This document shows positions 1 to 64,000 of a stretch of 64,000 nt of DNA, one piece after another. The stretch is from positions 32,001 through 96,000 of the IMG/VR virus record IMGVR_UViG_3300044591_002420, one strand, 5' to 3'. Position 1 is the first letter of the stretch. The number at the start of each line of letters is the position of its first letter. Origin of the DNA: a virus. The translations under genes and the position numbers were made by a program. Under the pieces are notes generated by a model. It saw only the letters and a list, made by a program, of their open reading frames with translations. It was not told the origin of the DNA and ran no database searches.

Positions 1-54
1 CCACACTTCATCAAGAAGTATCTCAAAATTCAAGAACATCTAAAAACATTATGA
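1..54 (+). CDS. 3' end of an LRV-repeat family gene (truncated by window edge)
   Basis: Encodes the family C-terminal cap PHFIKKYLKIQEHLKTL*; nearly identical to 33947-34000. Confidence 0.8.
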   Translation, partial: PHFIKKYLKIQEHLKTL

Positions 55-455
55 ACAAACTTGAACAAGCTAGAGATCCAAACACATCACCCGAAATCCT
101 AGAACAACTAGCGACCGATGAAGATTCTATTGTTCGTTGTCGGGTAGCAAGACATCCTAACACTCTACCAACAACATTAGAACTTTTAGCTACTGATAAT
201 GATTATTGGGTTCTTTGGGATGTAACAGAACATCCAAACACTCCACCAAAAGTTTTAGAACAACTAGCGACCGATTATCGATATTGGGTTCGTTGGAACG
301 TAGCAGAACATCCAAACACTCCACCAAAAGCCCTAGAAATTCTAGCTACCGATGAGTATATTAGTGTTCGTCTTGAAGTGGCAAGAAATCCAAGCACACC
401 ACACTACATCAAGAAGTTCATTACCATTCAAGAACAGCTTAGGTCACTTCCATAA
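51..455 (+). CDS. LRV (leucine-rich variant)/HEAT-like repeat protein
   Basis: 26-aa repeats NPNTPPKxLExLATDxxxxVRxxVAx plus cap PHYIKKFITIQEQLRSLP. Confidence 0.9.
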   Translation: MNKLEQARDPNTSPEILEQLATDEDSIVRCRVARHPNTLPTTLELLATDNDYWVLWDVTEHPNTPPKVLEQLATDYRYWVRWNVAEHPNTPPKALEILATDEYISVRLEVARNPSTPHYIKKFITIQEQLRSLP

Positions 456-499
456 CTGTCACAATAACCACGGATAACACCATAGAAATCTGCTATAGT
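443..499 (+). promoter_or_regulatory. Representative palindromic motif + extended -10 promoter
   Basis: GTCACTT-ccat-AACTGTC at 443-460, TGcTATAGT at 491-499; ~35 similar copies in the window. Confidence 0.7.
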
Positions 500-521
500 T
501 TGTGATAATTACAAATTTCTC

Positions 522-1265
522 ATGTCCAACTATGTTTTTATTGGAGACGTACATTCACAATACTCTAATTTTTCTGCTGCTATTCGGTGGGTCCAGGAGA
601 ATGTAGAGGATTATCACATCATTCAAGGTGGTGATCTTTTTGATTCACGTACACAAGAATCCGATTCATTGGGTGTCTATAATCTAGTTCGCTCTCTTGG
701 AGATAAAATCACGGTTCTTCATTCCAATCATCATCTTAAACTCTATAAGTATCTCACCCAAGATAATAACAAAATGCAAAATATTGAGTCGCTTATGAGA
801 ACGGTGAATGATTTTGGATTTGATACTAACGAAGAACTTAGAGATGAAGTTATAGCATGGCTGTCATCTCTTTCGTATGGAGTTGCAATTAAGGATAATG
901 ATGGTCTTGAGTATAGAGCGTGTCATGCTTATTGGTTCTCACGTCTTTATGTACCACATGATTATGAAGGAATCTATAAGATCTTTGATGTATCTTCTAA
1001 GGCAAAGGGTCAGATGCTTTATGGTATCTCTCGTCGTGGAGTAGATGGTAATTCTGAACGAATTTTATGGTGGAATTCAACTGAACATAGGCAACACGAA
1101 ACTTTCGTAAGAGTTGCTTTCCATTATCATACTGTTTCAATTGATCTTCAAAATCGTTATCTGATTCTGGATGGATCTTGTGGAGATGATAATGGAACTT
1201 TAATTGCTTATGATGTGAACAATAAGCAATGTGTAGGTTTTCAAAGTGGCACAAGACTTTTCTAA
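522..1265 (+). CDS. Calcineurin-like metallophosphoesterase (ApaH/PrpE/Pnkp-phosphatase-like)
   Basis: Motifs GDVH, GGDLFD, SNHH, CHAY, FHYH, LDGSC. Confidence 0.8.
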   Translation: MSNYVFIGDVHSQYSNFSAAIRWVQENVEDYHIIQGGDLFDSRTQESDSLGVYNLVRSLGDKITVLHSNHHLKLYKYLTQDNNKMQNIESLMRTVNDFGFDTNEELRDEVIAWLSSLSYGVAIKDNDGLEYRACHAYWFSRLYVPHDYEGIYKIFDVSSKAKGQMLYGISRRGVDGNSERILWWNSTEHRQHETFVRVAFHYHTVSIDLQNRYLILDGSCGDDNGTLIAYDVNNKQCVGFQSGTRLF

Positions 1266-2061
1266 ACACTTTCTAAACATGTTATGGTACTTGAAAATTG
1301 GAGAACTCAATGGCTCTTGACGCATTTTTGACTCAACTTCTTCTTGATTTGGAAGATCTTGAGAATGACATCAAATATGATCTTCCGGGTGAAAGCGTTC
1401 CTGCATCTAAGCTCAGAGACATTATTGAAAACGTGGAAGATTATCAAGAAAATGAGGTATAAAGTTATCTTTCTTAAACCCAAAAAGAAGAGAGGCTTCT
1501 TTTCTATACAAGAAGCCACATTCTTTGATATTGAATCTGCATTCTTCTATCAAACAAAGATGGAACAGCTAGGTTCAAAAGATTTCAAAATCATTCCAAT
1601 TTGATGAGGCTTTAACAATGACTCAAACTCTAATCCGAACCGAAATGCCCCGAATTGTTGATGTTGAGCCTTATTTTGATAATAATTTTTGGTGGGCTCA
1701 GATTAGATACAGTGATGGTGGCGAGGATGTTCATGGACCTTTTGATTCTAAAGAAAAGGCTGAAGGAGTTATCTTTTGATGACTTTGAAAGCTCATTATA
1801 TCAGATCTCCGACGAGCAAGGATTTCTTTCTCCCGATCAGATGTTGATCATGGGAGTTAAAGTTCATGTTCATTTATTCGTTTCTGATTTTTTAGATCTA
1901 TTCATTTACTCAAGACTCAAACTATGAAACTCAAACCGCTTTATCCCGAACCGAAAACCGAAGAGTCATCCTCAGAAGAACGAATTATGGATTTGCTTTT
2001 AGAAGACGATGACGAACAGGAATATCCTGAATATGATGACGTTCCACCCGCAATCTGAATC

Positions 2062-2331
2062 ATGTCTGACATTCTTGAAATCATTCGTGTTGAAATTGAT
2101 TATCAACCAAAGACCTCTACTCTATGGATGAGAGTTCAGGCGCTTGTTGATAACATGGTTCTGGTTCATCATCAGACTCTATATGATCCAGAAGAATATG
2201 AACCCGCTGTATGTGTAACGGAACTGACTCTTGATGATAGTCATCCAGATGTAACTCTTAATGATGATGAAATAACAGTGATTTTGGAGGAATCTGGATG
2301 TACCTGGACCCTTTACGAAGGTGACACTTGA
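2062..2331 (+). CDS. Hypothetical protein
   Basis: ATG ORF co-oriented with neighbours; its stop lies within a palindromic motif copy. Confidence 0.7.
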   Translation: MSDILEIIRVEIDYQPKTSTLWMRVQALVDNMVLVHHQTLYDPEEYEPAVCVTELTLDDSHPDVTLNDDEITVILEESGCTWTLYEGDT

Positions 2332-2373
2332 AGAACTGCCACATAACCACTTGAAATTTGGAGAAAACGTGCT

Positions 2374-2781
2374 ATGGTCAATTTGTCGGGCGATCTATTA
2401 GATGAGGATAGTTTTCCTGAATTTCATCAGGAATTGCTAGACTCCGACACACTTAAAATTTTGGAAAATTACGAAATGGAATCTGTTATGAATTCTGTAG
2501 AAACACAACCCACTATGGGTCAACTGAATGTTGGTCCTAACAATACTTTTGAAGCCACTTTCGCTGAAGCAGGAAGTAGTGCTATTTCTTTTATGTCATA
2601 TATGAATGAACAACTTACGGTGAGATTCCGCAACTCCACACGAGAATATCAATATCTGGTTTCAGACTCAGCTCTGACTGAAATTATGGCTGAAGTTCGG
2701 GCCACTCTTGTTGATGCTGAAGGATCCGTTGGTACTCTTATTCAACGTATGACTCGTCAAAATATCATTCAACTTGTTTGA
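2374..2781 (+). CDS. KTSC-domain-like protein (true start probably downstream)
   Basis: SSAISFMSY..LTVRF...EYQY resembles the KTSC consensus SSxIxxxxY..LxVxF..xYxY. Confidence 0.5.
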   Translation: MVNLSGDLLDEDSFPEFHQELLDSDTLKILENYEMESVMNSVETQPTMGQLNVGPNNTFEATFAEAGSSAISFMSYMNEQLTVRFRNSTREYQYLVSDSALTEIMAEVRATLVDAEGSVGTLIQRMTRQNIIQLV

Positions 2782-2928
2782 GGAACTTATGTATCATAAA
2801 AAAATTGAAACACAGAAAGAAGCACTAGATTTTATCAGAAAGGGTGAAGTGGTAGATCTTCTTGATCGTCTTGATCGTCTTGTTGAGATGATTGGTGAAA
2901 AAGGAAGTGAAGAGTCCGAAGGAGAGAC

Positions 2929-3477
2929 TTGATGACTAAGTTCAAAAAAGGTGATATTGTTATCTCAAAAAATGGTAAATATCCAGCTAGAGTAACCGAG
3001 AATAATTCTTGGGGTGGTTATACTAATATTGTTTATTTACACAACAATTCATATAGCACTCTAGTAACAGACAATCTTATTCTTTATAATGAATCCGAAA
3101 ACATGACCACTGAAACTCAAATGCTTTATCAATTCAAAACCGAAGATGGTTCTACTGCCTACGGCACACACATTGGAACCAATTCTAAAAATCTTTGGTT
3201 AATGGAAGAAAAGGGCTCAGGTAGAGTTCTTACCATTGATCCGAAAGATGCCGAAGAGGTACTTCCTTATACCTTTAGTGTCAAAATGCGAGGTAATACT
3301 ACTCACTATATCGGTGAAGAGGGTATGGTTACCACCGGAGATGTTCTTCTATACACCGGAGGTGACCATCCTGAAATCGCTACTGTTACTGCCATTAACA
3401 CAAAAAATAAATCCGCTCGTGCCAAATTCACTGGTCGTAGAGTGGTCACCGAACAACTTACCCAAACTGCTGTATAA
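2929..3477 (+). CDS. Hypothetical protein
   Basis: 182-aa ORF in the + strand gene run. Confidence 0.7.
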   Translation: MMTKFKKGDIVISKNGKYPARVTENNSWGGYTNIVYLHNNSYSTLVTDNLILYNESENMTTETQMLYQFKTEDGSTAYGTHIGTNSKNLWLMEEKGSGRVLTIDPKDAEEVLPYTFSVKMRGNTTHYIGEEGMVTTGDVLLYTGGDHPEIATVTAINTKNKSARAKFTGRRVVTEQLTQTAV

Positions 3478-3707
3478 TTATGATTGAACAAATGACACAA
3501 ATGACAAGAGAAGAAGAAGTTTCTCTAATTTTAGATGACATTTTTGATGGTGATAATGATTCTCAAGATCGCTGTGTTCAGCAACTTGCAGAAATGCATG
3601 ATCTTGTTTACTCGGAAATGAGCAAAGAAGAAATTGAAGAACTGATTATTGAGAACGAAGATACTCTTTATTCTCTATCAATGGCTGCTTGATATAAGCA
3701 ACTTCCT

Positions 3708-3734
3708 GAGGAGTGTCTACGGATGCTCCTCTTT
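3708..3734 (+). terminator. Hairpin with cUACGg tetraloop, probable intrinsic terminator or processing stem
   Basis: GAGGAGTGTC-TACG-GATGCTCCTC followed by TTT, just after ORF 3480-3692. Confidence 0.55.
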
Positions 3735-3948
3735 AGTCCTTTTTGGTAATTCCTATGAAAAAAACTTATTCGCATCACACATGGCTACTATATGCTCCCA
3801 AAAAGGCCACTGAGATCTCAAATTTTTTGAATGAAAAACGTGAAGAAGGATTGATGTATGCTCCCAAAATTGTAGGAAAAAATAAATACTCGCTGGTAGA
3901 AGTTTTTGATTCTGAAGGTTATTCTTTGGGCTATTTGGGCTGATTGAT

Positions 3949-4245
3949 ATGGTTTATGATGTGGCAACTCTAGAACAACTAGAGACCGATAAGAACTCTT
4001 ATATTCGTGTGGGTGTATCAAAAAATCCAAACACACCACCAACAACATTAGAACAACTAGCGACCGATGATTATTGGTATGTTCGTTGGAATGTAGCACT
4101 ACATCCAAACACACCACCAAAAGCGCTAGAAATTCTAGTGAGCGATGAGGATCCATATGTTCGTATATGGCTAGCACAAAATCCAAACACTCCACAATAC
4201 ATCAAGAAGTATCTTAAACTTCAAGAACAACTATCTAGATTATGA
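3949..4245 (+). CDS. LRV-repeat protein
   Basis: Three 26-aa repeats plus cap PQYIKKYLKLQEQLSRL. Confidence 0.9.
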   Translation: MVYDVATLEQLETDKNSYIRVGVSKNPNTPPTTLEQLATDDYWYVRWNVALHPNTPPKALEILVSDEDPYVRIWLAQNPNTPQYIKKYLKLQEQLSRL

Positions 4246-4702
4246 AGCGTTATACCGTTAGAAGTCACACTGAATCATTTCAAACAGATTCTTTAGATGA
4301 AGCACATTCTGTAATGGAATCAATGGCATCTTATTATGGATGTGCATCTATTATTGATAATACAACAAATAAGATCATAGAGGAGTGGACGGTATGAAAA
4401 CTGTCCCTTTTCGTCCCTAACCACACCTTGTCTACCCTATAGTAATTCTAGTTAAATTGACTTCATGAACATCTTAAATGACAATCAGACCAAGCTTGTT
4501 GAAAATGCTCTCATGCGCCTCAAAGCGCATCACAATCAAGTTGTTTCACGACATTATCTTGATGTTGATGCGAACGAAACAGTGCAAGCGTCTGTTGAGA
4601 TCGTTAAAGAAATTGACATTCTTCTCTCTTGTTTTTCAAATCATTCACCTCTTTACATTCTAAACGAAGATACCGACGAAAAGATTTTGGCTGATATTTT
4701 TC

Positions 4703-5164
4703 ATGATCTATAAAAACGAGGAATTTATTGTTCCTTCGGTTTCTTTTTTGAAGAATAGAATCTTGGATCAAGTTATTGCTGTAGCTATGGCTAGCAACGG
4801 TCCCAAACGAATGGGTGCAATTTTACTTAAAAAAAACAAAGTCGTCGCTGCTGCTTGTAACAACTATGAAAAATCTGATGCCTTTCAATTCAGAATCTCT
4901 AACAGAGCATCCTTGGTCTACAACAAACCAGAATACTCTAAACGAGTTTTTGGACATGCTGAAACACTTGCCATCAAACAAATCAGAAATGGTGATGCCG
5001 ACACGATTGTTGTTTGTCGTCTTTCGGGGAAGTATTCTTCCAGAAAGTTGAGAATGGCAAGACCTTGTAGAATCTGCACTCATCTAATTTTGAATTTTTA
5101 TTCGTCCATTAGACACATTCATTATTCAACTGAAAACGGATTTCTTTACGAGTATTGGCAATGA
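4703..5164 (+). CDS. Zn-dependent cytidine/dCMP deaminase-fold protein
   Basis: HAE and PCxxC (RPCRIC) motifs, upstream GAIL. Confidence 0.8.
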   Translation: MIYKNEEFIVPSVSFLKNRILDQVIAVAMASNGPKRMGAILLKKNKVVAAACNNYEKSDAFQFRISNRASLVYNKPEYSKRVFGHAETLAIKQIRNGDADTIVVCRLSGKYSSRKLRMARPCRICTHLILNFYSSIRHIHYSTENGFLYEYWQ

Positions 5165-5423
5165 AAACGATTTCACTTCTTGAGGCATACCGATTACTGA
5201 AAAAGTATCGGCATGTTATTTTTGATGAAGACACATACCGAATGAATCTTGATCTTAATGATGAGGGCCTGATCATTAAATTGAAGAATAAAGGATCCGA
5301 AAATGTTATGTTGTTCCCTTATGAATTTAATGAGAGTGTTGAAGTGAATGAAAGTGTTATTACGTTTTATGATAGAATGAAATGGCGCCACGATTTTGAA
5401 CCTCTGATGAAGGTGGATTTATT

Positions 5424-5915
5424 GTGAATGTTATTGAAAAGCTCACTCTAGCACAAAATCCAAACACACCTCCAAAAGTTCTAGAACACCTAGCGACCGA
5501 TGAAGATTCTTATGTTCGTAGTAACGTAGCACTAAATCCAAACATACCACCAAAAGCACTAGGACAACTAGCGACTGATGGGAATTATGGTGTTCGTTAT
5601 AATGTAGCACAAAATCCAAACACACCACCAAAAGCCCTAGAAATTCTAGCAAATGATGTGGATTATTGGGTTCGTGAAGAAGTAGCAAATAATCCAAATA
5701 CTCCATCAAAAGTCTTAGAACTTCTAGCGACCGATGAGGATTATAATGTTCGTTGTGTAGTAGCAAATAATCTAAACACACCACCAAAAGCCCTAGAACA
5801 ACTAGCGACTGAGGAGAATTATTATGTTCGTTATTATGTAACAAAAAATCCAAACATCCCACATTATATCAAAAAGTATATTAAAATTCAAAAACATCTT
5901 AAGACACTTTCATAA
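5424..5915 (+). CDS. LRV-repeat protein
   Basis: Five repeats plus cap. Confidence 0.9.
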   Translation: MNVIEKLTLAQNPNTPPKVLEHLATDEDSYVRSNVALNPNIPPKALGQLATDGNYGVRYNVAQNPNTPPKALEILANDVDYWVREEVANNPNTPSKVLELLATDEDYNVRCVVANNLNTPPKALEQLATEENYYVRYYVTKNPNIPHYIKKYIKIQKHLKTLS

Positions 5916-5980
5916 CTGACCACCACTCCACCATAAATACGGTTGAGTGTGCTATTGTTTAGAAGTTGTTAAAGACACAT

Positions 5981-6054
5981 GGCCCAGTAGCTCAGCGGAT
6001 TAGAGTAGTCGGCTTCTACCCGATATGTCGCAGGTTCGAATCCTGCCTGGGTCG
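5981..6054 (+). tRNA. tRNA-Arg(UCU)
   Basis: Acceptor GGCCCAG/CTGGGTC, anticodon arm GTCGG-CTTCTAC-CCGAT, T loop TTCGAAT; CCA not encoded. Confidence 0.92.
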
Positions 6055-6078
6055 TTTAATTCGTTACCTTTATCATTT

Positions 6079-6498
6079 ATGGAAATCTCTGACCTTGAAG
6101 ATAAAATTTCAGATCTAGATAATAAAATTGACGAACTTCGTTTTGAGCTTAACCAGCAAGTAGGATTTATTATTGGTGCTATATCTGAATTATCAGAGGA
6201 TTACATAACAACCGCGATCGTCAATAACTTATTAGCACATTCAATCCAAGAATATATCATTGATAATTATAAGAAATTTAGCAAAAAAATTGTTTCTACA
6301 ATTCTAGAATCAGAATATTTTTATGCCAATAATCTTTTCCGATATAATTATCATTCAAACATAACACACGATTCTAAAATATTAGAAGAATATCAATATT
6401 TGGAATACGTTCTAGACAATCCCAACTTAAGTCCATATAATAAAAAAGAAATTAAAAAACGTATAGCGAAACATAAAAGAGATCTCAAAAAACAATGA
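6079..6498 (+). CDS. Hypothetical coiled-coil protein
   Basis: ATG at 6079 (the ORF-track start at 6025 overlaps the tRNA). Confidence 0.65.
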   Translation: MEISDLEDKISDLDNKIDELRFELNQQVGFIIGAISELSEDYITTAIVNNLLAHSIQEYIIDNYKKFSKKIVSTILESEYFYANNLFRYNYHSNITHDSKILEEYQYLEYVLDNPNLSPYNKKEIKKRIAKHKRDLKKQ

Positions 6499-7262
6499 CT
6501 GAAGATGAATTGGGTAATAAGCTAAAACAACTAGAACAACAAGAAGCCGGAAGAAAAGCCGATCCTTATCTTCCTCTTATGGCAAGACTTGATGGTAACT
6601 GTTTTAGTAACTTTACAAGATCACTTGAAAGACCTTTTGATAAAAGATTTTGTGATCTTATGCTAGAAACAACAAAATACCTTGTTGAAGAAAGCGAAGC
6701 ATTATTGGGTTATTGTCAATCCGATGAGATTACTCTTTATTGGTATTTGGATAAACAAAACTTTTCTAATAGAGAATTTTGGTTTGGTGGAAAGTTTTAT
6801 AAAATTGCATCTATTTTATCATCAAAAGCTAGTTCTTTCTTCTCTGGTAATCTAGCTAATTATCTACCTGAGAAAGTCGGGGTCTATCCTGCATTTGATG
6901 CAAGAGTCTGGAGTGTTCCTGATCTTCATTGGGTTTATGAGAATTACTTATGGAGATTTAAAGATGCGAGAAAGAATTCTGTTTCCATGTATGCAAGAAA
7001 TTTCTTTTCTCATTCTCAACTTCATAAAAAATCTGGAGAGAAGATGAAAGAGATGCTAAGAGAAAATGGCACACCTTGGGAAGAATTGCCTGAATTTTTT
7101 AAGAGTGGCTCTTATGTTAAAAGACAGAGAATTTTGTTATCACTGGATGATTCTAGATGGACTGATGTTCCACTGCAATATAGACCAACAAAACCAATAG
7201 TAAGAACAGTTGTATCTCATTGGATCCCAGAAGAAACAGTAAATCCTAGCTGGTTTATGTGA
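6495..7262 (+). CDS. tRNA(His) guanylyltransferase / Thg1-like 3'-5' polymerase
   Basis: RLDG..FS.FT, QSDEI, FDAR, WR..DA.KNS motifs. Confidence 0.9.
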   Translation: MTEDELGNKLKQLEQQEAGRKADPYLPLMARLDGNCFSNFTRSLERPFDKRFCDLMLETTKYLVEESEALLGYCQSDEITLYWYLDKQNFSNREFWFGGKFYKIASILSSKASSFFSGNLANYLPEKVGVYPAFDARVWSVPDLHWVYENYLWRFKDARKNSVSMYARNFFSHSQLHKKSGEKMKEMLRENGTPWEELPEFFKSGSYVKRQRILLSLDDSRWTDVPLQYRPTKPIVRTVVSHWIPEETVNPSWFM

Positions 7263-7711
7263 CGATTATCAAACTGTCACAGCTCAATCTTGTAGAGCCT
7301 TTGGTTGTGTTAGTATTAGTGAGTAAAACCGAAAAGATTATGATTCACTTTAAAGATTATGAAAAAGCTTCTCTTCTTTTTGTAAAAGAAGAACTTCCAC
7401 ACTTACCGCAAGTTGGTGATTATATTATATTTGATGAATTTCTTTTTATTGTAAAAGAACGGAGTTTTAATCTTACTCCGGGTGAAAATAATGTTATTAG
7501 CATCTTTATTAGTAGGTGTGAATCATGAAACCTTTTAACCCCACTTTTCATTTTTTTAAAGAAGAAGACCTTTCACACTCAACACAAGTTGGTGATTTTA
7601 TTGAATGTGATGGTGTCGTTTATAACATAGTAGATATTTTTGATTTGACACTTCACACTATTGACGATCAATCTAATAAAACCGTATCGTTCACTTTTAC
7701 TATAAACAAAA

Positions 7712-8326
7712 ATGATCTACACTGAAGACCAAGTAACAGAAATCGTCAAGCGAGTTATTAAAGAACTCCAGCCTGATATCTCGGGTTTATCGTCGAATGA
7801 AAAATATAAATTGGCTAGCGATCCTCAAACTTCAACAAAAGTTCTAGAACTTTTGGCAACAAATAATTGTATTCATTCTCGCTGTGGGGTAGCAGAAAAT
7901 CCAAACACACCTACAAAAACTCTAGAATCTCTTGCGATAGATAATCATTCTTGGGTTCGTTGGCGTGTAGCAAAAAATCTAAACACACCACCAAAAGCCC
8001 TAGAAATTCTAGCGACCGATAAGTATTCTCATGTTCGTTTGGGGGTAGCATATAATCCAAACACTCCACCAAAATCTCTAGAACTTCTAGTGACCGATAA
8101 TGAGTGGGATGTCCTTAAAGCTGTAGTACAAAATCCAAACGCAACACAAAAAACACTATTGATTTTGTCGGCAACAAATGATTACATGATTCAGCACTAT
8201 GTAGAAAAACATCCAAACTATGATCCACCCGAAACAATAACAATCACTAAAAAACAAAAACAAGCACTAAAAGATCTAATCATTTCCACACAAAATCCTA
8301 TTCTAAAGGATATTAATCTAGGTTAA
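7712..8326 (+). CDS. LRV-repeat protein, subfamily with alternative N- and C-caps
   Basis: Repeats plus tail HPNY...TKKQKQALKDLI shared with 15368, 26683, 51882. Confidence 0.88.
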   Translation: MIYTEDQVTEIVKRVIKELQPDISGLSSNEKYKLASDPQTSTKVLELLATNNCIHSRCGVAENPNTPTKTLESLAIDNHSWVRWRVAKNLNTPPKALEILATDKYSHVRLGVAYNPNTPPKSLELLVTDNEWDVLKAVVQNPNATQKTLLILSATNDYMIQHYVEKHPNYDPPETITITKKQKQALKDLIISTQNPILKDINLG

Positions 8327-8352
8327 TATTTCCCCAAATAACGAGTTCAATC

Positions 8353-8676
8353 ATGAAAAATTTCATTAAAAAATTCTTTGAAAAATGGAGAGCGAAATAT
8401 CTTGAGGAAAAAAGATTAGAAAATATTGATATTAATGCATGGCATACGTTACTATACCTAGAAGATAAGAACTCGGCTTTGGAAGTCATTAAAACAAATC
8501 ATACACCTTTTTATATTCTTGAAGTATATGCTAATGATAGTCTAGTGGAATTCCGAAAAGCTGTTGTAAACCATAATAATACCATCAAAGAAACACTTGA
8601 ACTCATGGTAAACGACGAAACTAATGAGATCAGTGAAATTGCTCAACACCGCCTTATAAATAAAATTTACCACTGA
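8353..8676 (+). CDS. Divergent LRV/HEAT-like protein
   Basis: TP..ILE..AND....RKAV..H.NT..ETLE repeat remnants. Confidence 0.55.
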   Translation: MKNFIKKFFEKWRAKYLEEKRLENIDINAWHTLLYLEDKNSALEVIKTNHTPFYILEVYANDSLVEFRKAVVNHNNTIKETLELMVNDETNEISEIAQHRLINKIYH

Positions 8677-8687
8677 ATTGTTATCCC

Positions 8688-8933
8688 ATGACACCAACAG
8701 AACCACAACAAACTGAAAATCTAAACACACCACCGAAAATCCTAGAACAACTAGCTTCCAAAAAGGATAATGGTATCCAGTGGAAGGTAGCACTGAATTC
8801 AAACACATCACCAAAAGCCCTAGAACTACTAGCAAATGATGAGGAATTTCTTCGTCAATTCATTGTATCAAAAATTGATCTCCCTATGATAAAAATTATT
8901 AAACTATCTCCTATTATTGAAAATCTCTATTAA
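8688..8933 (+). CDS. Short LRV-repeat protein
   Basis: NLNTPPKILEQLA..VALNSNTSPKALELLAND. Confidence 0.7.
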   Translation: MTPTEPQQTENLNTPPKILEQLASKKDNGIQWKVALNSNTSPKALELLANDEEFLRQFIVSKIDLPMIKIIKLSPIIENLY

Positions 8934-9282
8934 TATGACTGTTTATACAATGATACCCAAAGGAAGTTTTTGTGGTCAGGATTTTAGTTACTTTATTTGG
9001 CCCCGAAAAACAGATAATCCAAATCAGATCTTTAAGGGAACAAAAAATAAAACACTCTTCACATTAGTTGCAGATGGTTATGGCGAAAAAGGAAATTATG
9101 GAAATGGACCAATTATTGTTCACGAGTGGAACAATCAATGAAAGCTGAACTTAAAAGAAACGGTCATCTTCATCTTATTGTAGAAAGTGAGATTGAATAT
9201 TATGCTTTACAACGTTGGAGAGAAAATCAATATATCATTATTGAAGAAGTAAAACCACAAGAACATCCTGAACATTTTATCC

Positions 9283-9885
9283 ATGACGATCACTACAGAA
9301 CAAGTTAAGACTCTCAGAGAGAAAACCGGAGCCGGAATGATGCTCTGTAAAGAAGCACTCAAATCTTCTTCAGGAGATCAAGAAGGTGCAATACTTTGGC
9401 TCAGACAAAAAGGAATTACACTAGCCGATGGTAAGATCGGTAGATCTACTACCGAAGGTGCAATCGGAACTTATATTCATACTGGCAGCCGAGTTGGTGT
9501 GATGGTTGAGATTCTTTGTGAGACAGATTTTGTTGCAAAGACACCGGAATTTCAAGAACTGATTCGTAACATTGGAATGCAGATTGCGGCATGTCCTAAT
9601 GTTCAAGGTATCAGTCTAGATGATATTCCTCAGAGTTTTATTGATTCTGAAACTGCTCTTGAAATGAGTAAAGCTGATCTGGCCAATAAACCAGAAGCAA
9701 TTCGTCAAAAGATTGTAGAAGGAAGAGTTGGTAAGAAACTCAAAGAAGTTACGCTTATGAGCCAACCTTATGCTAAAGATTCTACCATTACAGTTGAAAC
9801 ATTAATCAAGAACTTTTCTGCTCAATTTGGTGAGAATATTGTTGTTAGACGCTTTGTGCGTTTTGTACTTGGTGAGGATCTATGA
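9283..9885 (+). CDS. tsf: Translation elongation factor Ts (short, cyanobacterial-type)
   Basis: VKTLREKTGAGMMLCKEAL, CETDFVA, RFVRFVLGE; 200 aa. Confidence 0.96.
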   Translation: MTITTEQVKTLREKTGAGMMLCKEALKSSSGDQEGAILWLRQKGITLADGKIGRSTTEGAIGTYIHTGSRVGVMVEILCETDFVAKTPEFQELIRNIGMQIAACPNVQGISLDDIPQSFIDSETALEMSKADLANKPEAIRQKIVEGRVGKKLKEVTLMSQPYAKDSTITVETLIKNFSAQFGENIVVRRFVRFVLGEDL

Positions 9886-10074
9886 TCATTATGGAACATG
9901 AACTTTTTACTATGTGTGAGAAACTTACTAATAAATTATGGGAATATTGCAATTGTCATCCGACACACGATACTGATTTATTAGTTAAAGAATCAAAAGA
10001 ATTAATGGTTTCTTATTATGAGAAACGCATTTCTGAATTAAAAAATGAAATTATTCGTATTTAAGGTATAAACT

Positions 10075-10473
10075 ATGGGAACTAGAGCTGATTTTTACGT
10101 TGGAGTTGGACCTAACGCCGAATGGTTAGGAAGTGTTGCATGGGATGGTTATGAATGGCAAGTAAAACCAGATTGCTCTTTAATGAAAGCGAAAACTGAA
10201 GAAGAATTTCGTAGTGCTGTTAAGTTAATTTCAGAAAAACGAGATGATTGGACATCAGTAGAACAAGGTTGGCCGTGGCCATGGAACGATAGTTTTACTA
10301 CTGATAGAACCTATGCATTTGTTGATGGAAAAACTCAAGACTATAATTGGGGCTGTTTGCCAGTGGATGACGAAGATGAAGACACTGTAAAAACTGTAGA
10401 GTGGCCAAATATGGAATCAAGAAAAAATGTCAATTATGGTAATCGTTCGGGACTTCTTATTTTTTCTGTGTGA
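10075..10473 (+). CDS. Hypothetical phage protein
   Basis: MGTRADFYVG... Trp-rich ORF. Confidence 0.7.
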   Translation: MGTRADFYVGVGPNAEWLGSVAWDGYEWQVKPDCSLMKAKTEEEFRSAVKLISEKRDDWTSVEQGWPWPWNDSFTTDRTYAFVDGKTQDYNWGCLPVDDEDEDTVKTVEWPNMESRKNVNYGNRSGLLIFSV

Positions 10474-10491
10474 TACTCTATCTTGTTTCCA

Positions 10492-10547
10492 GCCAATCCT
10501 GAAACCGTCCACTGCCTCTTGACAAACTAGCTCCTCCATGCTAGATT
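10492..10547 (+). promoter_or_regulatory. Sigma70-type promoter of the vWA/ncRNA operon, with upstream palindromic motif
   Basis: TTGACA 10519-10524, 17 bp, TG-c-TAGATT ending 10547; motif right arm AACCGTC at 10503-10509. Confidence 0.75.
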
Positions 10548-10558
10548 GAACAAGTTCA

Positions 10559-10622
10559 AAGATGAGACAGCAATTCCCTTCGCTCTTTCCTTTTAAGAAA
10601 ACCAAGCCAAAAAACTCATCTT
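10559..10622 (+). ncRNA. CAGCA-module hairpin H1 with tRNA-Lys(UUU)-like loop
   Basis: Stem AAGATGAG/CTCATCTT then ACAGCAA; inner TTTC-CTTTTAA-GAAA. Confidence 0.65.
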
Positions 10623-10643
10623 GTTTAATCACCCAAACTAATT

Positions 10644-10853
10644 ATGAATCCAACCCAATCACTAGAGCCTCATCAACAACGAATGATTGATGAGCATTCC
10701 GAACTTTCTCAACGTCTTTCTGATCTTCGCCGCTTTTTTGATAATCCTTATTTTAAAGATCTACCTGAAGCCGAACGAGTGCGCATGAAAGCTCAAGAGC
10801 TTTTTATGACTGGTTACGAAAACATCTTGAGCCAAAGAATCGCCGCTATCTGA
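10644..10853 (+). CDS. Small helical phage protein (crAss001_48-like family)
   Basis: HQQRMIDEHSEL..L..F...F..L...E...Q...M..Y..IL..RI pattern. Confidence 0.6.
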   Translation: MNPTQSLEPHQQRMIDEHSELSQRLSDLRRFFDNPYFKDLPEAERVRMKAQELFMTGYENILSQRIAAI

Positions 10854-10888
10854 ATTAAGTTAATTCCGCACCGATAACACACATTAAC

Positions 10889-12364
10889 TTGGAGAATACC
10901 ATGACTTTTATGAACGCTCTTTCTACCGAAATGAATAATACGATCACCGCAAATGGTGCAAAGGCATACGAATCAACTCAAAACGAATGTCTTGATCTCT
11001 ACGGTTCCATTGGTGCTTGTCGTAATAATCTCACTCTAGCAGAGCGTCTATTCTTTGCGGCATACGAACAACATCCAGAAACGGCAGTACGAATTCTGTT
11101 CTATTCTCGTGATATTCGCGGAGCAAGTCAAGGTGAACGCGCAGTCTTCCGAGCACTGATGCCTAAACTTGCTCATAAGAATCCAAGAATCGCAACACGT
11201 TTGGTGTCTTTGATTCCTTATTATGGTCGCTGGGATGATCTTCTGTGTCTAGAGAATACTCCAGTTTGGAATGAAGTCTTGAAAACCATTGAAACTCAAC
11301 TGAAGACGGATATGAGTAGCGATAAGACTTCGCTGCTTGCCAAATGGCTTCCTTCTATCAATGCATCATCTAAAGATAGTAAGCGACTGGGTAGGCTGAT
11401 CGCAGCTCATATGGGTTGGTCTGAACGTCAATATCGCAAAAATCTTTCTTCACTTCGGGCTAAGATCAAGATTGTTGAAACTCCGATGTGTGCGAAAGAA
11501 TGGAGTGTTATTGATTACGAGCATCTTCCTTCTCGTGCAGCATTCATGTATCGCAAGGCATTTAAGAAGCATGATGAGACTCGTTATTCAGATTATCTCT
11601 CACGAGTAGAGAAAGGTGAAGCTAAGATCAATGCGGGAACACTGTATCCTTATGATATTGTTAATAAGTATCTTTTTCAAGGTGCTCGTAATGATAAGAC
11701 TCTTGAACTTCAATGGAATGCCTTGCCCAATTACATGGAAGATCTAGAATTTAATGGTCTTGTTGTTGCCGATGTTTCTGGTTCTATGATGAATAATAGT
11801 GGTATGCCAATGGCAGTTTCCATCTCGCTTGCAATGTATATTGCTGAGCGTAATCCATCTAAGATCTGGAAGAATAAATTTCTGACTTTCTCTCAAGCTC
11901 CAAAACTTCAAACTATTCTAGGCAACAACATTGAAGAAAAAATTCGTTATCTACAAGGAGCTGAATGGGGTATGAATACTGATCTGATTGCAGTCTTTAA
12001 TACCATTCTGAAAGCTGCAACTGAGAATAATGTCGCTGCTAAAGACATGCCCCAAAAACTGATTATTGTTTCCGATATGCAATTTGATGTGGCATGTAGA
12101 TCCAATAAGCGTACTAACTTTGAGCAAATTCAAAAAATGTATCGGAAGTCTGGTTATGAGATGCCTCAGCTTATTTTCTGGAATGTAAACGCAAGTGCTA
12201 ATGTTCCGATTCAAGCTGATGACACTGGAACCGCATTAGTTTCTGGTTGTAGTCCTGCTATTCTGAAGTCTGTTCTGAGCGGTAAAATCGTATCTCCTGT
12301 GGATGTTATGATGGATAACCTTTATGTAGAACGTTATGCTCCGATTGGTGAAGTTTTTGCCTGA
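10889..12364 (+). CDS. Ro60/TROVE-like helical repeat + vWA protein (DUF2828-like)
   Basis: T.NGA..Y.ST, RDIRG..GER, YGRWDDL, LLAKWLPS, MIDAS DVSGSM, TFS, SDMQFD, IFWNV. Confidence 0.85.
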   Translation: MENTMTFMNALSTEMNNTITANGAKAYESTQNECLDLYGSIGACRNNLTLAERLFFAAYEQHPETAVRILFYSRDIRGASQGERAVFRALMPKLAHKNPRIATRLVSLIPYYGRWDDLLCLENTPVWNEVLKTIETQLKTDMSSDKTSLLAKWLPSINASSKDSKRLGRLIAAHMGWSERQYRKNLSSLRAKIKIVETPMCAKEWSVIDYEHLPSRAAFMYRKAFKKHDETRYSDYLSRVEKGEAKINAGTLYPYDIVNKYLFQGARNDKTLELQWNALPNYMEDLEFNGLVVADVSGSMMNNSGMPMAVSISLAMYIAERNPSKIWKNKFLTFSQAPKLQTILGNNIEEKIRYLQGAEWGMNTDLIAVFNTILKAATENNVAAKDMPQKLIIVSDMQFDVACRSNKRTNFEQIQKMYRKSGYEMPQLIFWNVNASANVPIQADDTGTALVSGCSPAILKSVLSGKIVSPVDVMMDNLYVERYAPIGEVFA

Positions 12365-12377
12365 TTGATAAATTCTT

Positions 12378-12427
12378 AAGATGGTTCAGCAATTCTCCTA
12401 TGTTTTGGGTACATAAAAGACCATCTT
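12378..12427 (+). ncRNA. CAGCA-module hairpin H2 with tRNA-Pro(UGG)-like loop
   Basis: Stem AAGATGGT/ACCATCTT, TCAGCAA; inner TATGT-TTTGGGT-ACATA. Confidence 0.7.
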
Positions 12428-12434
12428 GTTTAAC

Positions 12435-12550
12435 GGGCGGGTAGCTCAGTTGGTAGAGCAGTAGAGCACTTAAAACAAATCTAGTTTAGATTTTAACAGC
12501 ATTATAAATACAAAATCTCCGGGTCCTAGGTTCAAGTCCTAGTCCGCCCA
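12435..12550 (+). ncRNA. tRNA-like RNA T1 with permuted CAGCA module replacing the anticodon loop
   Basis: Acceptor GGGCGGG/TCCGCCC-A, D arm GCTC/GAGC, T arm CTAGG-TTCAAGT-CCTAG; ~50-nt anticodon region containing AAATCTA-GTT-TAGATTT-TAACAGCA. Confidence 0.75.
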
Positions 12551-12551
12551 T

Positions 12552-12598
12552 TAGATGATTCAGCAATTCTTTCTTTGCTAGGAACAAAAAATCATCTA
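12552..12598 (+). ncRNA. CAGCA-module hairpin H3
   Basis: Stem TAGATGATT/AATCATCTA, CAGCAA; inner TTCT-TTGCTA-GGAA. Confidence 0.7.
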
Positions 12599-12627
12599 GT
12601 CTTTTCATATTTTTATACTCAAACACA

Positions 12628-12681
12628 AAGATAGTTCAGCAAATTTAACACGAATGCCATCATGTTCATCACAACTATCTT
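12628..12681 (+). ncRNA. CAGCA-module hairpin H4
   Basis: Stem AAGATAGTT/AACTATCTT, CAGCAA; inner AACACGA-ATGCCA-TCATGTT. Confidence 0.7.
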
Positions 12682-12688
12682 GTTTACT

Positions 12689-12803
12689 GTCGTGTTCGTC
12701 TAACTTGATAGGACGCCTATAAAACAAATCTCGTTGAGATTTTAACAGCATTACAAATTTCCTTGTCCCGGAGGTAATCTAGGTTCAAATCCTAGACACG
12801 GCG
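12689..12803 (+). ncRNA. tRNA-Asp(GUC)-like RNA T2 interrupted by ~42-nt permuted CAGCA module
   Basis: Acceptor GTCGTGT/ACACGGC-G, T arm CTAGG-TTCAAAT-CCTAG; removing the insert restores CCTCC-TTGTCCC-GGAGG. Confidence 0.75.
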
Positions 12804-12804
12804 T

Positions 12805-12851
12805 TAGATGATTCAGCATTTATTTCTCTGCTAAGAAAACAAAATCATCTA
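12805..12851 (+). ncRNA. CAGCA-module hairpin H5 containing tRNA-Ser(GCU)-like loop sequence
   Basis: Stem TAGATGATT/AATCATCTA, CAGCAT; inner TTTCT-CTGCTA-AGAAA. Confidence 0.7.
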
Positions 12852-12878
12852 GTTAAACAACTCTTTCAACTCTCAAAA

Positions 12879-13124
12879 ATGTTCACTATCATCGTTGATT
12901 TACTCTCATCACTAATTGTATCAGTTATTCTTTTCTTTAGTGGCTTAAAATTGGGAGCTGATGCTATGAGGGACATGACTGTTATCTACTGTAATGAAAA
13001 TCCCACAATTTGTCAACAAGAATACAAGAATACGAAATCTCAGTATCCAAATCTTAATTTTACTGTAGAAGCTCCTTCTATTGGTCAAGAAAAACCCAAA
13101 GTGAACATTATTGATACAAAATAA
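12879..13124 (+). CDS. Small membrane-anchored hypothetical protein within the RNA array
   Basis: Hydrophobic N-terminal 25 aa. Confidence 0.65.
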   Translation: MFTIIVDLLSSLIVSVILFFSGLKLGADAMRDMTVIYCNENPTICQQEYKNTKSQYPNLNFTVEAPSIGQEKPKVNIIDTK

Positions 13125-13129
13125 CCAAC

Positions 13130-13203
13130 AGCGGGCGAGTGTAACGGTAGTCACGTCGGGCTCATAACCCGGAGGAATATGGGTTCAATTCCCAGGTCCG
13201 CCA
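13130..13203 (+). tRNA. tRNA-Met(CAU), initiator-type
   Basis: Anticodon arm TCGGG-CTCATAA-CCCGG (three G-C pairs), 1:72 mismatch (A/C), T loop TTCAATT. Confidence 0.88.
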
Positions 13204-13204
13204 T

Positions 13205-13261
13205 TAGATGATTCAGCAATTTCAAAACTTTCTTATTGGTTTAGAAAACAAAAATCATCTA
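13205..13261 (+). ncRNA. CAGCA-module hairpin H6
   Basis: Stem TAGATGATT/AATCATCTA, CAGCAA; inner TTTCT-TATTGGTTT-AGAAA. Confidence 0.7.
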
Positions 13262-13268
13262 GCTCATT

Positions 13269-13388
13269 AGAAGAGTAGCCCAATTGGTTGAGGCGAGCTT
13301 AGAAACAAAAAGCATCTTGTAAAAGATGATTCAGCATTAAAAATTCTAAGGAAAAGCTTTGATGTTGGTTCAAATCCAGCCTCTTCTA
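13269..13388 (+). ncRNA. tRNA-like RNA T3 with permuted CAGCA module in extended anticodon arm
   Basis: Acceptor AGAAGAG/CTCTTCT-A, D stem GCC/GGC, T arm GTTGG-TTCAAAT-CCAGC; arm CTTAGAA..CATCTT-GTAA-AAGATG-ATTCAGCA..TTCTAAG. Confidence 0.75.
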
Positions 13389-13463
13389 TCTGGATAAATA
13401 ATATCCAACAGACTTTAACACAACAAAAACGATCACTTAGTCTGTGTGATCTCAAGGAAACAA

Positions 13464-14183
13464 ATGATGTACTCAAATCAATTTGCCGCAACAATCAAGG
13501 TAAACAATAAAATTCTCCGGGAGTTTGGAGACACTGTTTATCTTCCCTTCGGTTCCGAATATCAAATTCGTCTTAAAAATCTCAATACAACAAGAGCCAA
13601 AGTAACAGTTGAAATTGACGGACAAAATGTTACTGATGGTGGTCTTGTTATTGATTCATTCCAAACTGTTGATCTAGAACGATTCATTCGTAATGGTAAT
13701 CTTTCCGAAGGAAATCGCTTTAAATTTATTGAACGAACTTCTAAAATTGAAGATCATCGTGGAATTAAACTAGAAGATGGTTTGATTACAATTCGTTATG
13801 AGTATGAGATGTCTTATGCTCCTTTATACGATTTTAAATATCCAAAAGCACAAAAAAATAATTTTATTAATGAATGTTCATATCGCAGTATGAACATCAA
13901 TTCGGGACCAACAGCTAAGTTAACCTCTCAGACTGAAACTGGAATTACTGTAGAGGGTTCCAAGAGTAATCAAAAATTTAATACTACTTCTTGGAGAGGA
14001 TCAATTGGTGGCTCTCATGTGATGGTTATTAAACTTTTGGGTGAAACAAAAGAGAACAAAAAAGTAAGAGAACCTGTTACCATCAAGACTAAACTAGAGT
14101 GTAAAACTTGCGGAACAACTAATCCTGTAACCTCAAAGTTCTGTTCTGAGTGTGGAACTTCTTTAGAGATTGTAGGTGGATAA
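13464..14183 (+). CDS. Beta-rich protein with C-terminal zinc ribbon
   Basis: LPFGSEYQIRLKN N-terminal domain; CKTCG...FCSECG; AAGGA upstream of ATG 13464. Confidence 0.75.
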   Translation: MMYSNQFAATIKVNNKILREFGDTVYLPFGSEYQIRLKNLNTTRAKVTVEIDGQNVTDGGLVIDSFQTVDLERFIRNGNLSEGNRFKFIERTSKIEDHRGIKLEDGLITIRYEYEMSYAPLYDFKYPKAQKNNFINECSYRSMNINSGPTAKLTSQTETGITVEGSKSNQKFNTTSWRGSIGGSHVMVIKLLGETKENKKVREPVTIKTKLECKTCGTTNPVTSKFCSECGTSLEIVGG

Positions 14184-14189
14184 GAAACC

Positions 14190-14215
14190 GGCACCCAGAA
14201 ATCATTCCGGGTGCC
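14190..14215 (+). terminator. GC-rich hairpin closing the vWA/ncRNA operon
   Basis: GGCACCCAGAA-ATCA-TTCCGGGTGCC; weak U tract. Confidence 0.4.
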
Positions 14216-14248
14216 CTATACTATTTTTAGACAACGAAGAATTTTATT

Positions 14249-14764
14249 ATGAATCAACAGCGCCAAGATTTTTACCACAAGCTCAACGAAAGTCTTGAAG
14301 AAGATAGAAAATATTTTCTTGACATTTTGACTAGAACCGATAATTCTGCTAAACTACTTCAATGGATTATTGATAATAATATCAATCCCTATGCAGTGCT
14401 TCCATTTTATCTCGCGGGATCTTATTATGGTTTTGAAGCTTTTATCAGTCTTTACACATCTCTCACTTATCATGAGAAACATGCAGAATTCACTTATCTT
14501 AATATCAAAAGAAAGAATCCAAATGGACACGAATTTGAACTTGGACCTAAAGTCGTTCTAAGACATCCATCCGATTCAGATTTTAAAGAAGGTGTTATAC
14601 GAGATCTAGATTTAAAAGAAGTAGATTCTTTTGATGGTGAAGTATTCGTTTATGAGTTTGAGATTCTTAAGAGTTTAGATGAATTTATTGAAACTTTTAT
14701 CCGAGTAGAAAAAGAATATCTAAATCTCTATGAAGAGATGGATCATATTATTGGACAATTTTAG
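14249..14764 (+). CDS. Hypothetical protein
   Basis: 171-aa ATG ORF. Confidence 0.7.
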   Translation: MNQQRQDFYHKLNESLEEDRKYFLDILTRTDNSAKLLQWIIDNNINPYAVLPFYLAGSYYGFEAFISLYTSLTYHEKHAEFTYLNIKRKNPNGHEFELGPKVVLRHPSDSDFKEGVIRDLDLKEVDSFDGEVFVYEFEILKSLDEFIETFIRVEKEYLNLYEEMDHIIGQF

Positions 14765-15383
14765 CATGAATCAAAAACCTTCATGGGCAGAATCTCCAGA
14801 CTGGGCTGTGTGTCTAGGATTCGCTTTTTCTGGTGATGATTACGACTTCTATAGTGAAATATACGGCGAAGAAAATGTAAAGGTAATGAAGCGGCGGTGG
14901 TGTTATTTTTCTTATCCGAATCCGATAGGCATTGTAAATCTTGAATATCGTCCAGAAGATAATATTATCAAAAAATATATGGTATGGTTATGGGCAATAG
15001 AAGGCATCGGAATTCTAATCCCCGTTGAATCTCCCCTTTCAAAGATAAAACTTCAAAATTATTATAATCTCTTAATTCCTTCATTAAAAAGAGTTGATGT
15101 TTACACAGAATCTCAATTCAAAGAACAAAAATTTTCTTGGTCAAAAAATACACCGGTAAAGGTAGAATACGCTGATTATAATTGTCTGACTGATAATCTT
15201 CAGAGACAATTTACCAAACTAACAAAAGAATATAATACTTTATCCAACAGACTTTCTAATCCTAATTTTGAAGAAAAAGCACCAAAAGATATCGTCTTAA
15301 AATGTCAAACTGATTATGAAAGAGTCAAAGCCGAACTAATCCTTATTGAAAGTAAATTAAAACTATCATGCAAATCTCACTAG
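14730..15383 (+). CDS. Hypothetical protein with C-terminal ValRS tRNA-binding-arm-like coiled coil
   Basis: LSNRLSNPNFEEKAPKDIV resembles the ValRS C-terminal KLxNxxFxxKAPxxVV. Confidence 0.6.
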   Translation: MKRWIILLDNFSMNQKPSWAESPDWAVCLGFAFSGDDYDFYSEIYGEENVKVMKRRWCYFSYPNPIGIVNLEYRPEDNIIKKYMVWLWAIEGIGILIPVESPLSKIKLQNYYNLLIPSLKRVDVYTESQFKEQKFSWSKNTPVKVEYADYNCLTDNLQRQFTKLTKEYNTLSNRLSNPNFEEKAPKDIVLKCQTDYERVKAELILIESKLKLSCKSH

Positions 15384-15820
15384 AAGAACTTCAAGAAATC
15401 TTTGATAAAGTTCTTACCGAAGTAAAAGTAAAAAAATGTTGCTCCGAATCAGATAAAATTTTACTATCCAAAGATCCCAAAACACCAGAAGAAACACTAC
15501 TAATCTTAGCGACCGATGTGAATCCTGATGTTCGTTATTTTGTAGCACAAAATCCCAATACTCCACCAAAAGCCCTTGAACAACTAGCCATAGATGAATA
15601 TCATGGTGTTCGTTGTTGTGTAGCAAATAATCCAAATACTCCACCAAAAGTCTTAGAAATTCTAGCGACCGATGAGGAATATTGTGTTCGTTGGAGAGTA
15701 GAACTAAATCCAAACCATAACCCAAAAGAGACTCTTGAAGTAACTAAACAACAAAAAGAAGCTCTTAAGAAATTGATTGATGCTAGCCAAGATGTATCAC
15801 TTAAATCTATCAATCTTTAA
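15368..15820 (+). CDS. LRV-repeat protein (alternative-cap subfamily)
   Basis: Repeats plus tail VTKQQKEALKKLIDASQ. Confidence 0.88.
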   Translation: MQISLEELQEIFDKVLTEVKVKKCCSESDKILLSKDPKTPEETLLILATDVNPDVRYFVAQNPNTPPKALEQLAIDEYHGVRCCVANNPNTPPKVLEILATDEEYCVRWRVELNPNHNPKETLEVTKQQKEALKKLIDASQDVSLKSINL

Positions 15821-16327
15821 TTCAGACGGTTGTTAAACTGTCACAACTGCCACCCAAATTCATCTCTGGGTGGTTTATGCTAGATATTGTTCAGATAACG
15901 ATTGATCTTTATTTTCGTTCACAATTTTGGAGACTTATTAAATGAGTGACACTTTTCGTTCTCTTTGTGTTGACCTAGTTGATGTACTGAAGCTTCATTG
16001 CAGAGACTGTGAGTTTTCTTGGGAAGTAATTGAACGCACTGAGAAACTACTATCTCAATCTGAGCCAGAATTTACGGCAGAGGAATTAGCACTACAAACA
16101 GAGAAAATTTCGGTCAGTGACATTTTAACTGCAGATGGCGTGTTTCTTGGGCAAGATGGTTTGGAGGGTCTTGCTAATGCAAACTCCTTCTGGGAATTAC
16201 AACCATATGGAACTCGCCTTTACTATGGAGATGGTATTATGGATTACTTACACCGCGATGTTCTAAAATCAGCTATTAGATTGTTAGTGAGTTGTAATCC
16301 CACTTCTTCTGTCCATGAGGAAACCCG

Positions 16328-16627
16328 ATGACCACACCCCTACCCCTCTCCCCCGATGCTCAGGCGGTGCTGGATGCTGTCGCTGATGGCGCTGCCTGGC
16401 CGTTTCACGTGATCGCCAGCCCAATGGCCGCCGCTGCCATCCGTGCGGCTGTGGATCGGGTGGTGCCAGAATCCGAGCCTCCACAACGAAACGACTTTAC
16501 AGATATATCAGTGTTTCAATGGGCTGTTGATTGTCACCATCAGGATGAGGCAACACGCGCCAAATTTCTTGCCATCGCCACCGAACTGGAAGGCAACACC
16601 ACCACCACTACACAGGAGAAAACATGA
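16328..16627 (+). CDS. Hypothetical protein, GC-rich relative to its context
   Basis: Visibly GC-rich codons, LSPDAQAVLDA, Ala-rich. Confidence 0.65.
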   Translation: MTTPLPLSPDAQAVLDAVADGAAWPFHVIASPMAAAAIRAAVDRVVPESEPPQRNDFTDISVFQWAVDCHHQDEATRAKFLAIATELEGNTTTTTQEKT

Positions 16628-16938
16628 GCGAATCACATCCTTATACCCGTCACATTTCCTACCGCTTTGAGGTACTCGGACAAGTGATTGAGATCCACAG
16701 CATCAACGGTGATGAAGCCATCGTTAGCGAAACCCGCTTCAACGGACAAGAAGACACTCATATGGTCTTGCCCATTGAGCGTGTGAAAGGAGTTTGGAAG
16801 TGGTGGGATGAAGATGACTATAATCCTTTTATTATCTATTTCAGTAGACAATTAGCAGATGCAATTCTGGAATACATTAATAAGCATGGTGTTCCAGAGG
16901 CAGAGAAAACCAATATCACAGAAAAGAGAAATTGAACG

Positions 16939-17280
16939 ATGTTTGATAACTTTATTAACGGCTTTCTTTTTGGCTCAATGAGCGTACTACTATTGTGGTA
17001 TGTTTTTGATTATCGCAAAATTTTACGAATTTTAGAAGACTTTGATCATCTAAGAGGATATAAACGACTTAACTTATTAATATCACCACCTCTTCTTAGA
17101 GATATGAGATATCTCCAAAATAAAACAGGTCTTTCGGATGATGAGATTTTCTACCGAGCGATGGCACTTTACAGAGTATCATATGAAACTAAGGAAGAGG
17201 GTGGAAGTGTTATTCTAAAAAATTCAGATGGTACTATCAGAGAAAATGTTGGTTTTGCGACACTTCCAGTCAATCGGTAA
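16939..17280 (+). CDS. Putative ribbon-helix-helix-like DNA-binding protein
   Basis: RLNL.I...L..L...G.S..EI..RA..LY......EG..V pattern shared with 61081-61362. Confidence 0.45.
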   Translation: MFDNFINGFLFGSMSVLLLWYVFDYRKILRILEDFDHLRGYKRLNLLISPPLLRDMRYLQNKTGLSDDEIFYRAMALYRVSYETKEEGGSVILKNSDGTIRENVGFATLPVNR

Positions 17281-17351
17281 ACTGGCACACCAATCACCCA
17301 AACGATCAGTTTGGATGCTACACTAATTTTATTCAACGAGGAACTCTTATT

Positions 17352-17678
17352 ATGAATCAAGAAGTTAAAACAAAATGGATCCAGGCTCTTAGATCTGGAA
17401 AGTACAAACAAGGTTTTGGTGTTCTTCGCAGTGAAGACTGTTATTGTTGTCTTGGCGTTTTATGTGATCTGAATGAAGATACGGATTGGGAAGTCCTTGA
17501 TAATCCAGTAAAAAATATTTATAAGCCATCTCCAGATGATTCCTATATATGTCTACCCAATAAAATATCTGAATGGGCAGAACTAACATCTCATCAAGAA
17601 GATGTATTAGCGACATTTAATGATACATCTAGGTACACTTTTGAACAAATTGCCGATTACATTGAGGAGAATCTTTGA
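17352..17678 (+). CDS. Conserved phage protein, paralog 1
   Basis: MNQEVKTKWIQALRSGKYKQG..CCLGVLCDL..FEQIADYIE. Confidence 0.8.
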   Translation: MNQEVKTKWIQALRSGKYKQGFGVLRSEDCYCCLGVLCDLNEDTDWEVLDNPVKNIYKPSPDDSYICLPNKISEWAELTSHQEDVLATFNDTSRYTFEQIADYIEENL

Positions 17679-18007
17679 TTATGAATCAAGAAGTTAAAAC
17701 AAAATGGATCCAGGCTCTTAGATCTGGAAAGTACAAACAAGGTCAAGCATATCTTCGTGAAGGTGAATATTATTGTTGTCTTGGTGTTTTATGTGATCTG
17801 AATGAATCAAGACAATGGACTCCTATTGATCGTCCATCTAAAAAGATTTATATTCCATTTCCCGATGAGGACTTTAAATATTTACCCGAAAATATCTCTC
17901 AGTGGGCGAATTTAACAGAATTTGAACAGGGCGAGCTAATAGAACTTAATGATACAGATAATTACACTTTTGAACAAATTGCCGATTACATTGAAGATAA
18001 TCTTTGA
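17675..18007 (+). CDS. Conserved phage protein, tandem paralog 2
   Basis: Same termini as the upstream paralog, divergent middle. Confidence 0.8.
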   Translation: MIMNQEVKTKWIQALRSGKYKQGQAYLREGEYYCCLGVLCDLNESRQWTPIDRPSKKIYIPFPDEDFKYLPENISQWANLTEFEQGELIELNDTDNYTFEQIADYIEDNL

Positions 18008-18453
18008 TTATGCAAGAACATTTCCAATTTGTTAAACATTATCAACGTTCAACTTTTGATAATATCAAAAAATATCTAAAAGAAGGTAATTATGTTGCCG
18101 CCATTAATTGTTGGCAACATTCATATTATCCTATTTCGGTAGAAAAATTTCTTGCTTGTAATGAAACTGAAACTAATCGTGAACTTTTGGATAGTATTAA
18201 AGATATTCTTTCTTCAGTTGAACATTCTGTAAATAAAATTGAAGAGCATCTTAGAGAAGAAAGTTCACTATGGCAAGAAATGATGGAAGCGGGAGCACAT
18301 CATAGTCATCCTCGCCATCAAATGGCCGACAAAATTTTATGTGTTAGAAATTGGATTGACAATCATTTCTCTGCTAGAAAAATTGATTCTGGTGCGGTAT
18401 TTGCTGCACTTACTAATCAAGCAAATAAATGTCGCAACTTTAAGCGTGATTAA
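18004..18453 (+). CDS. Hypothetical protein
   Basis: 149-aa ORF translationally coupled to the upstream gene. Confidence 0.65.
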   Translation: MIMQEHFQFVKHYQRSTFDNIKKYLKEGNYVAAINCWQHSYYPISVEKFLACNETETNRELLDSIKDILSSVEHSVNKIEEHLREESSLWQEMMEAGAHHSHPRHQMADKILCVRNWIDNHFSARKIDSGAVFAALTNQANKCRNFKRD

Positions 18454-18784
18454 TAAATGTTAAAAATCTTAGAATCCCAAGTTAAAATCGCCACAGAAGA
18501 AGCGATCAAAGAACTTACTAAACCTTTATGGGCCGAATTAAATCTATTATGACCAAGGAAGAACTTCTCCAATTTGTTAATCAGTATCAACGTTATTTTA
18601 ATGTTGATGATCTCCAAGATTTAGAACCATTGGAAATCTTGAAAAAATTTACTCATAGATGTTATGAGTATGGACATGAGAAAGGAGATAGAAGGGGCTA
18701 TAGAGAAGGTTTTGACGCAGGATACAAAGAATTAGAGTCTAGAGTATTAGATCTTTTTAATCATTAAACCATCTTTCTAACATC

Positions 18785-19132
18785 ATGACCCGACAAATTA
18801 AGGATTATTGGGTTAGTATTGAAGAAGCAAATAATCCAAACACACCACCAAAAGCCCTAGAACAACTAGCGACCGATGAGCATTATAGTGTTCGTTTGTG
18901 GGTAGCACGAAACCCAAACACGTCATTAGAAACTCTAGAAATTCTAGCGACCGATGAGAATTCTGGTGTTCGTTTGTGGGTAGCACATAATCCAAATACA
19001 CCACCAAAAATATTAGAACAACTAGCGACCGATGAGGCTTCTTATGTTCGTAGTGGTGTAGCAGATAATCCAAACACACCTCGCTACATCAAAAAGTATC
19101 TCAAAATTCAAGCACAACTGGCGACATTATGA
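18785..19132 (+). CDS. LRV-repeat protein
   Basis: Three repeats plus cap. Confidence 0.9.
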   Translation: MTRQIKDYWVSIEEANNPNTPPKALEQLATDEHYSVRLWVARNPNTSLETLEILATDENSGVRLWVAHNPNTPPKILEQLATDEASYVRSGVADNPNTPRYIKKYLKIQAQLATL

Positions 19133-19388
19133 ACAAACTTGAACAAGCTAAAGATCCATCCACACCAACAATCTTAGAACTTCTAGCGACCGATGAGAAA
19201 TATTGTGTTCGTTGGAGATAGAACAAAGACAAAAAGCTAAATTGCTCAAACAACAACGAAAAGAATATCACAAACTAAAAAATATTTTAAGCGATTCAAC
19301 ATTTAACGATAAGACTCCGACTCATGTAATAGAAAAGTATCACAATCGTCTTAATGTTCTTAAAGATATTCTCGTTGACGCTTTATGA
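19129..19388 (+). pseudogene. Frameshifted LRV / ValRS-arm-like fusion
   Basis: ORF 19129-19221 (one LRV unit) stops at AGA TAG; one extra G would continue into EQRQK...ILSDSTFNDKTPTHVIEK. Confidence 0.5.
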
Positions 19389-19812
19389 ACTGTCACACAG
19401 AAGAGCATTAAAACAGTTCAGATATGCAAGAATGATCAAGTTGGATGAAACATCGCTTATGGGCTGGCTTATTAAAGAGCTTAGAGATGATTTATTTTAT
19501 TATCTCGCCAAAACAAAATATACTCCACCAAAAGTCTTAAAACTTTTAGCATCCGATGATGATTGCTATATTCGTTATCGGGTAGCACTAAACCGAAACA
19601 CTCCACCAAAAGCACTAGAACAACTAGCGACCGATGAAGAATGGGATGTTCGTTGTAGTGTAGCAAGAAATCCAAACACCCCACCAAAAGCACTAGAACA
19701 ACTAGCGACCGATGAGAGTTATTTTGTTCGTTATCGGGTAACAAGAAATCCAAACACACCACAATACATCAAGAAATATATTAAAATTCAAGAACAGCTT
19801 ATCAAATTATGA
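19354..19812 (+). CDS. LRV-repeat protein (true start probably ~19432-19459)
   Basis: Three repeats plus cap; the promoter motif lies inside the ORF-track 5' extension. Confidence 0.85.
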   Translation: MFLKIFSLTLYELSHRRALKQFRYARMIKLDETSLMGWLIKELRDDLFYYLAKTKYTPPKVLKLLASDDDCYIRYRVALNRNTPPKALEQLATDEEWDVRCSVARNPNTPPKALEQLATDESYFVRYRVTRNPNTPQYIKKYIKIQEQLIKL

Positions 19813-21248
19813 GTAACAATCAACAATATCTCAATTTAATAAATTAATTATGGACAAACGTACAACATCAATGATCGTAATGACCACAGGATCGTTACTC
19901 ACTATTATTGGATTATTGCCCAATGGACTCGTGTTTCTTTGGGTGGGGGGATTTATGTTTGGAACTGGTATTACTAAATGGAGTAATCATGAAGAAAATT
20001 AGTAGAATTACGATCCATGAAGAGCAAATAATTGATTTGGATGGTGATATTGATTCGGCTATATCCCAACTACAATCATACAAAGAAAAAGGTTGGGATA
20101 GAGTACGCTGCACCACAATATCTTATCAATATGATGCTGGTAAATACCCTGTAATATTAGTCTATAGAAATAGAATGGAAACAGATGAAGAATATGAGAA
20201 GAGAATAGCGAAAGAAAAACAATTAAAAATCAAACAACAAGAATTAGATCTTAAAGAATACAGCAGACTCAAAAAGTTATTTGAAAACCAATGAATGCAA
20301 AAGTCTATAAAATCATCCTACAAGTTATTGATTTTGGGGATTATCAATCAGATGAAGAAATTCGTTATAGAATAGAAGACATGAAAGATCTTTATCCCAC
20401 TGTAATCACCATGGAATCAAGAGATCTTGGTGAGTGGTATGATGATCACCCATTAAACAAAAAAGAAACTTATTTAGCGGAATTTGAGAGGATATTTAAT
20501 GAGCAAGCTTAATTTGACTGAATTATCTTATGAAGAACTATTGAATATACAAAAAGACATTGAAAAAGAGATGTCTAATAGATCAGAATTTATGAGAGTA
20601 TATAAGATTAGTTTTTATGTTGGCTTCAGCCCAACTAAACATCAACATGATGACTTGTTAACGGAAGATGATTTTGGTGATTATATTCATGATATGTTTG
20701 CTGGTGTGGTAGCTATGAGAATTATGGATGATTTTGGCCTTATTGATCCCGAAGATGTATCTGGTTATAATGTAATAGAACTGAAACCAGATCAGTTTCC
20801 AGATATGTTTAAAACAACTTAAGAAGAGAATAATTATGAAAGAATGGCGACAATCACAACTTCCAGATTAGATTCAGATGGAAAAGTGGTACAGTTGGGA
20901 AAGAAAGTATTTCGGAGATTAGGAAAATAAGTGGACACATCAAAAACTGTCACACTGGGATCTGATCACTCCTCACGATACACTATGATGTACCAGTAAA
21001 TGAGAATCTTATGGACTGTGAAACCTTTCTTCAAAAACTTGTTGAACGTGGAGATATTTTGAGATATAAGCGAAAAGAAATAACAGAGACTGATCGTTGG
21101 GGTAAAAGGAAAAAAGATGTTAGACATTTATTGCCAACACCCGATAGCGAAGAGTGTACACTGGTTTTCCCCTCGGGTTCATCTCTAATTATCAAATCTC
21201 ATTCTTTATATGATTCTCATCTTGTTTTTGAATTAACCGAATAATAAC

Positions 21249-21650
21249 ATGGACATTCTCAAAAAACTCGTTGATAATGGCGATATTGTTTCGTATAAAA
21301 ACTTATATGAAAATGTAGAAGACGATTATGACGAATGGAAAGAAGAATATTTTATATTAACTTTTAAATCAGGAATTTCTCTTCGTGTTAAGTCTGGAGC
21401 AGTAGACGAAGAAAATTGCATTAGAAACCTTGACATTTATGAGATGGATGAACTAGAAAAAACGATTCATGATTACGATTCTTCTTTTCCTTATGTGGAG
21501 TTAGCAATGTATCTTCACAATAATAAAGAAAAATGTCGCAGACATCATGATCTCACTCGTCTGATTTATGGTTTTATCTGCGATTACAGTACCAATCCTT
21601 TGAGTGATTCTTGGAATCTCGCTGATCGTATTCTTTATTTGGATCTATGA
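21249..21650 (+). CDS. Hypothetical protein; N-terminus similar to 21011-21244
   Basis: L.KLV..GDI..YK and F.SG.SL..KS shared. Confidence 0.65.
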   Translation: MDILKKLVDNGDIVSYKNLYENVEDDYDEWKEEYFILTFKSGISLRVKSGAVDEENCIRNLDIYEMDELEKTIHDYDSSFPYVELAMYLHNNKEKCRRHHDLTRLIYGFICDYSTNPLSDSWNLADRILYLDL

Positions 21651-22180
21651 AAGTTCAAGTTTTTCATTATCAGATTCTTCAAGAAGCTCCACTTTCAGAT
21701 TTAGTCAATTTCAAGGAACATCGTCGTCTAAGAGTCTTTTATCATAAAGGAGCAAAGTGTGTAACTTGTGATAAATTGGGAACTAGATTAATTCTCGGTA
21801 AAGATGGTGGTGGAACTACACATTGGGATCTTTATACTGAAGATTTATATCCCTTAACTGTAGATCACATTGTTCCGAAATCTCTTGGTGGATCTTCTGA
21901 AATTGATAATCTTCAGCCTATGTGTTCTGGATGTAATACAATCAAAGGAAATGGTTGCGAACAACAAAAACACATTAAACCTCCTCTAGTAAAAGTATCT
22001 AACTCAGGATTATCAGAAAGTGATCTGATTGGTAGAAGAGTGTGGAAGAAAAGAAGTAATAATCCTATCGGGACAGTATCATCAATCACGATTAATCCAC
22101 ATACTAAATTATCATCAGCTCTAGTGGATGGTAATCAGCATTCGTTTTATGATCTACACACATTATATCTTGAACAATGA
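21647..22180 (+). CDS. HNH endonuclease domain protein
   Basis: CVTC, TVDHIVPKSLGG, NLQPMCSGCN..KG. Confidence 0.85.
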   Translation: MKVQVFHYQILQEAPLSDLVNFKEHRRLRVFYHKGAKCVTCDKLGTRLILGKDGGGTTHWDLYTEDLYPLTVDHIVPKSLGGSSEIDNLQPMCSGCNTIKGNGCEQQKHIKPPLVKVSNSGLSESDLIGRRVWKKRSNNPIGTVSSITINPHTKLSSALVDGNQHSFYDLHTLYLEQ

Positions 22181-22668
22181 AAACGTTCCTGGGATTTAAT
22201 GATCTTCCACTAGAAGATTTTATCAAAAAACAACCACCGGATCCGATGCAACAATACATTAAGATCTTAATGTTGGAGCATCTTTCTAAAAATTATAATG
22301 TAAAACTACCCATCTTTACATCATCAGAACTTTTAGAATTTTGGCCACAACACGAGGCACTACACTTTCTTACTGGTTTAGATAACTCACCTTATTCCGA
22401 AAGAAAGATTGTCTGGTATGAAAGCATCTATAATGTTGGATTCAAAGAGCGCAGTGGATATATAACCTATTTGGTGGAAGATAACCCAACAGTTAAAATT
22501 GATAGAGAAAATCTATTAGAAATAGCCGACGTTATTAGAGAATACCATCTGAATAATTTTCAAAACCATGATTCTGGTGAATATCGTATATCAATACCAG
22601 GTCAATTCGTTAAGGATCTTCTGAGCCAATCATAAAACTGTCCACTCTTCCACACAAATCCCCATAAG

Positions 22669-23130
22669 ATGTGCTATTCTACTAAAGTCTCCAATCAAAA
22701 ACCAATGAATTACACTTTCGCAAATGCAGCCGAGGTTATTGCCGTTTATGGTGAACCTGTTCTTGCAAAACGCAAGACACTTGTAAACATTCGTACACCA
22801 AAAGGAACCGAAGTGTTTGCACGAGATTATGGTGATCTCACTGCGGTAGAAGGAATTGATTATGTTATGGTACCTCTTGATGGTAGTGACTCTTATCCTT
22901 GTAAGATTGACATCTTTTATAAATCATGGAGTGAAACTGAAACCTCTGGTGTTTATGAACGAAAAGCTCTCTCACGACTTGTTCAAGTACCAGTTGGTGA
23001 TATTGTTACGTTGAAAACTCTTGAAGGTGATATCACTGTTGAACATCCTACTTATATTGTTCTTGGTGTGGATGACGAAGTTTACAGTAACACAGAAGAG
23101 TTTACCAACAAAAATCTTATTTTCATTTGA
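22669..23130 (+). CDS. Hypothetical protein with internal two-fold repeat (PGDYG-like)
   Basis: GDLTAVEGIDYV..YPCKIDIF and TLEGDI..YIV.GV..EVY. Confidence 0.5.
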   Translation: MCYSTKVSNQKPMNYTFANAAEVIAVYGEPVLAKRKTLVNIRTPKGTEVFARDYGDLTAVEGIDYVMVPLDGSDSYPCKIDIFYKSWSETETSGVYERKALSRLVQVPVGDIVTLKTLEGDITVEHPTYIVLGVDDEVYSNTEEFTNKNLIFI

Positions 23131-23200
23131 AGAACTGTATTATCAACACTGCCTCAACAAAAAGAAAAATTATCCTCAAGAATCACGTTAAAGTTTAATT

Positions 23201-23532
23201 ATGGAATTTACACTAACAGAAAATCACCTAAAGCTTCTACAAAAAATGTGGGTGGGTTGGTCAACGTGTGAGTTTGGAGCACCCGAAATTGATCCAAAAC
23301 GACCTTATGGTAACAGTGATGTTATCGGAGATATTCATGAAATTTTAACAGACACTTATTCTTCTCGGGAATACATTTCAGAAGAAATGGAAAAAAATAT
23401 AATAAACTACATAAGGAAACTGAAACCGCACTTCAAATTGCTCTAAGCACACAATCCTTCGTGTCTGGACGATATAGAAAAATTGACCCTTACGGTAAAG
23501 ATTGGGAACTTATTGAAGATTGTGTAAACTAA
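23201..23532 (+). CDS. Phage protein apparently split by a frameshift in an A7 run
   Basis: IDPKRPYGNSDV; -1 shift at 23391-23397 continues KYNKLHKETETALQIAL...DCVN*. Confidence 0.55.
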
Positions 23533-23544
23533 ATAACATTTCAA

Positions 23545-23616
23545 CTGGATGTAAGTCAGTGGTAGACGGCACCGTTTGGGGCGGTGAAGACGTTGGTTCA
23601 AATCCAACCATCCAGA
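23545..23616 (+). tRNA. tRNA-Pro(UGG)
   Basis: Acceptor CTGGATG/CATCCAG-A, anticodon arm CACCG-TTTGGGG-CGGTG, T loop TTCAAAT. Confidence 0.92.
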
Positions 23617-23637
23617 CTAACAATGAACTTCTTAATT

Positions 23638-24687
23638 ATGAAAAAATACGATGCCGTCGTCTTTATCGGACGATTTCAACCTTTCCATAATGCTCATTTG
23701 GAGATTGTAAAAACCGCCTATGAGTACACCGATGATGTTATTCTCATTAGAGGATCACAATTCAAGCCAGTAACATACAAGAATCCTTTTCAATCGGACG
23801 ATTTTCAATACGAATCTTCCTATTTTAAAGATGCGATTGTAGATTCTGTTAAAGACATTATTGATCAAATCAGTCAGAATCAAGAAGAACAACGAAAGAG
23901 TTTTAGTATTATTCCAGTAAGAGATAATCCAGATGATAATGTTTGGGCACAGAATGTCTCACGAAAAGTAGACGAAGCAACGATTTATTCTAAAAATGTT
24001 GCTCTCATCGGATGTAAGAAAGATGATACTTCTTTTTATCTTGATATGTTTCCTCAATGGGAATTTATTGAGCTTCCACTTAAACATAATTTAAGCGCAA
24101 CACAGATTAGAGAACTCTACTTCGTAGAAAATCCCAATCTTGATTTTTTGAAAGCTGTTGTTCCGAAACCAGTTTTCAATTTTCTTGATAACATGAAGAA
24201 TAGTTCTTGGCATCAACATGTAGTTAATGAGCGTAGATGCGAAGAAAAATATAAACAAGTATATGTGAATTTACCATTTCCGCCCACGTTTATTACCGTT
24301 GATCCTGTTGTCTTTTGTTCGGGTCATGTTCTTATGATTCGGCGAGGTGCCTATCCCGGTAAAGGATTACTCGCTCTTCCGGGGGGATTTCTGGATGCAA
24401 ATACCGATCCGAGTCTAGAATATGCGATGTTCCGAGAGCTGAAAGAAGAAACAGGACTCTCTCCTGAAAATTTTGTTATCAAATCAACTCGCTACTTTGA
24501 TTCTCCTAAACGTAGCACCAGAGGTCGCACAGTAACACACGCATTCAATATTGTTCTATCTGATAAAATTCCACCTGAAGTTCAAGGTGCATCAGATGCA
24601 ACAGAAGCACTATGGATTCCTTTAGATCAGTTAAAAACACAAAAATGTTTTGAAGACCACTACTACATTATTCAATCTTTTCTTTGA
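23638..24687 (+). CDS. nadM: Bifunctional NMN adenylyltransferase / ADP-ribose pyrophosphatase (NadM-Nudix)
   Basis: FIGRFQPFHNAH, SATQIR, Nudix box GG......REL.EETGL, FEDHY.II. Confidence 0.92.
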   Translation: MKKYDAVVFIGRFQPFHNAHLEIVKTAYEYTDDVILIRGSQFKPVTYKNPFQSDDFQYESSYFKDAIVDSVKDIIDQISQNQEEQRKSFSIIPVRDNPDDNVWAQNVSRKVDEATIYSKNVALIGCKKDDTSFYLDMFPQWEFIELPLKHNLSATQIRELYFVENPNLDFLKAVVPKPVFNFLDNMKNSSWHQHVVNERRCEEKYKQVYVNLPFPPTFITVDPVVFCSGHVLMIRRGAYPGKGLLALPGGFLDANTDPSLEYAMFRELKEETGLSPENFVIKSTRYFDSPKRSTRGRTVTHAFNIVLSDKIPPEVQGASDATEALWIPLDQLKTQKCFEDHYYIIQSFL

Positions 24688-24688
24688 T

Positions 24689-25204
24689 ATGAAAAATCTA
24701 GACTACAATCTAATTCAAAAATACAACAACTTCCATTTCTTCTATAATGGATATCTGTCTAATTGGGCTGATACGCCTTTTGTAGATCTTTCTGATGGTA
24801 ATTCTTATAATTGTTCCGAGCAATATATGATGTACCATAAGGCTCTTACCTTTGGTGATCATGAAACATCCATTAAAATTATGGAAGCTAGACATCCCGG
24901 AGATCAAAAAGCTCTCGGTAGAAAAGTTAAAAACTTCAATCCCGATCAATGGAATAAAGTAGCTAAAAATATTGTTTATCGTGGATGCTTCTACAAGTTT
25001 ACTCAAAATGTGGAAGTTTATCAACAACTACTGTCCACCGATGGTTCACTTTTAGTTGAGGCTTCACCAACTGATATTGTTTGGGGAATTGGATTGGGTG
25101 GATATGATGATTTACGACATGATCCACAAAATTGGAGAGGATCTAATTGGTTGGGAGAAGTTCTTACTAAGCTACGTGAAAATCTTATGTTGAATCCGTA
25201 CTAA
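24689..25204 (+). CDS. NADAR family protein (YbiA-like)
   Basis: LSNW, EQYMM.HKA..FGD, KALGR.V, KFTQN, VEASP.D.VWGIG, G.N.LG..L..LR. Confidence 0.92.
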   Translation: MKNLDYNLIQKYNNFHFFYNGYLSNWADTPFVDLSDGNSYNCSEQYMMYHKALTFGDHETSIKIMEARHPGDQKALGRKVKNFNPDQWNKVAKNIVYRGCFYKFTQNVEVYQQLLSTDGSLLVEASPTDIVWGIGLGGYDDLRHDPQNWRGSNWLGEVLTKLRENLMLNPY

Positions 25205-25211
25205 ATTTATT

Positions 25212-25709
25212 ATGATTACTTTACGACCTATTACTATCAATTTCCATCATACCGAATCTTTTACTATTGAAGAGTATCTTGAATATTGTGAAGATCAGGA
25301 TATAACCCCAACACAAAAACACTATACCAGTTGGGCTATTGAAAATATGGAATCGGGTCTATGTGATGGTATTGATACCGATAAGTTTGTGATAACAACA
25401 GATCTTCCAAGAGAAGTTGATTTTGAAATAAATGAGACAGTGGAAACCGAAGAATTAAAACCATTATGTTGTGAAGAATGTGTTAGTGATTTAACGGAGG
25501 ATGAAATCAAGAACTTTCATAATCTATTACATCCAGATAGTCTTATTGTGGATAAGACAGAAAATAATATAATCATTTTGCAAAATTCGGATAATGACAT
25601 CTTAAAATATGGAGTTATTGTTGACGATCAAGGACACATTTTAATCATCAAAAAGAGTGTTGATAGTTTTTGTCTCCTGATGCTCCTAAAAGAATTATTG
25701 GTAAATTAA
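25212..25709 (+). CDS. Hypothetical acidic protein
   Basis: 165-aa ORF. Confidence 0.65.
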   Translation: MITLRPITINFHHTESFTIEEYLEYCEDQDITPTQKHYTSWAIENMESGLCDGIDTDKFVITTDLPREVDFEINETVETEELKPLCCEECVSDLTEDEIKNFHNLLHPDSLIVDKTENNIIILQNSDNDILKYGVIVDDQGHILIIKKSVDSFCLLMLLKELLVN

Positions 25710-25723
25710 AATAGGTTCAATAA

Positions 25724-26605
25724 ATGCAAATTAAAAAACCAATGCTCGCTGGAAATTATGATCCAGCGAAAGCTTTATTTCCTTATATCGCTACTCCAAA
25801 GATTGATGGTATTCGTTTTGTGATGGTGAACGGTGTTGCACTTTCACGTTCATTTAAACCTCTTCGCAATAAGTACATTCAATCTCTTCTTTCTTTGGCT
25901 CTTCCCGATGGAATGGATGGAGAACTAACATCGGGAGATACCTTTCAATCGTCAACTTCAGCTATTATGAAGATTGAAGGACAGCCAGAGTTTACTGTCT
26001 GGCTTTTTGATTATGTTGATTCTTCTTTAGATAAAATTCTTTCTTATTCTGCGAGAATGAAGCAACTCTCTCAGTTTAATCTAGAACAAGAATATCCTTT
26101 CACTCTTCATAAGCTTCTCGGTAAACCAGTTCTTTCACAAGAAGAGCTTGAAATCTTAGACGATTACCATCTTGATTCTGGTTTTGAAGGTACGATGTTA
26201 CGATCACCGTCAGGAACTTATAAATTTGGTCGTTCTACGGTAAGAGATAACATTCTTTTAAAAGTCAAACGATTCACTGATGACGAAGGTTTGCTTATTG
26301 ATGTTCACGAAAAAATGAGCAATCAAAATGATGCTGAAATTGATGAATTAGGACACACTAAACGTTCATCGGCCTTAGATGGAATGATTCCGATGAATAC
26401 TGCCGGAAGTCTAGTCGTTTCTGGATCTTATGGTGAAGTCAAGGTTGGTAGTGGACTTGATGATAAAATGAGAGAATATATCTGGAAAAACAGAGATTCT
26501 CTTATCGGTAAGAGTTATGTGAAATACAAGTTCTTTCCGCAAGGTGTTAAAGATCTACCTAGACATCCAGTTTTTATTGGATTTCGGGATTCGGATGATA
26601 TGTGA
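25724..26605 (+). CDS. lig: ATP-dependent DNA ligase (minimal type)
   Basis: KIDGIR, DGEL, FD, EG.MLR, LLKVK, VGSG, RHPVF. Confidence 0.93.
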   Translation: MQIKKPMLAGNYDPAKALFPYIATPKIDGIRFVMVNGVALSRSFKPLRNKYIQSLLSLALPDGMDGELTSGDTFQSSTSAIMKIEGQPEFTVWLFDYVDSSLDKILSYSARMKQLSQFNLEQEYPFTLHKLLGKPVLSQEELEILDDYHLDSGFEGTMLRSPSGTYKFGRSTVRDNILLKVKRFTDDEGLLIDVHEKMSNQNDAEIDELGHTKRSSALDGMIPMNTAGSLVVSGSYGEVKVGSGLDDKMREYIWKNRDSLIGKSYVKYKFFPQGVKDLPRHPVFIGFRDSDDM

Positions 26606-26682
26606 CGGTACTAAAACTGTCTACTGACTCAACTTTGATCCTTCTGTTCATGCTATCGTATTGAAAATTATGGAGAACTGCC

Positions 26683-27270
26683 ATGCTTATTGATGTTTAC
26701 AACCTGCCCGCAAATCTTAGAGCTGAAATCATTACACATATTATTGATCCTTGTGTTTTAGTAAATCTGGCGACCGATGAGGATCCTGAGGTTCGTTGGA
26801 GGGTAGCATGTAATCAAAACACACCACCAAAAGTTCTAGAACAACTAGCGACCGATAAGAATGATAATGTTCGTTATTGGGTAGCAGAAAATCCAAACAC
26901 ACCACCGGAAACACTAAAAATCCTATCGACCGATATGGATTGGGTTGTTCGTTGTAGAGTAGCAAAACAGCCAAATACTCCACCAGAAATCCTAGAAGTT
27001 CTAGCGAGCGATGTATGCTTTACTGTTCTTAAAGGAGTAGCGGAAAATCCAAAAACACCTTCAGCCGCTTTAGAAAAAATTATCAATAAAAATTTTAGTA
27101 CCTACATAGGGCTTATTGAATTTGATAAAAACGCACTGATCAAAACGGCTAAAGAACATCCAAACTATAAAAAATCGGTCAATCTTGATCTTTCACAATC
27201 ACAACTAACTGCTCTCAAAAATCTTATTGCTGCATCAAGCGATCCATATCTTCGGGAACTTTTTAACTGA
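26683..27270 (+). CDS. LRV-repeat protein (alternative-cap subfamily)
   Basis: Four repeats plus tail HPNY..LSQSQLTALKNLI. Confidence 0.88.
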   Translation: MLIDVYNLPANLRAEIITHIIDPCVLVNLATDEDPEVRWRVACNQNTPPKVLEQLATDKNDNVRYWVAENPNTPPETLKILSTDMDWVVRCRVAKQPNTPPEILEVLASDVCFTVLKGVAENPKTPSAALEKIINKNFSTYIGLIEFDKNALIKTAKEHPNYKKSVNLDLSQSQLTALKNLIAASSDPYLRELFN

Positions 27271-27278
27271 ACATCCCT

Positions 27279-27641
27279 ATGAAACCTTATCTGCACAGTA
27301 GAATTCACGTAAAAAAATATGGAGGACTTCCTTCTGACTATTCTGATATTGATGATTTTATTGATAGCAGTAAGGCAACCGTTCCCGATATGAGACATCG
27401 GGCGATATTACATTCTGCCTTTGGATGTTTTATTGTTGAACAAGTCTTCGGAAGAGAACGAAAAAATTCAGATGGAATCACATTTTCGCCACGAGATGTA
27501 GCCGAAGATCATATTATTCAAGATCTTGGGTTTATTCCTACAGTTGAAGCTTATCTAAAACACATGGAGCTTCAACCATGGATGAGTGGAACACATAAGT
27601 CCACACAAAAAACTACAAAATTTTTACCACTTGGAGATTAA
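27279..27641 (+). CDS. Conserved His-rich phage protein (DUF6915-like)
   Basis: PYLHS..KYGG, D.SK, RHRA.LHS.FG, AEDHI.QD.G. Confidence 0.6.
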   Translation: MKPYLHSRIHVKKYGGLPSDYSDIDDFIDSSKATVPDMRHRAILHSAFGCFIVEQVFGRERKNSDGITFSPRDVAEDHIIQDLGFIPTVEAYLKHMELQPWMSGTHKSTQKTTKFLPLGD

Positions 27642-27644
27642 ATC

Positions 27645-28109
27645 ATGTCTATTAAAGAACTATCACAACAATTTATTGGATCTTATGAGATTATTATTGA
27701 GGGAGTTAGACAACAAGGACGAGAAGCATTAAACAAAGTTTTTAGGATTTTTTGGGATAATAATCCCGAAGTCAATGTTATTGTCTGGAAACAATATGCT
27801 CCACATTTTAATGATGGTGATCCCTGTATTTTTTCTGTGCATGACCTAACTTTCTCTAATCTGACAGATCAAACAGAATATCCTCTTTTGGATTATGGGG
27901 AATATGAAGGAGAAGATGAAAATGTTTGGGCTGTAGGTTGTTTTTCTAAAAATAATAAGCACCTGAATATACAACAAGCAAGTGAATTAGAACATTTCTT
28001 ACATTCTAGTGCGATGACAAATGTAATGAAAACAATCTTTGGTGAAGAATCTCGGGTAGTTGCGACTCGTGAAGGATTCACCTCTGAATATTGCGAAGCA
28101 CCCTATTAA
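27645..28109 (+). CDS. Hypothetical phage protein
   Basis: W.QY.P.FNDGDPC.F motif. Confidence 0.7.
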   Translation: MSIKELSQQFIGSYEIIIEGVRQQGREALNKVFRIFWDNNPEVNVIVWKQYAPHFNDGDPCIFSVHDLTFSNLTDQTEYPLLDYGEYEGEDENVWAVGCFSKNNKHLNIQQASELEHFLHSSAMTNVMKTIFGEESRVVATREGFTSEYCEAPY

Positions 28110-28318
28110 ATCACAACTAGCTACTCTTAAAACCTTATTCAAGAACTTTTTAATGGAATTTCCTAACAACTTTAGAATTAAAGAGAAAGAAGGCTTTTTT
28201 ATTCCACAAGAAAAGTTTCTCTTCTTTTGGAATAATATTTTTGTTGACAAATTCACTTCTAGGATAGAAGCCACCAAAAAACTTAATCATTATATTGATC
28301 TCGTTTCACTTCGTAATC

Positions 28319-29050
28319 ATGAATAAGGCAACACTTCTTTCACAGAATTCAGCTATTAAAACCGAATCCATTACATCTTTTTACTCACTACCAGGAGTAG
28401 ATCCTGATGTTATTAAACTGCAAGTAGAGAAAAGAACAACATCTGTTGGTAATAATGAGCCAACAATAACTTATAATCATTCTCTTTGGATTGATGAGTC
28501 TACAAGAAAATTTTATGGTCGGCCGACTTTTGTGAAACCAGGATTCTTTGAAGTTGATAAAAAATATAGCATTTTTCGTGAGTATTATGACGATGGTAGT
28601 CATGTTCGCCCATTTGATGAATTTATTGTAAATCTAAATTCCACTGACATTGATCCTTCTTGGGAACTTATCTTTATTGATGTTAGTTCTCACCGTCTTT
28701 GGACACATGACTTTAAACCACTTCCTACATTAATCCGTATTAATTTTGCCGATAAAGATATTGAACTCAACGATTCATTTTTAAACTATCTACAAACTCA
28801 TCCTTGGATGGTTGAAATGGGAGAAGTTGAGTACCATCAATATTATGATGCTGAACCATATGATGATATTTGGGTTGATTTCTTACCCGATCCCGAATCA
28901 TATCAAAAGATTTTTGAAGAAGCATATCCTGAAGGTTATAATAAAAAATATGAAGACATTAAACCTTTTATCTATAGTAAAATTCTTTACGATAAGAACG
29001 CATCTGATTGGTTAGGTGTTAGACAGTTTCTTAATAATCCACCAAAATAA
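28319..29050 (+). CDS. Hypothetical protein
   Basis: Long ORF, ATG at 28319. Confidence 0.65.
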   Translation: MNKATLLSQNSAIKTESITSFYSLPGVDPDVIKLQVEKRTTSVGNNEPTITYNHSLWIDESTRKFYGRPTFVKPGFFEVDKKYSIFREYYDDGSHVRPFDEFIVNLNSTDIDPSWELIFIDVSSHRLWTHDFKPLPTLIRINFADKDIELNDSFLNYLQTHPWMVEMGEVEYHQYYDAEPYDDIWVDFLPDPESYQKIFEEAYPEGYNKKYEDIKPFIYSKILYDKNASDWLGVRQFLNNPPK

Positions 29051-29555
29051 CATTTCTTTAAATCTTATTATTGTGGACAAATTTGAACAAGCTAGAGATC
29101 CAAACGCTCCAACGAATGTACTAGAACAACTAGCGACCGATGTGGATCCTGATGTTCGTTGGTATGTAGCACAAAATCCAAACACACCACCAAAAGTTCT
29201 AGAACAACTAGCGACCGATGAGGATTCTGATGTTTGTTATCGGGTAGCAGAAAACCCAAACACTCCACCAAAAGTCCTAGAACAACTAGCGACTGATGGG
29301 AATTCTGATGTTCGTTCGTGTGCAGCACGAAATTCAAACACACCACCAAAAGTTCTAGAACAATTAGCGACCGATAAGTATTCTAGTGTTCGTTATGACG
29401 TAGCAAATAATCCAAACACACCACCAAAAGTACTAAAGCTTCTAGCGACCGATGAGTATTATGGTGTTCGTTATTGTGTAGCAAAAAATCCAAACACTCC
29501 ACATTACATCAAGAGGTATCTTAAAATTCAAGAACAACTTAGGACACTTCTTTAA
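29016..29555 (+). CDS. LRV-repeat protein (true start probably GTG ~29073)
   Basis: Five repeats plus cap. Confidence 0.9.
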   Translation: MLDSFLIIHQNNISLNLIIVDKFEQARDPNAPTNVLEQLATDVDPDVRWYVAQNPNTPPKVLEQLATDEDSDVCYRVAENPNTPPKVLEQLATDGNSDVRSCAARNSNTPPKVLEQLATDKYSSVRYDVANNPNTPPKVLKLLATDEYYGVRYCVAKNPNTPHYIKRYLKIQEQLRTLL

Positions 29556-29608
29556 CTGTCACAACAAAATACCCAGACCATCCAAAAACCCACTACCATA
29601 AAAAGACA

Positions 29609-29920
29609 ATGAGTTACGAACACTATGTGAAACAACTTAAACCATGTTCTGAATGTGGTGAACCCCATGATCTTCGTTGGTGTGGCATCAGTGTCAGACC
29701 TTATTGTGGAAATTGTAAAAATTGGGGAGCCGTTAATTATAAAGCCGCCGAGGATGCAATTGCTTCTTGGAATGCATCTTATGAGCGAGCAGAAAAACGG
29801 TGGCGAAATGAGGACCAAATTCGGAATCTTGAAAAGTATTCAAGGCAAATCGGTATTGATCTATCCATTCAAGATCTTATTGATTTCCATCGCGCCCATT
29901 CTTCACATCTATTTTCTTAG
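29609..29920 (+). CDS. Zinc-ribbon protein, Lar (restriction alleviation)-like
   Basis: LKPCSECG...CGNC...AIASWN. Confidence 0.55.
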   Translation: MSYEHYVKQLKPCSECGEPHDLRWCGISVRPYCGNCKNWGAVNYKAAEDAIASWNASYERAEKRWRNEDQIRNLEKYSRQIGIDLSIQDLIDFHRAHSSHLFS

Positions 29921-30158
29921 GAGGTTTTATTATGAAAAATGTTGACGTTGAATTGTCTATTTTTCTTATTGGAGTGTTTCTTTGTGTTATTGTTGCAATC
30001 ATTGGGGATTATTATAATGATTTGATGACCAAAAAACAATATACAAATAATCTCGAAATCGTTATTAACTGCCGTAAGTCTCATGCACCTAATATTCTGG
30101 TTGCAGATCGGATTTGTGGTCCTGTTCCTCAATGGGCAACTCATAACAGGGAGGCCGA

Positions 30159-30557
30159 ATGATGAAACCATTTGATTATTACTCAAACAACACTGAAGTT
30201 TATCCAGAAAGACGGGAATATACAGGAGTCTTTGTTTATGATAAAGGCAAATTAATCTGGCAAGGAAGTTTAAATGTTTATAGTCAGGTATTAGAATCTC
30301 TTAAACGAAATCACCCCAATTATGTAATTCAAAAATTTGTTCATGAGGATGCTTACAAAGAGCAGAGAACAAAATGGAATATTGAAAATACTCGGCTCTA
30401 TAATGAATTTAAAAGGGATCTCTTTGAAGAGTTTGGAGTTGAAAATCACCCTAAACGAGAAAAAGTTTTTGAGATGGCATGGGAACGTGCGCACTCTTCA
30501 GGATACTATGAAGTTTACTTAGCCTTTGAAGATCTTGTTGAACTTATTAAGGATTAA
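30159..30557 (+). CDS. Hypothetical phage protein
   Basis: FK.DL.EE.G...HPK.EK.F..AWE..HS.G..EV. Confidence 0.7.
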   Translation: MMKPFDYYSNNTEVYPERREYTGVFVYDKGKLIWQGSLNVYSQVLESLKRNHPNYVIQKFVHEDAYKEQRTKWNIENTRLYNEFKRDLFEEFGVENHPKREKVFEMAWERAHSSGYYEVYLAFEDLVELIKD

Positions 30558-30843
30558 TTATGACAAATCTCTTTGAATACCCGAATAGTTGGAATTCTCC
30601 AAGATTTTTCTTTCAGAAGAATATTGGGGATATCATCAATGAGCTATCTTTGGCTCACGGATTGGATCTAAAAACATTCACCGAAAATAGAGGTTTCTTT
30701 AATAGATCTGGAACCTTTACTGTTGTAGGTGAGTTTTCCGATGTTCGCGCCTTTGGTGAATTTCTGGAATCTACCTATAACAACTATCTCACCCACAATA
30801 ATACTGACTGGGATCTCTACCAAAATTACGATTACACAGAACA

Positions 30844-31485
30844 ATGATTTTTGAATCTCTTCTTTCTCTGGCTCTGATTCACAATCAACCAGTTGTTACA
30901 CCTCGTCTATATACTCCTCCGATTATTTTGGCGGCTCGGAGTAATAGGGGTTATCGTCCATCCACTTCAATTCGCCCAACTTCTTCATCACCGTCTATTA
31001 GTCGGCCTATTCGTTCTTCTGGTGGTAATATTGTTATTAATCAACAAAGGGGATTTAAGCCTTCTAATACTCCCTTGAACGTAACTCGGTCTTCCGCTGG
31101 TAATGTTGTTATTAATCGACAACGAACTTCTCCACCAGTTATTCGCACAGCTCCCGTTATTCGTTCTACGCCTTCGTCTAGCACAGCTCCCGTTATTCGT
31201 TCTCCACGAGTTTATACATCTCGTCCCATCGTGAGAGAGAGGATTATTGAACGGGAATCCGGTGGCGGTTTTCTCGGTAATCCATTCTTTTGGCTTTATA
31301 TGAGTCAACAAAACAATAATTCTCAACCACGACAGGTTATTGTTCAGACACCTTCACAACCACAAAATACAACAGTTCAACCGATTATCCAAAAAAATGA
31401 TTATAATCCTGGACGAGAATTTGCTACATTCGCTCTAGGTTCCGGTCTTACTGTTCTGGCTATGCGTTCTCTCGCTCGTTCTTGA
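30844..31485 (+). CDS. Putative secreted/membrane low-complexity S/P/R-rich protein
   Basis: Hydrophobic N-terminus, repeated SSGGNIVIN / APVIRS, NPFFWLY, C-terminal hydrophobic segment. Confidence 0.65.
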   Translation: MIFESLLSLALIHNQPVVTPRLYTPPIILAARSNRGYRPSTSIRPTSSSPSISRPIRSSGGNIVINQQRGFKPSNTPLNVTRSSAGNVVINRQRTSPPVIRTAPVIRSTPSSSTAPVIRSPRVYTSRPIVRERIIERESGGGFLGNPFFWLYMSQQNNNSQPRQVIVQTPSQPQNTTVQPIIQKNDYNPGREFATFALGSGLTVLAMRSLARS

Positions 31486-31730
31486 ATTATGGCATTCACT
31501 TTTGAAGGCACAATTGATATTCCCCTGAAGAGTTTTTATTCTTGGGCAGAGGCTAATTATGGTCTCGGTGGAGGTTATGAGCGCTGTTATGGTGTTCCCA
31601 CAGTCAACAAAGACAATCATACAATAGAAATTAGTGTTGCCGGCTCTGATGTATCTAATCCTACAGAATGGCGAGAAAAACCAAAAGCTGTTTTAGAATG
31701 GAAAGAAAAGGGTATCCCTAATTATTAAAT

Positions 31731-32093
31731 TTGATTATGTGTCATTATCTCCAATCATGGAATCCAAACACACCACCAAAAACACTGGAACAACTAGCAA
31801 CCGATGAATATTATTTGGTTCGTTGGAACGTAGCAAATAATCCAAACACACCACCAAAAACACTGGAACAACTAGCAACCGATGAATATTATTTGGTTCG
31901 TTGGAACGTAGCAAATAATCCAAACACACCACCAAAAGTTCTAGAAATTCTAGCGACCGATAAGGAGTATCGGGTTCGTTATGGGGTAGCAATAAATCCA
32001 AACACTCCACACTACATCAAAAAGTATCTTAAAATTCAAGAACATCTTAGGACACTCCACAAACTGTCACATCCTCAACACCATACCACCTAA
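31731..32093 (+). CDS. LRV-repeat protein with two identical 78-bp units
   Basis: 31761-31838 equals 31839-31916. Confidence 0.9.
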   Translation: MIMCHYLQSWNPNTPPKTLEQLATDEYYLVRWNVANNPNTPPKTLEQLATDEYYLVRWNVANNPNTPPKVLEILATDKEYRVRYGVAINPNTPHYIKKYLKIQEHLRTLHKLSHPQHHTT

Positions 32094-32135
32094 ATTCTCG
32101 CTATTCTAGTTTTGTTAACCAAGGAGGATTCAACC

Positions 32136-32429
32136 ATGTCCGCTCAAGTTATTGATCGCCCCGTTATTCAAGATGCTGGTGTAGAAAAGAAGCCTTCACC
32201 TCGGTATCGGGTGCTTCTCCATAACGATGAATTTAATATCCCTCAAAATGTAGTAAGGTGGTTGATGGAAGTTGTGCAACTCGGTGAACAAACTGCGACT
32301 GATATTATGTTGAATGCTCATTATAGAGGAGTAGGCCTTGTTAAAGTGTGTGACATTGAAATGGCCGAGTTCTATGTGGAACAACTGAAATCAAAGGGTC
32401 TCACTATGAGTATGGAACCTGAGGAGTGA
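32136..32429 (+). CDS. clpS: ATP-dependent Clp protease adaptor ClpS
   Basis: PRYRVLLHNDEFN, IML.AH..G..LV..C..E.AEFY; AAGGAGG RBS before ATG 32136. Confidence 0.9.
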   Translation: MSAQVIDRPVIQDAGVEKKPSPRYRVLLHNDEFNIPQNVVRWLMEVVQLGEQTATDIMLNAHYRGVGLVKVCDIEMAEFYVEQLKSKGLTMSMEPEE

Positions 32430-32463
32430 ATTCATATTATCAATTTTACCAAGAGGAATTAAC

Positions 32464-33054
32464 ATGATTAATTTGGAAGATTATGTAGATCAGGAAGTGA
32501 TTATTATTAATAGTGAAAGACTATCACGATTTAACTATCATTCTATCTGCTATAAGGTAGGGAAAGTCACCAGAAAACATCATGATTCTACCAGTATTAA
32601 TCATTTTATTATCGGTAAAGACTCTTACACAAAAGAGGGTCGTCTTTTTGGGGGCGAGGGTGTGCAGAAGATTATATATATTCACCGCATTGTTCCGAAA
32701 CTTATTGGTTTGGCTCAGAAGGCACCCAATATTGAACTGGAGCAATTTGTGGGTAAGAAAGTTCTTGTTAAGTATAATGATAACACCGTTTATATTGGTA
32801 GAGTAGAAAAAAATGACAATGGAATTCTCTGCAGTTTTAATATCGGTAGTACTTCCTTCACTCATAAGGGATGTGTATATGGATGCTCTGATCCAAAATC
32901 TATTCTAGAAATTTATGAAGAAGGCGCATATCAACTCTTCACTTCATCTATTCCCGAACCTGAAAATAAAAAGATGAATGAATTAGCTGAACAGATTAAG
33001 GAACTCAATGAAACAGAACTAGTGGAATTGTTTAAGATTATTAAGGAACCTTGA
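32464..33054 (+). CDS. Hypothetical protein with internal duplication
   Basis: INLEDYV.Q.V and IELEQFVGKKV halves, F.IG..S.T..G twice. Confidence 0.65.
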   Translation: MINLEDYVDQEVIIINSERLSRFNYHSICYKVGKVTRKHHDSTSINHFIIGKDSYTKEGRLFGGEGVQKIIYIHRIVPKLIGLAQKAPNIELEQFVGKKVLVKYNDNTVYIGRVEKNDNGILCSFNIGSTSFTHKGCVYGCSDPKSILEIYEEGAYQLFTSSIPEPENKKMNELAEQIKELNETELVELFKIIKEP

Positions 33055-33602
33055 TGGATTTGTCTATTGATTCCTATGTTTCACCAGAAGTTCTTGCTGA
33101 TCTCGCGGGGAACGATAGCCGTAAGATTCGGTGTGATGTGGCGTGTCATCCCAACACGCCATTGGAAGCCTTAGAACTTCTAGCTACTGATTGTGATCCT
33201 GATGTTCGTTATTACGTAGCATTAAATGATAATACCCCATCGGGTACACTAGAACAATTAGCTAAAGATACAGATTTTGATGTTCGCTGTGAAGTAGCAT
33301 GTCATCTAAACACACCGACAGAAATCCTAGAACAACTAGCGACCGATAAAGTGTCTCCTGTTCGTTGGGGAGTAGCAAGAAATCCAAACACACCACCAAA
33401 AGCCCTAGAACAACTAGCGACCGATGAGAATCATAATGTTCGTTGTGGGGTGGCAGAAAATCCAAACACTCCACCAAAAGCCCTAGAGCTTCTAGCGACC
33501 GATAAGAACTCTGATGTTCGTTATTGGGTAGCAAGAAATCCAAACACTCCACACTACATCAAAAAGTATCTTAAAATTCAAGAACATTTAGCTAGATTAT
33601 GA
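33051..33602 (+). CDS. LRV-repeat protein
   Basis: Six repeats plus cap. Confidence 0.9.
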   Translation: MMDLSIDSYVSPEVLADLAGNDSRKIRCDVACHPNTPLEALELLATDCDPDVRYYVALNDNTPSGTLEQLAKDTDFDVRCEVACHLNTPTEILEQLATDKVSPVRWGVARNPNTPPKALEQLATDENHNVRCGVAENPNTPPKALELLATDKNSDVRYWVARNPNTPHYIKKYLKIQEHLARL

Positions 33603-34000
33603 ACAAATTTAGAACATCAAAAAGCCGACGTACTTCACCAAAAGTCTTAGAAATTCTAGTGACCGATGAGGATCGTAATGTTCGTTCCAAAGTAGCACGA
33701 AATCCAAACACACCACCAGAAGTCCTAGAACAACTGGCAACAGATCAGGATTATGTTGTTCGTTATGCTGTAGCAACACATCTAAACACTCCACCGAAAG
33801 TTCTAGAACAACTATCGACCGATGATATATTGGATGTTCGTTGGGATATTGCAGAAAATCCAAACACTCCACCAAAAGCTCTAGAACAACTAGCGAGCGA
33901 TGAGGATTTTTCTGTTCGTTGTAGCGTAGCAGAAAATCCAAACACACCACACTTCATCAAGAAGTATCTTAAACTTCAAGAACATCTAAAAACATTATGA
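33599..34000 (+). CDS. LRV-repeat protein
   Basis: Four repeats plus cap. Confidence 0.9.
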   Translation: MNKFRTSKSRRTSPKVLEILVTDEDRNVRSKVARNPNTPPEVLEQLATDQDYVVRYAVATHLNTPPKVLEQLSTDDILDVRWDIAENPNTPPKALEQLASDEDFSVRCSVAENPNTPHFIKKYLKLQEHLKTL

Positions 34001-34482
34001 AATACTTAATGCTCTCGGGAATCCCAACTAGCGGAAAATCCACTTATGTAAATAAGCTCCGGGAAAATCCTTATTGGCAATCTGCAGTAATCTTATCTAC
34101 CGATAATTATATTACTAAGATAGCAGAAGAGTCCGATACCACTTATGATGATGTTTTTGAAGAACATATTACTGAAGCAACAAGACAGCTACACTTAGAT
34201 TTACAAGAAGCAATCAAACACAATAAACCAATTATTCATGATCAGACTAATCTAACAATCAAAACTAGAGCAAAAAAACTTAGCAATATTCCTGAACGTT
34301 ATCAGAAGATTGTTGTTCATTTTGAAGTTCCGCTAGAAGAAGCACTGAGAAGAAATAAATGTCGTCCAGGAAAGTTTATTTCTGAAGATATTATCAAAAG
34401 AATGTTTTATACTTTTGAACCACCGACTTCAGACGAAGGATTCAATCTAGTCTTGAGGTCAGATCAAGAACTACTAATTTGA
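33997..34482 (+). CDS. P-loop kinase, polynucleotide kinase-like (AAA_33)
   Basis: GIPTSGKST, STD, DQTNL...R, RRN..R. Confidence 0.85.
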   Translation: MKYLMLSGIPTSGKSTYVNKLRENPYWQSAVILSTDNYITKIAEESDTTYDDVFEEHITEATRQLHLDLQEAIKHNKPIIHDQTNLTIKTRAKKLSNIPERYQKIVVHFEVPLEEALRRNKCRPGKFISEDIIKRMFYTFEPPTSDEGFNLVLRSDQELLI

Positions 34483-34488
34483 AATTTT

Positions 34489-35952
34489 ATGGAAACCCGA
34501 GAATCACGTTTAAATAAAATCAATAACATAAATTGTCCATATGCTGTTAAATTTAATCCTAGCAGTAGAGTGATTTATTTACAAGAAAACCATAAACACT
34601 TGGCACCCGGAGCCGAATGTCAAACAGAAGTTAGTATAGCGGGGAGAGTTATATCAAAAAGAGTTTTTGGTAAACTAGCCTTTTTTACATTATTGGACGA
34701 AACAGGAACAATTCAAGCTTATATTGATAAAGGTTACCTAGACAGTTTTAATAATTTATATTTTTCTGAATTAACAACATTGGTTGATATCGGTGACTGG
34801 ATTGGCCTTAGCGGACATCTTAAAGGAACCGAAAAAGGAGAATTATCAGTAAAGGTTAGAACTTGGCAGATGCTTTCTAAGGCACTTCAATCTTTACCTG
34901 ATAAATGGCATGGATTAATTGACGTTGAAAAACGTTACAGACAAAGATATCTTGATTTAATTAGTAATCCGAAAAATAAAGAAATCTTTTATAAGAGATC
35001 TAAAATCATAAAGACTATCCGAAATTTTTTAGATGAACAGAATTTCTTAGAAGTAGAAACTCCTATTCTTCAAACTGAAACGGGTGGAGCAGATGCTAGA
35101 CCCTTTCTGACGCATCATAACACTTTAGATATCCCTCTTAATTTGAGGATTGCGACGGAACTTCACCTGAAAATGATGATTGTTGGGGGATTTGAAAGAA
35201 TTTATGAAATTGGTAGAATTTTTAGAAATGAAGGAATAAGTACAAAACACAATCCAGAATTCACCTCTATTGAAATTTATAGTGCTTTTTCTGATTATTA
35301 CGACATGATGGATTTAGTACAAAAACTTATCTCTGAATGTTGTAAACAAGTATGTGATTCTGAGATTATTGAATATCAAGGCAACTTAATAGATTTTTCC
35401 TTTGGATTTCGTCGTGTTTCAATGCATGAAATTGTAGAGGAAAAAACAGGTTTAAATTTTAATAATTTCAATACTTGCCAAGAAGCTATTATTGAATTGA
35501 ATAAAATGGGAATTGAACCTAGATCAAGTGATTCTTTGGGGCGACTTCTTAATGATGTTTTTGAGCAAAAAGTGGAAAATGAATTAATTCAACCGACAAT
35601 TGTTATGGATTATCCGATAGAGATATCTCCTCTTGCCCGGCCTCATAGAAGCAAATCTGGTTTGGTTGAAAGATTTGAACTTTTTGTTGCAGGAAGAGAA
35701 TTGGCGAATGCATTTAGTGAATTGATTGATCCGATAGACCAAAGAGCCAGATTTGAAGAACAACAACAAAGAAAAATAAATGGAGATTTAGAGGCACAAA
35801 ATATAAATGAATTATTCTTAGAAGCACTTGAGGTAGGAATGCCGCCAACTGGAGGACTAGGTATAGGAATCGATAGATTAGTTATGTTACTAACTGATAG
35901 TGCATCAATTCGTGAAGTTATCGCTTTCCCTTTATTGAAACCCACCAATTGA
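34489..35952 (+). CDS. lysS: Lysyl-tRNA synthetase (class II)
   Basis: [24 protein letters not shown]...[27 protein letters not shown]. Confidence 0.97.
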
Positions 35953-36166
35953 GGACAGATCAAGAACTGTCCATCTGACAAGCATTCCCACATCATAAAA
36001 GAGTAGACTTAAAACCCTATGTCCAAAAATAAATCAAATGGTGAGTTTTTATTAAACTATATGAAGACGAGAAGGTGAAAATTATTACTAAGGGAGAAAA
36101 AGGAAAAGATCCATCTAGTTTTGCTTCTACCACTGTTATACTTAAAGATACCAAAGATTCTGAAAA

Positions 36167-36958
36167 ATGAAAATTAAACTATTATCGGATCTACATCTAG
36201 ATCAGGCGAAAGATCTTTCAATAATTGATTATTACACCGAAACGATTCTTGCGTCCGGTGATCTTCTCATATTGGCCGGTGATATTTTATCATCCAAACA
36301 TCTTTCTTCTGATGGATTTCTGAAGAACATTTATATCTCTTTCTTCCGAGAATGCTCTAAACGGTACGATAAGATTATCTATGTAATGGGTAATCATGAG
36401 CATTTTGGATATAATTGTAGTCGTACAAAAAATAAGATACAAGAATTTCTGCCGAATAACTTCTATCTGCTAGAGAATCAAACTCTTCAAATTGATAATT
36501 GGAATTTCATTGGTTTTACCTTATGGACTGATTTCAATAGAGCAAATCCGTTAGATATGATAAATGCATCGTCTTATATGAATGATTATAAGACAATTAG
36601 AATTACTGAGCGTTATCGTAAACTCAGACCCGAAGACTCACTCGCATTTCATCGCGGAAGTTTGCACTTTCTAAAAGAGCAACTCAATTTGATGAGCGAT
36701 AATGTTTTCGTGATCAGTCATCATACTCCGAGTTATCGTTCGGTTCCACCTAAATTTATCAGCAATCTTCATAATTCGGCTTATTGTACTTCACTAGATG
36801 AGCTTATTATGGATTCTCCACAGATTAAGTATTGGGCTCACGGTCATACACATTGGCAACAAGATTATTATATTGAACAATGTAGAGTATTATGTAATCC
36901 TCATGGTTATTATGGAGAAACTACTGGATTCAATCCTAATTTTGAATTGGAAATCTAA
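36167..36958 (+). CDS. Calcineurin-like metallophosphoesterase
   Basis: SDLH, AGD, GNHE, SHH.P, HGHTH, NP.GY. Confidence 0.9.
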   Translation: MKIKLLSDLHLDQAKDLSIIDYYTETILASGDLLILAGDILSSKHLSSDGFLKNIYISFFRECSKRYDKIIYVMGNHEHFGYNCSRTKNKIQEFLPNNFYLLENQTLQIDNWNFIGFTLWTDFNRANPLDMINASSYMNDYKTIRITERYRKLRPEDSLAFHRGSLHFLKEQLNLMSDNVFVISHHTPSYRSVPPKFISNLHNSAYCTSLDELIMDSPQIKYWAHGHTHWQQDYYIEQCRVLCNPHGYYGETTGFNPNFELEI

Positions 36959-37050
36959 TTAAAATGTCGTGCCACTCACACAACTGTCCACCGAAATCCA
37001 CTTCTTCTTTCACCATCTGCTAAACTGAATTCACAAACAACGGAGTAATT

Positions 37051-37404
37051 ATGGGCTATCTCACGACCTTTACTGTCTATAATGATTTTGCACATGATAT
37101 CAAAAAGGATCCCAAGCAATTTGGTGAAAAAGTTTATGAACATATCTGTGAAATGGAGACTGGCGATGTTAGTCTGGAAATCGGCAATTATTGCGCGACG
37201 GTTGCTATTGGTCAACATTCTCGTCATGCCGATGATCTCACAATCTATGTTCACATGGGAAATTGTGTGACCGAAGTGAATCCATATTCGCGCTCTTTTC
37301 AGGAATTAGTCAATAAAAATCCTCAGTTTGCAGATAAATTGATTAATTTTATTGAGGCAGAATTGGAGGAATTGAAAAAATTCAAACAAACAAAAAATAA
37401 TTGA
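37051..37404 (+). CDS. Hypothetical protein
   Basis: ATG ORF after a promoter motif. Confidence 0.65.
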   Translation: MGYLTTFTVYNDFAHDIKKDPKQFGEKVYEHICEMETGDVSLEIGNYCATVAIGQHSRHADDLTIYVHMGNCVTEVNPYSRSFQELVNKNPQFADKLINFIEAELEELKKFKQTKNN

Positions 37405-37413
37405 GGTATTATC

Positions 37414-38262
37414 ATGGGCTGCTGGAACAAAACTTGTGGATTTTCGGGTCTTTCTATTATGGTGGGAGACCCGGTTTATGTCTTTGTTTTGAAGAAAAGC
37501 GATTATTATGATCCATGCTCTTCAACTTCAGAATATACACCATTTCTTGCACCATTTGAGAGTTTTTATAATGATTATGGAAGTGGTGAAAATTCTAGAG
37601 GAGTCTGGCTACCATATATTATGGAAGCTCTTAAGAAGAAACTTATTGAAATGGAGGTCGGGGAAAATAAATGTCATGACATTGCAGTAAAACGCGATGA
37701 TTTTGATGTGGATCTTTTCTTCTCGGCAATTAAAGAAGATCGGTTGTTTATTAATAAACATCAACCGAGTAATGCTATTCGTTTTACGATGATGCATAAA
37801 AGTATCATTGATAAAATGTTAGAAGAATTTGAGTTCCGCCATTATGATTTTTTTAGGGAAATGGGGAAATGGGATTATAAATTTGCCGATATTATCACAA
37901 GAGTTGAAAATTATTGGAATAATATTAAATCATTTTATAACATCCATCAATTAATTGATTTTAATTATGATTCAATCATTGGGTCTTATATTTTCCATTA
38001 TATGTCAACCATCAATTTTATACCGATAAGAGAAGTTATCGGCGAATGCCTACAAAATAACACCGAAGATGAAGTTGCTATTAATCTCATTAAAGAATAT
38101 CTCAAAGGATTACACGTTGAGATAATGATGAATCATCTTCGCAAAACTTGGCTACCTGGAGGATTTGAAGGTTCACAGGATTGTGAGTATGATGCATATA
38201 AACTATTAGTCAATATTACACTAGAACATATTAAAGAAAAAGAAGAAGAATTGGATTATTAA
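37414..38262 (+). CDS. Hypothetical phage protein
   Basis: MGCWNKTC..S.L.I, YNDYG, GSQ. Confidence 0.7.
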   Translation: MGCWNKTCGFSGLSIMVGDPVYVFVLKKSDYYDPCSSTSEYTPFLAPFESFYNDYGSGENSRGVWLPYIMEALKKKLIEMEVGENKCHDIAVKRDDFDVDLFFSAIKEDRLFINKHQPSNAIRFTMMHKSIIDKMLEEFEFRHYDFFREMGKWDYKFADIITRVENYWNNIKSFYNIHQLIDFNYDSIIGSYIFHYMSTINFIPIREVIGECLQNNTEDEVAINLIKEYLKGLHVEIMMNHLRKTWLPGGFEGSQDCEYDAYKLLVNITLEHIKEKEEELDY

Positions 38263-38458
38263 ATGTCAAGAACACACCGAAGACAACCAGAAGAAAAGAC
38301 TTGGTTTAAGCGCAATTATCGCCGACCGAGAACCTTTAATGAGAAAAAACAAATTGAAGATCTTATTCACGATGAAGATGTGAAACTAAGCAATCGTGAA
38401 AAATCAAAACTCAATAATCTTCCAACCGCCTGGGATGACATCCGTAAAAGTTCCACTT

Positions 38459-39142
38459 ATGAACAAGATTACCATTAAGTATCCAAGAACATTACATCTT
38501 CCATGGTCGGAAGGAATAACCTCAGATGATAAGAAAATAAAAACATTGAATAATTTTCATGGTAGAAGTGTCATTATAACAGAAAAGATGGATGGTGAAA
38601 ACACTACAATGTATAGGAATAATATACATGCGCGTTCATTAGACAGTCGCGGAGGAGAAGACCGCGCATGGATAAAGAATTTTTGGTCAACTTTTTCATA
38701 TAAAATTCCAGAAAACTATAGAATTTGTGGTGAAAATCTTTGGGCTAAACATAGCATTTATTATCAACATTTGAAGTCTTATTTTTACGGATTTAGTGTC
38801 TGGAATGGAAATCTCTGTCTTAGTTGGGAAGAGACTAAACTGTTCTTTGAAGATCTAGGAATTTATTCTGTTCCGATTCTTTATGAGGGAATCTGGAATG
38901 AAGATCTGATTCGTAATCTACAGAATACTATTAATTTACAAGAAGTTGAAGGGTATGTTGTAAGATTAGCAGATGAATTCTCTTGTGAAAATTTTGATTG
39001 CAGTGTTGCTAAATTTGTAAGAACCAATCATGTCCAAACGAATAATCATTGGCGCAGTGATAATTTCATACCAAATCGGCTATCAAATGATATTTCTCAA
39101 GAAGAATCTCTCATTACAACAATAGGAGAAAACGCAAAATGA
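38459..39142 (+). CDS. ATP-dependent RNA ligase family protein
   Basis: KYPRTLHLPWS, EKMDGEN, GENL, EGYVVR, AKFVR. Confidence 0.9.
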   Translation: MNKITIKYPRTLHLPWSEGITSDDKKIKTLNNFHGRSVIITEKMDGENTTMYRNNIHARSLDSRGGEDRAWIKNFWSTFSYKIPENYRICGENLWAKHSIYYQHLKSYFYGFSVWNGNLCLSWEETKLFFEDLGIYSVPILYEGIWNEDLIRNLQNTINLQEVEGYVVRLADEFSCENFDCSVAKFVRTNHVQTNNHWRSDNFIPNRLSNDISQEESLITTIGENAK

Positions 39143-39491
39143 AGATTGAAGACATGGTTCAAGATATTGTCAGGGAAGGAATTCCAGTGACAATTAAATA
39201 TAATAAAGAGACAGATGAAATTCGTTATTATATTCCGGGATTTTATAAGTCCGATGGATCAGTTTATTTGGTAGAGGAAGAGGGTTGTAGAATTTTCTGC
39301 TATCAAAGATATGGCGAAAAAACAGAATTGTACGATAATAACTTTATGGACAGTCTTGTTGGTGTGAATTATTATTGGTGGTCGGTAACAAAAGAAAGAA
39401 ATCCAGGTTCCACAATTCTTCCAGATGATTATTGGAAAGAACATCTAATAAAATCTGGACGTATTAAAGTTGTAACTAAAACTGAATACGT

Positions 39492-40022
39492 GTGAATAAA
39501 GAACTTATTGATCATCTAAAATCAAGACATCTAAATTTAGAACTTCATCGTCCAATTCTTGATGAAGAACTTTCAATAGCAACCTTTCTTTTTTATAATC
39601 TATCAGAACAACTTGTTGGTTATCAACAATACAATCCCAATGGTGATAAAAAGATCTTCAACTCAAAATTAGGTGGTCGTTATTACACTTATCGTAAACA
39701 ACCAACAATTGCTATTTGGGGCCTAGAATCATATTACATTTCAGATGGACCAATTTTTATCACTGAGGGTATTTTTGACGCAGCAAGATTTACTGAAAGA
39801 AATCAGACTGCATTTGCTGTTTGTAGTAATGATCCACCGAAGGATTATAAAAATTGGTTTGATACATTACCGAGAAAAGTTATTGCGATTTGTGATAATG
39901 ATCCTGCCGGTGAAGAACTGGCTAAGTTTGGAGATTATTATGAAATTGTTCCCGACAACAAAGATGTAGGAGAATCTTCTGAAGAATATGTTCGTTATCT
40001 TATTGAGAAATACACAAAATGA
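39492..40022 (+). CDS. Stand-alone TOPRIM (primase-like) protein
   Basis: ITEGIFDA, CDND.AG, KDVGE. Confidence 0.8.
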   Translation: MNKELIDHLKSRHLNLELHRPILDEELSIATFLFYNLSEQLVGYQQYNPNGDKKIFNSKLGGRYYTYRKQPTIAIWGLESYYISDGPIFITEGIFDAARFTERNQTAFAVCSNDPPKDYKNWFDTLPRKVIAICDNDPAGEELAKFGDYYEIVPDNKDVGESSEEYVRYLIEKYTK

Positions 40023-41794
40023 CTATTATTAAAAACTATCGCACTCATAATTGCGGTCAATTGACATCTAAAAATGTTAATGAGATCGTGACACTTTCTG
40101 GATGGATTGATCGTAGACGCGATCATGGTAAATTGATTTTTATTGATCTTCGTGATAGCAGCGGAGTGATTCAATTAGTTTTATCTAATGAAAATTCTGA
40201 ACGTCTGAGAGTTGAGACTGTTATTCTGATTACAGGTAATGTTATTTCCAGACCGATTGAGAATATCAATAATGAAATTTCAACAGGAGAGATAGAAGTA
40301 GAAGTGAGCGATTTAATTATTCTAAACGAGGTTAAACACGTTCTACCATTTTCTGTTTCAAGAAATGAAAGAACTGTTGTGAATGAAGAGTTACGTTTAC
40401 AGAATCGTTATCTTGATCTTAGAAGTAAACGCATGAGTGATAATATACGAATGCGCCATAAAGTAACAAGATCCATTCGTAATTTCTTAGAATCGGAAAA
40501 TTTTATTGAAGTTGAAACACCTATTCTTAATCGTTCAACTCCAGAAGGTGCAAGAGAATACTTGGTACCAAGTAGAATCTATAAAGGAGAATGGTTCTCT
40601 CTTTCTCAATCACCACAACTGTTTAAACAGATGCTGATGGTGGGTGGAATTGAAAGATATTATCAAATTGCACGATGCTTCAGAGATGAATCTTTAAGAG
40701 TTGATCGACAACCAGAATTTACACAAATTGATTTAGAGATGAGCTTCATGTCTCAAGATGAAATTCTTTCTCTTAGTGAGAGAATGATTTCTACTATCTG
40801 GAAAGAAGCAAAAGGAGAAGAATTGTCCATTCCTTTTTCTAGAATGAGTTGGAAAGAATCAATGGAGAGATATGGAACAGATCGGCCAGATATTCGCTAT
40901 GGATTAGAATTATCCGATGTTTCAAAGATCTTTTCTGATTGTGGTTTTAAGGTATTTTCCAATGTGATTAAAAGTGGTGGAGTTGTTAAATGTATTACCA
41001 TCAATTCTAACAACGAATCAATTACAAAATCTCGTCTTAAAATTGGAGGAGATTTAAATGATTTGGCGATAAATTTGGGTTCCGGTGGACTCGCATATAT
41101 CAAAATAAATGACGACCATGAATTTGATTGTATCAATGCCATTAAAGACAATTTAACAGAATTCCAAAAAACTGAACTGTTAGAAATAACAGAAGCTACA
41201 TCTGGAAGCTTGATTATATTTTGCGCTGGTACTTCTGATGTCGTCAATAAAACACTAGGCAAAATTCGTCAAGTTCTCGCAGAGGAATTGAATCTCATTA
41301 CGAATATGAATTCCTTTTTGTGGATTGTTGATTTTCCTATGTTTGAATATAATCCAATTGAGAATAAATTGTGTTCACTCCATCATCCTTTTTGTGCTCC
41401 AAATGAAGACGATTTAGGAACCGAACCCGATTTATGGTCTGAGCGAATTGTTCACTGCCGAGCACAATCTTATGATTTGGTTCTCAATGGATACGAATTG
41501 GGTGGTGGATCATTACGAATTCATGATTCCGAATTACAGAGAAAAGTTTTACAGATTCTCGGTCTTTCTGAAGAAAAGATTGATGATCAATTTGGATTTC
41601 TTTTAAATGCATTGGATTCTGGCGCTCCTCCTCATGGCGGATTGGCTTTTGGTTTAGATAGAATTGTTATGCTTCTTTTGAATGAAGAATCCATTCGTGA
41701 TGTTATTGCCTTTCCGAAAAGCTCACAAACTAGATGTCTACTAACGGGTGCTCCTTCAACTGTTTCAGATAATCAACTTCTTGAATTTGAATAG
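40019..41794 (+). CDS. aspS: Aspartyl-tRNA synthetase
   Basis: RTHNCG, RRDHG.LIFIDLRD, STPEGAR, QSPQLFKQ, FRDE..R.DRQPEFTQ, HHPF, GAPPHGG.AFGLDR. Confidence 0.97.
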   Translation: MTIIKNYRTHNCGQLTSKNVNEIVTLSGWIDRRRDHGKLIFIDLRDSSGVIQLVLSNENSERLRVETVILITGNVISRPIENINNEISTGEIEVEVSDLIILNEVKHVLPFSVSRNERTVVNEELRLQNRYLDLRSKRMSDNIRMRHKVTRSIRNFLESENFIEVETPILNRSTPEGAREYLVPSRIYKGEWFSLSQSPQLFKQMLMVGGIERYYQIARCFRDESLRVDRQPEFTQIDLEMSFMSQDEILSLSERMISTIWKEAKGEELSIPFSRMSWKESMERYGTDRPDIRYGLELSDVSKIFSDCGFKVFSNVIKSGGVVKCITINSNNESITKSRLKIGGDLNDLAINLGSGGLAYIKINDDHEFDCINAIKDNLTEFQKTELLEITEATSGSLIIFCAGTSDVVNKTLGKIRQVLAEELNLITNMNSFLWIVDFPMFEYNPIENKLCSLHHPFCAPNEDDLGTEPDLWSERIVHCRAQSYDLVLNGYELGGGSLRIHDSELQRKVLQILGLSEEKIDDQFGFLLNALDSGAPPHGGLAFGLDRIVMLLLNEESIRDVIAFPKSSQTRCLLTGAPSTVSDNQLLEFE

Positions 41795-41959
41795 AGTTTA
41801 TGGATAACAAAAAAGGACAGTCTAAAATCCGTCCACCTCCGGCTCCACACTCTCCGATCTATGCTATGTTGATTAGGTCGGTGAGAGATCAATAATCCAC
41901 CAACCATCCACAACCACGTTCACTCCTGTTAGTATTCACACTGTCGTACTGAACCAACC

Positions 41960-43210
41960 ATGACCAAAGAAGCAACTTTTGAGACTGCCGATTTCTTTAT
42001 TGTTCCCGAAGAAGTTTCTTACTTCTCTACTCCAAACTTTACCTCATACTATAATAACATGCGTACAGATTATGAGGCAAAAGAACATACTTTCAAAAAA
42101 GCAGTCATTGCTGGAGCTGTTATTCTGGCTGCTTCAAAGGCACAACGTCTTCATACAGTTTGGCCCGATATTCCTAATGACTATTTTCGGAATTATTGGC
42201 CTCTTCTTGAACTTCCGATTGAGCTTGAACTACTTAATGATGAGCTGGTCGCCAACTGGTTTCGGGAGAACATGAGCTATCGTACATTTTTCAATATGAT
42301 TTATCGTCATGCTCGTCGTTATGGAAAGGCTCTTTATCAAGAAGATGAGATTCCAAATAAATTGACCGAGATTAACTTTGATGATATTCTTAAATCTGGT
42401 ACAGGTACAGTAGAAAGTATTTTGGATCAGTTGGCACTCAAAGAAGAAGCGATTTATGATAATTATATTAATGGAAATATGGAAGATTCTGATTCAAATC
42501 AAGAATCTTTCCGTGCAATCAGCATTCTTTATCATATCGCGGGACATCCTAACACTTCCTCTGAGACATTGGCGCGGTTGGCATCCAATGACGATTATCC
42601 ATCATATGTGTATCGGCAGGTTGTATTGAATCCGAACACACCAGAAGATATTCGGCTCAGTCTTATTATTGAACGGGGTGTTGAAGATGTGAATTCTCAG
42701 CTCAAAGATACACTTAGTCAGCTCCAAAAAATGCTAAAAGCTGGCGATACCATTGTTCCAGAAACTCGTAAAGATGATGGAACAATTAAGAAGTGGCGTT
42801 GGCGTCTTATTGATTTTCACGATAACATCAGCTATCTTTATCTGATGCGAGAGATTAAAAATGTTGAGTTTACCAACAATACCATCAAAAATCAGTATCA
42901 AGAAGGCTCCTGGAATGTATATCAACCCAAAGATAGCGTGGCTCTAGCAATGTGGGCACAAAAAGTCAAGAATTGTATTCGTTCACGAGAAGATAATGTT
43001 CACAGTGGGGATTCAGAAATCGTATTCATTGAGCGTAATGGTGTTCCCGCTTATACTGTTGAAGTTCGTCCGGGAGCACCTAAACGTCGCAATCTCTCAG
43101 AACTTAATATCAAAGAGATTCAGGCATTTGGTGCTCGCACCGGCACCACTCGTGACAATCAAGGAGAGATCTTGAATATGATTAAGCGTGCGATGGAAGC
43201 AAATGTATGA
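41960..43210 (+). CDS. PcfJ-like domain protein with an embedded LRV-like unit
   Basis: C-terminal FHD, L..W...V.NCI, YTVEV; internal HPNTSSETLARLA..VVLNPNTP. Confidence 0.5.
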   Translation: MTKEATFETADFFIVPEEVSYFSTPNFTSYYNNMRTDYEAKEHTFKKAVIAGAVILAASKAQRLHTVWPDIPNDYFRNYWPLLELPIELELLNDELVANWFRENMSYRTFFNMIYRHARRYGKALYQEDEIPNKLTEINFDDILKSGTGTVESILDQLALKEEAIYDNYINGNMEDSDSNQESFRAISILYHIAGHPNTSSETLARLASNDDYPSYVYRQVVLNPNTPEDIRLSLIIERGVEDVNSQLKDTLSQLQKMLKAGDTIVPETRKDDGTIKKWRWRLIDFHDNISYLYLMREIKNVEFTNNTIKNQYQEGSWNVYQPKDSVALAMWAQKVKNCIRSREDNVHSGDSEIVFIERNGVPAYTVEVRPGAPKRRNLSELNIKEIQAFGARTGTTRDNQGEILNMIKRAMEANV

Positions 43211-43425
43211 ACTACAAGCTACTGCTTTATTTTCTACTCTTTGAGATTGGAGAGTTCACCGCATTTTGGCTGATCGCCGATTACATTCCACTAGCATTTA
43301 CACAACTACAGATCTTTATTGGTCTTATTGTTATTGATGTGGTAGTAACCGAAATCGTATTTCCTGGTGCATTTGTGACTCTTTACCGGAACATCTTTAA
43401 CAAACACTAATTGGAAATTTCTTAA

Positions 43426-43845
43426 ATGACAAAAAATGACGATTCGGTAATTTTTACTTTTTTCGCCTGGTGTGGATTGATTCTCGGCATTATCATTCTC
43501 GTTTTAGCGATCTTCGGTCCCTATTATTCTGTATGGCAACAGGGACTTGAGGGTAAATCAGAATTGATGAAAGCTGAATACACTAGACAGATCGCTGTTC
43601 TTGAATCCAAGGCTAAATTTGAAAGCGCAAAAGCACTAGCACAAGCTGAAGTAGAACGTGCAAAAGGAGTTTCACAAGCGAATCAGATTATCGCCAGCTC
43701 ATTGAAAGATAATCCCGAATATCTTTCTTATCTTTGGATCACTGGACTTCAAGAAGGGGCTGATCATGGTAACAAAACCATTTACATGATCCCTTCACAG
43801 ACAGCCATTCCCGCGCCAGTTTTTAATCTAGACAAAACCGCATGA
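43426..43845 (+). CDS. Membrane-anchored coiled-coil protein (SPFH/band-7 C-terminal-like)
   Basis: N-terminal TM, AEVERAKGV..AN.II..SL...YL.YLWI. Confidence 0.6.
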   Translation: MTKNDDSVIFTFFAWCGLILGIIILVLAIFGPYYSVWQQGLEGKSELMKAEYTRQIAVLESKAKFESAKALAQAEVERAKGVSQANQIIASSLKDNPEYLSYLWITGLQEGADHGNKTIYMIPSQTAIPAPVFNLDKTA

Positions 43846-43855
43846 TCCAATTTGG

Positions 43856-44128
43856 GTGCCTTTAATGGCGCCCATTCTTATTATGAGCAAACTTGACCGG
43901 GCAAGAAATCCGAACACCCCACCAAAAGCACTAGAACAACTAGCATCCGATGAGCATTATCTTGTTCGGTATTATGTAGCAGAAAACCCAAATACTCCAC
44001 CAAAAGCCCTAGAAATTCTAGCAAATGATGTGGATTATTGGATTCGTCGTTGGGTAGCAATAAACCCGAACACACCTCACTATCTCAAAAAGTATCTTAA
44101 AATTCAAGAACAGCTTATCAAATTATGA
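43856..44128 (+). CDS. LRV-repeat protein
   Basis: Two repeats plus cap. Confidence 0.9.
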   Translation: MPLMAPILIMSKLDRARNPNTPPKALEQLASDEHYLVRYYVAENPNTPPKALEILANDVDYWIRRWVAINPNTPHYLKKYLKIQEQLIKL

Positions 44129-44574
44129 GAATTCTATCTATTTCATTAAATGCCATTATATTAGTCATTGACATTATCATTGTTTTGATTATCAATATCT
44201 TTGAGTTTGTCATTGCATTCTTAGCTATTTTATTGTTCAATAATCCAGACTATGAACCACTGATCAGTCAAGAAAGGCGGCTTAATTTCATAGATCAAAT
44301 GAATGATTCTTATCTAAAACTAAGTGAATTTAAACCTGAGAATTTTAAAACCGAGAATGATGCATTGGATTTCATAAATCAATATCTGAAAGACGCCAAC
44401 CGACTGTACTGGACAATGATCCTAGGTGACTCCTGAGAGACCCTAGAAGGCGGCTCTAGTCCGTTTGCCGTGCTCCAGATCAAAGGACAATTCTTCAACT
44501 GTCCATTTTTGTACCCTTTCTTCGGATATGTGCTCTAGCATGGAGAGGTCAACAACACCCACAATAATGGAGAA

Positions 44575-45087
44575 ATGACATCACCTTCCATCGAAAATCT
44601 TTCCATTGAAGAAATTAATGCTCTTCTTCCACAACTTCAACGAGCACTAGAAGTTGCTGAGCGACCACCCATTGATGAGTTGGTTAGTAAAAAATTTGAG
44701 GATGAGTGGGAAATTATTGAGCTTAGTCTAAATCAAGCACACGAAGATGATTTGGAGCGAACCAAAGAACACCTTTTTCTCTTTACTTCACTTGAAGCCG
44801 TTCTGACTTCATCCATTGGAGAAGAAAACACTAAGCTTTTTCTTAATATCGCCAATAAATGTGTTCAAGAAAATTCTTTTCGGAATACATTCTCGTTTTA
44901 TAATAAAGTTAGTGATTCCACTATTCGCACAATTGCCCGCCTATCTTTCTGTGTTCTTCAACTCAAATTGGGTACACGCAAATCTTACGACATTAAATCA
45001 AAAGTCAACGAATGTTTACTGAATTGCCCAGAATTGGTTCAAAAAACCTTTGACATCTATCAACAACTCGGTCTCATCTCTCTTTGA
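44575..45087 (+). CDS. Hypothetical protein, paralog of the downstream gene
   Basis: I.E.....F...W.IIE, LE..L...I, L.CP shared with 45097-45645. Confidence 0.65.
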   Translation: MTSPSIENLSIEEINALLPQLQRALEVAERPPIDELVSKKFEDEWEIIELSLNQAHEDDLERTKEHLFLFTSLEAVLTSSIGEENTKLFLNIANKCVQENSFRNTFSFYNKVSDSTIRTIARLSFCVLQLKLGTRKSYDIKSKVNECLLNCPELVQKTFDIYQQLGLISL

Positions 45088-45096
45088 TTATACATT

Positions 45097-45645
45097 ATGA
45101 TTAATCTTGAAAATCCACAAAAACTGAAGAATACGATTGAAATGCTTCTTGCTCGTAGACAAGAGCTTGAAAACACCCGAAGTATTTCTGACATTATTAA
45201 TGACACATTCACACAACGATGGAGTGTTATTGAAGAAACTAAACAGTCGGAGTTTTCCAAAAAGGTAACAAAAGCCCGTTTGGTTGTCCGACTTGAAGTG
45301 GCACTCGTTAATGCAATTTCTGATTATGTTTCACCTGAGTTTATTGAAGAACTTAATGTAGGTCTGGCAAGAGTTAGAATGACCGAGGATCTAAAATCTC
45401 TTAAGGGTGTCTACCATAAGTACCGAGATGATGTAAAACATCGCCAAGTTATTAAGCTGATTAGTAGCATTTATCGCTATAACATTCTTCTTAGTGAAGA
45501 TAACAAAAGCTGTTATTTTTACGCTACTAGGATCAATTTGAAATCGGTAATTCGTTATGCGACTCTTTGTCCTCATTGTGGTGAAATTGCAAAACAGATT
45601 CTTCAAAATATTCAGCGGACTAAAGTAGTGGAGCTTCCAGAATGA
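45097..45645 (+). CDS. Hypothetical protein, paralog of the upstream gene
   Basis: Same motifs as 44575-45087. Confidence 0.65.
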   Translation: MINLENPQKLKNTIEMLLARRQELENTRSISDIINDTFTQRWSVIEETKQSEFSKKVTKARLVVRLEVALVNAISDYVSPEFIEELNVGLARVRMTEDLKSLKGVYHKYRDDVKHRQVIKLISSIYRYNILLSEDNKSCYFYATRINLKSVIRYATLCPHCGEIAKQILQNIQRTKVVELPE

Positions 45646-45723
45646 CCACTTTCTGAACTGTCCACTAAGACCTCTTAGCTCTCTAGAGATATGTTATTCT
45701 TTAGATGAGCTAGGAGGTTTTTC

Positions 45724-45990
45724 TTGACCACAACACTCTACCACGCAACAACACCAAAAAAGGTACAAAAATACCATCAAACTGGTCACATTATCAAACC
45801 AGTTCGTGGATTTACAACTCTTGAAGCAGCCATGGCATGGGCAATGAAAACTCAACGATCGGTAATTCTTGAAATCTCAGGGAATGATTGTCATAAACTT
45901 CCAGATCATCACAATAAATTCGGAGAAGCGTGGTGGTTTGATGAAAATATCTCCACTTGGAAATGTATTGTTTCACCAGGAAAAGTTTAA
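45724..45990 (+). CDS. Small protein with LYHxT start (possible ART-like fold)
   Basis: TLYHATT...G.I...F.T..AA..WA; weak resemblance only. Confidence 0.4.
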   Translation: MTTTLYHATTPKKVQKYHQTGHIIKPVRGFTTLEAAMAWAMKTQRSVILEISGNDCHKLPDHHNKFGEAWWFDENISTWKCIVSPGKV

Positions 45991-46440
45991 TTGATTATGA
46001 AATACTGTTATTTTTTGTATGCTAGATCAAACAAAACTTTTACATTTAATCAAATTTCAACATTAGACCATGAAATTTCTGCTACGGACATTAGGGAATG
46101 GGAAAAATATCTTGATACAGAACACCCCGAAAGAGGTGAGTGGATGGTTGTTTCAATAACTCTTCTGTCAAAAACGAATGAGAATTCAGACGAGACGAAT
46201 CCTTATGTTGTTCATAATGTCTCGCGTAATGAGAAAACATATTTTCCTTTCCGAAGTGATGCTGAAGCTTATTTTGATCTTCTTAAGGATGAATTGGGTT
46301 CTGGTTGTGAAATTGAGATGTGTATGATTATTAAGAAGCATGTCCCACCAGAAAGATTGTGACGGTTTTTGATCTGACACACATCTTGATCCCTGTCGCC
46401 GTTCTATCCATTATTCTTGATTAGTTATTGGAGAAAAACC

Positions 46441-46950
46441 ATGAACATTTTTGCAACTTCATCTTGCCCCGAACAATCAGCAATCGTTCTTCCTGATAAG
46501 CACATCAATAAGATGCCAACTGAATGTTGTCAGATGTTGGCATATGCCGCATCATCTTCTTACAATAACTACGGAACAATTCCAAAAATCAACGGTGAAC
46601 CATATAAGACCACAAATATCGCTCATCTTAAGCATCCATGTACAAAATGGGCAGCAGAATCAATTCATAATGCTTCCTGGTTGATTTATCATGCGTTTAT
46701 GTTGTGTGAAGAATTTGAGCGCCGATTTGGTCATAAACATGGAACTTATAATACTCTCATGGCAGCTTATGTGTTGTTTCCAGAAGGTCAATTTTCGTTG
46801 ATAACTCCATTTGTTCGCTCAATGGATGAAGTTTTTAAGTTTGATACTACCATTGATACGTTTATGGCATATAAGCTCTATCTTGCGAGTAAGCCATGGA
46901 TTCAGGATAATTATATTCGTTTGCCCGAAAGGAAGCCGGAATGGATTTAA
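46441..46950 (+). CDS. Pyrimidine-dimer DNA glycosylase (DenV)-like family protein
   Basis: MNIF...P..SA..L.DKH..KM..E..QML, H..HPC..W, E...R.G..H. Confidence 0.7.
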   Translation: MNIFATSSCPEQSAIVLPDKHINKMPTECCQMLAYAASSSYNNYGTIPKINGEPYKTTNIAHLKHPCTKWAAESIHNASWLIYHAFMLCEEFERRFGHKHGTYNTLMAAYVLFPEGQFSLITPFVRSMDEVFKFDTTIDTFMAYKLYLASKPWIQDNYIRLPERKPEWI

Positions 46951-47354
46951 ATTCTAAAATAATACAATCTAATAACCCAAACACTTCACCCGAAATCCTA
47001 GATCAACTAGCAGCAGATCCGAGATATTGTGTTCGTATGGGTGTAGCAGAAAATCCAAACACATCGCCAGAAGTCTTAGAACAACTAGCGACCGATGATG
47101 ATCTTTGGGTTCGTCGTGGTGTAGCACGAAATCCAAACACATCACCACATATTCTGGAATTATTGGCGACCGATAATTATTATATTGTTCTTTGGAACGT
47201 AGCACTACATCCAAACACCTCACCAAAAGCACTAGAAATTCTAGCGACCGATATGGATTATTCTATCTGCCATAAAGTAACAGAAAATCCAAACACTCCA
47301 CAATACATTAAGAATTATATTAAAATTCAAGAACAGCTTAAGACACTTTCATAA
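46941..47354 (+). CDS. LRV-repeat protein
   Basis: Four repeats plus cap. Confidence 0.9.
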   Translation: MDLNSKIIQSNNPNTSPEILDQLAADPRYCVRMGVAENPNTSPEVLEQLATDDDLWVRRGVARNPNTSPHILELLATDNYYIVLWNVALHPNTSPKALEILATDMDYSICHKVTENPNTPQYIKNYIKIQEQLKTLS

Positions 47355-47419
47355 CTGTCACAATAACCACCCATTTCCACAATCCATCCGTTAAACCACA
47401 AACTGTATCTGAGATTACC

Positions 47420-48100
47420 ATGAATTCTTCTGAAATCACAACCGCTGTTAGTGAAGCGCTTCAACGACATATCCCTCTTATTGTTGAAGAAGTAACAACA
47501 AAGCTAATCAAGAAAGAAAAATGGGAAGATTATAGTGTTGAGAAACTATCTGCGATGGCAGTGAGTGAAGATTACAAGCAAAGATGTTCTGCCGCAGCAC
47601 ATCCAAGAACACCCATGGAAATCATTTATAAGCTGCTTGAGGATCCGAATCATAATGTTAGGTTAGCAGTAGGACGAAATCCTAATATTCCACTCATCAC
47701 TCTTAGCTCACTTTCATTATATCCATCTTTAATCAAAAGACTTAAAACTGAGGGGAATTTAAATCAAATTATGGAGTTTTTTGATGAAGCTAAAGCCAAT
47801 AAAAGCACCCGACGAAGCTTTAGAATGTTGATTGAAGAAAGAATTATGAATGGTGATTTTGATGACGAGCTTAACAACGGTGTTGACGGATCGCGTGGAA
47901 TTTTTAACTTGAATACACCAGCCAAATCACTTATTAATTGGACTAAAAATACTTCAGATTTTTATTATGATTTTAGATTTTTATGTAAACTCATGATTAA
48001 ATATCGGTTCAAAAGATTCCTCCAAACTGCAACGCCAGACGAAAAAGAGTTATTGATCCATCTTATGCCAACATTAGCAAGTTTTATGACCACTCCATAA
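47420..48100 (+). CDS. Protein with divergent LRV repeats and unknown C-terminal domain
   Basis: AAAHPRTP..LLED...VRLAVGRNPNIP. Confidence 0.7.
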   Translation: MNSSEITTAVSEALQRHIPLIVEEVTTKLIKKEKWEDYSVEKLSAMAVSEDYKQRCSAAAHPRTPMEIIYKLLEDPNHNVRLAVGRNPNIPLITLSSLSLYPSLIKRLKTEGNLNQIMEFFDEAKANKSTRRSFRMLIEERIMNGDFDDELNNGVDGSRGIFNLNTPAKSLINWTKNTSDFYYDFRFLCKLMIKYRFKRFLQTATPDEKELLIHLMPTLASFMTTP

Positions 48101-49999
48101 ACTGTCACACCACAAACAGAAGATCAGCGTTTCCTGACTTACACTGTATGAGTCTTCAACCAGCTTCGTATGACCTTCTCAGAATTCCGCCGAAACGCAA
48201 AAAACTCTGCAATCCATAATCCTTCGCGTTCTTATGGGCAAGCTATTATGGATTATCTTTGTGGTGTTTCGCCTAATCTTTATGATCAAATTCCCGATGA
48301 GGCAAATCCCACTCAAGATGATTCACGATCTGATGCCTTTTTTGATTTTGTTAAGGACAATTGGGGTCAAGATCTGAGTTAAAGTAAATTCATTCAATTT
48401 CACGGTATTTGATTATGTACAATGTAACATCGCGCCAAGTAACAACCAAAGTTATTAATCTTTCTCTTGATGGTGAACTAGCAAGAAATTTGGCTAGACT
48501 TATTGAAACTCATTTTGATTTCGTTAAGGATTTGGGATTTGATCCTAAAATACGTCTTGAACTTGAAAATCTCGCTAATTCTCTCAAGGGACATCTTTAA
48601 TCATGAATCTCTCTGGCTACATGATCTTTAATGATTATAACATGCTCGTACAACCAGAGCGATGTTATCTCGTGAAAGCTTCTGATATTATTGATGAAGG
48701 GCCTTGTTCTCCCGGAATCAATGAAGCCAAACAAAAAGGCATTAAACTATCCACACTTTTTGATCTTCTTCCCAACATTCAACAATGATTCAAACTACCG
48801 TACAAAAAACAGAATACTGGATTCTTGGAGCAATTCAACGTTTTAAATTTCTTGGTATTATCAAGGGCACCTTTTTTGACAATAAACTGTCTACACTACC
48901 AGAAGATCTTGACTGGTGGGAACTTGATGGTACACGAGAGGAATGGTGTGATTCAGATATCCTCAAAAGAAAAATGAATGAGTTTTTTAATGAGCTTTAT
49001 CCGATAGAAAAGGTTATTATGATTAATAATTTGGGTTATTTCTTTATTGGTGGGGAAGTAAGAACTCAATTTATGAGATCTGCATTTTCTAATCTTTATG
49101 ATGGTAAATCATGAGCACAACATTTTTAAAAAGTAATCAAATCACGATCGGTTCAAAATGGAAGCGTGTTGATGGTTCTAAACAAATTGTAACAATTGAC
49201 AATATTAAGAATTATCCAGCTTCCGATCACGAATTAAGCAATTGGTGTTATGTTTATTATTCCTGGGAAGAAAATGAACAGACTATGAGTGATCATAGAG
49301 ATCATCTCAGTTTTCAATGTCGCTATTGTCCATTATGACCCAAGCACAATATAGGCGTTTCTGTTATTAAAGCCCGTTCTTTCGTTAATAATCTTCTCAA
49401 AAAGTATCATCAACAACGTATTGATTTAGAGATTGTTAAAGTCTGGTGTTATCGGAAACATCATCCGAGACATAAGACTTTTTATGCCTGTTATCCCGAT
49501 GAACCGAACAGATGGATCAAGTGTGACGGTTATTGAACTGTCCACTCACCCATCAGTTTTTCTCTGTTCCCCGTTAGTATATTACTAATTCCACGAAACC
49601 ACCATGAACCCGATCACAGCAAAGGAGCCAACCATGAACCCGATCACCGCAGAAGAAGCACGATCCTTGGCAGAGGATGTTGTTGAGACACTAGACAAAA
49701 TTTATGATCATATTCGTGAATACGCCAAAAAACATGATAACACTGGTTATTTTGTAAAATGTTTTCAAGCTAAACGGATTAAAGCTGAATTAGAAAGAAA
49801 TGGTTACTACGTTAGTGCATCAGAGAAGCAAACAGAATGTGATGGCCGTATGATTTATTTGTATATTAGCTGGGATAAAGAAACATGAAAAAACAAGATC
49901 TCATTGAAATTCTAAGCCGACTTCCTGACGATTTGGAATAATGGAAAATCTACTTTTTGTAGTGATCTCAACATCACCCTCATTGAATTCACCAAACCA

Positions 50000-50476
50000 A
50001 TGAACCAAAAACAACAACTGATTCAACAAATCCAATCTCTTGAAGAACAACTGAAGACTACAAAAGAGCAACTGAAGAATCTCAAAGTCAAACCAGAAGA
50101 CGCTGATATTGGTGACGTACTAGAAGACGGTTCAATCGTTTTTCTACGAGGTGATAATTTTATTATCGTTATGGCTAATCCAGAATTTGACTTATTTTGT
50201 CAATATGACGACTCAATGGCGAATTATTTTGCATCTAAAGTGTGGAATGATCGTTCCATCGCCGAATGGTTTCTTCCTGATGTCAATCTTATGAAACGGG
50301 CGATGCTTGTGCTACCAAATATGTTTAAAAACGAATATTATTGGACATCAAGTAAAGGTAAAGTGGATTTTAATCGTCAAAAGATTTTATGGTGCAATGG
50401 AGTTGTTCGGGGTTCAGAATCTACCGCTGGGGCTGATCTTTTTTATATGCGAGCCTTCAGGGTAATTCATTTTTGA
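50000..50476 (+). CDS. Hypothetical protein (coiled coil plus a domain with YWTSS/RAFR motifs)
   Basis: WFLP, YWTSS and terminal RAFR, reminiscent of DUF1566-like folds. Confidence 0.55.
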   Translation: MNQKQQLIQQIQSLEEQLKTTKEQLKNLKVKPEDADIGDVLEDGSIVFLRGDNFIIVMANPEFDLFCQYDDSMANYFASKVWNDRSIAEWFLPDVNLMKRAMLVLPNMFKNEYYWTSSKGKVDFNRQKILWCNGVVRGSESTAGADLFYMRAFRVIHF

Positions 50477-50480
50477 TAAC

Positions 50481-51521
50481 ATGGCTAAGAGTGATCAGCT
50501 TATTCCAAAAATTCCCGAAGAAGCGTCTTCTGCGATTGATCTAGCCAAGAAAACAACAGACAGAGCTGTTCTTATCGCTCTTTCAAAACATAGTAATAAT
50601 GATGTAAGATTCTTTGTTGCTGAAAATCGTTACACTCCTATTGAGGTTCTCAGAGAACTTTCAAAGGATTGTTATTTTACTGTTCGGCTTAAAGTTGCGG
50701 GAAATCCTTCAACTCCTTCGGATGTTTTAGAGAATATTATGGAAAATGATATTTCTCTTAAGGCAGCAGTGGAAAATAATCTTTCTTATAAAAGTAAAGA
50801 TAAAGAAGAAGTTCAGGCTTTTCTTAAGAACATTAGTATAACTGATGCCAAAAATTTAGCGGAAAATATTAATACTCCTCCTGAGACACTTATTAAACTT
50901 GCCGGGCATAAAAATTCATATGTTACTCTTCTGCTATCTCGTAATCCCAATACTCCAGCAGAAGCTCTTAAAATTCTTGCAACCCTTGATGACCGTATTG
51001 TAAGAAATTATGTGTTTGATCATAATAATTCGTCAGCAGAAACCTTAGCTATTATTGATTGTATAGACGGTTTTACTACAGGAGAATATAGGATTCTTTA
51101 CGATAAACAGGCCCGTATTATTGAAAAATACAAAAGAGAAGAAACACAAAGAGTTACACAACGAGAACAAGAACAGAAACAACTAAAAGAAAAAGAAGAA
51201 AAACTCCAGAGTGAATTAGAACATAGGCAAGAATCTCAAAGAATTCTCGCAATTATTAGTAATCCCGAAACACCTATTGAAGAATTATTAAAATACAGCT
51301 ATCGTGAAGAAATCATTAACAACCCAACCTATAGGAGATACCTAAATCTCAATAAGACAGACCCAACTGATTTAGAAATTCTAGATTTTTTAGATTGGGT
51401 CTATAATGCAGACACAGAAAAACTAGAAGCCTTTGCTGCACTAGATTTATCTAAGAAATTATCATTGTGGGAAAAACTAATTCTGTTCTTTAAAAATCTC
51501 TTTAACGGAAAAACATTATGA
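50481..51521 (+). CDS. Divergent LRV-repeat protein with coiled coil
   Basis: Several VR..VA.N..TP...L units, E/K/Q-rich segment. Confidence 0.8.
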   Translation: MAKSDQLIPKIPEEASSAIDLAKKTTDRAVLIALSKHSNNDVRFFVAENRYTPIEVLRELSKDCYFTVRLKVAGNPSTPSDVLENIMENDISLKAAVENNLSYKSKDKEEVQAFLKNISITDAKNLAENINTPPETLIKLAGHKNSYVTLLLSRNPNTPAEALKILATLDDRIVRNYVFDHNNSSAETLAIIDCIDGFTTGEYRILYDKQARIIEKYKREETQRVTQREQEQKQLKEKEEKLQSELEHRQESQRILAIISNPETPIEELLKYSYREEIINNPTYRRYLNLNKTDPTDLEILDFLDWVYNADTEKLEAFAALDLSKKLSLWEKLILFFKNLFNGKTL

Positions 51522-51881
51522 ATCGTTTTGAAAATCTTCTACTTGGTTTAGGTATTGCTGCTTTTATAGGATTGATTATTGCGATGGTCGTTCTCAACTA
51601 TAATTTCGAAAAGAATTATGTTGCAACGAATGATTGCCATCTCACCGGAAATACTAAAACCGAAGAATACTCATATTGGGTTACTACAGATGTAGATACC
51701 GGAGCTGGTTTTGTTGATTATGGCGAATACTCCACTTATGAGTATTATTGTAATGTCACCGGAAGCAATAAATGGTTTATGTATCGGTTTGACGACTGAT
51801 GCCACTTTGAAAGCTGTCCACCACTGAGTTCTCAGCCACGTTATTGGTGCTATAGTACATTCTACCAACAAGGAGTTTTTA

Positions 51882-52286
51882 ATGTCAATCACAACTGAAC
51901 AACTAAAAGAGATTTTCAATAAAGTTCTTTCGGAAATTGAAAATCTAAATGTTGCGAACCTTTCTTATTTTGAAAAGAAATCGCTAGCTTGTGATCCCAA
52001 AACCTCACCGGAAATCTTAGCAGTTCTGGCTACCGATGAGGATTCTCTTGTTCGTTATTTGGTAGCAAGAAATCCAAACACACCACCAAAAGTCCTAGAA
52101 CAACTAGCGACCGATGTGGAATATTGGATTCGTTGTTGTGTAGCAAAACATCCAAACTATGAAAAAGCTACTGTAAGGGTTCCAGATCTATCTGTGGCTG
52201 AATATAATGCCCTAAAAGAACTACTCAAAAATACACAAAATCAAAGTCTAAAATCTCTTTCCATCAAACTAGGAGTCATTCAATGA
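51882..52286 (+). CDS. LRV-repeat protein (alternative-cap subfamily)
   Basis: N-terminal I...L.EIF.KVL.E like 15368; HPNY tail. Confidence 0.88.
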   Translation: MSITTEQLKEIFNKVLSEIENLNVANLSYFEKKSLACDPKTSPEILAVLATDEDSLVRYLVARNPNTPPKVLEQLATDVEYWIRCCVAKHPNYEKATVRVPDLSVAEYNALKELLKNTQNQSLKSLSIKLGVIQ

Positions 52287-52543
52287 TCAAACGAATTATT
52301 GCAATTTCAATCTGTGCTCTGCTTCTTACTTCATGCACACAGCTCGACCGAACAACTCGCATTCTGGAAGATCAAGGTTATTCAAATATTCAGACACACA
52401 GTTTCGGATTTATGCAACTGTTTCAGTGTTCTGAAGATGACACTTTTAGAACACCCTTTACTGCTGAATCATCCACAGGTCGGCAAGTTACCGGAGTTGT
52501 CTGTTCCGGTATTCTTAAAGGTGCCACCGTTCGTTTTGGTTGA
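52283..52543 (+). CDS. Putative lipoprotein
   Basis: Basic N-terminus, hydrophobic stretch, LLTSC lipobox. Confidence 0.65.
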   Translation: MIKRIIAISICALLLTSCTQLDRTTRILEDQGYSNIQTHSFGFMQLFQCSEDDTFRTPFTAESSTGRQVTGVVCSGILKGATVRFG

Positions 52544-53234
52544 GGAACTATTATGAACATCACTGAGCACATTCAAAAAGCAAACGAAAACTTTATCAAA
52601 CAAAGAGAAGCCTATTATCAGGAGATGAGAGTTATTGCTGAAGAATACACAAAAGAAGTTATTACTCCTTTCTGTGAACGTTATAATTTGACTTATGATT
52701 TTTCCGATCATCCTTTCGCAGCAGAACGAGGATTTTGGTATAATGGTGGTGCTAAGAATTATTACGTCAATAGAAAAGAGTACGCTCTAGAACGATATCC
52801 TAAAATCTTCTCAGGGTTTCCTGATTCATTTTGGGATGAATTGCATCAGATTTATGATACGACTTATTCGGGATGTCCAGACCGAGGAAGTGATACTATT
52901 TTTGATAATTTTTGCTCTTCTGTTTCAAAATGATAATCCCTCTAGGATCAAACCAAAACGAAAAAATTCTATCCAACGGCAATAAGATTCTCTTTTCTTA
53001 TTCAAAACCTGTTGCCGCTTTTGTTGTTGGAGAAGGCTATGTGAGAACTTATGATCCATGTTCTTATACAACGAATTCTCACATCAATAAATGGACAGAA
53101 AACAATGCCTGTGCTCTCGTACCACAAAAACGGATTGACGAGATCCTACATGCCGGTTCATAAACTGTCACATCTATCAGTCAAACATAATCATTCATAG
53201 TCTACAATAAAAACATCCATTCCACTATTCGGAA

Positions 53235-53849
53235 ATGAAACCTCAATTCTTCTCTGCTCAAATTCCATTTATGGGATTTTATGCTTCCATTCATTCTGAT
53301 GCTATTGATCACGAAGAAGAACAACTGTTCACTTCTGATACAGGAAAATTCTATGATGCACTTTATGATGACTTTTTTCTTCATGTGAATTGGGAACAAG
53401 TTTATCAGAAGTATGCAACAGTTTATTGCGATGAATTCGCTAAGACTTTTGGTATCACTCTTGATTTTGAAGAGTTAGTTTCTCCGAGAGAATATAACTT
53501 CCAAACCGATCGGATTTTCGCAAAGATCTCAAGGAATGATCTTGCAAAGATTCTTAAAAAAGTTCGCGGGGAGAAACTGAAGAATACAACCAATAAGCTC
53601 TTTTCTTCTCGGTCTGGTTTCGTTTCTTATTATTCCAATAACATCAGAGATTGGGGTAAAATTTCTACTTGGGACCACAATCAAATCTATGCAATTTTAG
53701 TTGCGTTCACTGAATCTTCTTTCTCGGAAGATGAGATCTTGTCTAGTATTTTTGAAAACAATAATGTTGGTGATTGGATTTATGAATCCGCAGATTATAA
53801 AGGTAAACTGGCCATAAAATTTGCCGATATTATGAGGAGAGTTTATTGA
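53235..53849 (+). CDS. Hypothetical phage protein
   Basis: PF.GFY, SPREYNF.TDRI, SRSGF.SYYSN. Confidence 0.7.
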   Translation: MKPQFFSAQIPFMGFYASIHSDAIDHEEEQLFTSDTGKFYDALYDDFFLHVNWEQVYQKYATVYCDEFAKTFGITLDFEELVSPREYNFQTDRIFAKISRNDLAKILKKVRGEKLKNTTNKLFSSRSGFVSYYSNNIRDWGKISTWDHNQIYAILVAFTESSFSEDEILSSIFENNNVGDWIYESADYKGKLAIKFADIMRRVY

Positions 53850-54193
53850 TGGTCTACCTAAAAACAACAGAATCAAGAGAATCTGCTGCACGAAATCCAA
53901 ACACACCGCCAAAAACTCTAGAGCAACTAGCGACCGATGATGATTGGAATGTTCGTTGGAACGTAGCAGAAAATCCAAACACACCACCAAAAGCCCTAGA
54001 GATTCTAGCGAGCGATGAGAATTCTCTTGTTCGTTGGAAGGTAGCAAGAAATCCAAACACCCCACCAAAAGTCTTAGAACAACTAGCGTCTGATGAGGAT
54101 TGGATGGTTCGTTATCGTGTAAAACATAATCCAAACACACCACACTACATCAAAAAGTATCTTAAAATTCAAGAACAACTAGCTAGATTATGA
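53846..54193 (+). CDS. LRV-repeat protein
   Basis: Three repeats plus cap. Confidence 0.9.
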   Translation: MMVYLKTTESRESAARNPNTPPKTLEQLATDDDWNVRWNVAENPNTPPKALEILASDENSLVRWKVARNPNTPPKVLEQLASDEDWMVRYRVKHNPNTPHYIKKYLKIQEQLARL

Positions 54194-54360
54194 ACAAATA
54201 TTACCTTGCTATAGACCCAAACACTTCAACAGAAATCCTAGAACAACTGGCAACCGATGAGAGTCCTTCCGTTCGCTGTAATGTAGCAGAAAATCCAAAC
54301 ACTCAACATTACATCAAGAGGTATCTTAAAATTCAAGAACATCTTAGGACACTTCCATAA
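54190..54360 (+). CDS. Single-unit LRV protein (56 aa, not in the ORF track)
   Basis: MNKYYLAIDPNTSTEILEQLATDESPSVRCNVAENPNTQHYIKRYLKIQEHLRTLP*. Confidence 0.8.
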   Translation: MNKYYLAIDPNTSTEILEQLATDESPSVRCNVAENPNTQHYIKRYLKIQEHLRTLP

Positions 54361-54950
54361 CTGACCACCAACCCGCATCTGCTCCACAATATTTCTGCTA
54401 TTATGATAAAGCCAACGGAGATTTTCAATGAATTCTTCTGAACTGATTCAAGGACAAATTGAAGCACTAATGCCATCTTATCTTCGTGCCAAAGAAGATG
54501 CGATTAAAACAGGTAAAGCCGAAGAAAAAATCGGTTCAGATTCACTTAATTTTTATCTCAATTAAACCAAAATTAAAATGGAAAACTACATTCAAGACAA
54601 TCAATTAGGATTCAATGTACCACGAAAAAGTTGGGTTGAAGGGCCATTCTCTATCCTCGTTAATACAATAAAAGAAAAATTAGGAGAAGAAACACTAGAT
54701 TTTTCCAATGACTTCTTTAGTCTTAGAAGTTATCATTGGGGTGATGACGAGGATATATTGGGGGAACCCAATTTTGAAATTCCGAGTGAGAATTTTAAAC
54801 TAGACTGGTACAAATATCCGTTTAGATGTTCCTATTCATCAGAAAAACTTACACCCAAACGTTGGAACGATCTCATCCAAAAATGTATTAAAAGTCTTGG
54901 CGAGGACAATCAGTAAACTGGAACAGTAACCCACTGCTGATCCAGACTCT

Positions 54951-55460
54951 TTGATATATTATGATAGTTCGCAATCATTTCTCATGCACATCTTTGAATT
55001 CGGTGTCACCACCTTTATTGGTTGGCGAAATGTTGAAACTGTTTATGTGAAAGCAGCATCTTCATCTGATGCAATAAAATTCATGCGCACTCTGGCAGAT
55101 GAAGATGATGAGACGAAACCTTATGCTGATTTCAGGTTTCGTACTTCGGTTCCTGAATGTTGTCTTCCTGTAGATCCAGAAATTTTGGATGCAACAGAAT
55201 CTCCATCTTTTGTGCTTGTTATCAGTGAAGAGAAACAAGAATTTGAATGGTTGGAATGGTATTCTGTTCGTATGGACAATAAAATTATTGGTGACATTGG
55301 CCGAAACCAAAATGTCCAAGAAAATTATTACTTTAGCGCATACGAAAGTTCTTATTGTGATCGTGCAAGACTTGATCTGGATTTTAGCGGATCTTTTGAT
55401 ACATTGGAAGAAGCCAAAACTAGAGCTTATGAGTATGCGGAATATCTCAATTTTTCGTGA
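54951..55460 (+). CDS. Hypothetical protein
   Basis: ORF following a promoter motif. Confidence 0.6.
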   Translation: MIYYDSSQSFLMHIFEFGVTTFIGWRNVETVYVKAASSSDAIKFMRTLADEDDETKPYADFRFRTSVPECCLPVDPEILDATESPSFVLVISEEKQEFEWLEWYSVRMDNKIIGDIGRNQNVQENYYFSAYESSYCDRARLDLDFSGSFDTLEEAKTRAYEYAEYLNFS

Positions 55461-55818
55461 TAATCTGCGCCTTATTCCAACACTCAAAAAATTCTAAAAT
55501 CATGACACAACTCAATCTCACATCTGGACAAATTCTTGATATTATTGCTTCTCTACGTTGTAGTCGGCAATGGGCACATAAAAATCGTGAACAGTATGGA
55601 CACTTGGCTGTTTATTATGACAACATGATTAAACAATTTGAGGATGTTTATGATAAGTTACAGGAGCTTCCTGGTGAAAAGAGAGAAGCTCATCTGATTC
55701 TGGCGATGAATTAGGACGGTTCATAAGGTGGCACAATAACTCAGCGCGACCGGCAAGAAGGCGTTATCTTATAAAAGTCAACCGACAACAACCACAACAC
55801 ACCGGAGGAAACACAATC

Positions 55819-56094
55819 ATGGCTCGTAAATCTGTTACTACCGATTCCAGCGTTCAATCTTTCGCAACCGCCGAAGATCTGAAAGGTTATCTTCAGACTC
55901 TGGAAGATTCCACCACTAAAGCTGCCACGGAATCGGCCCAGAAAATGGAGACTACCGTAACCATCAACGGTAGGCCCGTTCGCTGCACCGTCACTCCGCC
56001 CGCTAAGGCCGGCCGCAAGCCCTACACGCTCTTTTATGTGGGCGATAAGCGTCAGGCCAAAAAGACCATTCCCACTGCTATTCTGGTGGTCTGA
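55819..56094 (+). CDS. Small protein with basic C-terminus, GC-richer codons, strong RBS
   Basis: GGAGG upstream; own promoter motif and downstream terminator. Confidence 0.75.
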   Translation: MARKSVTTDSSVQSFATAEDLKGYLQTLEDSTTKAATESAQKMETTVTINGRPVRCTVTPPAKAGRKPYTLFYVGDKRQAKKTIPTAILVV

Positions 56095-56113
56095 ACGGCG
56101 AAGTGGCACAGTC

Positions 56114-56149
56114 AATATCGGGGAGAAAACAAGACTCCCCGATATTTTT
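56114..56149 (+). terminator. Intrinsic terminator-like hairpin
   Basis: AATATCGGGGAG-AAAACAAGA-CTCCCCGATATT-TTT. Confidence 0.6.
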
Positions 56150-56877
56150 CATTCATCTAAAAATTCCCAAAATGTCTGAAAAAGAAGCAGCAACACGTGC
56201 CGATAGTCTTGCTAAAATTCCATTGCCGAAGATTAATAACACCACTAGACCCGATCTAAGTCGGTCATTTAATCATCAAAATACCGCTCCAGATTCTTCA
56301 AAAGAAAGATCTCGCCGATGGAATAATAAGAAACCTTTGTATGAATTTTTTAACACGCTCAGACAAGTTCCATGAAAATCCTAATCTATTTGATGGTCGC
56401 GCTAGGTGTTTATGCTGGTTTCGTTGATGCTGGCGCCAAACAAGATGTATCTCTCAACAACGCAATATTTTGGCCAGTATCACTTCCTTATATGATAACC
56501 AAGGACTATCTACAACACAACAAATGAGGAAAACCCATGCTTTTTTCTAATGATGCTTTTAGTGGAGAAGGAGAATATAGTGGAACATTTCTTCATCATT
56601 TTCTGATTGAATGTGCAGCAAAACATGGCGAAACAAATCCAGGTTTTATTGAACGAATCGCGGAAAAAGAACAAACTGATGTCACATTGACTATTGATGG
56701 AGAAGAAGTTGATATAAGCGAAACTCTTCAATTTTTCTGGTCACAAATGGATAACATGATTAAAGAGCGAGCATGCAAACTAATGCGCGACAAATTTGTT
56801 GATATTAGTGATAATTTACAGATTATTGAAAATGAAGTTCTTCATAAGATGAAGGATGAACTCGGGTTTGATTATTA

Positions 56878-57246
56878 ATGATTATGTCAAAGAATGAAGA
56901 TATTACGAAGCTAACACTTAATGAAAAATGTAATCAAGCTAGAGATCCAAACACTCCACCAAAAACTCTAGTACAACTAGCTACCGATGAGGAATGGTAT
57001 GTTCGTTATTGGGTAGCACTAAACCCAAACACTCCACTAAAAGTTCTAGAACATCTAGCAGCCGATGAAAATTATTGGGTTCGTGATGAAGTAGCAAATA
57101 ATCTAAACACACCAATAAAAACACTAGAACAACTAGCGAGCGATGAGTATATTAGTGTTCGTCTTGAAGTGGCAAGAAATCCAAACACACCACACTACAT
57201 CAAGAAGTTCATTACCATTCAAGAACAGCTTAGGTCACTTCCATAA
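56878..57246 (+). CDS. LRV-repeat protein
   Basis: Three repeats plus cap identical to that of 51-455. Confidence 0.9.
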   Translation: MIMSKNEDITKLTLNEKCNQARDPNTPPKTLVQLATDEEWYVRYWVALNPNTPLKVLEHLAADENYWVRDEVANNLNTPIKTLEQLASDEYISVRLEVARNPNTPHYIKKFITIQEQLRSLP

Positions 57247-57286
57247 CTGTCACAATAACCACCAATAACACCATAGAAATCTGCTA
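57142..57286 (+). repeat. 145-bp near-identical copy of 351-495
   Basis: Covers last LRV half-repeat, cap, palindromic motif and promoter; about 3 mismatches by eye. Confidence 0.9.
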
Positions 57287-57312
57287 GTATTCAACTACAA
57301 ACCGATCTTCTC

Positions 57313-57576
57313 ATGTCAACACGAATTATTACCCACTACAATCCACCACCACATCGCCGTTCTTTTGGTGGATTTATTCGCTTTCTTCGTAGCGTTATTA
57401 ATATTTTGTTGTTGTTAATTGGCTTTATCATCGCATTTTATCTCGCAGTCGCTATTTTGTCATTTTTTGTGGTTTCAATAATTAAAGGAAATGTTATTGG
57501 AATTATTGGCAGTATTGTAATCGCACTCATCGTAATCATCGTCACTTATCTAGTGGAAGCATATAAAAACTACTAA
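57313..57576 (+). CDS. Small two-TM membrane protein
   Basis: Two long hydrophobic stretches. Confidence 0.65.
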   Translation: MSTRIITHYNPPPHRRSFGGFIRFLRSVINILLLLIGFIIAFYLAVAILSFFVVSIIKGNVIGIIGSIVIALIVIIVTYLVEAYKNY

Positions 57577-58021
57577 TTTATGATAAGTCTAGTAATTTAT
57601 GTCATTTCGTTTCTTCTACTGACCCTCTTATATTGTGCAGGATCATTAATGATTTTTTTGATTATTGAAATCCTAAATGAATGATGTGTCAGTTGAGCTA
57701 GTGTCCACTCCGACAGTGGTTATTCTGTTGAAGGAGTTATACTTAAAAAGTCTTCAAATCTTCAGTGAAACTCATGTTTGGCAACACGCTCATAATCTAC
57801 ATGAAAAGTGGCAACAAAATTGTGTTGCCCTTTATTTCCGAATATGCCTTTAGAGCAGATGGTGAATCTATCACTTATATTAAAATCACGAGAATTTGGT
57901 GGCTTGAATGGTTGTCACGTCAAAAGTTAATCGTTGAAACAATCAATCTGTCTCAGATTGAAGCGGTCTGTGTAAAATAATAATTATCAAACTGATTAAA
58001 CACTCCACCCCTTTACCATCC

Positions 58022-58867
58022 ATGAAACTTCAAGAAATCATTGCCCATCTGAACACCAAAGAAGAACCCTATTCCGGTGAAGATCTTCAAAGGAAACTTG
58101 GTCACCAAAATCCAGTGGATCTTTCAATCCATGGATTCTCTTTACGTGTGATCCAGAAATATAGCACATCCGTAAGAGCTGCTTATCATCTCATTTACCA
58201 TAATGGTGTTCCAATTTGTATTGCTCATTTTTATCAATCATTTCAATATTTATTGGCTGAATACTGTTGGATCAGTGAAGAAATCTATTGGAATATCCTG
58301 AAAATTATTAAAAATATTCACTCTCAAGATATTCGTCTTATTGTTCAAAATGAAGAATGGGATCCCGTTGATATTGAACTGAAACCAATTAGTGAAATTA
58401 TTCTGTCCGAAAAACAGAAACTTGAACTGGCAAAAAATCCAGATACTTCTTCTGGATTGTTGGAGTTTCTTGCATCCGATGAGAATGAAGAGGTTCGTCG
58501 TCGTGTAGCAGAAAATATAAACACTCCACCAGAAATTCTTGAACAACTAGCGACCGATAAGGATCCTTATGTTCGTTGGTTTGTAGCACGAAATCCAAAC
58601 ACACAATCAGAAGCCTTAGAACTTCTAGCAATCAATAATGATTTTGGTGAGTATCATTGGGGAATTCACTGTGGAGTGGCAAATAATCCAAACACTCCAT
58701 TAAAAACTTTAGAACTTTTTGTGACCCATAATAATGGCGCAGTTCGTTATTGTGTGGCAGGAAATCCAAACACACCAACAAAAATTCTAGAAGTGTTGGT
58801 TAATGATGAGTTTCCTAATGTTCGGGAACGAGCGGCAGAAAATCTTAAATCAAGGACGGTTGCTTAA
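58022..58867 (+). CDS. Unknown N-terminal domain fused to LRV repeats
   Basis: Five C-terminal repeats. Confidence 0.85.
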   Translation: MKLQEIIAHLNTKEEPYSGEDLQRKLGHQNPVDLSIHGFSLRVIQKYSTSVRAAYHLIYHNGVPICIAHFYQSFQYLLAEYCWISEEIYWNILKIIKNIHSQDIRLIVQNEEWDPVDIELKPISEIILSEKQKLELAKNPDTSSGLLEFLASDENEEVRRRVAENINTPPEILEQLATDKDPYVRWFVARNPNTQSEALELLAINNDFGEYHWGIHCGVANNPNTPLKTLELFVTHNNGAVRYCVAGNPNTPTKILEVLVNDEFPNVRERAAENLKSRTVA

Positions 58868-58934
58868 CTGTCCACTGATGCCACCAGTGACTCGGTAACC
58901 ATCTTATATTGATTCTGTTCCCAGAGAATTTCTC

Positions 58935-59309
58935 ATGTCACTCACACCAGAAGAGATGGAAACGTTGGATCTTCGTTCGCCACGATGGCTTGAAGATCCT
59001 ATTTCTTTCGTTGATAAGTATCATACGGATAATGAGATTGTTGATCTCTTGATGAGTGATAGAGGAGTTCTTAAGAATTTTCTTTCTACACTCGGTTGTA
59101 GTCTGTCTAATCGTCAAGTAAGAGAAAGTGCTAATTCCGCTACAAGATGGATTAATGATCTCAACTCTTGTGAAGAGAAAGAAGGACTTACCGATGATAT
59201 GAAACTATGGAGAATGGGCCACAAGGCTATGCTGGCATGGTTGCATTCTCATAGAGCCAAGCGATCAACTTATAGCACAACAAATCCGAATCAATATCGC
59301 AGACAATAA
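58935..59309 (+). CDS. Hypothetical protein
   Basis: ATG ORF after a promoter motif. Confidence 0.65.
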   Translation: MSLTPEEMETLDLRSPRWLEDPISFVDKYHTDNEIVDLLMSDRGVLKNFLSTLGCSLSNRQVRESANSATRWINDLNSCEEKEGLTDDMKLWRMGHKAMLAWLHSHRAKRSTYSTTNPNQYRRQ

Positions 59310-59986
59310 TAACATCAATTTCATTCATTTTTCAACAAAATCATGATCTTCACACAAGAGGATGTTTTCAAACTCACTAATCTTCTTAATGAAAAATTGG
59401 GAGACTTTGGGTATTTTAAAGTTTCCTACACTGCTCTAGGTGGTGCAGATCGGGCATCACTGTTTGTTCATTCTTCAAGACAAAAACAAAAAGAATGGCT
59501 CTATGGCATTTATCATAACAGTGATTATGCGATCTTTTGTCTGGATTATCTTGGTAAAATGGAGATCATCAGCAGACATCATCAGATGCCAAAGATGCGC
59601 AAATGTAACATCAAATCTCTTGAAGATGCCGCCGATAGAATTGCCAAATATCTTCTTAGTGTCTCATAATAACATCATGTATCTTTATACAGTTGAAATT
59701 CATTTCCGATATAACGACGAGATTATACAACTTGTTTGTATTAACGATGCTTTGTCTTATCTTATATACACCTTTGATAAATCAGAAGATATTCTTGAAT
59801 ATACAATTAGTTGTGGCGCAAATACGTTATTGACCAAAGAATTTTTTAGTTTTCCTTGCGACAAACTTGTAACAGAATTTCATTTTGAAGATCCTTATGC
59901 AGTGTGACACTTAAACAACTGACACATAACCACTACCATTCCGTCAGAAGAACGGTTATTGTTCATTTATTCCCGACTTTCACACC

Positions 59987-60622
59987 ATGAAGTATCGGCT
60001 CCAAATTAAAGAACATGAAGAATATGGTAATCTCGGTGCAATCATTTTAGGGCCACGATCACGTTCTTATCATGATCCATTTTCGGGTCTGACAATAGCT
60101 CATGATATTTTGGAGCATCCGACTAAAATTCATCCAGATCCCTTTATTGATGAATTGTTGGCGCTTGGTGGAATAATTGCTGGACGGCGTTGGAATACTT
60201 ATACCGTGAACCAAGAATCATTAAAAGGTGTTCTTCGTGATTTGATGGAACAAACACCCGTAGCTTTTATGATGAATAGTTCTTTTTCTAATAACAAAAC
60301 TCTTAAGAATCAAGATCAGTTTGAGGAAATTCGGACTATTGTAGCGAATGCTGGAACAGAATTGTATAGAGATCATTATTCAGATGAAATTTGTCCCGTT
60401 TTTAATGAGCCTCTTATCGTTTCCTGGATCTGCGAAGGTTATTCAAGATTCAAGAAAAGATTTAGGCGTTACGATCTTTATGACATTTCAAATCACATGT
60501 TTGACTCAATAAAATACAAGGTAGATCGGTGGATTGAACAAGCCGAGATAGGAGATACTGCCGATTTATATGTGAATTTTAATCGTTGTGGTGTATATTT
60601 GATTCCATCTCATCAAAGGTAA
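59987..60622 (+). CDS. Hypothetical phage protein
   Basis: IAHDILEH, DEL.ALG motifs. Confidence 0.65.
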   Translation: MKYRLQIKEHEEYGNLGAIILGPRSRSYHDPFSGLTIAHDILEHPTKIHPDPFIDELLALGGIIAGRRWNTYTVNQESLKGVLRDLMEQTPVAFMMNSSFSNNKTLKNQDQFEEIRTIVANAGTELYRDHYSDEICPVFNEPLIVSWICEGYSRFKKRFRRYDLYDISNHMFDSIKYKVDRWIEQAEIGDTADLYVNFNRCGVYLIPSHQR

Positions 60623-60809
60623 CCAAATCATGACCCATAAGGATCCTTGGAATAGGAGAAAGGTGAAAATGCACCCTAATTATAAGACTTCTCGTTGGAA
60701 TTTTTTCAAATTTCTGTTCGGGTGAATGGACGGTTCAAGAAGTGGCACAGTCCGAACGTTGCTGACCCATAAGAGTTGCTATATTGATTCTGTTCCCAAA
60801 GGAGATTCC

Positions 60810-61094
60810 ATGTCACTCTCACCAGAATGGACTAATGTTCTTGAGGCTCATTGCAAAAGAGTTGTAAACGAAATGAGTATTGATGAACTGAAGGCTTATG
60901 CCCGACAAATGATGTGTTCTTCGCTTTTTGGTGGTGGTCGTGATTTTCTGGATACTCGGGAAGATCTTGTAGAAGATATTGTAGAACATTGTTATGCACA
61001 GGAAGAAAATGGTGTTTTGGTAGCTAGAAAATTTATTATCGGTTGTGGTGTTTCTGAAGTAGATGCCGATTATGCCTTGATTGATTATAATTAA
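60810..61094 (+). CDS. Hypothetical protein
   Basis: AAGGAG RBS then ATG 60810 (the ORF-track 5' extension spans the promoter). Confidence 0.65.
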   Translation: MSLSPEWTNVLEAHCKRVVNEMSIDELKAYARQMMCSSLFGGGRDFLDTREDLVEDIVEHCYAQEENGVLVARKFIIGCGVSEVDADYALIDYN

Positions 61095-61362
61095 TCTTAC
61101 ATCACTAATTCCTTTCTTTTTCTTTACCAACATGGACACGAAGAGTTTTGAGAGCCTTGATCTAAGGATATATCAACCACTACTTAATGGAATCACAGAA
61201 ATTGCTGATGCTGAGGGTAGATCCGTTGAAGAGGTAATAAGAAGGGCTCTGGGTCTTTATGATCTTTGTCGAAAAGAAGAGGCCGAAGGTAGAACGATTG
61301 TGATTGCAAATCTTGATAATGGTATAGTTGTCGAAGCAGTAAAGGGCATTAGACTTAATTAA
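61081..61362 (+). CDS. Putative ribbon-helix-helix-like protein
   Basis: IA..EGRS..EVIRRAL.LY......EG..I. Confidence 0.5.
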   Translation: MIIINLTSLIPFFFFTNMDTKSFESLDLRIYQPLLNGITEIADAEGRSVEEVIRRALGLYDLCRKEEAEGRTIVIANLDNGIVVEAVKGIRLN

Positions 61363-61541
61363 TCCACCACATTTCTTAAATCCATGACCGGATACACCAA
61401 AATCACCGAACAAAAATTCTATGAAGTTGGTGGTTTCTCAAATCCTCGCTGTGTGAGAGTGGAGCGAGGAGGCTGCTGGGCTTACTTTTATGAAAACTCA
61501 CTGTAACGATAATTAATCCACCACGTTTCTTAAATCCATGA
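61357..61541 (+). repeat. 31-bp direct repeats flanking a 40-codon ORF
   Basis: AATTAATCCACCAC(A/G)TTTCTTAAATCCATGA at 61357 and 61511. Confidence 0.8.
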
Positions 61542-62600
61542 AAATCGCAAAAGTTGCTCACGTCACCAAAAATCAGATCTATCAAATCCCCGGAGAGATT
61601 TATGATGAAGATCGCCCCGAATTTGATTGTTATATGCCAGAATATACGGGACATTTCTGGATTGTTGATTGTTTGATCTGCGATAAAAATGGAAATCTCC
61701 ATCCCGACATTCAAAAAGGAGTTCCCGTTTACACCGAACACATGAAGCGAGTCTGAATTTAATCATGAACATCACCACCGATGGTTACACCAAACTTTAT
61801 TTGTCATCTAGCGAAACAAATGAATTCCTTTCCGATCTTCGACATCTTCCTTCGAGATTGAGCGTATCCACAACCTTTTATCTTGAACATCTTAAAGATG
61901 CTTCCCGAAAAAATGGAGGAAGTGAAATAATGATGAGTGGTAAACACTGCATCAGCGAACTTCTAGCTGATCTTTATAGACTTCAGAAATTGAAAATTAA
62001 ACTTAGGCCAATAACTAAACTTATTATTCATCACTTGGAATATATCTCACCATATTATTGATCACTTTTTTAATTTTCATCATGAGCAAAAATTACACAA
62101 ATTCTCAACTGAGAGATCCTTGGGTAGCAGGAGAAGACAAAATTCCACGGCCACTGAGAACAGAAGATGGAAGACTAGAACAATTCATGTTTCGGAATTA
62201 TCAGCTTTCCGGGCAGAGTTTTTATTGTGAGTGTGGATGTAATGTATTTCATAGGCCCGTTCACAAGAATCTAGATTTATATCAATGTAATTGTTGTGAG
62301 CGACAATTTGAGGCTTATGACTAATCCCCTGATCGCTCTGGCGGAGGCTCAGAGAGCCCTAAGTTTGGCCGCTGATAGAATTCACAGCCACGAAGGCTGC
62401 AGCTCAGCCTGGCGCGATGCCACAAACGCTTCTGATCGCGCTCGTGATCTTCTGGTGATAAAATTTTGGTGTGCGATGATGAATACACATTGTATTCATA
62501 CTATAACGATATTGGTGCGGCACTTCAGGCTAAATTGGATTATCTTGAAGGGTTCTGTCTTAATCTCAATCGACGATGCTAATGATGCGATTTTCAATAA

Positions 62601-62629
62601 GATCCTCCTCTAATCCAGGAGGATTTTTT
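62601..62629 (+). terminator. Intrinsic terminator at the end of the + strand gene run
   Basis: ATCCTCCT-CTAATCC-AGGAGGAT-TTTTT between convergent genes. Confidence 0.75.
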
Positions 62630-62649
62630 ATTGTCCAAAAATGTAAAAA

Positions 62650-63156
62650 TCACCCATTCTCCATCTGATAAAGAATCTTTCTTAGACCACGAGTGTTGAT
62701 ATAATTTTCCATGGCCTCTTTTAGAAATTGATTCAAAAACTCTGTAGAAGTAGGAACAGAATAACCTTTCAGTTTAACCGCCTTGTAGAGCATTTTGAAA
62801 TCTTTTATTATCTTTTTATCCATCAATAAGATTTCGTCTTTTTTAGCTTTCTCCCATGTAACATTATTAACAGAACAATCCATTCTGTCTTTACTTTTAT
62901 ACTTGATTCTTTTTGAATTGGAAATGTTAGGAAGAAATGCTTTTGCAACTAAATTACCAACAAGAATACATCTTCTACGGTGAGTTTTATCATAAATCCA
63001 GACAGCCTTATTTGTCTTTACTCTTCCATCTTTTAGTTTAATGAGAGTGTTATTTCTTTTCATTGACCATATTTCACCAGAGTCAGAGACGAAATACCCC
63101 TCAAAGTCCTCGTAGCCGGAAATGCTATTTATTGCCGTCAAATTGGTTGGTATCAC
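62650..63156 (-). CDS. NUMOD4 + degenerate HNH domain protein
   Basis: I.GYE...Y.VSD.G.I.S (NUMOD4); LVA.AFL.N ... NNVTW, but catalytic His residues are absent. Confidence 0.7.
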   Translation of the reverse strand: MIPTNLTAINSISGYEDFEGYFVSDSGEIWSMKRNNTLIKLKDGRVKTNKAVWIYDKTHRRRCILVGNLVAKAFLPNISNSKRIKYKSKDRMDCSVNNVTWEKAKKDEILLMDKKIIKDFKMLYKAVKLKGYSVPTSTEFLNQFLKEAMENYINTRGLRKILYQMENG

Positions 63157-63244
63157 TGGGCTTATTTGGACAGAGATAATTATTTAAGCATTCTGTATGA
63201 AAGTTAGTATTTTTTAAGGGTTTTCTTGTCATAGTATAGGAATC

Positions 63245-63790
63245 GTGAATTGATAATGATTGTTATTGATTAGAATTCGTATCGTTTATTGTTGTTATTG
63301 ATGTGGTTTGTTATTGTGTTTGATCTGGTTATTGTGGTTATTGTAATTCGTATCGTTTATTGTGTTTGAGACCCTTATTGATAATAATTCGTATCGTTTA
63401 TTGTTATTATTGTGGTTAGGGCTCTTATTGTGTTTGAAACTCTTATTGTGTTTATTGTGGTTATCGTGTTTGATCTGGTTATTGTTGTTATTGTGTTTGA
63501 GACCCTTATTGATAATAATTCGTATCGGTTGTTGTTATTGTGTTTGAAACTCTTATTGTGTTTATTGTGGTTATCGTGTTTGATCTGGTTATTGTTGTTA
63601 TTGTGTTTGAGACCCTTATTATTCTTAGTAATCTCGGGCTTCCTGTGATAACAACACCACTAACAAAAGAAACAACACCAACCAACAACAATAACAAAAG
63701 AGACACCAATAACCAATACGAATTAATATCAATAACAAACCACATCAATAACAATAACCGATACGAATTATTATCAACATAACCCATAAG
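63245..63790. repeat. Non-coding direct + inverted repeat block (candidate origin/terminus)
   Basis: 86-bp exact repeat 63425-63510 = 63535-63620; AATTCGTATCG at 63274, 63345, 63386, 63517; inverted copy of 63274-63316 at 63730-63769. Confidence 0.8.
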
Positions 63791-64000
63791 AGATCCTAAT
63801 ACCCCAACCATTGACAAGGATCCTCACAACCGCCTATATTACTCATGTATCCCAGAGGTTCTCCAATGCCCATCACCAAAACAATCACTCTCTATAAGTT
63901 TGATGAATTGAGCGAAGAAGCCCAGAAGTTTGCAATCTCCAATCTGTACGATTGGTGCTGCACAAACCACATAAATGCAGATCACGATTGGTCGGATCCC

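Follow-up and report, generated by a model that had tools for sequence, protein, structure and literature searches.

Candidate Y-RNA-like partner RNAs in tRNA order beside a Ro60-like protein gene of a freshwater cyanophage

Results and discussion

Organisation of the locus

The window analysed here is a stretch of 64,000 nt from a freshwater cyanophage (IMG/VR record IMGVR_UViG_3300044591_002420, positions 32,001 to 96,000). It encodes, on the + strand, a Ro60-like protein, three tRNA-shaped RNAs designated T1, T2 and T3, six free-standing handle RNAs designated Mu and M0 to M4, and an ordinary tRNA-Met (Table 1). T1 to T3 are situated 71-905 nt downstream of the Ro60-like gene, and the spacing of the array is regular, with M RNAs starting 0 nt past the discriminator of the preceding tRNA or T RNA and ending 6 nt before the next T RNA. 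Promoter-like consensus sites of the kind that precedes Mu were found ten times in the region, against 9.3 expected.

Table 1 Features of the window that bear on the handle RNAs (positions are those of the window)
Feature	Position	Strand	Description
Promoter-like site	10519-10547	+	TTGACA, 17 nt, TAGATT, with TG; about 10 nt 5′ of the first handle RNA; consensus match only
Mu, free-standing handle RNA	10558-10623	+	closing stem AAGATGAG/CTCATCTT, CAGCAA, A-rich strand; CM R1 53.4 bits
Ro60-like protein gene	10889-12364	+	491 aa; DUF2828 and DUF7788 vWA-like domain, DxSxS...T...D MIDAS pattern (Pfam)
M0, free-standing handle RNA	12377-12428	+	inner hairpin TATGT-TTTGGGT-ACATA; CM R1 44.1 bits
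T1, tRNA-shaped RNA	12435-12550	+	handle hairpin 12477-12493, CAGCAT 12497-12502; without anticodon loop; Rfam tRNA 44.1 bits
M1, free-standing handle RNA	12551-12599	+	begins 0 nt past T1 discriminator; CM R1 55.5 bits
M2, free-standing handle RNA	12627-12682	+	ends 6 nt 5′ of T2; CM R1 34.5 bits
T2, tRNA-shaped RNA	12689-12803	+	handle hairpin 12726-12742, CAGCAT 12746-12751; anticodon-type hairpin 12758-12774; discriminator G; without Rfam match
M3, free-standing handle RNA	12804-12852	+	begins directly past T2 discriminator; CM R1 60.4 bits
tRNA-Met(CAT), ordinary, inside array	13130-13203	+	ARAGORN, Rfam
M4, free-standing handle RNA	13204-13262	+	directly 3′ of tRNA-Met, ends 6 nt 5′ of T3; CM R1 67.2 bits
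T3, tRNA-shaped RNA	13269-13388	+	handle hairpin 13313-13328 (CATCTT-GTAA-AAGATG), CAGCAT 13332-13337; without anticodon loop; Rfam tRNA 36.0 bits
Kinase	33997-34482		adjoins two class IIb aaRS genes
Phosphoesterase	36167-36958		adjoins two class IIb aaRS genes
Rnl2-type RNA ligase	38396-39142		adjoins two class IIb aaRS genes
AspRS	40019-41794		with GAD domain

The Ro60-like protein

Ro60 and its Y RNAs form a long-studied particle. The product of the gene upstream of T1 to T3 is predicted to have a Ro60 fold, and its AlphaFold model (pLDDT 93.9, pTM 0.92) displays the architecture expected of Ro60, a HEAT-repeat ring joined to a vWA domain with a MIDAS. When the model was compared with the PDB using Foldseek, all 12 matches at E ≤ 0.001 were full-length matches to Ro60, Rsr or TROVE proteins (TM 0.38-0.61), and the matches after these best 12 were vWA domains alone at E > 0.05. 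The MIDAS residues D295, S297, S299, T364 and D396 are invariant in 56 homologue sequences. The likeness to Ro60 was found by fold search only: Pfam assigned DUF2828 and DUF7788 alone and no TROVE domain to the protein, the TROVE profile (PF05731) had no match in the phage genome, and phmmer against the PDB chain sequences retrieved no Ro60 chain.

The DUF2828 branch comprises 6903 clusters at 50% identity, and homologues are encoded in 696 phage records, including Felixounavirus, Listeria and Staphylococcus phages and mycobacteriophages. No function is described for DUF2828 in any paper that we found. With the RNAs characterised below, this large branch of Ro60-like proteins gains a recognisable candidate partner RNA.

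Structure of T1, T2 and T3

In an ordinary tRNA about 22 nt lie between the D stem and the T stem. The corresponding distances in T1, T2 and T3 are 66, 64 and 69 nt, an excess of 42-47 nt, which bears out a preliminary description of this DNA in which the three RNAs were seen as cloverleaves with extra nucleotides in the anticodon arm. The acceptor stem (7/7) and the T stem (5/5) are fully paired in all three, and the D stem is paired at 4/4 positions in T1 and T2 and at 3/4 in T3, G-U pairs being included in both the acceptor and the D stem of T2. The arms had been called intact throughout, to which it has to be added that the D loop of T2 is without GG. The location of the insert likewise had to be revised in part: it does lie between the D and T arms, but in T2 it is not in the loop and either precedes the 5′ strand of the anticodon stem or falls inside that strand.

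T1 and T3 score above the gathering score of the Rfam tRNA model (29 bits) with 52 and 57 nt, respectively, left unaligned in the anticodon arm, and T2 has no Rfam match even at E ≤ 10. None of the three was called by ARAGORN at default settings; with the intron option, a check that had been recommended, T1 and T3 were called and T2 was not.

Each insert carries a handle in the order A-rich strand, hairpin of 6-7 bp and CAGCA, and the reversed arrangement of this module reported earlier was recovered in 3/3 sequences. The T1 and T2 inserts had been described as nearly identical with a compensatory change, and the two do have the same letter at 32 of 37 positions; the pair TCTA/TAGA versus TCTC/GAGA accounts for two of the differences. 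T2 also has an anticodon-type hairpin with the loop TTGTCCC, in which GTC occupies 12765-12767. As a bare motif (A-rich flank, hairpin, CAGCA[AT]) the handle has three matches on the + strand of the window, exactly T1 to T3, and because there are three on the - strand as well the motif alone is weak evidence; its weight derives from its setting in a tRNA scaffold and its recurrence among relatives.

Free-standing handle RNAs and circular permutation

Letter by letter, the handle of the T RNAs can be obtained by circular permutation from the six free-standing M RNAs that share their operon. M1 starts with TTAGATGAT and ends with ATCATCTAG, and the T1 hairpin reads ..TCTAG-T-TTAGA..; in the same manner M0 and M2 start with AAGAT.. 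and end with ..ATCTTG, and the T3 hairpin reads CATCTTG-TA-AAAGATG. The closing stem of the M RNAs covaries, with 99.2% of cells paired (22-43% in slid controls), 5/8 pairs changed on both sides and 0/500 shuffles reaching an equal value. A covariance model of the M type matched 32 places in 79 sources, every one on the strand of the gene, and within the 64-kb window it matched the six M RNAs only. The inner hairpin of Mu has the loop CTTTTAA. Only some of the inner hairpins of M RNAs resemble an anticodon arm, those of Mu, M0, B3a and L12u1 among them; the loops in M1, M3 and M4 measure 6-9 nt.

The handle is also present in other phages in the order of YrlA RNAs. In mycobacteriophage DirkDirk (L178, 4023-4142) the handle stem and CAGCAA enclose a T arm, an acceptor stem that is closed, and a D arm, and this RNA aligns with the full Rfam YrlA model at 39.8 bits, short of the gathering score of 69. 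RNAs of phages Alf5 (L179, 4921-5044) and KP2025 (L180, 5824-5940), parsed by eye, follow the YrlA order and have an anticodon-type hairpin directly after CAGCAA, as in T2. One handle is found in this way in three layouts, namely as a free-standing hairpin, at the two ends of RNAs that have the YrlA order, and in the tRNA order of T1 to T3, the last of which illustrates a possible route from a tRNA to a Y RNA. RNAs of the tRNA order would also account for many of the "pseudo", "OTHER" and "intron" tRNA calls in phage annotations.

Conservation and linkage to the Ro60-like gene

T-type RNAs were found in 92 copies in 37 of 87 homologue-encoding sources (38-95% protein identity), none of them on the opposite strand, at a median distance of 634 nt upstream or 392 nt downstream of the homologue gene; no T-type RNA was found in the other 50 of the 87. 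The handle hairpin is present in 79/81 distinct relatives, compared with 789/3000 random positions, and it covaries when 69 distinct sequences are compared in an unfitted MAFFT alignment (79% paired versus 25-44% when slid, 96 double-change cells, 0/500 shuffles equal). Decay of tRNA genes into pseudogenes, named in the preliminary description as the opposing case, is contradicted by this conservation and covariation. In 80 bacterial and archaeal loci the strict T-type motif, searched using ARAGORN with the intron option, was recovered in three loci only; the M-type scan of 80 genome loci was far richer, with 96 matches upstream and 15 downstream on the + strand and 33 on the - strand.

Proposed nature of T1, T2 and T3

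We propose, as the probable explanation, that T1 to T3 are unspliced Y-RNA-like partner RNAs of the Ro60-like protein. Their handle is most likely a docking site of this protein. T1 to T3 would be stable small RNAs, the tRNA-order counterparts of YrlA-type Y RNAs, in which the tRNA scaffold carries an extra arm between the D arm and the position of the anticodon arm. The handle, composed of the A-rich strand, the 6-7 bp hairpin and (U)AA-CAGCA-UUA, would dock the protein encoded at 10889-12364. In the six M RNAs the same handle is open where the T RNAs have the hairpin loop, and its stem there connects both ends of the RNA. Transcription of the whole array as one RNA probably starts at the promoter-like site at 10519, the ordinary tRNA processing enzymes then separating its parts. 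The tRNA body, complemented in T2 by the Asp-type anticodon hairpin, would then constitute a tRNA look-alike tethered to the protein, and its likely role would be to engage or divert tRNA-reading or tRNA-cutting proteins in phage-host conflict. Of two readings offered in the preliminary description, that of Y-RNA-like mimics with a built-in protein handle is supported by the Ro60 fold encoded nearby, by the free-standing handle and by the YrlA-order handle of other phages.

A proper anticodon hairpin is kept in 47 of 81 distinct T RNAs (T2 and 46 others), and these follow the rules of anticodon loops, with U33 in 36/47, a purine at 37 in 39/47, A37 after U36 in 24/26 and G37 after G36 in 5/6, precisely the pattern to be expected of tRNAs that truly decode, or of precursors with introns. 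In 24 close pairs of T RNAs, on the other hand, 11 of 72 anticodon positions have changed versus 127 of 2781 positions elsewhere. Swaps of such unusual frequency hardly fit a constant amino-acid identity and suggest that the T RNAs may serve as bait for anticodon-reading proteins. Bacterial tRNAs for Ser, Leu and Tyr have long variable arms, and in four T RNA families Ser, Leu or Tyr anticodons stand on bodies with variable loops of 3-5 nt, which argues for mimicry rather than decoding. A further reading, which we put forward tentatively, is that the T and M RNAs are anticodon-arm decoys, imitation tRNAs and anticodon hairpins held by the Ro60-like protein, that soak up or report host enzymes acting on particular anticodons, by cutting or by reading them, and are re-aimed by triplet swaps on a constant scaffold, the T order being the un-permuted link between tRNA and YrlA. 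The kinase, phosphoesterase and ligase of the phage could in that case reseal cut decoys or tRNAs.

Mini-introns and working tRNAs as alternatives

The other reading of the preliminary description was that of protein-spliced mini-introns. The handle segment would be cut out of a pre-tRNA in a protein-dependent manner, and the kinase, phosphoesterase and Rnl2-type ligase, whose genes adjoin those of two class IIb aaRS, would heal and seal the halves into ordinary tRNAs, for example tRNA-Asp from T2. The cryptic tRNA-Asp that had been recognised in T2 is indeed there: ARAGORN recognised a tRNA after 39 of 434 trial deletions, and in 32 of these 39 cases it was tRNA-Asp(GTC), including the deletion of 12719-12760, and T2 carries the Asp identity elements G73 (the discriminator), G10, GUC and C38 in a phage that encodes an AspRS. 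The anticodon-loop rules kept by the 47 relatives would be met by such precursors, and T anticodons match an ordinary tRNA of their own locus in only 8 of 46 cases within loci truncated at 3-4 kb, which could fit a gap-filling role.

Several findings nevertheless render mini-introns unlikely. Trial deletions of T1 and T3 gave scattered anticodons and no coherent anticodon loop, the insertion point varies across relatives (26/27, 28/29 and 29/30), as do the distances from handle to would-be splice site, and the handle also exists free-standing and at RNA termini, where exons are absent and, at the termini, an intron is impossible. A spliced T2 would have C37, which is unusual in a working tRNA. 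In the phage genome, which is 51% complete, neither a tRNA splicing endonuclease (PF01974) nor a member of the RtcB family was found. Rfam 15 matched the array region at E ≤ 10 with tRNA only and with no riboswitch, ribozyme, group I or other intron family, and 12 viral and 8 bacterial loci gave tRNA and unrelated matches only. Archaeal and algal tRNA genes are known to have non-canonical introns at unusual sites of the anticodon arm, or a permuted order, with a bulge-helix-bulge and a splicing endonuclease. Such genes are mentioned in 10.1101/312249. The T RNAs are comparable in having extra sequence at sites such as 29/30 and in the circular permutation that links two gene forms, but they belong to a phage genome that is, as far as its 51% extends, without a splicing endonuclease match, and no bulge-helix-bulge could be drawn by eye at the T2 boundaries.

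RNA-library contigs spanning 12449-12677 and 12652-12802 contain both inserts, and none skips an insert. They come from the sole RNA library with part of the stretch (share 0.05) and from a related strain (17 and 6 differences), with DNA carry-over possible; they carry no RNA ends, strand or level, and the uncovered parts are uninformative. A spliced form could have escaped this library, as ordinary RNA-seq recovers mature tRNAs poorly. Two joints in DNA runs (X4 and X5), 12461>12520 and 12460>12521, were considered as spliced forms and rejected: the 15-17 other letters between the joined parts are an ordinary CTTTTAA anticodon arm, so the joints stem from other organisms whose tRNA genes have a similar body.

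It is also improbable that T1 to T3 are working tRNAs with a permanent fifth arm, which would be charged and used by the ribosome with the handle projecting close to where a long variable arm would be, the Ro60-like protein guarding or regulating them. Such tRNAs would be expected to keep the anticodon-loop rules, and the minimum-free-energy fold of T2 does consist of five separate arms (z -2.46). The Asp elements G73, G10, GUC and C38 recur in the distant relative L079 (loop CTGTCCC), and two loci, L015 and L017, have T anticodons that complement those of their ordinary tRNAs. T1 and T3, however, are without an anticodon loop, an insert at 29/30 breaks the anticodon stem in some relatives, and C37, the anticodon swaps and the Ser, Leu and Tyr anticodons on short-variable-loop bodies all tell against decoding.

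It is highly improbable that the hairpins are signals for RNases or for termination, or mobile repeats of small size, which came to lie in and between tRNA genes and left T1 to T3 as disabled tRNA genes that do nothing themselves. The regular spacing, the lack of the M2-T2-M3 cassette in L008 and L009, which are the closest relatives, and the interruption of the T3 counterpart in L008 would suit this reading; against it, the strand, order and covarying hairpin of the T handle are kept down to 38% protein identity, the handle is tied to one protein family and one strand in phages and bacteria alike, and the tRNA arms of T1 to T3 are still paired.

Relation to known Ro60 and Y RNA systems

The partnership of T1 to T3 with a Ro60-like protein, which we favour, has its nearest parallel in bacterial YrlA and Rsr. 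In YrlA the tRNA is circularly permuted, its acceptor stem is closed, and the two ends of the RNA lie in the Ro60-binding stem (Rfam RF02553; the available portions of Chen et al. 2014, PMC4201824, and Wang et al. 2018, 10.1101/312249). As these portions describe it, YrlA shares with T1 to T3 a tRNA-like domain that comprises D and T arms and is joined to a stem with an internal loop that binds the protein, binding being putative in T1 to T3. Shared too are an A-rich strand ahead of the 3′ half of the stem and a location at most a few kb from the gene of a ring-plus-vWA protein, with both on one strand. The differences are that T1 to T3 follow the tRNA order, their acceptor stem being open and their handle loop-closed, that the phage protein belongs to DUF2828 and not to Pfam TROVE, and that an anticodon-type hairpin is present in addition in T2 and many relatives. 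The phage handle has CAGCA(A/U) where the published motif, in the text available, is GNCGAA; the sole match to GNCGAA(N0-1)G in 10500-13500 lies at 10770, outside all RNA elements, and the Rfam YrlA model RF02553 had no match in 12200-13600 at E ≤ 10.

Within phages, the Ro60 of Thermus phage phiLo binds Yrl1 and Yrl2, encoded beside its gene, and a link to PNPase is experimental, according to the accessible text of PMC12135203 (PDB 9l5y). This structure, 9l5y, is among the Foldseek matches of the window's protein. Both systems pair a phage ring-plus-vWA protein with small partner RNAs adjoining its gene, and in both the 5′-3′ stem of the RNA flanks an internal loop with a short conserved motif. 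The phiLo motif is CGAA, and in that text its RNAs are not described as tRNA-shaped (PMC12135203); the phiLo binding was established by experiment, whereas the partnership of the T and M RNAs is deduced from sequence and models. In the available literature on phage Y RNA, Ro60 and YrlA, neither the CAGCA(A) handle nor tRNA-order forms are described; the YrlA RNAs of 22 phages in Supplemental Tables S1 and S2 of Chen et al. 2014 may include mycobacteriophage handle RNAs.

The Alf5 protein is 36.9% identical to the Ro60-like protein of the window. Phage JohannRWettstein, which we take to be Bas63, has the Alf5 gene and downstream region at 96.4% DNA identity. The Ro60-like naming of the Felixounavirus homologue, Bas63 gp130, and the suspicion that some of the tRNA genes downstream of it are Y RNAs are already contained in a 2024 preprint (PMC11482910), in the accessible part of which gp130 is also reported, by PhageMaP, to counter the Ppl defence system. 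That part names no RNA, handle motif or permuted tRNA form, and the counter-Ppl result is that of a Felixounavirus homologue and not of a cyanophage one. A T-type gene is located at 221705-221814 of MN695334 (Synechococcus phage B3 or B23). With the system carried by Felixounavirus and by Synechococcus phage B3, and a counter-defence phenotype for one homologue, binding, processing and the meaning of the anticodon swaps are directly testable.

The M RNAs also recall the Class I RNAs of dictyostelids, which, as the available text of Kjellin et al. 2021 (PMC7919456) has it, are about 60 nt long with a short covarying stem of their 5′ and 3′ ends, an AAG start and an unpaired 11-nt motif that adjoins the 5′ half of the stem and has conserved C6, C9, A10 and A11. 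By description only, M-type RNAs can be set beside them for their length of about 60 nt, their end-joining stem, their AAG start and the motif. Class I RNAs are eukaryotic and their known binder, in that text, is an RRM protein (PMC7919456), and in T1 to T3 the stem is loop-closed within a tRNA. When the Class I motif was compared with the nine handles of the window, C6, C9 and A10 were present in 9/9. The T3 position of the motif was matched by just two of the handles, those of T1 and T2, and A11 by just five, all of them M RNAs.

The RNA array and its Ro60-like protein

The viral record is 125 kb long and approximately 51% complete; among named viruses it is closest to the Synechococcus phages B3 and B23 (Kyanoviridae). 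A compact plus-strand unit (10519-13388) carries the gene for a 491-aa protein, the tRNA-shaped RNAs T1-T3 and six free-standing RNAs, Mu and M0-M4. No nucleotide separates an M RNA from the discriminator of the T RNA or tRNA before it, and wherever a T RNA comes next the M RNA ends 6 nt 5' of it. Further downstream, synthetases are interleaved with an RNA healing-and-sealing set (33997-41794).

Features of the window and of related loci (L, loci of relatives encoding a homologue of the 491-aa protein; X, sequencing runs)
Feature	Position	Strand	Remark
EF-Ts homologue	9283-9885		near the array
Promoter-like site	from 10519	+	first element of the unit
Mu hairpin RNA	10558-10623	+	between promoter-like site and gene
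Ro60-like protein gene	10889-12364	+	
Array 3' of gene		+	M0, T1, M1, M2, T2, M3, 81-codon ORF, tRNA-Met, M4, T3
M0	12377-12428	+	
T1	12435-12550	+	
T2	12689-12803	+	
81-codon ORF	12879-13124		without family, within the array
T3	13269-13388	+	
245-aa protein	13446-14183		C-terminal zinc ribbon; downstream of T3
ValRS C-terminal tRNA-binding arm protein	14730-15383		near the array
LRV/HEAT repeat protein	15368-15820		near the array
AAA_33 kinase	33997-34482		healing-and-sealing set
Class IIb aaRS	34489-35952		
Metallophosphoesterase	36167-36958		healing-and-sealing set
Rnl2-type RNA ligase	38396-39142		healing-and-sealing set
AspRS with GAD domain	40019-41794		
Related strain, T1 region	12461-12522		X24, X4
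T3 counterpart	L008 6120-6500		
Swap CCA/GCA/GTA	L010 7184, L012 5671, L013 5672		sister phages
Swap GAT/GGT	L031 1813 / L051 1679		sister phages
Swap TCT/GTT	L055 2513 / L063 2487		sister phages
DirkDirk band-7-like protein	L178 679-1575		0.9 kb upstream of Ro-like gene
Alf5 RNA	L179 4921-5044		
KP2025 RNA	L180 5824-5940		
KP2025 'tRNA-Arg-TCT'	L180 3887-4318		432 nt, annotated

Pfam assigned DUF2828 and a vWA-like DUF7788 to the 491-aa protein and nothing else, and sequence methods gave no link to TROVE or Ro60; clustering its very large family at 50% identity leaves 6903 representatives. From 56 sequences, AlphaFold produced a model with a pLDDT of 93.9. All 12 PDB fold matches with E ≤ 0.001 were full-length alignments to Ro60, Rsr or TROVE entries, a phage Ro60 included, and isolated vWA domains ranked below them.

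Structure of T1-T3

T1-T3 had been described as tRNA-shaped RNAs with an extra segment in the anticodon arm, and stem pairing, matches to the Rfam tRNA model and a common insert order confirmed this. The model accepted T1 (44.1 bits) and T3 (36.0 bits), leaving 52 and 57 nt respectively unaligned in the anticodon arm; T2 gave no Rfam match at E ≤ 10. D and T stems lie 66 (T1), 64 (T2) and 69 nt (T3) apart, and all three folds are more stable than shuffles (z of -2.6, -2.5 and -2.1). The arms are intact, as proposed, in that acceptor and T stems are fully paired and the D stems of T1 and T2 pair at 4/4 positions, but the T3 D stem pairs at 3/4 and the T2 D loop lacks GG. In each RNA the extra segment runs from an A-rich strand through a 6-7 bp hairpin and 3 nt to CAGCAT. 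The inserts of T1 and T2 are indeed nearly identical (32/37 positions), with a compensatory difference in the hairpin.

The preliminary description also saw a cryptic tRNA. Trial deletions in T2 gave tRNA-Asp(GTC) in 32 of 39 ARAGORN calls, whereas those in T1 and T3 gave many mutually inconsistent calls, so that these two RNAs lack a coherent anticodon loop. As a further correction, the T2 insert lies upstream of the anticodon stem's 5' strand or within it; folding T2 for minimum free energy gives five separate arms. Undeleted T2 was not called by ARAGORN, even with the intron option suggested as a check.

A related strain has 12520 C>T and 12522 G>C; with these changes T1 would have a full 6-bp helix (GTAGAG/CTCTGC) two positions off the tRNA register; the T1 anticodon-arm stem may therefore not be in canonical register. 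The T3 counterpart of the closest relative, L008 (protein identity 95%), matches the window through the first T-stem half; the sequence beyond is unrelated, as though an insertion had split the RNA. Both L008 and L009 lack the M2-T2-M3 cassette.

M RNAs and circular permutation

In the six M RNAs and in 27 further distinct ones from relatives, a closing stem is combined with (T)CAGCA(A/T)TT, a middle part that varies and an A-rich strand. Pairing in this stem extends to 99.2% of cells (22-43% in slid controls), with double-sided changes at 5/8 pairs. M1, M3 and M4 start with TTAGATGAT and end with ATCATCTAG, and the T1 hairpin is TCTAG-T-TTAGA; M0 and M2 have AAGAT at the start and ATCTTG at the end, and the T3 hairpin is CATCTTG-TA-AAAGATG. 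The T hairpin is thus the M closing stem joined end to end, and the module is circularly permuted in the literal sense, as had been claimed.

In Mu (CTTTC-CTTTTAA-GAAAA) and M0 (TATGT-TTTGGGT-ACATA), the inner hairpin resembles an anticodon arm, of the Lys(UUU) and the Pro(UGG) type, respectively; the inner hairpins of M1, M3 and M4, with loops of 6-9 nt, are unlike anticodon arms.

Conservation in related loci

Homologue loci were drawn from viral contigs, genomes and named phages. ARAGORN with its intron option made 101 'intron' calls in them (87 distinct), 81 of which contained CNGCA[AT]; 79/81 had a perfectly paired hairpin (5 bp or longer) whose end lay no more than 5 nt before the motif, as against 789/3000 random positions. 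In an unfitted alignment of 69 distinct T modules, the hairpin was 79% paired, falling to 25-44% after sliding, and 96 cells showed double changes. The T-type finding is real and conserved: 92 copies occurred in 37 of 87 sources, and none on the opposite strand.

A covariance model built from cyanophage M RNAs matched only beside the gene and on its strand. In a looser scan, 49/78 viral and 51/80 genome loci had M-type handles no more than 1 kb from the gene; outside the gene, plus-strand matches outnumbered minus-strand ones by 116 to 21 (viral) and 111 to 33 (genome). Rfam had no family for T-type or M-type RNAs in the related viral and genome loci searched.

Relation to YrlA and other known RNAs

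According to 10.1101/312249, YrlA is a tRNA in circularly permuted form, with the anticodon-stem side continuing into the Ro60-binding module. T1-T3 share this design, but in tRNA order. The homologue of mycobacteriophage DirkDirk bears the annotation 'Ro-like RNA binding protein'. Among the handle RNAs 3' of it, one (GGACTC-TAG-CAGCAA ... GGAGTCC around a T arm, closed acceptor stem and D arm) is matched end to end by the Rfam YrlA model; the score, 39.8 bits, falls short of the model's gathering score (69). The RNAs of Alf5 (Felixounavirus) and KP2025 (Klebsiella phage), read by eye, have a common order of stem half, CAGCAA, spacer, anticodon-type hairpin, T arm, closed acceptor, D arm, A-rich strand and second stem half; the exact order of T2 results if the acceptor is opened and the stem closed. 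The 432-nt KP2025 'tRNA-Arg-TCT' overlaps into the DUF2828 coding sequence and is probably an artefact that intron-tolerant tRNA calling produced around a handle RNA.

Phage Ro60 with Y RNAs has been published (Chen et al. 2014, PMC4201824), the phiLo Ro60 structure was solved together with its RNAs (PMC12135203), and for the Felixounavirus protein a Ro60-like fold is reported, with some of its tRNA genes suspected to be Y RNAs (PMC11482910). Dictyostelid Class I RNAs, by their published description (PMC7919456), resemble the M handle in their 5'/3' stem, AAG start and 11-nt motif with C6, C9, A10 and A11. Neither Rfam nor the article texts searched yielded the CAGCA(A) handle, any of its three layouts or the tRNA-order form.

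Spliced introns or protein-binding handles

The inserts could alternatively be introns that are spliced out. T2 after deletion is a clean Asp cloverleaf, the phage has AspRS, a second class IIb synthetase, a kinase, a phosphoesterase and an Rnl2-type ligase, and anticodon hairpins in 47/81 relatives show tRNA-like statistics (U33 in 36/47, purine 37 in 39/47, A37 after U36 in 24/26, G37 after G36 in 5/6). However, T1 and T3 lack an anticodon, insertion points differ, and no splicing endonuclease was found in the roughly half-complete genome. The only RNA-library contigs retain the inserts, which counts for little because they come from a related strain and DNA may have been carried over. Mainly because a handle at RNA termini cannot be an intron, we prefer the handle reading: T1-T3 are best read as tRNA-order, Y-RNA-like putative partner RNAs of the Ro60-like protein.

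Hints to function

Several observations together suggest tethered look-alikes of tRNAs or anticodon arms, which would be deployed in phage-host conflict. In 24 T RNA pairs with identities of 85% or more, 11/72 anticodon-triplet positions differ, as against 127/2781 elsewhere; the pairs are not independent and by count represent some 5-6 separate anticodon switches. Near-identical T bodies carry swaps CCA/GCA/GTA, GAT/GGT, TCT/GTT and TGT/TGG, and several T families have Ser, Leu or Tyr anticodons on short-variable-loop bodies. A distant phage (L079) shares the unusual loop in which GTC is followed by C37 and C38. In Listeria phage LMTA-57 (L181 6841-8052), a gene for an RtcB 'tRNA-splicing ligase' lies 1.3 kb downstream of the DUF2828 homologue. 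DNA comparison links the Felixounavirus homologue found here to that of phage JohannRWettstein, taken to be Bas63. The Felixounavirus homologue is reported to counter the Ppl defence system (PMC11482910).
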